Assembly (NCBI RefSeq): GCF_003704095.1
Contig: NW_020846537.1
Location: forward strand, 62,001 to 126,000
Direction of reading: 5' to 3'
From: Pocillopora damicornis
Taxonomy: Eukaryota
DNA length: 64,000 nt
The position numbers and the translations under genes are program-made. Positions within the stretch are counted from its first letter, which is position 1, and every line of letters begins with the position of its first letter. Of this stretch, positions 1 to 64,000 are shown piece by piece. The notes under the pieces were generated by a model. The model was not told where the DNA came from, did not search any database, and saw nothing but the letters and a program-made list of their open reading frames with translations.

Positions 1-11917: not shown

Positions 11918-14900
11918 ATGGGGGATTCTGACGACAGCAATAAAGGTTCTTAATTAAATTCATAATTTCCTAAAACGGTATTAGGTTTACTCAATATCCC
12001 TTCCAAGTCGTTACCTGTTACTGATAAACAGGATATCCAGAGTTATAATTTTTGCGGCTCCCAGTGCACATTTTTTTGCTGTCTGTTCATAATTTTCGAG
12101 TCAAAATTTTTGATCAAATAGGATGTTTACTTATTTTGCAGCCACTTCTAGTGGTCTACAGTTTGAGCAGGTTCTTATCAATGCAAACCAGAAGGAGTTA
12201 ATATGTGAGGAAGTAGGTAAACACTGGAAAAAACTGGGTTCAGCCTTAGGGCTCTCATCAGCTTTTCTGAATAACACTGAGACTGATCACAGCGGTGATT
12301 GCTGTGAAAGGGTACAAAAAGTGCTTGAAAAGTGGCAACAAGAAAACGGAAGTGGAGCAACAATGGAAGTTCTTAAAAATGCTCTGGTGAAGATAGGGAG
12401 GAGAGATGTTGCCGAAAAACTGCTTGGTATGTAATCTCCTTTTGTAAAGGAAACTCGGTCAACACCAGGTCTATCTACTTTCATAACGAAAAAACTTAAT
12501 ACCTAAGTAGAAAAAGACCTTGAAGCGAAAGACTTCATGGTTACGTTAAGGAAGTTTCTTTCTAAATAGAGCTCGCGCCGCGAACAGCTTCAATTATATC
12601 GTTGTTACACAAAGAGAGGGGTAATCAGTTATACGTAAGCCTCACTAAAGATTTAAATGAATATATAAGTTTTGCTGACGGGAGGCAATAGCTTGTGAGG
12701 TCCGTAGGCGTGTCAACGCACAGTTTTTGCGAGAATGAAGCATCACCGCGAAGACCGCTTAGCGCCACTTTAAACTCGAGTCAGATCTCCTCAAAATAAT
12801 TGAAAACATTGAACTATTTCGCCACTGCAATTGCATAAGCCAGCATTTGAATAGGTAGTAGTGGGGGAGTCTTACTGGAATCTAGCGCAATGTTAACACC
12901 TTAAGAGCATTTCATGAAGAGCCAGCAACCTTATTACCATGTACATCCGCAAATGATTTACCTCTTTCTACCTAGAAATAAGAAAAGTGGAGACAAGCTC
13001 ACGTTACGATAAAGCGCGATTTCAGAGGTTACAAAGTACAGTGGAACGGTTGGGGAAGGATCTAAAGGAAAGAATCCAATGCATGGAGGAAAAATTTTCA
13101 GAGCTGCAAAAGTACCTCTCAATTAGAAATATTAATCTGAAAAATCAGGAGCAGGAAATGATTCCAGTTGGAGAAGATGATGATTCTCGTCAGCCAGCCG
13201 GGCTGGCTGACCGCACTCAGAAAGGCAATGGACAGAGATATAGGGATAGGCAAACATGCGAGGGTTCAACTACGGATGGTAAGTTGATATTGCATAAAAT
13301 TGTGTGAGCCACCATCCGCCATAGCAGGGACCGCGGTGGGGAAGAGGCCTGAGGGCCCTCAGCCCTATAACAAAGCAAGAAAAATTCAAATTGGCAAAAC
13401 ATTAAACATTTTTCAGAAATACTAGTGCGCGTAACGGAGAAAAGCTGCAATCGGAAATTGACAAGGTACACATGCGTTAAACTGACAGTCAAAAACTTCA
13501 CAAATGTCCGTCCATTAACTAGCTTTTACGGTGAACGGACCACCTAGAAAAACAAGCAACTTTTTTCTAAAGGTGCAATACATTTTTGCCTGGAGTTATC
13601 AACATAGTCTAAACTGGCGCTGTACCCGTGTCCCTGTGACCGTGGGCTAAAATGATCTGGCTAGTATTTTTCTTCTTTTCGCTACATCCTTGATCAAAAT
13701 ACACTGGTGTATACCAATTGAACGAAAAGGAATTGTGCGGAAGAATACCCAATTAGAATAGCTTCCAAGTCTTAAAATCGACGAAGACAACAGTCGTACT
13801 TTAAAATCATCAAGGTACACATTTGTAGACCTCGAAAACGAAGAGCAAACGTGCAGAAGAAACTCGAATTGAAATAAACTGGCTTCAAAAGCCTAAAAAT
13901 CGATGATGAAAACAGTCACAGCGATATACATGGACAGAAATGTTTTATGGCGCCGTGTGAGCGATGAAACATTTCCATATCTATCGTCGGGACAGAAGCC
14001 AGTTTGAACTATATTGATAACTCCAGGCAAATATTTCGGCTTTTGTATCGCCACCCAGATGTTTGAACATGTGACAATAGCGTGATTTGGGATAGGGGCA
14101 AACCTAGAGTGGGAAGCTCACGATTTTCATCCCCAGTTTCCTGTGTTTTGGAACTTAGAACATCTGGGAAGGCGATGTATACGAACGGCTTGCAGGAGCT
14201 CGAGTAAGTTGATTTTCGCGTATCGATTTGGCTACCACATGACTATACGTTACACCTATTTGGCAGCTGGTTTACCATGTCTTAGGGTTTTAAAGATTTG
14301 ATATAATTTGACCTTTGAAAGCGATTTTATTCTTTTTGCAAGTTGATTGTGTGTATCTGTTGTAGCTACACATATTTGGCATCTTATCTACCATGTTTTG
14401 AGGTTTTTACAGATTTAATTTGATTTGACCTTTCTTTCTGTCACCCAGTCAACTTGTTAGCCATATCGCTTCTAGGGCGTGAATCTTAAGTCAGAGTTGG
14501 ACATTTTATATAGCGGACACTTAAGCACTTCGTCCACAATCTTGACTCACCTAATATCAAGCGAAATATGATAAATTTCCTGCTGGCCACTGGATCTTCT
14601 TCCGGTTCCTGGGGCCACGTTAGAAACTTAATGTTTTCGTAGTTACATATTATTTCATATGTTTAGAGACAAAACAATTTTTTCTCCGTGCCCGCTTTTA
14701 GTATACGGACTCTCGCTATAACGGACACTAAATCTTTCCCTGAGGGCGTCGACTATATTCTAGTTTTAGTTTGTTTTGATACGTTCCGAGGTCAATATGG
14801 CCGTCAGCCTACTTACCCAGAATTTTAACCAATGAAATTACAAACAATCACGTTAACAAGATAATAAACAGCAATTATAAAACAAACCTCGCACACAGAG

Positions 14901-16523
14901 AGTAAATCTGTGGATAATTATCCAATAGCTTGTATTGAGCTTCTCTTTGTTAGCTATTAATGGCGTCCCTTGCTAACACAAGCCATGCGAAGCGCTTCGA
15001 TATAGCTGCGTGACGCCATACTGGCATAGATCATTCGACGCCGGCTTAGATAGAAAACAGTGGAAAAATAAATTTTGATATCTTTAAATATATTGATAGA
15101 CAGTTAATACCAGCCATTTCCTCGGTCGCTTTTATTAGTACCATACTTTTCGTTTTTGTCTTCGCTGTCATCAGCCTAACTGTTTTTCTTTTCACATTTG
15201 GATGAAAGTTGGGCTGAAAATTAGCGCATTCTTTTTCAAAAAATCGCCTCATAACATTCCCTTGATTCGGCAAATATTTTTGGTAGGGTTGTCGGAGAAA
15301 TACGAATAATGAAGTTTTTGTGGCCAGATCTTTATTGGTATCATAATGATTTAAATTGAGTAATTTTAAAGAAGCTAATCTGAGGATTGTTTATACAGAA
15401 TGCCAGATATGTTCGCGTTTGAGAAAGGAACTAAATGACATGAGAACAGAGCACAAAAAAGATAAGAAGAAGTGGGAAGAAGAAGAACAAAGCTTGAAAA
15501 AGGAAATCATGCAACTCAAGAGTAAAAATGATGCCTTGCAGGAAGCCTACAATGGACAACTGGCGAAGATAAAAGAATTCGAAAAAACAAGCGATCCGAT
15601 TACGAAAACGAAGGCAAAAGTTGTGGAAAACTTGGAAGAGCAGATTGAAAATCTAAAAGCCGCGACAGAAAAATTAATGAAAATTATAAAAGATCAAACG
15701 GATCTAGAAGAGCCTAGGCAGTTAAAGGCTAAAATTTATGAGCTGTGGACTCAAAAAGAAAAGCTACGTAAAAGAGTAGAAAACGGTGAGATGGAGCGCA
15801 ACAGGCTACAAGAGGAGCTTGAGAAGTACATCAACTCCAGAAGGCGTAAGTATAAAGGCACAAAGTTAATAGTGCCTTGATATCTGTTTTTTATAAGGAT
15901 GTTTAGTCACGTGTTATTAAAGTTTGGAAAACGGTCGGGCGGAGGGGGTAGGGATAACGTTCCCTTTTCCACTGTTTTCTGAGGTACTTTTCTTTCTCCG
16001 TTTAGGCGTTTTCTCGCCAACCGGAGAGCAATTTGGTGGAAACTGCCGTGGTGTCATATGCTTCTTGAAGAGAGAAGCCTCGGCTAAGCTGGTAGCTAAC
16101 AGATCCACCGATTACATTGGAAATGTGAATGACATACTTAACCATGAGACGGCCACCATCAGTGGGACAGAGGATAAGGAAAATTCATGGTGGTCCATCG
16201 ATCTGGGCTTACGCTATCGGCTTATAATCACAAACTGCTCTTTGAGGGACGGTAATATGTATGGAAAGTTAGCACCTATAAATTGGAAACTAGAGGGATC
16301 TAATGATGGAGAGAAATGGGATAGTCTTGAAACTATTCACATGAAGGATTCACAGTGTATGTGCAGAGACACATCTTTGTATCATACGAGAATTTGGTCT
16401 GTTGTAGGGGAAATAGCGCCTTTTCGTTTTTTTCGAATTTTCCAGACAGGTACAAATTCCTCTGGCAGCAATGGATTATATCTATCTGGAATTGAGCTAT
16501 ATGGAATACTTCTAAACATTTGA
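11918..16523 (+). CDS. Gene B: Death domain - shortened coiled coil - divergent SUN-like/galactose-binding domain protein (526 aa predicted)
   Basis: Exons 11918-11945 (MGDSDDSNK), 12142-12426 (DD), 12976-13278, 15399-15845, 16006-16523; total 1581 nt, open frame, all phase-1 GT-AG introns. Confidence 0.85.
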
Positions 16524-16529
16524 GAGCTG

Positions 16530-17110
16530 ACAACTAGGGAGGCTTTTAACCTTTAATGTTTTCATCAAGCGGCTGAGATAAAAAAATAATCCCTCAAATC
16601 AAGGTCTGTGTGTGAGTTACCTTTAAAAGTGCCTGTGAGGGGTCACATAACTTTTTCTTTGTAATCTCTTACATCTTCACCTAGAGTGTGATTTTTCGTT
16701 CGTTTTGCAACAATTAGTACATTGCAATTTTCTGTTTGGTTTTAAGTGAAATGCAAGTCAAAAAAAAAAAATTAAGATGCCCTATTCTTTGATCAATTTT
16801 TTAAGGGTGTGGCAAATCAATATTTTGTAGGCAGTTAAATGAAATTGAAGATATTGAAAATTAAGAGAAAGGAAAAATTTTTTAGCTGTCTATGCTGCAA
16901 GAATATCGTTGTAAATGATCATCTAACACAACCTAAGTGATAGAGTGTTGATCTTAGTTTGCCCGAGTTTGTAACGAAGAATTCGTTTATTTAGGAAATT
17001 GCTAGGTTATTGAATCCTTCAGAACCAAGTAGTAGGGGAGAATTATCAGCGTTTTTAAAATAGTAATGACTGTAGCTTTTAGAGTGCTTTATAGATTGTC
17101 AGCTTTTTCT
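16530..17110 (+). repeat. 3' flank of B, paralogous to 3' flank of C (about 26560-27120)
   Basis: Shared strings cacataactttttctttgtaatctctta and gtaaatgatcatctaacacaacctaag. Confidence 0.88.
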
Positions 17111-20100
17111 TTATCGTCCACCAAATATTTGTGCTGGAGAATGGTAACACATGAAAACCGGGTATAAAAGTTGTTCTAAAGGGGAAAAGTTGCTCATAGG
17201 GTCGTAAGCAGCCAAACTTGTAACTTTCGAACATAAGAAACTAAAAGATGTTGTGCGACTCAGGTTCTGGTCAGTAGCCACCACATATAACTATAATTGG
17301 CGTTCTCTCGCGGATACTGAAGTCTGATTGGCTATGCCCCTCGCTATTCCGTTTTAGAATAAATCAACTAGCGCTTTATCAAAACTACTGCAATCTGATT
17401 GGCTATACTAGTAGGTCTTTATTCCGTGATAGATAGTGAGTAAAGTGAGTGGATTATCGATGTGATTGGAAACAAAATAAAATGAAAACATGAGCGTGTC
17501 TTGTTGAAAACTTTTGAACGACTGGAAGATTGGTACCAAAACAGTTAGAATAGGAGCTTTAGATTTCTTCATATAGGATAAGATATTCGCCCTCATCAAC
17601 TGCATCACGGATTAGGAATCTCGAGCTCCACCACATTCTAATTTTCAGATATATGTAGATAGTGAGTGTGACCTCTGGAAGATTGGTACCAAAACAGTTA
17701 GAATAGGAGCTTTAGATTTCTTCACATAGGATAAGATATTNNNNNNNNNNNNNNNNNNNNNNNNNNNNNNNNNNNNNNNNNNNNNNNNNNNNNNNNNNNN
17801 NNNNNNNNNNNNNNNNNNNNNNNNNNNNNNNNNNNNNNNNTAGAGCTGAAGCTGTCACGCCATCTGCCGAATTGTACTGTTAGACCTTTTCCGGGACTTC
17901 TTTTTAGCTTTTTTTCGATGATTGAAAGTGAAATTTTGGAACAAGCGAGCCGTGGGTTATTGAATTTTCCAAACCCGGGGAGAAGGGGAGAATTATCAAA
18001 CTGTTAATAATCGTGATAAGGGGCGTAGTTTTCTAAAGTGTTATCTGGATTGTCAGTCAGTATTTCTGACGAGCTTTCAGTGGATAGACTTAAAATGGGG
18101 GAATAAAAGATCACTTGATTGAGTGAAGCGTTTTGTGTTCATCTGTTAATTGACGCACGCAAAAAATGACGAGGGAGTAGAACACCGAAGTCGACTCAGA
18201 GAGAAAGACTTTTGACAATGTGCTAAACACAATTAGAGGCTGAAGCATTTTTTCTCTAATTCGAGTTCTGAGGAAGGATAACTCATGAGGACCGGGTATA
18301 AAAGTAACTATAAAGAGGAAAAGTTGATCTTAGAGTCAAATAGCCAAACGTTGTCGAATATTAGAATGTAAATGGGGTTGTGCCGCTCATGTTTTATCAA
18401 AACGCAGCAATCTGACTGGCCACGCTACTCGCTCTCTATTCGGCGTTAAGTAGTGAGTAACCTACCAGTGTGCGTTTGGAAACAAAATGAAATAAAAGTA
18501 TTCGCCTGTTTTGTTAAATTTGGACGACTAGTAGATTTAATATAAAAAGATAAGATTATTTGCTCTCGATTTCTTAACGTGACAGGTGATTCACGCTTCG
18601 CACTCATCAAACTTTCCCACTAGAGGAATCTCAAGCTCATGATCCAACTATTAACCCTTTCATTCGTCCTTACTTGAGGGGAGGGAGAGGGGAGTTTGAA
18701 CCTCACCCAGGTGATGGTGAGGAATTTTAACCGGAAGTATTAAGTCTTTCAGAGGGATGCAAATGTTATATCTTTGAATATAAAAGTTTAAAGGTAAGTA
18801 GTTTACTTTCGCGAGCGAATGGCTCAGAAGAGAAAGTCTACAATATCTAAGTTTTAAGGCTTGGTCCTGAGATGTAGAATTTTTCTTTTTACCGAAAAAA
18901 CTGAGCGGGAATTTGAACAAACCAGTCTTTTGCCCGGAGGTTTGCCTAGGGGAGGATGCTAAAGCTTCGACTCGATCGACGTATTAACTCCAACATAAAC
19001 TCCAATGTCTAAAAAATTGAGTCTTGAGTGCCAAAATATTCCAAAGTGTGAATAATCCAAGGTAGACCGTAGAAATGGCCCGTGAGTGGGTTAAAAAGGC
19101 CAATTTGAAAAGAAGTTTTATTGATTCTTATACTCCTAACAGTTGTTCCGTGTGTCAGCTGTGCCTTCATCGGGATATGAAGCACCCGGGAAGTTTGAAG
19201 AGCACCAAAGGTGCGTAAGAGTTTGTTGAGGCGTAACCGAAGGTAATTCTAACTTCTTAAGTACTTCTTTTCCTGATGAGCGCACAACTGACTCATGAAT
19301 CAGTTATATTACCGGGTTGTTAGCATAAAGATGTACTATAAAGAGTAGTTTATCGTCAACGCACACACACCCGTCAACCGCCCCCTTAGTACAGATTTCT
19401 CTATCTCTCCAGCCTTCTGCTGCCATTACAATCAAGGATGGCGGCCGTAATTTTCGTTAATAAAATACTGAACGCTTGCTCGCCAAAATTACTCCTGCTC
19501 TGCAGGCAAGCAATAATTTGGCTTTTTTCAATCATATAAAACAAATAGATTCCATGTTGCCATGGGTCTGTACAGTTAATACATAGATTCAGTAAGACAT
19601 AGATCAATTTCTGCACCGAACATGTCATTCCAAACAACTATCAATAGGATCACATTACTGTCACACACTTAGCCTGAAATATAATCCGAACATCTGAATA
19701 AGCTAATTGTTCAGATAATGTAAATTGACCACCGAAAACTTTTTACGGTTGGCGATATACATTACTAACGCAGTTGATAAAGCCAAATTTTCTTAGTGTC
19801 TAGATAGTTTGTGCATGAGACCTTGGGGCTATGCCTAGTTTCTAAGCCCCTTCGTCCGAGTAGTGTTTCCAAATTTTGGCAACTCAGAGAGTAATATTTC
19901 GTTATGCAGATTGTTTAAATGATGTATAATAAAACAATTATTGAATTCGGGTTTTGCGTGATATCTGCCAAAGCCAAACTCATACCTCGGCTTTGATAAT
20001 TCATGATAACATGCTCAACCTCATCCAATAATTGTTTATTACTCTCTGGAAGTTGAATGAACGCCAGTAAGAACTTGAACACACTTGTCTGTATTTGATA

Positions 20101-23090
20101 GGATGGTAAAAAGGCTGACTGTGTCAGTGTAATTACACAGTTAAGAGAGAATGTTGTTAAGTAGTCCTGAATATTTTGCATGTAAAAAGTGAAACAAGTT
20201 GTCTGCATTTTTAACTGAGCAGAGAAGTAGGCAAGTCTTCACCAGGATATGAACTTATAGACCAGTTTCTTTGTCCAAATTTCTCATTTCGAGAACGATG
20301 TTGCTGAATCACAGAAATGCATTGATTCAAATGCAAATTATCTTTTAAATATACCAAAATCTGCCAATTGGTCCTTGAGTTCCTTCTTCTCGACTCCAGA
20401 CCGGCTACAACAGTATTCTGTGGCAAGGGTATCATGTGAGTTTCATTATCTCGAAAAGCAGTGCCGTAAGCGTTCTCGAAAAGTTTCTTTTGTGGAGCGC
20501 AATTAGTCAGGTTCAATTTCAACGGTAAGCCTTACTTTAAGAATAGAAAGTATATGGTTTGAACCTAGGAATAACTGTCGATCGTGTAGTCCGATCGTTT
20601 GAGAGAGAGTAGTCTTGAAAAGGACCGTTGTTGATAACTTAAAAGTCATTGACGTTTGGACAACCTCAGGCAGGGGAAAAAGTCATAAGAAGCAAGTTAT
20701 AGCGAGCTTAAGAGGGGCCTCGACATTTTGTCATTTACAATCAGCATGAAGAGAACCTTATCATCTGTTTAAAACATCCATGTCTCAAGACAGGAAAGTA
20801 GAGACTTCATCCAAGAAAATTTATATGTTAGAGATCGGAGGGAGCCCCAAACGACCTATCAAATTCATGTTTACAGAAGTCGGTCCTTGTTACAAGATTT
20901 TATTTTTCAAACTAGTAATTAATTCTGTGGAAATGCGCCAGCAATGCATTCAACCACAACATCAGTTAAATGATACGATATTGCGTTTCATTCCCTTCGT
21001 CATGCTTCGTGGCCCGAATTAACGAGTGTCAACAAATAAAAGATTAGTGCATAGCGACTGCAACCAACGGGCGAAGCTAAGCCAAGAGCTGCTTTTCGTT
21101 GCTGAATTTTCTTCCTCATCAAATAATACTTTCAGAAGGGTAACTTGACACCGAAAGAAGATGAATGCTACGATTTAATTGATTGTTCATGTAGACGTAA
21201 TTAGTAAAATATGCGGAAATCTTTAATAATGAAAAGAAACCATAGCAACCATGTTTAATGAACGTGGTTCTCAATTATCATGGCAGGTTTGATTCCTTTA
21301 TTTTAGGTGGGATGTAGGGAGGCGAGAATATTTTATGGAATGAGATATTGCGAGAAACTGAGAAATTAAAAATAATGGGGTTCTGGAATGTTGAAGAAAT
21401 TGAGGCAATTTGTATTATCTAGAAATGATACTTGACATCGCTCAGAGTGCCCAGACATCTTAATCATTCGCAACCATCGAGGCAGGCAAATTTGAATGAT
21501 TCGTTAACTTATATAATATTTCGCCATAACTTGTGCATTTGAAGAATTTCAAACTTTGGACTGAATAGGCAGGTGAAATTGAAAGAAATCCATACAAAAA
21601 CAAAATAACCAATCAGATTTTCTAGTTGTTTAAAGAAACCAATAAAATGAAAGGCAAAGTAGGTCAAAGAAGTCATCGTGTGGTAATTGAACTTTGTATT
21701 GTGAAATTTTTATCTAAATCATACATTTGATTTCAAATCGAACTCACTCTGCGTGTTCGTTCGACTTTGAAATCACACTTATATATAATTTCAGACCTAA
21801 TAATATACTTGCAAAACTTTCAGAATTCTCATTGGCCGAGAACTTGTCAATTAACCCCAAACATTTCAGAAAGTCGAAATTGAGTGAAGAAAGTTAATGT
21901 TGGATGCAGAAAGATGAATTTGAAATGACTGAGGAATTATCAAGGAAAAGGCCTGACTTCTTCGGCAATAAGGCAAAGGTAAGCGGCCAAACTGGTAAGC
22001 CCTGACACAATATGTAAACAGTACGGCTTGAGCAAACAAGGTTAGCAAGTAGATTATCATATAGCGCTCGGAGTGAACGTTTTTTTTTCAAACTTGCCGA
22101 TTTTCGAGAACGAAAAGACACGGTTTATCACTGTTTCCGTGGAAATGGCTTATACGAAAAAGTTTTAAAGAATCTTTTTCCTAATTAATGTTATTTATTG
22201 GTTTTATCATGGAAAATAAAGACTGTCTAAAATAAATTAAAAATAAAAAGAATTTAAATGTAAACATTTTAAGCATGGATTTGACTACTGAAGATAGTTA
22301 GGAGCCAAGATTTATTTTGTCTTCACTTATTGATGCTGAAACCATAGCAATCATTATACTCCATTTGGGGGCAGGTTTAATTTCTAATACAGTTTGGTCA
22401 GTGTAAAAGAATGACTGTTTGATCTTTTGGACAACTAGGTGATTTTTGAAAGAAATCAATTCATGAATCGATATGGAGGCCTTATCACTCTTACCCTGTA
22501 AAAAAATATTTTCAGATACATCCATCCTGCCCATGGAAAAGTAGTTACTTCAGAAACAATTACCGAAACGTCAGGGAATGAAATCAGCGTCATTGTAAAC
22601 CATTCATTTTCATTGTTCTGCTCTAACCAGATAAAAAATGCGTAAAACTGTGCTCCTCACAGCAACACATATTCATACAGTTTCATTACTGCTTTCTCGG
22701 GTTTCAAAGACACGACTATTGAACTGAGAGCTAGTCATGGTACTTTTTTCGTAATGAGATGGACATCAGAGCTATTGCTGTGGCCCATGGCCATTTATTT
22801 CGCCTTACTTGCCTATTAGCCTTTAGAGATAGAACGGAATAAAAGCCTGATTGCTCTTTCCTTAAACGGGATCTATCTTGCGATCAGGCGTTCTTTTTGT
22901 CTGCTATATTGCTTGATCGCCGACTCTATAACAGCCACACCATCGCACGCCTCAGAAAAAAAAAAGAACGCTTGATTGCAGGTAACTGATTTTATATTGG
23001 TGACTTTTGTCTTCTTTAGCTACTTCAGCCGAGACAGAATCTGGAAATTGCCTCAGTTTGACAAAATTCTCGACCGACTCACTTGAAGAG

Positions 23091-26000
23091 ATGGCAAATT
23101 CAACCAGAAATGAAGGTTCTTAAAGTTCTAATTTCATAACTTAAACGCTATCAGTTAAACTGACTATCCCCTCCAAGTCGTTACCTGTAATCGATATAGT
23201 ATTATGTGGAATCCTGAGAAGTCATTTCCACGGCTCCTAGCGAGCTTTTGTTGCTATCTGTCTTTTAAACCTTTTATGTGACAATTTTTTTTTCAATAAG
23301 ATAAATGCTTATTTTGCAGACACCTCCAATATCACACAATGGCGACAGGCTCGTGTCACTGAAAACCACATATTGTTAATATGCGATGACGTGGGTAGAT
23401 TCTGGATAGACCTAGGAACTATCTTGAAGTTGCCACCAGCTGAGGTTGTTAATATTGAGGACGAATTCAGATATAACCGTGACAGGGCGTGGAAAGTAAT
23501 GAAAAGGTGGCTACAAATGAAGGGAAGAGAAGCAACTGTGGGAATTCTCGCAGATGCTCTTGAGCAGATGAAGATGAGAAATGCCGTCGAAAAGCTGATT
23601 GGTATGTGATTTCTTATTTGAAGAGAGTACACTCAGTGCCGAGTCTATTTATTTCCTTAAAAAAATACCTTAAACCCATGTGGGAAAAGATTTTCAAATG
23701 ACCAACTTCTCAGTCATACCAGGGGGATTACATTTTCTAACGCAGTTCGCGACGAAGGCAAGTTTTGTTACATTTACAGTAGTTACACCAGGGAAGGAGA
23801 ACCTAATTAAACTCAAGCTCTACTTTATATAACAAAGATATCAACAACTGGACCATTAGCCGATGTAAAGCAATAGTTTAGCCAGTCAGCGTTTCACTGC
23901 ACAGTTTTTGCGAAGTTGAAGTACTACAGCGGGCCGGACCTTGAGGCCTGAATGTAAAGAAAACACTAGGACAAATTGAACTACTTTTATCAATAAAATG
24001 TAATTGCATACACGTAGAAGAAACTCGTCCAGAAATCTTATCTTAGCCCTGTGATAAGTTACGATTGTGAAAACCTTTTACTTTATCATTTAAGAAAGAG
24101 CCTATTGCGACCTCTCTACCTTTGGTTAACTTCTGCAATTTCTTTTCACTGTCTAATTAGAAAAAGTAAAAGTGGAGGCTGGATTGAACTCCGTTCGAGC
24201 TGCAAGCGGGAAGTTACGAAAGGACGTTGAACTTTTGAGGGTAGAAATACAGAACGGGCAACGGATGCAAGACGAAACACGGAAAGAATACGAAGAATTA
24301 AATTGCGAAATGCAAACAGCAACTGGAGAGGAAGGCCGAAAAAACATGGAAACTAGGATGCAACGCCTCGAGACAACAATTGAACGGCTGGAAAGGCAAG
24401 ATCCACTACAAAAATTGACTCGATTGCTAGAAATTTGCGGCAGGATTGACGAGGGTCTACGTGATGTACAGGAGAGCGTCAGAAAAGTCTCTGAAAACCA
24501 AAACGCGGCGGTTGGAAGGTCATTCGAAGCCGATAGGAATACATCAGATGAACCTATTGAGAGGCAACAAGAGGAAACTACATCGGAAGATACCATTCAG
24601 AGAGACACAATACGGAGGGATTCGCAGAACCAAAGAGAAAGTGAACTCATTATAAAACCTTTGCTTGACGGTAAGCTTATATTGCACAATTCATTGTCAG
24701 CCAAATTTGTAATGTTCTGTCCGAGAGACGTCGATGGAGTCAGATAAACTAAAACAAATTAATTTAAAATAAAAAAAATTCGTTTTAATTTCAAAATATA
24801 TCTCTCAAAATTCCTATGCACATGTTCAGAGTGCACGAAATACCGAAATACAACATTTTCTGAACACCCTTCCCAAGAGTTCAACTGAAATTGGACGATA
24901 AATGAATCAATTGGAGATACTGTGGTTCGATAATCCTTTTTCTTAGTTCATTTAAAATTTTAGCTCGACGTTCAATGGAATATATGCCAAGTATTTATAC
25001 AATCATTGATTGGGTTTAAAAACGTCGTCTTCATCTTTGGGTATCAAGTTATCCTTCTTTATTTTTTTTTTCCAGACTGTTCAACAAGTATACTTGTGAA
25101 CGTTATTTTCTTACAGATATTGATCGAATACCGGCAAAATTTCTCTTGTTTCGACCACGCAACTAAATTTATTCACCGCGCTATTAACATGTCTTCTACA
25201 TCACATACATTACAAGTGAGGATTTCTGTGTCGTCATGGTAACTGGGCCTACTGGCGTCGTGGTTTTACTTTCCACGAAAGTTTAATCTCTTCATTTTGA
25301 AATCAATACCGATGTCGAACTCAACTTTTTCAGGAGAATTTTTTATGTTCAGCAATCCCTGCAGTAGGTTTTCTAGACGATTTTCTTTGATTCAAATTTT
25401 TAGGAAATGAAATGGAACTCAATGATGTGGAAAAAGAAAGAGATTCACTGAAAACCAAATCTGGTCAACCAGACCAAACGAGCAAAAGTCAACTGGAGCG
25501 GAAAAGAAAGTTAAAAACAAATAATAAACAAGTTAAAGTGGAGAGAAACGAAGCCATCGAACCAAATAAAGTAATGGTGGAACAGATTCAAAAGCTTGAA
25601 GCGGAGAAAAAGGAGCTCGAAATGACGTTAAATGGTCAAACCGATCTTATGGCTGAAAATGAAAAGCTGTCGACTCAAATAGAAAGGCTGACAAAAGAAG
25701 CAAACAACTCTGAGTTTGAGTGCAAGCGGCTACAAGAGGAGCTCAAGACGTACATAAATTACCAAAGTCGTAAGTACACGAAAGAACTTTTTAAAGATAA
25801 TATTGACTTTCTGTCTTTAGCTAATCCGTTTCAGTCTAAAGTGGTACAGCCTTGCGCTATCTCTATCTACGTATCTGCCATATTAGTTTAGTTTTTCCTT
25901 AACCCCTTCCTTTACGTTAAGCACATTCTTCGCTGATGTTGAATTATATACATATGGGAAGGGAAGACAAGGCATTTTTTTCTTTTAACGTTATCTATCT

Positions 26001-26609
26001 TACTTTCGTTTCTACTTAGACGTTTTCTTACCAGCTGGAAAGGAATTTGCCGGCATATGCACTGGTGTCATCTGCTTCCTGAAACAAAGATTAAAAGATG
26101 CACCTTGCGCTGAATTGATTGCTTCCAGATCTTCCGATGGCCCTGGAGATGGGGCTGACGTATTAAACCATAAGACAGGCACCGTCAGTGCGACAGAAGA
26201 AAAGAAAAATTCGTGGTGGTCTATTGATCTGGGCTCAAGCCATCGGCTTGTGATTACACACTACGCTTTGAGGCACGGCAAAAGAGAAAAAGAGTCACTG
26301 CTAACCCAATGGCAGCTGAAGGGATCCAATGATGGGAAGCAATGGGAAAACATTGACACTATTCGCGACAAGAAGGATCCACAGTTCAAAGATCCTTCCC
26401 TATTTTGTACAGGCAAATGGTCTGTCAAAGGGGAAATAGGGCCTTTTCGTTATTTTCGAATTTTCCAGACAGGTGTTAATTCCTCTGGCAAATATGGAAT
26501 ATACCTATCTGGAATTGAGCTGTATGGAGTACTTCTAAACATGTGTGAACTAACAGAAACAGAGGCTTTATCCTATAAAGTTTTCATCAAGCAGCCGAAT
26601 GAAAAGTGA
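23091..26609 (+). CDS. Gene C: Death domain - coiled coil - SUN-like/galactose-binding domain protein (590 aa predicted)
   Basis: Exons 23091-23115 (MANSTRNE), 23320-23601 (DD), 24161-24670, 25404-25769, 26020-26609; total 1773 nt, open frame, all phase-1 GT-AG introns. Exons 3-5 and their introns closely match gene A. Confidence 0.87.
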
Positions 26610-29480
26610 ACTCTCAACCCCCCATTAAAAGTGTCTTTGAGGGACCACATAACTTTTTCTTTGTAATCTCTTATATTTTCATTTAGAGTGTGATGTTTCC
26701 TTAGTTTTGCAACGTTTAGAATATTGAAGTTCGCTGTTGGTTTTAGATGAAATGCAAGTTAAAAAAAATTAAAATGCCATCTTCTTTGATGATTTTTTCA
26801 AGAGTATGGCAAATCAATATTTTATGAGCAGTTACATGAAATTGTAGACATTGAAAAGTAAGAGAGTGGAAGAATCTGTTACTTGTCTATATGCTGCAGG
26901 AGTATCTTTGTAAATGATCATCTAACACAACCTAAGCGATACAGTGTTAATCTTAGTTTGCCGAGTTTGTAACGAATAATTCTTCGTTTATATATATTAT
27001 ATATACTGAATTCTTCAAAACTGGGTAGTAAGAGAGAATTATCAGCGTTTTCAAAGAAGTGATAAGAACTGTAGCTTTTAGAGTGCTTTTTAGATTGCCA
27101 GCTTTTTTTTATTATTATCCATCAAATGTTTTTTCTCGTAGGTGACTGGTTTAAACACGTCGCGTGATTGTTACACCAGGGTTATAACTGGGGAATATCC
27201 ACTGATATTCCCTAAGAAATATTCCCTAATAAAAACCTTACGTTAAAAGTCAATAATTTCAATTCAAGATGAGAGAGCATTTTGCTGTCGTTTTAGAAGA
27301 AAAAACCTAGTTGTTTGTTCGTAAATTAGAACAAGAGAACACCGAAGGGTGAACAGTGTACGCAGTAAATGGTTAACTGTTCGTAAACGTTGTAGTGTCG
27401 TGTGACACTAGCGTCACAGTACGTCATGCATGTAATTTAAGCAAGGGAATTCCGGGATTAAAGAGAGAGTAAACCATTTGCTCGTAATGGCCGTTTACTA
27501 TTAATTGCTTTCGTGTTCGCTCTCCACATTACAAACATTTTGTGCCATGCGTGGCACCATTCGCCCCCACAATCTAATTTTCAGATATATGTAGATAGTG
27601 AATTAAGTGAGTTGCACATGGCGTGACCTATTTATATTATTATAAGACAAAAGCATGTTCCAACCAGCATTTAATTTTTAAACTTCTAGTGATTCGATAA
27701 AACGTCATTTATGCGCCTGTCCTCCAAAATCCCAATTATGAACCAATCAAACTGCCCTAATTGAGCCCCGTTTTCCGGATTCGCAGGGAAAGTATTCCGT
27801 TACTTGCACTCAAATTCACTCAAACTGAAACTAAGTCCGCGTAAACAGTCCAGGTAAGTTTCGAGAAGCTGAATCAATTTCTGAAGACAACTTTAATTTC
27901 TACACGTACAAATTATCTCAAGCTGTTAGTGGGATCGCATTGGTGTCAATTATCTAACATGAAATATCTTCAAAACATCTGAATAAGTTTAAAAGAAACT
28001 TGTTCCCCTCAAAATATCATCATTACATTCATAACTATCGTTATTGCTGGCTGAGTAGGAGATAAAAAACATTAAAGTAAGAGTCTATTTTATTAAATGT
28101 AAGTTGAAAAGACACGAAATAGACGCGACACGCACTCTTTTCCTCGTTTTACGCTTGTGTTTACACGAACTCTTTTCGTCTCGCGCTCGTTTTCATATTC
28201 TCATCAACCAGCTGTTTGGAAAACGAAATAAGGCGTCTCTCACCTTGTGTTTATTGCTTTTGCGATCATTTGAAACCCCAAAAATTGTGAGAAATGCTGT
28301 TTTTTCAAGATCAGAAGGTTGTGATCCTTCTTAATTTAGATTGATATGAGAAACAATGGCCTATAATTTGCTCTCCATGGTAAACTGGACGGCTGCGAGC
28401 TCAAGCCCTGTCTAAAAGGCATATTTCACGCCATTAAAATAATCCTTAGCGTTGTGGGCTTCTTTGCCCGTGTGCATCGTCAAAGCCTTATCTTATATAA
28501 GTCTCCTTAAATTATATTTACTTTTAACCGCACACGATCCTTTAAATTATGTGATAAGACGTTTGCTCTACAAGCATGGATCTTAATATATTTAAAAACC
28601 TGAAGAGGCGCTTTCCGCTCAGCTAATATTCAAATCCGATCGAAATGCATATATTTTGTATGGTTTTACCACATTTTTTTCTGCAATTAACTGATCGTCT
28701 TTGGTATCCCACATATGTCTATCGCTTGGACTAAATATTAGCATAAAATTAAAATGACGAAATATTTTAGTGGGAAGGAATTTCTACCCGATAAGTTGAC
28801 ATTTTGGGTTGAGATTGGGACTGTTAAGATTTGTTTGTACTGTAAAGGCAGATCCAGGACAACATCGGAAACATAGGAAATTTTGGCGCTCAACATGATG
28901 GTGCTGAGGGTCAATAGTGGTATTGTATTATTTTAAAAACAAAATCAATTTGAACAGGAATTACAAACCAAGAATTTTTGGCCGAGTGAAATGCGCCTCA
29001 CCCTTAGCTTTTCCTTTAATCCCCTGACATTAAACCGGAAGTGAGTATGATATCCATGACATCCACACGTAGGAGCCCATCACTATTTAGTAACAGGATC
29101 CTGCCATATCGGCGTTATCCAGCAAACAGGTAATGAGAATATTTAAACTTATCTGGTAGAAGATGTTATCTTGATATAACACCAAATTGAAAAGAAATGT
29201 GTATCAGTTAGAGGGGAGAAGAATTACCAATCAGATCTTGGGAGTTAAAGGGCTAATTTTAAGCTGATTGTTGCACGAAGAAAACTAAAACTGTTGGCTC
29301 ATAGATATAAAAGGAAGTAAGGATAACATTACTTTGAGATCTTTATACAATGTTTCTACATGGAAGGGATGTGTGACCCTCTAAATCCGATCTTTCTGCT
29401 TTTAAAATTTTTGGGAGGTAGTCCAATATGTTGCTATTTGAGAGTCGAGCGAGAGTCTCTAAGGCTTCTTCTGCAAGCTT

Positions 29481-32400
29481 CTAGATGTTTAGAAGTACCC
29501 CGAACAGTTCAATTCCGGACAAGTAGATTCCATATTTGTGAGAGGAATTTCTGCCTGTTTGGAAAATTCGAAAAAATCGGAAAGCTCCCATTTTGCCTTC
29601 AACTGACCAGGTGCCTGTATAATATGGATGAGGATCTCTGAAGCGTGGAGGATCTGCTCTTTTATAATTAGTTTCAAGTTTTTTCCAATTCATTCCGTCA
29701 TTGGATCCCTCCAGTTGCCAATGGGTAAGAACTGACTCTCCATCTCTTTTTCCGTGTCTTAAAGAGTAATGTGTGATTACAAGCCGATGGCTTGAGCCGA
29801 GATCAATGGACCACCATGAATCTTTCCTCTCCTCTGTTCCACTGGTAGTTCCTTTCTGATGGTCAAATATGTCACTTGCTTTACCTGGCCCATCGGAAGA
29901 TCTAGAAGCATGCAATTTTGATGTAACATCTCTCTTCAAATTGCAAATAACACCAGGGCAGTTTGTGGCAAATTCCTTTCCAGTTGGTAAGAAAACACCT
30001 AAAAGGAAGAAGAAAAGACAGCTAAATTACCGTCAAACTAACAAAAACTATCAAACTAATGCAGTCACCAATATTAAACAGTCGCTTAACCAGTATAAAT
30101 GATAATCGAANNNNNNNNNNNNNNNNNNNNNNNNNNNNNNNNNNNNNNNNNNNNNNNNNNNNNNNNNNNNNNNNNNNNNNNNNNNNNNNNNNNNNNNNNN
30201 NNNNNNNNNNTAAGCTCCTCGTGAAGCCTCTTGCACTCTAGCTCGCTGTTGTTCACTCTCTTGGAAAGCTGTTCAATTCTAGTCAACAGCATACCATTTT
30301 CAGCCTTGAGCCGTTCCTGTTCTTTTGCACCGGTTTGAACAAGTAACGCCTTTTCCAGTTCCTCCTTCTCGGCCAATAACTTTTCAATCCGAGCCATGAT
30401 TTTCTTGTTTTCTTCCATGACTTCAGTTTTCTTTTTCTCCATTTCAGCTTTCTTTTTGGAGAGTCTTTCTTTCTGCCTCTGCTGTTTTTCGTTGGTTTTC
30501 TTTAAGTTTCCAATTTCAAGCTCATTTTCTTTTATTTTCTTATCTTTTTCTTTTTTATCCTCGTCCCACTTCTTCTTATCTTCTTTGTGCTTGAGCTCGA
30601 GTTGGCTGATTTTGTTTTTAATTGTTTCTCTTTTTGTCTTAATGTCGTTAAGCTCCTTTTCCAAATCAGGACACCGCAAGCATGCTTGGCTTCCTATAAA
30701 AACACCAACACCCAGTGAAGATCAACGAGATATTAATGAGTCCTCGATTACATAAGTCTTGTTTACAGTAACGTGTGATCTGACCGGCTTCATCCAGATC
30801 GCTGGATGGTTGTATCTCCCCCTGTTTTCATTTATAGCCAGCTTGTGGGTTATGACCTATTTCAGCATCCATTTTATCCAATTAAATTCTCTAACTCGAC
30901 TATTTTCCAGACCTTTTGTGACACTGCCATTCGATAGAAAAGTATATATACCGAAGACATGTATTAGCATGTATTAACGCGGGGTCAAACATTAAAAAGT
31001 CTGCTCAAAGAAGCCACTGAAGTTAAAGTATGTGCAATTTTATCTCTTGCAGACTATGATAAAAGTCACAAAACAAATGAAGACGAACTTGAAAACTAAA
31101 ACAAAAATATCAAGCTTGTAGTGAAGGAAGCTGCGCAGTTCAAACTTACCTTCATACAAAAGTTGTATGGTCGCTCCTTCGTTCTTCTGCCTTTCCCCAT
31201 ATCTTTGTCCGGCGTCTTTCTGGCTTCGGTCAGCCATTCCACCCTTCTGTCTTGCACTTGAACGCCTCTCACTTGTTTCCTCCCATGCACTATTTTCGGG
31301 CTGTAATGATTTACCCGTGATTTCCTTCTGGTTTTCAGAGATCATTTTGATGTTTTCTTGCACAACCCGTAGACCCTCTTCCATCTGGTCGCAGATTTTT
31401 CCCAAGCGGGTCGTTTCTTGCATCAGAACCTCCTTATCGGCGGTTTTTTCAGTCGAAAGGTATGTTTCCAGCCTTTTAATTGTGGTTTCTAAGCCCTGGA
31501 CCCTTGTTTCTATATGTTGTCGCTCATCCTCACCCTTTTCTGTTAGCATTTCTTGTAGGCTTTTGGTAAATTCTCTGAGTTCTTTGACTGTTGTGTCGTG
31601 TTTCTGTTTCTCATTCTGTAGGCCCGTCCTCAAAAGGTCAACTTCCCTTCGCAATTTCGAACTTTGTACTCGCGCACAGTGTAACCCAGCCTCCACTTTC
31701 TCTGTCTCTATAAATATCAAGGTAAAAAGGTTGCATTTGATTAAACCCCCAAAATAAATGTATAGGCACCTTCTCAACAAATTTATCGCTAGTATTAAAA
31801 TGTTAAAGGTTTTTTGGGAAATAATTTTTTGTGAGGGCTCTGGACTAGAGAGGCTCTAATCGTAAACACGAACTGCAATGCTTTCGCCCCCCAAAAATTT
31901 TACATTGGCAAGCAAATGGACTGTAGAAGCGTTCGCTTTCAGTCAAAGCCTACCTTTATTGTATTCTTTTTAACCTTAAGTTTCTTGTATACTCAGATTA
32001 TCCTTTCTTAACGAAACAAAATATGTTCAAAACTGCCTGAAATGCAAGCTGCAGTAGGCTATGAAACCTGATGGTATCGCTAAGAGGCTATCTGTTAGAC
32101 TCTCCCTTCCAACTCAAGTTTTCATGAAGAACATGAATAGACATGTCAATGAATGAGTTCCCATAAAAACAAGAAATTACATACCAACGAGCCTTTGAGC
32201 GGCATTTCTCTTCCCTATTTTCTCCAGAGCATCTGTAAGATTTCCCAAAGTTGCTCCAGTCCCGTTTCTTTGTTTCCATCTGTCTAGCACTTGCCACGCC
32301 CTTTCTCGACATAAGGTGTAATCATTTTCAACATTACGAACCACAGCTGATGGGAGCCTCAACTGAGTACCCAGATCTCTCCAAGAAGCGCCCACGTCAT

Positions 32401-32844
32401 CACATATTAACATCATGTGGCTTGAAGTGACAGTTGCATGTCCATACTGTATACCACTAGAAGTGTCTGTGAAAATAAGTATCCAATTGAAATAAAAAAA
32501 ATATATGNNNNNNNNNNNNNNNNNNNNNNNNNNNNNNNNNNNNNNNNNNNNNNNNNNNNNNNNNNNNNNNNNNNNNNNNNNNNNNNNNNNNNNNNNNNNN
32601 NNNNNNNNNNNNNNNNNNNNNNNNNNNNNNNNNNNNNNNNNNNNNNNNNNNNNNNNNNNNNNNNNNNNNNNNNNNNNNNNNNNNNNNNNNNNNNNNNNNN
32701 NNNNNNNNNNNNNNNNNNNNNNNNNNNNNNNNNNNNNNNNNNNNNNNNNNNNNNNNNNNNNNNNNNNNNNNNNNNNNNNNNNNNNNNNNNNNNNNNNAAA
32801 TAAAAGGTTAGAGAACCTTCACTACTTGTAACTGATGTCTCCAT
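29481..32844 (-). CDS. Gene D: Death domain - coiled coil - SUN-like/galactose-binding domain protein (about 630 aa; end of exon 4 in N gap)
   Basis: Minus-strand exons 32844-32817 (METSVTSSE), 32466-32185 (DD), 31707-31150, 30693 to gap at 30210, 29998-29481. Same exon layout and phases as A-C. Confidence 0.87.
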
Positions 32845-35800
32845 CTTCCCAACAAGATCGCCTTTGAATTTAGCCAAGCTGCGATAATGTCCAAGCCTCT
32901 AACTTGCTTATAATTACCTAAAGCAAGCGAAAAAAATAAGGTAAACAACACATCCGACTTTACAGCTTACAGGGCATTAACAAAAAGTGTATGTAATTAC
33001 CACGGCGTGAACTCTGAGGTTGTTCAAGATAAATTGTCAGCAGGATCATTTTGAATGATCGTGGAGAAACTTTAAAACTTCATGTTAATGAAACATAACA
33101 ACGAAAATATAAGATATATGATAAAAAAAACCCTTAAAAACAATGGGGAAGTAGGAGGGATAATGGCGTAAGTCAGCTGAGGACATAAGGTTGTTACCGT
33201 CATGCCAACGAGGTCAGTTCCAAGGAAGCACGTGATTTTAGTGGATATCTCCATAAGAATATTAACGATGGTCAGTAAAAGAAAGGATGCGGATGAAGAC
33301 CTATATATGTGTATACTGGCTGTTATTAATTTTATGAATTTTGATTACAACTGAGAAATGGATAATCAGCGGAGTAGTTTAGCACGTCGGTAATGAAATG
33401 CGCTTAGCTTTAATGAAATTATAACGAACGAAAAGCACACTTCATCAGCACACAGACAAGAAAAAATTCGATTAGAATTTTATCACAGTATGACTTCTCA
33501 TAGACGATTCAGTGTGCATCTTGCCTCGTTACGTTTATAGTAAAGTAAGTGGTCGATTTACATCCTAAGAATAAGAGGACATAAAAGACACTGGCTGATG
33601 GAAACTTTGTATTTCAAATGCAGTTTCTGTGGTTTCCGAATTTCGTATGTAATTGGTCACTTGAAAATTAAATTCCTTCGCATAGGCTAGGCGATCATGC
33701 TCATGAAATTGCTTCAGAGGCAATATTTGCTTTGTCAAAAATCTAGCTTGTTCCAATCAATAAAGGACCTTTGGGTACAACTAGCAGCACTACTTGGATT
33801 AGGTCTTTCTTATAGCCACATATTTCGTCAAAGATTACTATACAGTTGCTATGTTTTAGCGTCTGTTTGTTAGTTTTTATTTTAATCGGGTTAACGACGC
33901 ACGTCAGAGAGAAATGGCAATAAAACAAACATTCACTTCATTCATTCTATATTTTAAAGCGTTGGCCGGCGTCAATTCGTAGAACTGGATAGCCGAGAAA
34001 CAAAATAGATGAAAATCGTGAATAATATTTCCCCAGGCCTCAAAAACTCATTTGATAGGAGTTTGGTGTTATTGTTTTATCTCAAGCGCCTATACGTTCC
34101 TGTCTTGTAACTCAAATGTTCTCAAGAGATAGCTATCAGCTTCTAAAATAAAATGGGAGATGTTGCGTAAACCTTCGTAGCTGAAGCATTTACCAGCACT
34201 GGCCGTCGACCAATTATCTTTGTAGCTTTGAAGAGCAGAGGTATTCGTTTTTATTCCCCATTATTTTGCTTTGATCGATTCAGGACACTACATCGACTGT
34301 CTCCGCACCATAACAACCGGTGGTCTATAAAAAACGCAACGAATCTAAGCTTTTCTATCAGTAGAGTTTCCTTTTAAAAAACTTGTTCTCTTATAGAGTT
34401 TGTCTCTCACCTCATATGGTACACTTCGAGCCCGTTATTCCATCTTAAAGTTGCGCTTTTTACCGCTGCCATTGGGAGTGCTGACAAAACTTACTTTTAC
34501 GATAACAAGGAAAATATTCGCTCTCTGAGCCATCTGATCTGCCTCATGCCCTCAGGTCACTACTCCGATCACTTTACACCTTTATCCGGCGACTAAATGG
34601 ATGAGTGAGCCCTAAAATTCCTAACCTTTTGAAGAGCCTCATGCATTTCTTTATTCTTTTTAAAGAGTCACGAATGACAGTCGACAGAATAGGTAAAGCT
34701 AATCATCAATAGAAAATCACTGTCGTGTATCACTGAGAATCATATGTTGCCTTTCTAACTCCTTCTTGAAGGACAGATCAAGACAAATTCCTTCCTTTGG
34801 CAACAAATGTTCTTTGTCAAGGAGACAGTTCACAAGACCGCTGAAGTAACTGAGTAATCCCCTCGGGATATAACCTGATGTAGTACGAATTTCTCCCAGT
34901 AACTCACAAAAGAGTGTACGGAATCCGGTGAGAAGAATATAGACATGAAAGGATTAAAGAAATTGAGTGGCATTTTGAAGAGTCAAAAATACTTGAGGGA
35001 AGACAGTCAGTTAATCTTTTTACGCGTACGCTCAATGTACTGCTTGATCAAAGTTCAAAATTCCACGGCAAGTTGGGGGCAACTTTTGGCAGTGTGGTAA
35101 GTCCCAAATCAGCACCTCAATAAAGTTAATATATCTGCAACCAAAACAACAGGTCAAAGGGGTATTCTAGTATTTAATTGGCTGGGAAAATGGCTGATAA
35201 GGACGCTGTAATTACACACCTGAGAGTTAACGTTAGATAATGAGGTGACCGTCTTATATGAAGATTTATGGCTTATTTTCGGCCTTTTTCTAACGAACAT
35301 AGTGCTATTGTTCCACTGATGAACGGAAGGTCTTATCAGTGATACGAAGTTTAATTCAAAGCTAGGTTGTTGCGAACAAATTGTTCCAGATTGGAACATT
35401 GAAGTTAAGCCGATTGCGCATTTCAGGAAGAATATTGACACGCGTCGGGTCTGATGCGAAGACGAAACTCCCTACACTTCATGTTGAAAGAACAAGTGCA
35501 AGGTAGGTTGTAAACTCGTCCATCTTAAGCGTGAATGACACTTTCAGTTTGTTAGGCCTTTGATACAAGGTCTGACGTTATACATCGTAAAATCTTGTGC
35601 AATGATACCTTTGACCTTTCAAAGGTGCCGCGAAATTCTTTTTGTACGAGACACGTCTCTTGTCATATGACTAAAAATGTTGTTTCATCCAGCTTATTCA
35701 CGTTACCCAAACATTTAATCTCATTAAGGCAAGTTTCAACAACTTTCTTTAAACTGAATTTAGGTGAACGATATGCAATTACTCTTCTCAGAGACAATTA

Positions 35801-36759
35801 TTCGAACGATATTCTGAACTCTTCCTCGTTAGCAGTGAATGACAATTGTTGGGGCAGAAATTCAGATGGGGGGGNNNNNNNNNNCTTTGCACGTTTCACG
35901 GGTTTAAAAAAATGATCATGAGGGAATCACGGCAATTAACATTAAATTTCTACGGTTCGTATAAAATAACATGATTTTAAGGACGTCAGATGTTCCGTAT
36001 TATAGGTTACTAGGCCTTTGGCTCCCTATCGACGGTTATTTCCAATCCTTTAATTTGGAAGTAATTTAGCTGAAAAAAATGAATGTTAAAACACTCAAGT
36101 GGTTTCTTTCACTGGCTTCACTTGTGGTTTCAATTTGTTCAATTGAAAGTTTTCTTGCGTTACCTGTTACTTCCTACTCCTTTTCTTCGTCAATTCTTTC
36201 ATCAAAAATATTTTTCATCGAGCTTTTCTTCCATTACATTGGGTAATCTATAATGTTGAGACCTCAAGAACACGAGAGATACTGAAGTTCAGCCAATTTG
36301 GGGTTGCTAGACACGAGATTTACGAATCGATCTCTTTTGCTGTAAGAATTCAAAATTGTGATAACGAGACAGTAACTTAAGTTAAGGATCTCTACAGAAA
36401 ATTATTGTTCGTTGACAAGGCTGCCTTAACAAAACCCCTTTTTAAAGCTCATATACAAACTCTGCAAACTCAATCTCAAAATGGACCAGCTTTAGTTAGC
36501 TAGGGACAAATGTCTGCTTCTCCTAATTAAATACCGTGACTGAGAGGAATGACGTCGAGACATTTTGGATAACTTTTTATGGCGTTAAGACGGGATGGAC
36601 CATTTATCATGATGCACAAATCATTGCGTAACTCCTTTAAAGCGTGCGGTAGAAAATCCATCTAAATTTCTTGAAAAACTTAATCGTAAGAGTAAAAAAA
36701 AAGAAGAAACATTTACCGAAGTATATAACATATTATTTTCAGAGAGAATCTGAAAGAAG

Positions 36760-39700
36760 ATGAATGACAGGCATCGGAAAATTTTGCACCAGTGTTGGTC
36801 GGAGTTCAGAAAAGACCTGGAACCAAAGAATCTATTACCTGAATTAACTTCTGTAGTGAACGTCACAGACGCACGAGAGGTGCTTGAAAAGAGCACAAGA
36901 AATGAGAGGGTAGACAAGCTGGTAACAGAAATACTTCCACGTAGAGGAAATAATGCTTTTAATGTTTTTGTGGAAGGACTGAAGAAGACACAGCCACACC
37001 TAGCTGTTACTTTGAAAAATGCAGGTAAATATGTTATGGCAATTCTTGATTCAACAGCTTTTTTTCGATTTTCTTTGCGATTGTAAATAGCAGTCTAATT
37101 CATTTTTTCTAATATTAATCAACATCGGGCAACATGGAGGCCAAAGGAGTACACTGCAGCAGCACATTAAATCTGTTAGGTTGCGCCTTAAAAGTCCTTT
37201 TCAACTATTTTCTTTGATATCGTAAAATAGGTTTTGATTGGTCATAGTCTGTGGTAAACAACTCTTTCAAAAATGAAAAGTAATCATTCGTCTCACGATG
37301 TGGTTACTTCGGCTGTGGATCACCACGTTTCGACTGATACTGTTAGTCATCTTCAGGCGAAGTACAGTACAATGCATCAACTTATGAAAAGACCGAAGGC
37401 GCAGCTAAGGAGAGTCCGGTTTCCGCTGTTATTGTTAACCTCTACATGAAGAGTTTTATAGAACAAGCAGTAACTTAATCAGTCACTTCATCAGTCACTT
37501 AGTCCGTGAGAGCATAGAATGCTTCCTACAGCATTTAAACCGCCAACAGCCTTGCATTCGCTTCACAATGGAGACGGAAAGCGGTCGTTTCATGCCCAAT
37601 TCACTTGATTCGTACCCAGTTTGATTTGGTTCGTACCCAAACCGCTGATCGATTCTTTCCCATCCTAACATACATTTATATAAAGTATATCACGCGCGAG
37701 CGCGGGAATAGACGTCAAGTGTTACGTACGACAAGTAAGTAGAGTCAAGCGAATAAGATACAAGAAAATTTTGTTTTGTACACTTGTGACTTCATAACAG
37801 ACACAATTAAGTTATTGCCAAGGGTAAGACAGGTGTGAAATTTTTAGTACAATGGCCTGGTGTTTATAGTTGTTAATTTCTTGACAATAACATCTAGTGC
37901 AAGTGTGTTTTTTTTCCGTCCCTTTGCTATCAAGGGTACTAACTTCGGAATTCTCATAGAAAACCAGGGGGAGAGCTGACTGTTGCAGGGCCGGAAAAAG
38001 CCGTTCGACTCCAGTGCACTTGTACGGTTTTGTTGCAAAAGGAAAAAAACATTGCTCGCTTTTGTTGTAAAAATGAGTGACAGCAGTAAACACAAATGAG
38101 AAAACATGTGACGTTTTTCGATGAATTCTGAGTTTCGTCCTTGTGTATATTTATTGAAGAATCAATTTTTGGTTTTCCCGCGCTTGCCAGTCTGTGGCAT
38201 TAATTAAAACAAGCTGCGCTTTGTCCGAACATCATCAAATATTTTCACATCCGGCCCTCACACTCAGTCAATAAGTACCTAAATATGCATCTGGTGGAAA
38301 TATTGCTTGCGTCTGTCCAATGACTTTCCGTTCCAGGTTCGGCGGTCGCCCTTCAGAAATGGACGTTACGTTAGCATAAGTTAATTAGTGCAGGTAATAT
38401 TGCTATTCACAATAGGAAACCGACCTTACTTTTATCATACTTAACATGGAAAACATACTTTATTAGTTTGGGTACGAAACGGCTCAACTGACTGGGTACT
38501 AAACGACTTAACTGTATACAAAAAGGCTGGGTACCAGAAGACCGGTAACCGTCACCGTTGCCGATTCCTAGAAAAAAGCTGCTATTATTCTGTTGATAAG
38601 TAGGTAAAGCCTCCAAATGCGAAGTCGGAAGGTCTAGGGAATAGATATATTTCTTAGTCTCCTTTAAATGGTTCCATCTTCCCTTATAAGACACGTAATT
38701 ATGAGCATGAGTTGACTGCAGTAATTATTAACCTGTGTTACTTATCTCATTTCCAGAAATAAAAATGATGGAGGAAGAGCTTAAGAATGAAAGAGCAAGT
38801 AGTGCGATGAGAAGTAACCAAGTTGATGAAGCAACAGAAGCTTTGGAAAAAGAGAGAAAAGAGCACGAGGAAACACAAAGGAGACTCGAAGAAATAACTC
38901 GTCAAAACGAAGCTCTGATCGAGAATTACAGAAAAGGTGTGGCGTTTAAGACTGAAATTGAAAGTTGAAAGAAGAGCTATCATACCAACACCTGTTAACG
39001 GAAAACACTTTTGGTAGTTCAAAGGAAACATGTTTTTCTTAGTCCACGCTCGTAAGAAAGATAATATCTTTCCTTAGAAAAACCATATTGTCAGGAATGG
39101 GTAATTTGATTCATGTCTAAGAGGTGTACAGTTTGTTTCTCTTGCAGAAAGAGACGTTATAGAGAAAGAGCTGATCAACGAAAAAGAAGGATGCGTGAAG
39201 TTAAAGAAACAAGTTCTTGAAATGAAAGAAGCTTTTGAGAAAAAGCAGCAAGAGAATAAAGAAAAGCAGAAAGTAATCGAAGAACTTGGGAGACAACAAG
39301 AGAAACTAGATGCTGAAAGCAAAGCAGAAATTAAGAAGCTGTCAGGTAAAGAAGACACTTTTTCTAATACTGGATGTGTACCCTGAATAGAAGTTTTAGT
39401 TTATCGAATCGAAAAGAGATTGCAATCGCTGCATTTTATTTCAAATTATCAACGAAACTTGTGATATAGAGAAGCTAAATATTACAGAAAAATGGGCATA
39501 ACATTTGACTCGGTCTCACAAAGCCTGAAAGAGGCTCTCATCACCCCCGAGCACATGCAGGTAACTATACGAACAGTCAGGAAGGAATGATTCTCGTAAG
39601 TTATTTGCTGCAATCCGATTGCAGAAAAGACTGAAGTTATTTCTTCAATTTCAGCTTGCCTGTGAGGATCATTTTAACCGCAACTTAGGTCACTGTATGA

Positions 39701-41524
39701 TTTAATTCATTAAAATTGTGATGAGATTCCTCTGCGGGAACGCGGAATTCACTGAAAGATGCCTAGCTTCCAACATGTGGCTTCGTTGCTCAGTTGGTAG
39801 TTGCGCCCAACCAGAATCCGGGAGGAGGCGTGGGTTCGAATCCTATTAAGGCTTAAATTTGTCAGGCCTCTATTATGTAATTACTTAAATTGCAGTTAGC
39901 CTGCGACAATCGTTCAGATTTACTTCGAGAGATCTCGTTTTTCCTCCGTTTCGTCCACCAATTATGAATTTGCTTGTTTTTAAAGAGAAGAATAACTCGT
40001 ATCAGGAAAAAATTAAAGGCTTGAACTCTACGCTCAAAAATCTTAAAAAGGAATCAGATAAGATGGAGAAAGAAAAAAAGGAACAGAAGTCAAAGCTTAA
40101 TGCGAAAGAGCAAGAATTAGCCAAGCTGAAAGACCTGTTAAAGAAAGAAGAATCGGAAAATAAAAAAGTTTCTGAAGAAGTTGAAAAACTCAAAGAAGAT
40201 AATGACCAGTTGAGGAAAGATTTGGATGCCGAAAAGAAGAAGCTGGAAGAAACAGAGGAGGAATTGCGGGCAGAGACTAAAGCTAAGGGAGATGCCTTGA
40301 ATGAACTGGAGAAATTGAGAGAAGGGTGCGGACGTAAGTAACCTGTTTTTAGTAAGCGCACGTTCATTGAAGGGCTACGGATCTTCGCAAACACCGTGTC
40401 TAAATTTAATCTATTTTTTTTAGGGACCTCTTCATTAGCATTTTAAATCCAAGAATTAATAAATATCTAACTTTTCCTTATAATATCAATGGATTATTCC
40501 GCAAATATTGATGGTCGAAATTTTTAGAGTTAGGCTATTCTAAAGAGTTTCAAGTCGCCTAAGACCGCGAGATCGAAGGGTGTGAGGTTCGAATTCCAGT
40601 CCAGAGTGGAACTAAGATAGTTGTTTCTTTGTTCCAAGCTCGTGAAAAATGTAAAAGATTTCAGGTTCTTCATCATTTAACTTTTATTTTTTCTACAATG
40701 TCATTACTTCCATCACTGGGTGACTAACCTACTTCTTTGACCATAGGAGCAGCAAAAAAATGGATGGATTTCTTGCTCCACCTATCTGAAGTATTTGAAG
40801 AATAATCTATCGGTTGATTGATTGATCTGTCAATGCTATCGGCTTGAGAAGCCACAGCAAGCGTAGAATGCTTTTACCTCAGAACAACCTGACAACAAAG
40901 GAGTTTATCTTACTTTCTGGTGTCCACTCGGGGAACATTTTTTCACCTAATTTTGTTTTTATTTATGCAGGTGTTTTTAACTATAAAAAAGATTTTGACC
41001 GATGTGGAGTTATTTATGCGATGGGAATGAATTTCGGAGCTAATCGGCGTTGGGTAAATCCCAGCAAGAGTGGTGTATCCACAAGAGTAAGTGCCTCAAG
41101 ATCATCTGACGAAGTAGGCTCAGCAACTGATCTGCTTGAACGTTGTCATAAACAGGGGAAGATAAGCGGTACCAAAAACGTGAAGGAATCATGGTGGTGT
41201 GTTGCCTTGAGCGAGAAATACTCATTGTATCTCACACATTATACTCTAAGACACGGTCTGGACAACGGTGGTTCATTCCTCCGTAATTGGCAGCTCGAAG
41301 GGTCGTTTGACGGGTCTACCTGGGAAGTGTTAAAAAAACACCATAATGATAGCAAGCTATGTGAACCCTCTTCGTATACCGCTACCTGGCCGATTGAAGG
41401 AGAAGTTGGAGCTTATAGGTTTTTTCGAGTTGTTCAGAAAGGAAAGAATTCCTCGAACGAATATGGTATTTACCTATCTGGGATTGAACTGTACGGTGTA
41501 CTTATGAAAGGTTACAATAGTTAA
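36760..41524 (+). CDS. Gene E: CARD - coiled coil - HECTD1-type SUN-like/galactose-binding domain protein (514 aa predicted)
   Basis: Exons 36760-37024 (CARD: MNDRHRKIL...DLEP..LL..L...DKLVTEILPRRGNNAFNVFVEGL), 38757-38936, 39148-39345, 39986-40333 (K/E-rich coiled coil), 40971-41524 (DFDRCGVIYAMGMN..WVNP..HYTLRHG..LRNWQLEGSFDG.TW..L..H.ND..L.EP..TATW..YRFFR..Q.GKNSS..LSGIELYG); total 1545 nt, all phase 1. Confidence 0.85.
37290..37475 (+). mobile_element. Degenerate Penelope-like retroelement fragment in intron 1 of gene E
   Basis: 37365-37475 translates QYNASTYEKTEGAAKESPVSAVIVNLYMKSFIEQAVT, matching the PLE-type RT segment FQYNG..YEQ..GAAMGSP.S.V.ANLYME.FE..A. It is preceded by acgtttcgactgatactgttagtcatcttcagg, which resembles a PLE terminus. 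Confidence 0.7.
39765..39925 (+). mobile_element. tRNA-derived SINE-like repeat in intron 3 of gene E
   Basis: A-box-like ttgctcagttggtag and B-box ggttcgaatcc at tRNA-like spacing, no intact cloverleaf, followed by a non-tRNA tail. Confidence 0.65.
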
Positions 41525-44357
41525 CAAGTATGCCAGTAATTCAAAAAGGTTGAAGACCCTAAGGATTCGGAAAGCTTTGGGCATTTTCAATTTTTTGATA
41601 TTACTTTTTTCATTGGAAAGTCACCTCCATTCAAGGAACATCTTAGTCTCGTTTAAAAAAGTTTAGACGTTGTTTAACAAAACCGTGTCCTAAAAAATCC
41701 TCGATTTAACGGAGCCTTTTATTCGTACATTTATTTTTGTGAACAGCGTCAAGAGGGCCGAAAAAGGGCATTAAATCAGTTAATTAACACTCCTCTAGAG
41801 AGAGCCTGAGACCCACTGATTGCGTAAAAGTGTGATTTAGGTTAGACCTCGGTCCCCTTAAAAACGAACTTAAACTTGGAATAAGTAATTTGCAAACTTA
41901 CGCGGCAAGAGACAAAGGGATTCTGTCACAAAAGCTGATTCCTGTCAGTTTATACAAGAATCTGTATTTCTCCCCTAGATTTCCGGGGAAACGCAGGTGC
42001 CTACCTGCCTATGTGCTCGCTGTGCTCTTGTCCATTCGACATAAAAAATCGAAGCAAATTGCAGTATAATAGTCTACCAAGATTAGAAATTTTAGGGTTC
42101 ACTCAACCATTTAGTTGCCAGATAAAGGTGGAAAGTGATAGGGGCATGAGGATAATCATGTGGATAAGAAAGGGAATATTTTCTCTATTAATGTAAAAGT
42201 AAGTTACGTTTTCATAACTCCTTATGGTGAGGGAAAAGGTGGGTCTCTAAGGTAAAATAACTAATTCAAGGCGACTTAATGGACGAGTGGGCCCTAAATT
42301 TCTTAACCTTTGAAGAATATGATGTATTTTTGATGTCAGTCAAAAGAGTACTAAGAACTGTCATCTAGAGAAAATCATGGTCGTCTTGAGAATCAGAAGT
42401 TGTCTTCTTCGTTCGTTCTTGAAGGACTGATGGAGACTTCTTGTCTCTTTTACAACAAATTTTCCTTGTCCAAGAGACATTTCACGAGACTGGTAAAGTA
42501 ACCGAACAATCCACTCGGGATATAGCCTATTATAACATGAAATTCCATAACATGAAAATGTAAGCAATTTGGTAAGAGATTAGTGGCATTTAGAAGAAAG
42601 AATAATTTTTAACGCTTCAGCACAATTCGTCGCCTAATTCCAAGGCAAGTTGCGGGAAACTTTTTATCTTGTGACAACATCTTAATCAGTATGCCAATAA
42701 GAAAATTGCAGCCATAGCAACAGGTTGCTAAGGCAATCAAGTGTTTGATTGGTCGGTAAAATCGGCAGATTACGTCACTGCAATCAAACACACTTGAAGG
42801 TAACGCTGTATAAAAACTATTTCTGAATATCTCTGATGGAGAATCGTGGTGAGTCATTTGCCATGTTCTGATGAAATTGAGTATTACTATTTCACTGATT
42901 GACAGAAGGTCCTCAACTTAACTTTAAGTTATGTTGCTTTAGAAATATTACGGAACGTGAAAAAAGTGTCACAGATTCCAGCACTGATAATACAGCTGAC
43001 TGCGCATCTGAGGTAGAAAAGTTTGCACTCGTCTGACTTGCTTTGTGGTGGAATATTCTTCGACTTTTGGCTGAAGGAATCAGTACGAGGTAGGTTTTCA
43101 ACCGATCCACCTTGAACTCGTGTGCTTTTTTCACTTTGTTGAACCTCTGACAATAAATCCAACGTAAACGTTATGCTCAACTGCTACGAGAAGAATATAT
43201 TTCTTCTAAGCCTTGTGTTCTAGTATCATTAAGTTTGACCTCTTGCACAGCTACAAGATGCGTTTTGTACAGAGTCCATCTCCTAACATTTGACCAAACT
43301 GCCATTTCATCCCGCTAATTCACGCCAGTTAAATATTTAATCACTTCATGGCGAGTTTTAACAACCTTGTTTACACTTATCAAAGATATACAATATACAA
43401 TAACTCTTGTCAGTGGGACTATTTGGACGATATTCGCTAATATAAACACTGCATATTTAGTAAATGGTTCACTTAGCATCGCACTAACACACAACACGTG
43501 CAAAGTACTTTAGGTTGTACTTAGTGAAGAGCTTGAAGTAAAATTAACAACGCCTTAGTAAAATAGGATCTAAATCTGCACCATAACAACGTTCTTCTGA
43601 GCGCAACTAACAATTTGAGAGTGTTCAGAAAGATTAGCGGATATCACTGTTGCGTAGAATAACACTCTTTTTCTCACAAAACCGAGAGGCTTGTTATTCT
43701 TTATGGCCTGAAGACTGTCTCAGAAGAAAGGTGACATTTTATTTACCAAAACTTGCCGACTTCTAAAATCGAGAGTACAAGTATTAATTAATGAGCTGAA
43801 TAATCTTTTCTTTACACTAAGGTGTACGGGAGTTAACAATACCTCTTTGAATTTGACCACCTGAACAGAACATCTATTGTTAAGATATTCAATTGAGAGG
43901 CAAGAAAAGTTATTCATTTGCAAATTTTACGGTCATCTTTATGCAGAGTCCCTTCCGGCCATAGAAACTTGCAGAATAGTTGAAAATACCTTTTTTCAAT
44001 GAAAACTCAAAGCTTCTTTGAAGTGATAATCGAGTAAAAACTGCTTGATCGCCATATATTTCTACTAGTTTTTGCGAATCCATGTCAAAAAAATTTGAAA
44101 CGAAGATCCTATGTTTTAATGACATGGCTTATGTTATCTACAGTGGCATGTCATAGCACATGAAAGCGGAAGAAATTCGTGTGAGAGAAGGACAACGAAA
44201 ACCAAACCTAATGGGTCTATTATCAATTGTTGAAAGTTAAAATGCATTTAAACCCGCAGGTTTCTCTTGGCAAGGCTAGTGTTGTTGGCAAGTTGCACTT
44301 TGCAGAAAAATTTAACGACGCTTCTGAGATAGAGACTGGTGTTGAACCCAAGACAAC

Positions 44358-47300
44358 ATGAATGAAAGGCATCGAGACATCTTGCGTCGCCACTGGTCGG
44401 CGCTCAGGAGAGACTTGGAACCAGTTAAGCTTCTACCTTATCTGGTAAACGTATTGGACGTCACAGACGAACAGGAAGTGAAGGTGAAGGCCACACGAGA
44501 GGACAGAACAGACAAACTGTTAGAGATCCTACCCAGGAGAGGACCAGCTGCTTTTGATGAGTTTGTGACAGCATTACAAGAAATCCAGCCATTTTTAGCT
44601 ACTCCTTTGGTCAAAGAAGCTGGTAAGTCACCTAGTAATGGAAGTAATGACATTGTAGAAGAAATACTTGGGGAGGAGAGGGGTGGGGGGTGATGTAGAC
44701 TGGCGAAGGAGTGGTGGGTGAGCCTCGAAAGGTCATGATAAGTTTACGTCAAAAAAATTTTTTTTAAATCTATATCGACAATAGGCATGCGGATTTTATT
44801 TGTGGAACCGGAATTTCCAACTGACTTTTTTCTCGATCGATCCTCATACTTATTCCTTAAAAACAGGAATGGGAAATTAATTGAAAAATAAAGACATAAA
44901 TATGTAAAATTTTCCCGGTTGGAAACACGCAGTGATTTTAAGGCCTTACTTGTGTGGAATCATTCTTATCTATAATTGCTTAACTCTTTAATCATTCATA
45001 GCAAGGCCCAGTAAAGTCTTACAGGATTAATTAACAAACAAGCAAAATACATAACAAATTCTATTTATAAGATGAGGCTATTTTTGCGGCTGAAGTGATG
45101 TTTCATCCGGTACCTGAGGTTAATTGCCGACATGATACTCCCCACTGATTACCAAAATAAAGCATCTCAGTTGAATAGAGCTGGGCAACAAATGATTGAA
45201 CAATTTGGGCCCATCGTCCGAATATAAAAATATTCAGTGGAACTCAGACCCAGATCACTCCAAATTTTTTTTGCACCAATGAACGTTAAGAAATGGAGGG
45301 GAACCGTTATAATTGAACAAAAAAAATAGAATGATTACAAAATAAAAACACCGAAGGGTACCAAAAATGTTCCTAAATGGCTTTCTCTTTTCTAGAAATG
45401 GAGGAAATAAAGACAGAGCTTAACCGCGCAAGAACGCACAGTGCAAGGTTACGTGAAGAAGTTCGTCTGATGAGGACAGGTTTAGAAAACGAGCAACAAA
45501 AGCATAGGAAAACGCAGAAAGAACTCAAGGAGCTAAAGAGCATACACGAAACGCTCATGGTGAGAAGTAACGACGACCAGAGGATTTTGCAAGCACAAGT
45601 TAAAGAATTTGAGAATAAAATCAAAACCATGGAGGAAGAATTGTCCGCTAAAGAGGTTTTCGTTGAGGAAACAGATCGTTTAAGAAAAATGTGTGATAAG
45701 CTAGACGATGATTTGAGAAACCTTAGGGAAAACTTTGAAAAGACCTCCGAGGAAAATAAAGAACTTGCAAAAAAACTGTCAGGCTACCAAAATAATACTT
45801 TAAATCAAAGCAACTCTCCTGATATGACCAGTCTTATGTCGATGCAAGTGGGGCTCAAAATCTACAACGGGCACGAGCCAAACTTTCATCTTATTGGAAA
45901 TACAGACGAGGAGATGAAGCTCGCATTTCGCAAAAACAGAGCCATCTCAACAGAACTGCTAGATGAGGCAAGGAAAGACTTGGCTAATGTAACAAAAGAA
46001 CACGAAGATTTGAAACAAAAATATGAAGAGCTTGAGAGACAACTCGAGGACACCCTCGAAAGTTTGGAAAGGAAAAGAAGCGCCAGTTTTCACGACCGAG
46101 CGACGTCTCCCAGAGAAATGAAGCAGGATGACTCTGAAGGTAAGTTAGTAAAGTATATCTGTCATTGCGGATTATATTTTATTTTAATAATTGTGAACAA
46201 ACGCGGCAGGTTTTTTACGCCAGCTTTTTTTTTAGTCTTTCGAGTCGTTGTTATCACCATATTCAGTCTTTTGCGCTTCGTGCTCGTTACGAATCGCTCG
46301 TAGCTCGTGCTCGTCACGGGTCGCTCGTTGTTCTTCCTCGTCACGGGTCGCTCGCAGTTCGTGCTCGTCACAGGTCGCTCGTCGTTCGTGCTCGTCACAA
46401 GTCGCTCGTCGTTCGTGCTCGTCACGAGTCGCTCGTAGCTCGTGCTCGTCTTTTAGGGTTTACGAAACCGCTTGAGGGGAGGAAAGGGGAACATGAATTT
46501 ACTGGTATTTGATTCACAATAAGTTTTAAACAGAACTGGCGTCTTAAGGTGTTTCCCTAACTACAGAGGTTTATATCCACTCGTTTTGCACAAGTGCTTA
46601 TAATCTACTTCTTTCCGAATGGCTTTGGAGGAGGACTATGCATCATCACCACTAACGAGACTGTCTGGCATAAGTATCATAACTGTGTAGATTGGATCGG
46701 AATATACAGAGTCCAGTCAAGCAGGGTAGAGACCATCAATTATTATTTTCGGTTTGCTCATTTATTTTTACTTGTTTTCTTTTTGCGTAGAGGATAATCA
46801 ATGTTCGCGTTGTGATGCATTAGAAGAAGAATGTACCTTATTACGAACTGAGAGAGACTTCATCAAAGGAAAGAAAGTTAAGTTTGAAGAAGAAATTAAG
46901 ACATTAAACAAAGATATTGAAGATCTTCGCTCTGAGCACACAAAGGAGAAAAAGACTCTACAAAGGGAAATACAAGTTATGAGAGAAGAACATGAAAACT
47001 TGACGAGGGACTTTGAGAAAGAGTTACAAAAGATGTTGTGTGAAGTGAACGAACAACAAATTGCTGAGATGAAAATGTTGCAAGGGAAAAATGAAGAACT
47101 AACTGAGCTTTTGAAAAAACAAAAGTCAGAGGTTCAAAAGATCTCCACCCAACTGAAAAAAGAAAAATCAAATTTTGATAAAATCGAAGATGAGTTTGTC
47201 AAGGTGAAGAAAAACTTAGCTCGCGAGAAAAAGAAGCTTAAAGAGGCCAAGGAAGGCATGGCGGCAGAGGCTAAAGGAAAGACAGATGCCCTGAGAGAAC

Positions 47301-48353
47301 TGGCGAAATTGAAGGTTGAACTTGGTGAGAAAGAAAAACAAAAGGAAGAAGACTTTGCACGACTTCGTAAGGACTTCTTGGATCGTTGTCATTGTGAAGC
47401 GTTGAGGGAAGAAATCGCAAGACTAAGGAGCATGCCAGGACGTAAGTATGGTAACTGCATTTTATTAGTGTGCATTGTGATTGGTCTAGAAACTCACGCC
47501 ACCTCATCGACCGATCAAATTAAACAAAATCCAATCGCAGCTTGGTTACTCGCGTTTTCCCGCGCTTAAAGCCCTTGGAAGAGCTTGGTCACTCGCGTTT
47601 TCCCGCGTTAAAAGCCGTAGGAAGAGCAATCCTCAGAGCGGCAAAATATATCGCTCTAGAACAAGAATAATCTGACTGATTACCGATCGATTGATGTACC
47701 AATAAACTAATCCCGATGAATTAGAATCTCATCTGTCTTGTAGAGTTTTACGAGAAGAATATTCACATTCATGATATTTTCTGTCCTTTTTTAACCTAGG
47801 TGTTTTGAACTACAGGAAGGATTTTGATAGACATGGAGTCATCTATGCATTAGGAACAAATTTTGGTACCTCATCATGGGTGAATCCTAGTAGCTCAAAC
47901 GCTTTTCCGACGAGAATAATCGCCACACGATCTTCTGACGAACAAGGCTCGGCAAGTGATCTGCTAGATATTCGGAGAGGCGGATCATTAAGCGGCACCA
48001 AAGACGAGGAAAAATCGTGGTGGTGTGTTGACTTGAGCGAGAAATATGCTCTTTATCTCACACATTACACTCTCAGACATGGGCGAGACAACGGTATGTC
48101 AATCATTCGTAATTGGCGGCTTGAAGGATCGTTGGACGGACGTACTTGGAAACTGTTAAAGAAACACGAGAATGATCGCGGGCTTAAGGAGCCTTACCCA
48201 TATTACACCGCAACCTGGTGTGTCGATGGGGAGTTCGGAGCTTTTCGGTATTTCAGGATTTTTCAGACGAGCAAGAACTCTTCAGGGAGACATAGCATTT
48301 ATTTATCTGGTATTGAGCTGTATGGAGTCCTTATTGAACGACTCGACAGTTAA
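44358..48353 (+). CDS. Gene F: CARD - long coiled coil - HECTD1-type SUN-like/galactose-binding domain protein (737 aa predicted)
   Basis: Exons 44358-44622 (CARD: LLEILPRRGPAAFDEFVTALQE, caspase-2/RAIDD-like), 45396-46139, 46791-47441, 47800-48353; total 2214 nt, open frame, all phase-1 GT-AG introns. Confidence 0.9.
46276..46450. repeat. 27-bp CpG-rich minisatellite, about 6.5 copies, in intron 2 of gene F
   Basis: Unit gttcgtgctcgtcac(g/a)(g/a)gtcgctcgt(c/a), read directly from the sequence. Confidence 0.95.
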
Positions 48354-49064
48354 TGAATTTATAAATAGAACGAAAAAATTGATAAATTAACTAAGGGCAC
48401 TAAAGGATTTTTCAATTTCCTTTCGCTTCTTAGTGTATTTTATGTAGAGTCACACATAGAAAAGTCATTAAACAAGGTAGACTAACTAAGAAAAAAAAAA
48501 TATTTTTAACTAACATTAAATCACCTTGAACGCAAGTTGTGGACTTGTGGTTTCCCCTTGCAAGCAAAGGCTAATCTAAAATGCTAAAAAATTGGTCAAG
48601 CCTTAAGGCACAACGTTTTACCATTTGAGAATTATTCGATAGGGCCTGGGAAATCAAGGCCCGTCGGGATCTTTCGAAGTAAAGTATTCCAGTCAAACCT
48701 CATTCTAGCACATAATTCAGACCAATTCTAACCGCTTATCAACCTGTCATTGTTTTTGGAGAATGAAAGCGTGTAACATTGACCTCGTGACGCGAAAGTT
48801 AGCGAGTTCAAGATTCTGAGGAGAAAAGAAAGGGCATTACCCTTTCTTGAATTTGCATTTCTGCACGGAAAAATTACTCACATCACCAACTGCTCGTATG
48901 ACACTTTATTTGTTGTTAAAACATTCTAACGTCATCTTTGATCTGCGACGGAACAGACCCGCGGGACAATTGAAATTAATTGTTTGTTCTCCCTTATTTT
49001 TTCAAAGTTTGACCGCAAGTGACTACGTGTCTCCATAAAAAGTAACTGTTTAAAACAGTTTTTG

Positions 49065-51415
49065 TCATAAATTTGCACACTGGACTTTTTCTGTGGCATG
49101 AGTTCCGTCGCAAAATGGAGGCGAACCTGTCTGCTTGCATCCGCACAGGAAGATCTCAGAGCTGGTTACTTCTGCCACAAACCGGACTGGCTTGATTTGG
49201 GTCACTTTATGCCTTCCATCACAGAATGGCTGCAAGGAATACGAGAACTTGAAAAAAAGCTTTCTTTTTTTTTTCATTTTTTTTTTTTAAATAAATGGCC
49301 AAGCAGATCTTCAACCGGCTCTGAAGTCCTCTCCTCCCTGCATCTTTCACTACCATTTGGTGATAAATGTACATTGGCGACTCATTTTAACCATTTTAAC
49401 TTTTCCCTTGGACGAAAGCTTTCAACAATCTTTTAATAATTTTTATAAGATCTTTTGCAACAATTATTTAGTCTTGTCTTGCAATAGCCCCTCCTCCAAA
49501 AATTGCTTCATCCATCTGTTCGAACTGTTCTGTTACAGAAAAGGTCTGAAAGGCTTTCCACCCTCAAACAATAACTTAGAGTATTTCTTTGGGTTTCCCT
49601 TCATAATGCACCCTTTAAAGTCACAAGCAAAAGTGAGATACCTCTTTGAGAATACCCCAAATTCAATATGTAGGGTTATTACAATACATCCCAGAAGACA
49701 ACATAGGTGTTAGTTTTGGTAATTCTACACAGAAATTCTTTGATCATGTAGTGCCATAATGTCCAGTCATGACTCACAATCTTATTTTGATGAAACCTTC
49801 CCCTGAGGCTGTCAAATTGTCAGCCACATTAAGTAACTTTTCATGTCAATCCTTAGTTAGAAAATCACATCCCAATATCAACAAAACAGTGTTTCTTTCA
49901 GGTTATAATAATCTACTGTGAGCTCAAATGAATAAAGGGGGTAAGTTTCCAATGACACTGTGGTGCTGTGTCAGTAGGAGGGTAAAAAAGGGTTGTTAAG
50001 TATTATCAACTGAGTTGATATCATAAATCAGCCACCATAAAGAGTTTTAAAGGTGCAGTTTCGAGCATCAGCTTTAAAACTCTTTACACTGGCCAATTTA
50101 CTGTGAGCTCATCCTTATAAGCATATGAAGTTACCTGTTTTTTACTTAGTCCACACTTGCACCAAGAATACTTCTTCCCTTCAACAAGTTCCACTTGGAA
50201 TGGCTCCTTAGCAGCTATCACTGTTGCATCACAGTAGTGAAAAACCTTCATTGGAAAATAAGGGATTAACTTTTTTTTAAATCACATTTTCAGTAATTTT
50301 TGTGATTAAATTTTATTTTTCTGAAATCATTTAGAGTGGAGGAGTTGTATTGGCAGGACAACTTTATCTAATGGATTCATATAAATTTATGCAATCACAT
50401 CATGCCTGGTCAAATCCAACCTGTAACAATAGTTGGAAAGTGAAGCCACTGTCAGTGATGCGCCTGTTATAATTGTATGCACTTAAATGATTCCATCATA
50501 AAATGTTAACAGACCAGTGATGCAGTTGCATGTATTTACAATGAATCAGTAAGATCAAGTTGTACACCAGCCATGTTGCTAATTCAAGAGAAAGAAAGTC
50601 ACATAATTAACTCCTTTGCTGGCTGTATGCTTTTGACATTGGGAAGGACACTGAGCCATTCACAATCACAGCCATTCTTCGATTTCATTTCTTCCTTCTA
50701 AAAAGTTTTTTTTAAATGGGGGGGTAAGGGTGGGGAGGGGGAGATTGTGTGACAAACTTCAGGACACAATGAATTACTGTGACAACATGCATCCGATACA
50801 TGGGGGTGTATGTACACTTGAAAAAGAAAAGCCACCTGACTCACAGTGAGCTAGAATTAGCCCATTTTTTAAATAGTCAAAGGTGATATCAATGCCTGTG
50901 GCCTGCTAAGGAAAAAAATAAAGTTGTGTTTGAATTAACACTTGATCTGATCATAAAGCAAGATCATGCAGTCATTATCTGGTATTTCAAAAACTATCGA
51001 GATTACTTCTAATAAAACCTAAATTTGACAGATTTGCTAAAAATCCTGAGAATCCGATAAGGTAAATCTCCCACCCATGTCCAAAAAAATCTGAAAGGTA
51101 GATAAGGTCACCTTAGGGGAGGAGGGTATAGGAGCTAAATTGTAAGATTTAATAAGTTTCGAACAACTCATATCACTTTCGAGAACCTTTTTACTGACAG
51201 GTCTTGGGAGCTAAAATCAAAGAGACCGATGGAACAGATGCATTTTCAGTGCAGTTGTCATTTCCGCTGGCCTGACTGTGTATTACGTAAGAAAAGCACA
51301 CCTGTAGAGTACAACTTACAATCATGGCTGCTTCAATTCAGTGTCTCACCTGCTGCAACTGTAGACAGAAACGCTGGTTCGTAAGGAGTCTGGGGTTCCG
51401 CAAGAACAAGGCCAT
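49065..51415 (-). CDS. CISD3: CDGSH iron-sulfur domain-containing protein 3 (MiNT), mitochondrial, 113 aa
   Basis: Exons 51415-51350 (MALFLRNPRLLTNQRFCLQLQQ, Arg/Leu-rich and acid-free like a targeting peptide), 50245-50135 (..EGKKYSWCKCGLSKKQ), 49229-49065 (PFCDGRH...LCGCKQTGSPPFCDGTH..). Two CDGSH-type motifs; phase-0 GT-AG introns. Confidence 0.93.
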
Positions 51416-51646
51416 AATTAAGACAAAATAATCCAAACTGGCTGCCAGCTGAGACGATTTGTAAGCATGGTCCGGTACTTCAAATAAGCCCATCCATGCC
51501 CATTCATTCAACATGGTCAGCGGAATAAACCAATTGTTACTCGAGTTCTGAAGGTCTCTGCAAGGAAACCAAAACACTGCGTTTTCTGCGGAGAAAAAAA
51601 TATATATGTAGCTGGTATTCTGAAGAGTTGAAGAGGGAACATAATT
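51416..51646. promoter_or_regulatory. Probable bidirectional promoter and 5' UTRs of CISD3 and COMMD3
   Basis: Only 231 bp separate the two divergent ATGs (51415 on -, 51647 on +). Confidence 0.7.
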
Positions 51647-54600
51647 ATGGAGTTGAGCAGCGTAGCAATCGAAGGGCTCAATCTTTGTGGAGATTCGTCT
51701 CGTGTGGGTGATCGGAGTTTTCGAAATCTGGTTCAAATTACCTTGGATATTTTAGTAACGAAAAAGAACGAAGATGCCCTTAAAAGTAAGTTTAACGATC
51801 AGTTCAAGTAAGTTTTACAAAGTCAGTCACTACCTTGTTTTATTTTCCTAATCGTAAAGTTCAGCCTAGAGATGGTCTTGTGATCGTGACCGCGAGGCAG
51901 GTGATAGATTGCCAGCAGGGGGTGGGTTGGGGATTATGAAGTTCGGTGTATTTTAAAGATATTATTCACAGCTGTTGATATACCTCGTTTTGAATTAATG
52001 ACTTGTTGAAAATGGAGTAAAATCTTCAGATTTACTGACATAGTCCATTTTTCTGTTGGGTTTTTTTTCCTAACTCTGAGAAGCACTGTCAGAAATGATG
52101 TTGAAATCTCAAATTCTAATGAGGGTGGGGAAATGTTGGTCAGTACCCCACCTACCCCATACTGATTTGCATTTTGGAAAGAGAAATCAAATGAAAATCT
52201 TAATTTCAATACTTACCATGAAAAGACTGAAACAGTTTGGCATATCACTTTGCTCTAACAGAGGGCTAACATTCGAAATGTCAACTTTGAAACTCTTTAT
52301 GGTGGCCAATTTATGTTATCAACTCAATTGATAATACTGAATTACCCTGTTGTACTCTCCCACCGACACAGCACCACAGTTTCTTTAGAAACTTAACCCC
52401 TTTATTCATATCACAAGGTTGTATTGGTATCGGTGACTGTTGTAATGAGGCTTATCTACCTGTGTGTAATAACAACAAGTGATCTTGTTTTCTTTCTGCA
52501 GGTGATGAAGACATTTCCACTGTGGATTCAGCAACTCTTAAGCAAGCATATGCTGGCCTAGTGACAATGATATTGGAGGCTATCAAGATGGATTGTGATA
52601 CATCCTCTATAAGGTTAACATGAACTTTTTCAAACATAATTACCCATCATGTAGTTAGATGAAAGGCTATGCATAGAGAGAAGGGAGTGTTAGCCCTTCA
52701 TCATTGGCTCCAACAAAGAAATAATGCTCAAAATATCAGCTTCAGAAACTTTTAACGGAGGCCAATTCTCAATATCAGCTCAGTTGATAAAACCAGATTA
52801 TATCCTATTAAGCAAGCACTNNNNNNNNNNNNNNNNNNNNNNNNNNNNNNNNNNNNNNNNNNNNNNNNNNNNNNNNNNNNNNNNNNNNNNNNNNNNNNNN
52901 NNNNNNNNNNNNNNNNNNNNAGGGGAGAATTAACAATTAGATCTTGGGAGTTAAAGGATTAATATACATGGGTATAGGTTACCTTACAAAGTACAATACA
53001 GCTTGATAGCAGTTGAATCATATCAAGTGTAGACACATCTGTTGATCATGTTGAGGAGAAAATTTTCATCCTGTAACTTACTGTTACTTTTTCTCTTGTC
53101 TCTATTTGAACTTTGTAGGATTATAAACCTAATTTGGAAGCACTGCTTGCCAGGTAATTGATTTCCTTCATTCACTCATAATGTCTTGTTTGTAATTCTC
53201 ATGAGTGTCTGCTATACAGTTCTTATGATGTTAGTTTGGAGAATTTTGTATTGGATCAACTAATAGTCCCCTCATGGTTATTTTTTCTTTATTCTCATTC
53301 CTTGTCTGCTAGATATTGTAAGGAGAAATTCTGTCTTGGTCCCTCATTGGAATTAATGGGTTAAATAAATTTCATGCTACCAATTAACAAGTGATCTAAG
53401 CCTGGAGCATAATTAAGAATTTGTTCTTGCTTAATGTGTGAATATTGAGTTATGGATGCATGCAGGAAGTTTGGAGAGCATGAAAAATGTGTAAGAGTAG
53501 CTTGATGTGCAGCCAAGAGTAACTCTAGCTTTTTGAGTGCTCTCCCAACTTCCCAAGTGCATCCATAACTCAATATATGCACAGCTAAAAGCATGAGCAA
53601 ATTCTTTTATAACAGAGTGACAACAAGGATCTGCACAAAGAAGCTTTTTATTGTGATAGAGTGTGAAATTCTCACAAAGCACCCAAAAAAAGTAAAGAAA
53701 CGGCCCTATTGGCTGGTCAACACCACATTTTATACTTTGGTTTGAGCAAGAACATTTGGTCCAGTTAACCAATAACTGAATGAAAAGCTTTTGTTAATAG
53801 TGGCTCATTATAGGACTTATCAGTATAGGGCAAGAATGCGTGCTATGTTATAAAAAAAAATTTTCAATGAATTGTAGACTTTCAAGTTACTAGATTCTTG
53901 ATGATTGATTGTTGGTTGATTGAGAGGATTTTCTGCTGTGCTTCTAATTTTAGAACAGGAGGTTCATTTCCTCATGTTGTGGATGTGGATTGGAGACTAG
54001 ATTATTACATTAAGGTAAACTGGTTTGGTTTTATTACCCACAGAATAGAATTTCTAAAGCTGTAGTTCTAAGCATTAGCCCTTTTTCATTCCGTCTGTTG
54101 AAGGGCTATTGCTTGAAATGTCAGCTTTGAAACTTGCTGCAGTGACCCCTTTGCAGTCATTATCAATTCAGTTGATGAAACCAATTAATTTCTGTAATAT
54201 CCTCCACTTATGTAGCACAACAGTCTCCCCAGGAACTTACCCTCTTTGATTTAAAAACTCAGCTCCTTTGGTACAAAAAGTTGAATAAATGCAAAGAAGT
54301 TCAGAAAAAGTTTCATAGTACAATTTGGATGCCCTGCGCTGTGTCACTACATGGACAACAAACATCTAATTTTTCTTGAAATTATTTCTTTACTTTTATT
54401 TCTGTCTTTTATCAGAATAATCAGATGGAGAAAGTAAACAAACCCACATATCTCATCACACTTAAAACTGAGGTACAGTACAAGTACAGTTTGTTGAATT
54501 TCTTCATTTCAATTCTAGTTTATATGTTCAGTCACTTAAACTTCTACAATCCCTGGTAGTCATTATTTGGTTTCTTTATGTACCGGTATGTCAGATTCTT

Positions 54601-55806
54601 GCTTTAATTACCCGCTATGATGTCTTATTCTTGAGATTTACTGTGAAACTCAGATAACTCTGAACAAGCTTTTTTGATTCTTCCAGGTCAGTTGTTTTCT
54701 GACCAATCTCAATAAACTTTAGAATGTATGGACTGACCTCCAAAACAGCTAGTCATTTGCTCAAGAATGAAATATCATTTTCATATCAAAGGCTTCACTC
54801 TTACATAAAGAAGTGACTTTTGGGCCACATTGAAAAATGGCAGAGTGTTATGTAAGGTAAAAGGTAAAGTCTGTGGTCAAGCCTAGTGCCCACTCAGCTG
54901 GAGCATACCATGGTTTCTTTAGCATGAAGTGGCTAGAAGTATCACCACTTCCCCCTTTTGGATGGGATACCTCCCAGCATTTCATCAAGCTTCTCAGACA
55001 ATTTGCCAGTACCCATTTATACTATTGGGTCAAGGAGAGAGGGGTTGTGAAGGAAAAGTGATTTGCCCAAGAACACATCACAGTGACCTGGCCAGGTCTA
55101 GAACCCAGACCCCTCAATCCATATTCCAGTGCGCTAACCATTACGTGACCGTGTCTCCTTGGGTTTTACACCAAATTTGTTTTTCTATTGACACATCATT
55201 GTCATAATAGTTTCCTCTTAAATTATTATTTTATCTCGCAATCATTCCTTGAAATTCCCTTATATCATAATGAGAAGTTAGCTCATCTCTTTCTCGTTGC
55301 AGGAAGCTGGGAAGACCAAGGGAGAAGATGTACAATTTTCGTGCACAATGGAGCAATTACAGGTTGACGAATGTTTAGTTATTTAAAGTTTTATAAACAA
55401 ACCTTGAATCCGATCACTGTAGAATGTGTGTAGATGCATAGAAATCTCTTCTTCACATCATTTGGTTTTATTAACTGAGTTGATAATGTACAGAGTTTTT
55501 AAAGCTAAAGTTTGGAGCGTTAACCTTGTATTATTCGCTCTGACGAATGGCTAACACTCGAAACCTCAGCTTCAGAAACTCTTACGGAGGCCAATTTACA
55601 CTATCAACTCAGTTTATAAAACCAAATTATATTATGATACCCCCCGCCGATACAACACCACAGTTTATTTAAAAATATACCCCTTTTCGTCTTTAGATAC
55701 CCTTGTATGTGATTATGACTTTTAAATTTTATTTTTGTCCTGGTAGGATCTGGTTGGAAAATTGAAAGATGCTTGTAAAAGTGTAGAGAAGGCTGCTAAT
55801 AACTGA
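51647..55806 (+). CDS. COMMD3: COMM domain-containing protein 3 (one internal exon missing, probably in gap 52821-52920)
   Basis: Exons 51647-51785 (MELSSVAIEGL..), 52502-52613 (..VDSATLKQAYAGLVTMILEA..), [missing exon needed to go from phase 2 to 0], 53119-53153, 53954-54014 (FPHVVDVDWRLDYYIK), 54416-54472 (NNQMEKVNKPTYLITL), 55303-55362 (VQFSCTMEQLQ), 55747-55806 (DLVGKLKDACKSVEKAANN*). Matches the COMMD3 C-terminus FSCSMEQLQDLVGKLKDA. Confidence 0.93.
52255..52405 (+). repeat. Short interspersed repeat family (other copies about 9290-9395, 49935-50100 inverted, 52720-52800, 54055-54245, 55460-55690)
   Basis: Recurrent string ggccaattta.gttatcaactca.ttgataa...aattaccctgtt.tactctcccaccgac..agcaccacagtttctttagaaactta. 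Confidence 0.8.
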
Positions 55807-58800
55807 TGTTCAGTCCTAAGCCCTGTGAAGACATAGTAAACAAAGACATTATTTTTATGATTATATTAGATGTATCTACGTCAATTGCGTATTTGTTAAG
55901 GAAAGTTTACACGTCTAGCGCTGCTTTTTTAAGGAGTGCAACTGAAGAGATTTCGCTACACGTTTTAGCCACAGTGACTGATGAAAAAGATGATGTTTCG
56001 AATACATAGACCCTAATTTTTTGCCGGGTCATTTTTTTTACCGCTGAACCTAATAGAGAACATTTCTTTTTTGTAGTTTTCGTCAGAGAAAAATAAAATT
56101 AAGGTGAACAGACACTTGTGTCCTTCAATCTTAATAGACCATGTTTGCGTCTTTGGTTTGTTCGTCTAAGAGGTAGTGTCAAGATAAATAATTTTGCGTT
56201 AATCGGCGAAAGAATGGTAGAAAAAAACTCTATGTAACACCATTTTTGTCGACTGTAAATGTGTAATCAAAGCACAGTCAAACATCGATTATCCAGACCT
56301 CGATTATCCGGATTTTCGATTGTCCGGACTTGCTTTTCTGGTCCAGTAATGAAAATCTCGCTGAAACTAAATTTTAAATCCGCTTTCTAAAGCTGTAGAA
56401 TGTTTTAGGAAATGTTTAACTCACATGGAAGTCAAATTTTCTAAGTCTGAGGTTTTGGAACAAGTTACTCATTTTCGACTAGTGATTTAATTCTGGTTTT
56501 GCACGACCTTACATGGGTTGAAGCTGCTAGATGGTAAATGGTTCGACTGTTTCGATCACATGCAGTATGTCCTTCGAGCATGCATAAACACAACGGCCAA
56601 TCCGAAGGAAGACTTCAGTGTTTTTCTTTCCCTAAAATGTGTATTGTTAACTGGTTTAATAAGCGGCCCTGGAACGGATATGCCATTACCTACCTGTCAC
56701 GAGAACCATTTTCACCAGTGGCCAGCTTCAGTTATTTAGACACTTAATTCGCGTCAAGAATGGGTCCACTTAAACACCTCTTACTATACGAGCTCGAGGT
56801 CCATGCAATAAGTTACGGGCCGAATTTCTTTTTCGCTCGGATTTAATGGTTATCGTAATGATTAGATTTACCGCCTTCGTTAGAATAAACGTCCCCTCTT
56901 TGGTAAACGCCCCCCTCGAATTTATTTTTGTTAATAAGCGCCCCGATTCTAATGAGTTCCCATATTGAGTAAGTACTCTCACACTACATTCCAATAAGCG
57001 CCCTTGTTCTGTTCCGATGATAACACTGTTAGAGTACATGTACACTGCCATCAACCTTGGTTCATCTGCCTTTAATTGCACACTCAAAGTCCCATTGAGA
57101 AGGGGGTCCTTCGTTCCAGCCTCTCAACTATTATGTCCACGTGAATGCGCAGTTCCTTCAATAGATGATCTCGTCTTCAAATTTTGCGACGAGTGCTTGG
57201 CTAGGTGTTCTANNNNNNNNNNNNNNNNNNNNNNNNNNNNNNNNNNNNNNNNNNNNNNNNNNNNNNNNNNNNNNNNNNNNNNNNNNNNNNNNNNNNNNNN
57301 NNNNNNNNNNNNCTTCGCCAAATGATACGTCTGTCATATCATTGCTGCCTTTTGGAATATTCAGCGTTCTCAATGACATAATTGCTTGTGCCTTTTCTAT
57401 GCATTGTAAACCTCTAACTGAACGAATTCCAGGTCCTCACAGTAAAAAGTACGGTTCAAGCGTGAAGAGTGCGGACCATACATCCGTCGAGCGAAAATAC
57501 GATATTCCACAGTACGGACCGTAAAGTAAAATATTCATCGCAACTCTGGGTTCAAACAGAGGGGGAAGATTTCCATTCTACCAAACTTTTGAATTTAGGG
57601 GACTGCACAGTGAAATACGGGCCGGTAAATTGATCAATTCTGGCGCTCATACTAACTGAGAGGTGTACTAAAAACGCGAGAAGACCAGAAAATTATGCTT
57701 AGGCATGAACTGAACATGTAACAAGGATTAAAAAAAGGGTCGCCAAAAACTGAGAAAAAATGTCTTCATTCGCAATGAGCGTACATAATCGATCTGCCGC
57801 AGATTTAGATTTTTGAAGAAGTCTCGTAATATATTGCATCCTTTTTAAGAGAAATATATTTCGTTGGGCTGAAGAACAGCGAAAAACTTGTCGGGTCTTT
57901 CAACAAAGAGGCAGGTGTTTTTTTCTCTTTCACAGTATTCCAAAAACGATCCATGAAGTCACCTCAGGCAACAAATGGTGAAAATAAGAACAGTTACAAC
58001 TTAACCTCAGTTCAAAGTGAAATCCTTAAGCCATGATGCAACTGTACGTCTCCATGAACTCTTTGACACCTAGGAGTGACTAACATCTACTTTCTCCGTA
58101 CAATATCACCCATGAATCACACTTTAAGGTTACGAGAATAAAGGAAATGATTACCATCTGAAGAAGCTCTTGATTGTGAAACAAATTCTCCTAGTTATCA
58201 CCGCAGGAAATGTATAAAGAATATATATGTTGATGTTAGGGGGGCGAGGGGTTGATAAAAAGTGTTTTAACGATACGTGAGGAATTGTATCATGTGAAAG
58301 CTGAGAAAACGGTTCCCATAACGTAATATTTCGCAATCGATGAAATTATCCTTGGCCGAAAATGATAACAGCTACAATGCTAAAGTTGAAATCAAATCAG
58401 TGAGCGATCCTCAAGCTCAACCTCATTTCTTTACTAATTATAGAATTATATTACGTGTAAGTTAAAAGTTACAAATGTTTTTGAGGCGCGGACGGAAGCC
58501 AGAAGTTAAAACTTATCATTCCTGATGCTCACTGTACCTTTGTGGTCTGCACAATTTGGTTTTAAGTATGGAAATGACGACTGTACAGTCGATCCATTGA
58601 CGTCAAAGCGCACGAGAATTAGCTTTATTCTTCTTCCGGTTGCTGTTCGCGTTTCCAGAACGTCACTGCCCTAGTTCTCTAGTTACAGTAAAAAAACAAC
58701 CTTTAGCTATTTTCTCATTTTTGCGTCAACGTTCTCCTGAAACTTTCAAGTTTGAAGATCGACGTTCATAACCTGATCTTCTGAAGGAACCGCGACTCAA

Positions 58801-59177
58801 AATCACCTTGAAATAGGTGATGAAATCACAAATATTGGCAGCCAGTTCAAACTCATCACGGTTTACTCGAAGCCGTTGGCAACAGAAGAAGAAATCAGAA
58901 ATAACGCATACGGGACACAGTTGTGGGATCGTTGAATTATCATTTTGATAGGTTGCTCGTATAGCGTGATTTTAGTTGTGTCCTCTGACAATTTTGAATT
59001 CATTTCTGTTTTCAGTTTTCATCATCCTTTGTCATACCGGAGAGAGTAGGAGAGGAAGTCTTTCGCTTTTTTGCTGAACACGCACGACAGCAGACCGGAA
59101 GTCTTAAGTTTTCTCGCTAGACACACGACAGTGGCGCTCAGAGATCACGCATCGTCGCTGCCATCGTTATCGCCAAC

Positions 59178-62100
59178 ATGTCTTTGCTTAAGATGCCGCT
59201 TGGAGAACTAAATCCTCACTTGATGTGTGTATTGTGTTCTGGGTACCTTGTAGACGCAACAACGATTATCGAGTGCCTGCATTCTTGTAAGTTCACACTG
59301 TTTACAAACTGATTTATTTTAATCATAGATTCTTGTTGTTAATATAGAATGTCTTTGATAGCCAATAAAAATTAGCCGTGCAAACATCTGGTTGAGGTTT
59401 GTAAGTAAAGGGGTGCTTGTTGCAATTGTTCAACTCCTATAGCTGAATTTTGAATATTACGTTTAATTATTTATGTACTCTCTCGTGAGATCTAGCCGTC
59501 TAAAATATACGTTCATTTCTTTCTAAAATTTCTCAATAAGTTTAAAGTAATGCAATCCATACAGAGTTCCATAGGTTCATAATATATTGTGTTTCCTTTG
59601 TGAGTTTCACTGTTAGAGTTGACAAAGTATTAATTTTTGTACCTTTTTTTTCTGTAGTTTGTCGTAGCTGTATCGTTAAATATCTCCAGACATCGTATCA
59701 CTGTCCTGTCTGTGATGTTGAGGTCCACAAAACCAAACCACTGCTTCATATAAGGTGAGTAACTGTAGAAGACGCTTTGTTTGAATTTTTCCCAAACTAC
59801 CCTAGGACTGTCCAAGCAGATAAATATATAAGAACTTAACGACGGAAGTCCTCGCTTCGGTCGTTCGTAGACTTTCACCTTTGCGGTCCGTTTTTTCATT
59901 CTTGTTTAATTGCAGCATAAACAATCTATCATACGAAAAATAAAAATTATGAATTGTGTGGTTAATTTTCAGCAATGCGATAAAACACGTTGAATAAAGA
60001 GTTGTGATCAAAAAGGACTGCAATAAATTTATCTTATCAGACGTTTTGGTGTGTAGCATCGCTGAGTAATTTTTAGGAGTTGTGTCGTATTTTGACAAGC
60101 CCTTAGGGCGAGTCAAACTACAAACAACGAGTAAAAATACTCAGCGATACCACAAAGCAAAACCTCTTATAAGTTAGTTATTTATTATACAACTGCTTTT
60201 TTCTTCTTCTAAGTCTTTTTGCTTATTTCTCCAAATAACCGTACATTATTATCCAACTGCACAAAGTAGAGTACAAATAACGCGCGAATGGAGTACAAAT
60301 ATCCTGCGATACTGTACAGTTATTTGGACAATAGGTTATTTCGTACTGTAAAAAAAACCTGTTTACCGTTTGGCTGCACGCGCTACGCCTCTCCATCCGC
60401 TTTTCTTTTCCCGCCTTATGAGAAATGAACAGAGAGACTTCGCAGAAAAAAAGCAGTTGAATAACAAATAACTTATTAGACGTTTTGGCGTGCAGTATCG
60501 CTGAGTATTTTTATGAGTTGTGCCCTATTTTTTACTCGCCCTACAGACTCGTCAACATAGGGTACAACTCGTAAAAAATACTTAGCGATACTACACACCA
60601 AAACGTCTAATAAGATATATTTCAAAGCGGCGAAACTCAGCAATCGTTGTTCAAATTCAGAATAACTATGCCTCAGCAAATCCTGAATTTTTCTCACCCT
60701 GATCCGTAGTAGTTTTAGTGGCAGTTCAGCTGTAAAACTCTTGACAACACAAATTTTGCTCGAAATAGCGGGGTGTACAAAATATCGAGGGTTGGGCTTT
60801 CAAAACGATATATTTAGGGTACGCAAAAAAAAGAAGCTCCAGATGTAATTGGAGATAGAGGGTATTACAGTGTTTTAATCCCTCTTTCTCTGTCTTCTAT
60901 GCTATGGCAGACCCGACCGACCGCTCCAGGAAATTGTGAACAAGCTTGTTCCAGGATTAGTATATGGTAAGAAGGATTATTATATAAATTATTATCCAAC
61001 TTCACCAAGTAGGGTACAGATAACGAGCGAATAGAGTACAAATATCATGCGATATTGTACGGTTATTTGGACAGTTGGTTATTGTGTAATGTAAAAAAGG
61101 CTGTTTAATCAGTCGGCTGCGCGTGCTACGCTTCTCTATCCACTTTGCTTTTCCCGCCTTATGAGAAATAAACAGAAAGACTCAGCTGAAAAAAAAAAGC
61201 AGTTATATAATAAATAACTTATCAGACGAGTTTTACCGTATTTTTATAGCCCGTACGTAGGGCGAGTCAAAACACAAACCACGTGTAAAAATATTCAGCA
61301 ATACCACAAACCAAAACGTCTAGTAAGATATATATATTGTAATGGCAGTAAAGTCTCATGGACGGCGACAGGCCTTCTCCATCGATCAGGGAGAGAGGAA
61401 TCTGAGCACAAGTCTTTGCATAGCGGTTTAATCGAGAAATATTTGTTGAGCGCTTTATGATTGAGTGGCGTAAAACCAAACTGAAGTAAACACAGCAGCC
61501 AGCCAGAACTAGAGAAAATATCAAAGATAATCAAACCGTTTGAAGTGCTAGAAAAGTCTAGTGCTCAATTGGTTTTGATTTTGATTCTGATTGGTTAAAA
61601 AAGTGGTGCGAGTTTCCTGGACCAATCATTGGTTTTACTTCCTTTCGCTATGTGATTGGTCCAGAAACTCGCACCATGATTCTCTCAACCAATCAGCTGC
61701 AAATCTAGAAACAATCGAAACTTGGTCGCTTCCGTTTTCCCACGCTTGTCTTTATTTCGCAAGGAAATCAAATCTTGTTCTTGGTCAGCACATCCCGGGA
61801 AAATTTGGGATAAATCAGCACATCTACATACCACACCTGCGAGCTTAAGCAATCAGTCTAACTTTAGATAGGCATTTCCTTAATCAAAAGTAACGAGACA
61901 GTAAAAAAGTTAGTAAGAGAAATCTTATTGTTTTTTATCCCATTTTGTTATATTACAGACGAATTCAATCGCCGTACAAAATTCGAAGACAAAATAGAAG
62001 AGGAAAATTCTACAAACGAAGGTAAGAGGAAGAAATGTGTTGAAATTCGTTTAACATTAATCTTACGTTAGATACATTTAATTTGTAACAAACGGTACAT

Positions 62101-64000: not shown

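Follow-up and report, generated by a model that had tools for sequence, protein, structure and literature searches.

Symbiosis, bleaching and disease are all settings in which stony corals depend on cell-death signalling and innate immunity, and the large death-fold expansions in their genomes are poorly annotated. In pyrin (MEFV/TRIM20) and the TRIM-type sensors, a death-fold head (a PYD in pyrin), a coiled coil and a C-terminal B30.2/SPRY beta-sandwich couple oligomeric sensing to homotypic death-fold signalling. Homologues of the CARD-CC proteins have been reported in cnidarians, in an account where a discoidin tail goes unmentioned (Staal et al. 2018, PMC5978004), and swaps of N-terminal effector domains are a general pattern in NLRs and in the lineage-specific immune expansions of marine invertebrates (Kaur et al. 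2021, PMC8195603).

The window, by which is meant the whole 64,000-nucleotide stretch of DNA analysed here, covers part of an array of 10 or more tandem genes from a pocilloporid coral. CARDs occur in genes E and F only; 126 kb hold many death-domain (DD) exons but just two CARD exons. The genes belong to a stony-coral family that shares a stalk and a lectin-like tail and carries either a CARD or a DD as its head on one frame-compatible exon; nobody has named it, and public annotation lists its members as “myosin-9-like”, “golgin-like”, “hecd-1-like” or “uncharacterized”. The reading we favour, with a probability of about 0.72, is that of a tandem, stony-coral-specific family in which an ancestral CARD head was replaced by a DD 5′ end in a robust-coral sublineage, followed by local multiplication. 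Gene D, a DD form, has the following parts (coordinates are positions in the window):

29481–29998, minus strand: C-terminal discoidin/CBM32-like exon of D, stop codon included (tblastn, RNA contigs, Pfam F5/8C on relatives)
30211–30693, minus strand: CC2 exon of D, its final 24 nt in the gap at 30111–30210 (joint 29998 to 30211 with 24 letters between, three RNA runs)
31150–31707, minus strand: CC1 exon of D (exon 3), 558 nt, phase 1-1 (RNA joints 31707 to 32185 and 30693 to 31150)
32185–32466, minus strand: death-domain exon of D, 282 nt, phase 1-1 (Pfam Death; RNA joints on both sides)
32508–32797, no strand: assembly gap of 290 N inside the D intron between start exon and DD exon, noncoding in the observed transcripts
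32817–32917, minus strand: start exon of D, ATG at 32844, 9 codons (28 coding nt), phase-1 donor (joint 32466 to 32817, three RNA runs)
34173–34324, minus strand: 5′UTR exon of D, short upstream ORFs only (RNA joints 32915/32917 to 34171/34173, runs X1 and X10)
from about 34411, minus strand: further 5′ piece of D (RNA joint 34324 to 34411, runs X1 and X10)
35875–35884, no strand: assembly gap of 10 N, intergenic, between the D 5′ exons and the E CARD exon; D and E are divergently transcribed

RNA contigs from three studies splice D in the order start exon, DD, CC1, CC2, tail, with each junction in phase 1; a single contig of 1523 nt runs from the DD to the tail with GT..AG at all joints, and the frame closes at 631 codons. 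Because the contigs join 32466 straight to 32817 with GT..AG, the gap at 32508–32797 is intronic, and neither it nor the gap at 35875–35884 touches a compared exon. The third gap (30111–30210) hides the last 24 nt of CC2, a length used solely for frame arithmetic, with no letters filled in. A CARD is absent from the D transcripts in the contigs of all three studies. From the RNA contigs and the gap positions together it therefore follows that D has a start exon of 28 coding nt and 5′UTR exons ahead of the DD, and no CARD. An earlier sequence-only reading of this DNA had D starting with a DD exon, which is correct in that the DD is the first domain, but a start exon and at least two 5′UTR exons precede it.

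The CARD forms, both on the plus strand, are laid out as follows:

36760–37024, plus strand: CARD exon of E, 265 nt, ATG to phase-1 donor (Pfam CARD)
38757–41524, plus strand: coiled-coil exons and tail exon of E (tail from 40971), first acceptor at 38757 in phase 1; found by tblastn of Stylophora P0184, internal borders partly fixed
44358–44622, plus strand: CARD exon of F, 265 nt, ATG to phase-1 donor (Pfam CARD)
45396–46139, plus strand: CC1 exon of F (exon 2), 744 nt, phase 1-1; a Stylophora model joins CARD to CC1 at the same codon
46791–47450, plus strand: CC2 exon of F, phase 1-1, with a CxxC motif at its opening
47800–48353, plus strand: C-terminal discoidin/CBM32-like exon of F, stop codon included (model pLDDT 92.5, Foldseek)

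The exon chain of F is predicted and was set against Stylophora models, the RNA contigs covering D. Its frame closes at 741 codons, every junction being phase 1, and it agrees with Stylophora XP_022785889/90, where the CARD-to-CC1 junction falls at the predicted codon; in this model the CARD exon joins CC1 directly, so that the CARD is immediately followed by coiled coil. The domain calls on the heads all exceed the Pfam gathering scores: the D exon at 32185–32466 (minus strand) is a Death domain (PF00531, E 2.9e-15, 56.6 bits against a cut-off of 22.6), while the exons of F at 44358–44622 (plus strand; E 5.5e-15, 55.6 bits) and of E at 36760–37024 (plus strand; E 3.7e-9, 36.9 bits) are CARDs (PF00619, cut-off 23.9). 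F thus begins with a CARD exon, as had been read from the letters, and the DD and CARD exons each end at a phase-1 donor (32185|32184 in D, 44622|44623 in F). The nearest solved relatives of D's DD are those of RIPK1, THOC1 and FADD (E ~4e-7), and those of F's CARD are RAIDD (E 2.9e-6), CARD11 (E 1.5e-3) and Apaf-1, with CARD9 at E 0.24. The CARDs of E and F are 57% identical, and Stylophora P0182 is 94% identical to F's CARD.

Behind these dissimilar heads, the evidence supports homology of CC1, CC2 and the C-terminal domain between D and F, the death-fold head alone being different. The proposed alignment of D exon 3 with F exon 2 holds: CC1 of D (31150–31707, minus strand) and of F (45396–46139, plus strand) share 39% identity over 148 aa (composition-adjusted BLASTP, E 8e-29). 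Both CC1 acceptors lie at the identical aligned codon, a split Glu, and the head/stalk junction coincides to the codon in D and F, in the Stylophora orthologue of F and in the Oculina DD form. The tails of D and F are 50% identical, and that of D is 65% identical to those of A or C (tblastn), two of the three DD-form paralogues upstream in the window:

1823–26543, plus strand: paralogues A, B and C, all DD forms, with DD exons from about 1823, 12144 and 23322 (tblastn)
5609–6061, 16065–16520 and 26091–26543, plus strand: tails of A, B and C (tblastn)

The tail is, by predicted structure, a CBM32/discoidin-like beta-sandwich (F5/8 type C) of the BTBD9/HECTD1 type. The model of F's tail (pLDDT 92.5) finds CBM32, lectinolysin/F-type lectin and muskelin in Foldseek at E 1e-8 to 1e-6. 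The tail exons of the window fall just below the Pfam cut-off (22.8–23.3 bits vs 27.8–28.2), but among 3890 relatives found, 33 were scanned, with PF00754 matched by 27 and BACK carried by 17. The label “sensor” derives solely from this lectin-like predicted fold and should be taken as putative. Within the 234-Mb genome the tail domain has 11 matches, all confined to this contig. In other corals, CARD and tail occur together in Acropora, Montipora, Stylophora and Oculina, and a Montipora cluster (P0172) has CC1 with a CARD. Oculina P0187 and P0229 combine a DD with CC1 (twice) and the tail on an F-like stalk, and the DD-or-CARD dichotomy thus recurs in Oculina patagonica, a second coral family.

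Separate trees for tail and CC1, which the sequence-only reading had proposed, are in keeping with a replacement. In the tail tree, rooted on BTBD9-like domains, clade II is wholly CARD, whereas clade I (support 99/98) unites two Oculina CARD forms, the Oculina DD form and the Pocillopora DD forms in an unresolved internal order; D and F sit in different clades. One head change suffices on this tree, and the CC1 tree is compatible. Although the labelled sequences are few and clade I lacks internal order, the CARD is probably ancestral and the DD its replacement in a robust-coral sublineage, since in searches bounded by length window and word index the Acropora, Montipora, Stylophora and Oculina relatives are CARD forms, Oculina having DD forms with an F-like stalk as well.

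By Patthy's phase rule, a shuffled module is a symmetric exon (phase 1-1) whose flanking introns agree in phase between donor and recipient. The DD exon has 282 nt and is phase 1-1, and the other junctions in D and F are all phase 1; with all coding exon borders in one phase, modules can therefore be gained, dropped or swapped with the frame intact. Related DD exons on contigs C1211 and C1274 have the same phase 1-1 borders as that of D, and the one on C1274, the closest outside the cluster at 44% identity, has its acceptor position and split Asp codon in common with it. D and F are best viewed as paralogues of a cytosolic adaptor-like family built of death-fold head, CC1, CC2 and discoidin/CBM32-like tail. 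Its ancestral head was probably a CARD encoded by the first coding exon, an arrangement seen in E and F and in the Acropora, Montipora and Stylophora relatives. In one robust-coral sublineage the 5′ end would have been replaced by a new start exon together with a phase 1-1 DD exon taken from the pool of related DD exons present across the genome, giving rise to Pocillopora A–D with their upstream copies and to Oculina LOC144661514. The incoming DD exon would have joined the stalk at the exact former CARD/CC1 junction, and the DD form would subsequently have multiplied locally. Going by the domain types, the tail may bind a ligand (glycan or protein), the coiled coil may oligomerise the protein and the head may nucleate homotypic CARD or DD assemblies; the swap would redirect one input chassis to another downstream pathway.

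The earlier interpretation survives in part. A single phase-1-bordered head exon, a junction at the same codon and the dichotomy in Oculina all agree with its claim that the signalling module was exchanged by exon shuffling, in the manner of NLR head swaps. The swap likely brought a new start exon and 5′ end besides the DD exon, and since the start exon and 5′UTR came too, the “exon shuffling” may be 5′-end replacement by unequal recombination or gene fusion. The replacement reading also has a standing competitor, in which the ancestor had a CARD exon, a phase 1-1 DD exon and the stalk, and the heads of today arose through differential exon loss or alternative 5′ ends with no foreign exon. We consider this unlikely. 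In its favour, contig C1211 carries on one strand a CARD exon (ATG to phase-1 donor) and, 700 bp further downstream, a DD exon whose acceptor and donor are both phase 1; the phases match, and the two would therefore splice in frame. This CARD shares 46–54% identity with that of the Oculina clade-I forms, and the C1211 DD shares 43% with that of the Oculina DD form; RAIDD is not the nearest relative of the C1211 DD. On C1274 the DD exon most similar to that of D has a CARD exon 5.6 kb upstream of it. Such tandem CARD and DD exons make a CARD+DD ancestor conceivable, and a phase 1-1 DD exon can be skipped with the frame kept. Against it, no member with both heads appeared among the D RNA contigs (three studies), the X1 and X2 isoforms of Oculina, the Stylophora models or 20+ CARD forms; transcripts of that kind had been named in the sequence-only reading as an objection to an exchange. 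Nor did tblastn reveal a relic DD in intron 1 of E or F, or a relic CARD upstream of the A–D DD exons (all matches E > 0.03). Moreover, the C1211 and C1274 loci are without the tail domain, and downstream exons were searched for there and not found; they may therefore belong to another family.

The sequence-only reading further suggested that heteromers formed through the shared stalk bridge DD and CARD pathways, as RAIDD does in the PIDDosome. Co-assembly of DD-form and CARD-form paralogues through CC1 is very doubtful. In its favour, the two CC1 modules share descent, RAIDD has the CARD nearest to that of F, and complex prediction with D CC1 (residues 1–135) and F CC1 (residues 1–130) gave a weak pass, with a score of 0.40 against 0.00 for the best of 3 controls, which were unrelated proteins and not coiled coils; runs agreed in at least 96% of contacts, with partner pLDDT of at least 81. 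Of the solved complexes 51 of 78 reached this mark, as did 2 of 108 mismatched pairs, but passes at or below 0.60 comprise only 5 of the 78 solved complexes and all 4 mismatches that passed. By the method's own account, a pass of this size is wrong more often than right unless the pairing is likely beforehand, and near relatives of a genuine partner also pass. Selective homo-oligomerisation is equally plausible at 39% identity, D and F fall in different tail clades, and heteromers are speculation. No family protein, model or transcript has CARD and DD together, and therefore nothing here is PIDDosome-like. We give equally little credence to a fuller version in which these are undescribed coral cytosolic pattern or danger sensors of pyrin/TRIM-like design, the lectin-like tail sensing, the coiled coil oligomerising, the head exon setting the output and DD and CARD paralogues co-assembling via CC1. 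If true, a single stimulus would set off the DD (FADD/RIPK-like) and the CARD (caspase or Bcl10-like) pathways at once.

Spurious similarity is common among coiled coils and three assembly gaps lie in or near D, but the notion that the D/F likeness is mere composition or heptad periodicity, or gap-caused mis-modelling, is refuted by the composition-adjusted BLASTP result, by shuffle controls, by the homologous tails, by orthologous modules in Stylophora, Oculina and Montipora and by RNA contigs confirming the exon chain of D across the gaps. The Smith–Waterman score of the two CC1 exons is 254, a value attained by none of 2000 shuffles of each kind, whether of residues (mean 48, maximum 83), of heptad blocks (mean 77, maximum 137) or within register (mean 65, maximum 107), and other coiled-coil exons of the D and F genes score 36–101. 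The similarity is therefore significant against the heptad controls that had been named as its possible undoing.

Overall, the family is an unusually legible case, with two signalling heads on the same stalk and tail and an exchange that can be placed at a single codon and a single intron phase. It offers a clean natural example of innate-immune re-wiring by probable exon shuffling, supported by transcripts and with the dichotomy present in a second coral family, and head-swap constructs on the fixed chassis would give an experimental handle on the choice between CARD and DD output in coral cells. The principle is not new, NLRs and other expansions already providing examples of swapped heads on an immune chassis.

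Among known systems, the coral tail compares with the intracellular discoidin domains of the BTBD9, HECTD1 and muskelin type: it has conserved sequence motifs in common with BTB-BACK-F5/8C proteins, and “hecd-1-like” is the NCBI name of several relatives; in BTBD9 and HECTD1 the domain sits on BTB-BACK or HECT ubiquitin-ligase modules, whereas in corals it sits on a death-fold head and coiled coil. RAIDD/CRADD and the PIDDosome are likewise built from CARDs and DDs, the CARD of F most resembles that of RAIDD and C1211 has the two exons in tandem and in frame, but no protein of the coral family has both domains and D's DD is closer to RIPK1, THOC1 and FADD than to RAIDD/PIDD. Pyrin and the TRIM sensors follow the same layout logic of death-fold head, coiled coil and beta-sandwich; the coral proteins have no B-box or RING, a discoidin/CBM32 tail in place of SPRY, a CARD or DD in place of the PYD, and no sequence relationship to them. 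The CARD-CC proteins (CARD9, CARD10/11/14; CBM signalosome) have, as does F, an N-terminal CARD and then a long coiled coil, which would drive oligomerisation and display the CARD as a seed for nucleation. The CARD of F gives a weak match to CARD11 and is closer to RAIDD than to CARD11 or CARD9; F ends in a discoidin-like domain rather than a MAGUK module or the short tail of CARD9, and the coral family has paralogues with a DD in place of the CARD. In the NLR-type swaps, as here, a conserved chassis bears alternative death-fold heads among tandem, fast-evolving paralogues of a sessile marine animal, but the coral chassis is a coiled coil plus discoidin-like domain without NACHT/LRR or TRADD-N, and its swap is pinned to one phase-1 exon junction.

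The window, C3172:62001-126000, holds six tandem paralogues recovered by tblastn with exon peptides, A to F; D alone is on the minus strand, the other five on the plus strand. Every one of them combines a death-fold exon (the head), coiled-coil exons (the stalk, modules CC1 and CC2) and an exon for a conserved C-terminal domain, about 150–180 residues long (the discoidin/CBM32-like tail); the head is a Pfam Death domain (DD) in A–D and a Pfam CARD in E and F. Similarity searches were made exon by exon, with no spliced protein query. The assembly comprises 234 Mb in 4393 contigs, and no tail domain of the array type was found elsewhere in the genome at E ≤ 1e-8; across 126 kb of the host contig, C3172, there are only two CARD exons. 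The array extends upstream of the window through a heavily gapped stretch of this contig, where extra modules lie on both strands and the many gaps leave several copies incomplete or unassignable:

C3172:1-62000, DD exons at ~5.7, 7.1, 7.6, 29.8, 57.2 and 61.8 kb
C3172:1-62000, CC1 exons at 47.5, 57.9 and 59.7 kb
C3172:1-62000, tails at 16.3, 23.1 and 50.8 kb

Gene B (12144-16520) appears to be degenerate or fast-evolving, its CC1 being detectable in part only and its tail, 53% identical to that of D, having no THY-x-LRHG motif, which is otherwise conserved.

The sequence-only reading proposed that the head had been exchanged by exon shuffling on a homologous chassis, and an exon-level swap of this kind is supported by the present analysis, with the same DD/CARD dichotomy found in a second coral family. 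Its starting point, an alignment of the third exon of D with the second of F, is borne out: D CC1 (31150-31707, minus strand) and F CC1 (45396-46139, plus strand) are 39% identical over 148 residues, with a BLASTP E of 8e-29 under compositional adjustment. The Smith-Waterman score of this pair is 254, against maxima of 83, 137 and 107 when residues, whole heptads or residues within heptad register were shuffled (2000 shuffles of each), so the lack of significance against shuffled heptads that would have undone the proposal was looked for and did not appear. The remaining coiled-coil exons of the same genes score 36–101 against D or F CC1. Chance or composition as the source of the stalk likeness is ruled out by the BLASTP E and the shuffle controls, and judged on these alignments the similarity is homology, not heptad composition. 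Homology extends to the tails, which are 50% identical between D and F, and 65% between D and A or C.

The gene models place the change of head at a single junction. RNA contigs from four runs in four studies were aligned on 29400-35399, and three of the runs (X1, X10 and X15) agree on one minus-strand exon chain for D, with GT..AG at each joint:

34324/34411, minus strand, D joint from RNA contigs
34173/32917, minus strand, D joint from RNA contigs
32817/32466, minus strand, D joint from RNA contigs
32185/31707, minus strand, D joint from RNA contigs
31150/30693, minus strand, D joint from RNA contigs
30211 to 29998, minus strand, D joint from RNA contigs with 24 transcript letters inside gap 30111-30210

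A single RNA contig of 1523 nt links the tail, CC2 and CC1 exons of D and extends into its DD exon. The ORF opens with ATG 32844, in a short start exon that contributes 9 codons, and the coding exons total 631 codons (630 residues and the stop); for this frame check the letter count alone was used for gap 30111-30210, and gaps were left unfilled. The coding exons of F total 741 codons:

44358-44622, plus strand, F coding exon 1
45396-46139, plus strand, F coding exon 2 (CC1)
46791-47450, plus strand, F coding exon 3
47800-48353, plus strand, F coding exon 4

These exons are 71–94% identical to Stylophora pistillata XP_022785889/90, which marks their source as a pocilloporid stony coral, and the Stylophora model of 737 residues agrees with F, its CARD joining CC1 at exactly the same codon. 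Head and stalk meet at one split Glu codon, at the same aligned position in D, F and the DD protein of Oculina. The phase-1 donors ascribed to both head exons were read correctly, as phase 1 holds at all junctions of D and F. The further statement that D starts with a DD exon stands for its domains but not for its exons, given the start exon that precedes the DD.

A CARD exon hidden in D can be rejected, as D and E are divergently oriented with the 10-N gap 35875-35884 between them, transcripts skip the gap at 32508-32797, and no CARD-like ORF was found between 32467 and 36700, nor upstream of A–C. The 290-N gap 32508-32797 is intronic in D, and no coding exon is hidden there in the dominant transcripts; the RNA contigs likewise rule out a gap artefact in the compared exons. 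Low-depth RNA contigs at 30785-31178 and 30666-31088, over the CC1–CC2 intron of D, represent unspliced or intron-retaining molecules, and a 23-nt insertion polymorphism behind 31088 is seen in one RNA run. Among public models, the COMM-domain exons of Stylophora XP_022785890 ("myosin-9-like isoform X2") match the next gene downstream of F, at 52495-55362, and this entry, which fuses the F orthologue to them, is probably a read-through or a merged annotation; in GenBank PFX28457 (1489 aa) the orthologues of E and F are run together.

Proteins with CARD, coiled coil and tail are annotated in Acropora palmata, A. millepora, A. digitifera, A. muricata and A. cervicornis, and also in Montipora capricornis, M. 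foliosa, Stylophora pistillata and Oculina patagonica, under uninformative names ("golgin-like", "myosin-9-like", "hecd-1-like", "uncharacterized"). In Oculina there are also DD forms, from LOC144661514 (808 and 820 residues), with a DD, two CC1 copies 40–46% identical to F CC1, further coiled coil and the tail; locus numbers suggest that the DD and CARD genes of this species are close neighbours. A Stylophora CC1 query retrieves DD proteins of Oculina as well as CARD proteins, among them a cluster with Montipora members, and since it reaches this cluster the combination of CARD and CC1 is older than the split of complex and robust corals. The Oculina DD+CC1 region as query matched only Oculina proteins inside the length window searched. 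On a Tara metagenome contig, no DD or CARD was found within 10 kb of a clade-I-like tail, and the contig was given no weight.

Rooted on BTBD9-like domains, the tail tree splits into two clades. Clade II contains CARD forms only (E and F with their Stylophora orthologues, and the Acropora and Montipora forms); in clade I (support 99/98) all Pocillopora DD forms, a group with support 83/99, are joined by three Oculina forms, one with a DD and two with a CARD. One head change suffices to explain this tree, and because CARD stands on both sides of the root it is probably the ancestral head. The CC1 tree sets the fast-evolving Pocillopora DD copies, among which D has the shortest branch, apart from F, the Stylophora orthologue and the Oculina DD copies; having three groups only, this tree is compatible with that of the tails.

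As for a possible source of the DD head, the closest DD exon outside the array, on contig C1274, is 44% identical to the D DD (E 3e-20) and shares with it the acceptor position, the split Asp codon and the lead-in residues. A CARD exon with a phase-1 donor lies 5.6 kb upstream of it, and this locus may represent the kind of gene from which the DD exon was taken. CARD exons related to the array type are also present on other contigs, and C1211 carries both head types in tandem. Its CARD exon extends from the ATG to a phase-1 donor, and 700 bp further along the same strand comes a DD exon whose acceptor and donor are both phase 1, such that an in-frame splice is possible:

C1274:12118-12390 and 17978-18229, minus strand, DD and CARD exons
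C1211:170004-171286, plus strand, CARD and DD exons

These DD and CARD exons are therefore part of a pool of phase-1 death-fold exons that is spread across the genome. The tandem exons of C1211 also raise the alternative of an ancestor that carried both CARD and DD, with heads then lost differentially. We consider this unlikely, as no relic of a missing head was found in any array gene, the first introns of E and F yielding no trace of a DD, and CARD and DD occur together in no transcript or gene model of the family examined. The C1211 CARD resembles that of the Oculina clade-I members; no exons were found within ~15 kb downstream of the pair, and an additional CARD copy with a stop lies at C1211:190071-190331. 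Identification of the pair as a CRADD orthologue is unsupported, the DD being nearest to THOC1 and FADD and the CARD matching RAIDD weakly.

Within the array, the D DD is closest to the death domains of RIPK1, THOC1 and FADD (E ~4e-7 to 2e-6), and the F CARD to RAIDD (E 2.9e-6), then CARD11 (E 1.5e-3), Apaf-1, CARD8 and CARD9 (E 0.24). The tail has 3890 relatives in a representative library, many of them in BTBD9-type BTB-BACK proteins, and no convincing sequence match to a solved structure (best E 0.0017). Its AlphaFold model (pLDDT 92.5, pTM 0.89) resembles CBM32 carbohydrate-binding modules, F-type lectins and the muskelin discoidin domain, and calling the chassis a "sensor" is a guess, if a reasonable one, made from this fold. 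In Acropora palmata the same tail, 65% identical to that of the CARD-form protein used as query (P0155), occurs on a protein with ZU5 and "GT4-conflict" glycosyltransferase domains (LOC141882226), and the tail itself is therefore a shuffled module in coral conflict-type genes. CC2 starts with a C-x2-C (often C-x2-C-x7-C) motif (F 46791-46830) that is conserved in B and in relatives from Oculina, Acropora and Montipora; short forms in the last two genera have the CARD joined straight to this motif, without CC1.

What the head swap does in signalling we infer. The suggestion that D and F form heteromers bridging DD and CARD pathways in a PIDDosome-like way is speculation. In structure prediction, a complex of D CC1 with F CC1 scored 0.40, against 0.00 for the best of three controls, none of them coiled coils, a weak pass that we do not take as evidence of binding. 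Runs agree in at least 96% of contacts, with partner pLDDT of at least 81. Of 78 solved complexes 51 attain the mark of this test, as do 2 of 108 mismatched pairs; scores no higher than 0.60 account for 5 of the 78 solved complexes and all 4 passing mismatches, and the test is known to let through close cousins of a true partner.

Full-text literature searches turned up no account of a family that combines death fold, coiled coil and discoidin domain, and the architecture is absent from two related publications that they retrieved: work on cnidarian CARD-CC, Bcl10 and paracaspase (PMC5978004), and a survey of marine invertebrates that covers expansions of death-like and TRADD-N domains in variable architectures (PMC8195603).
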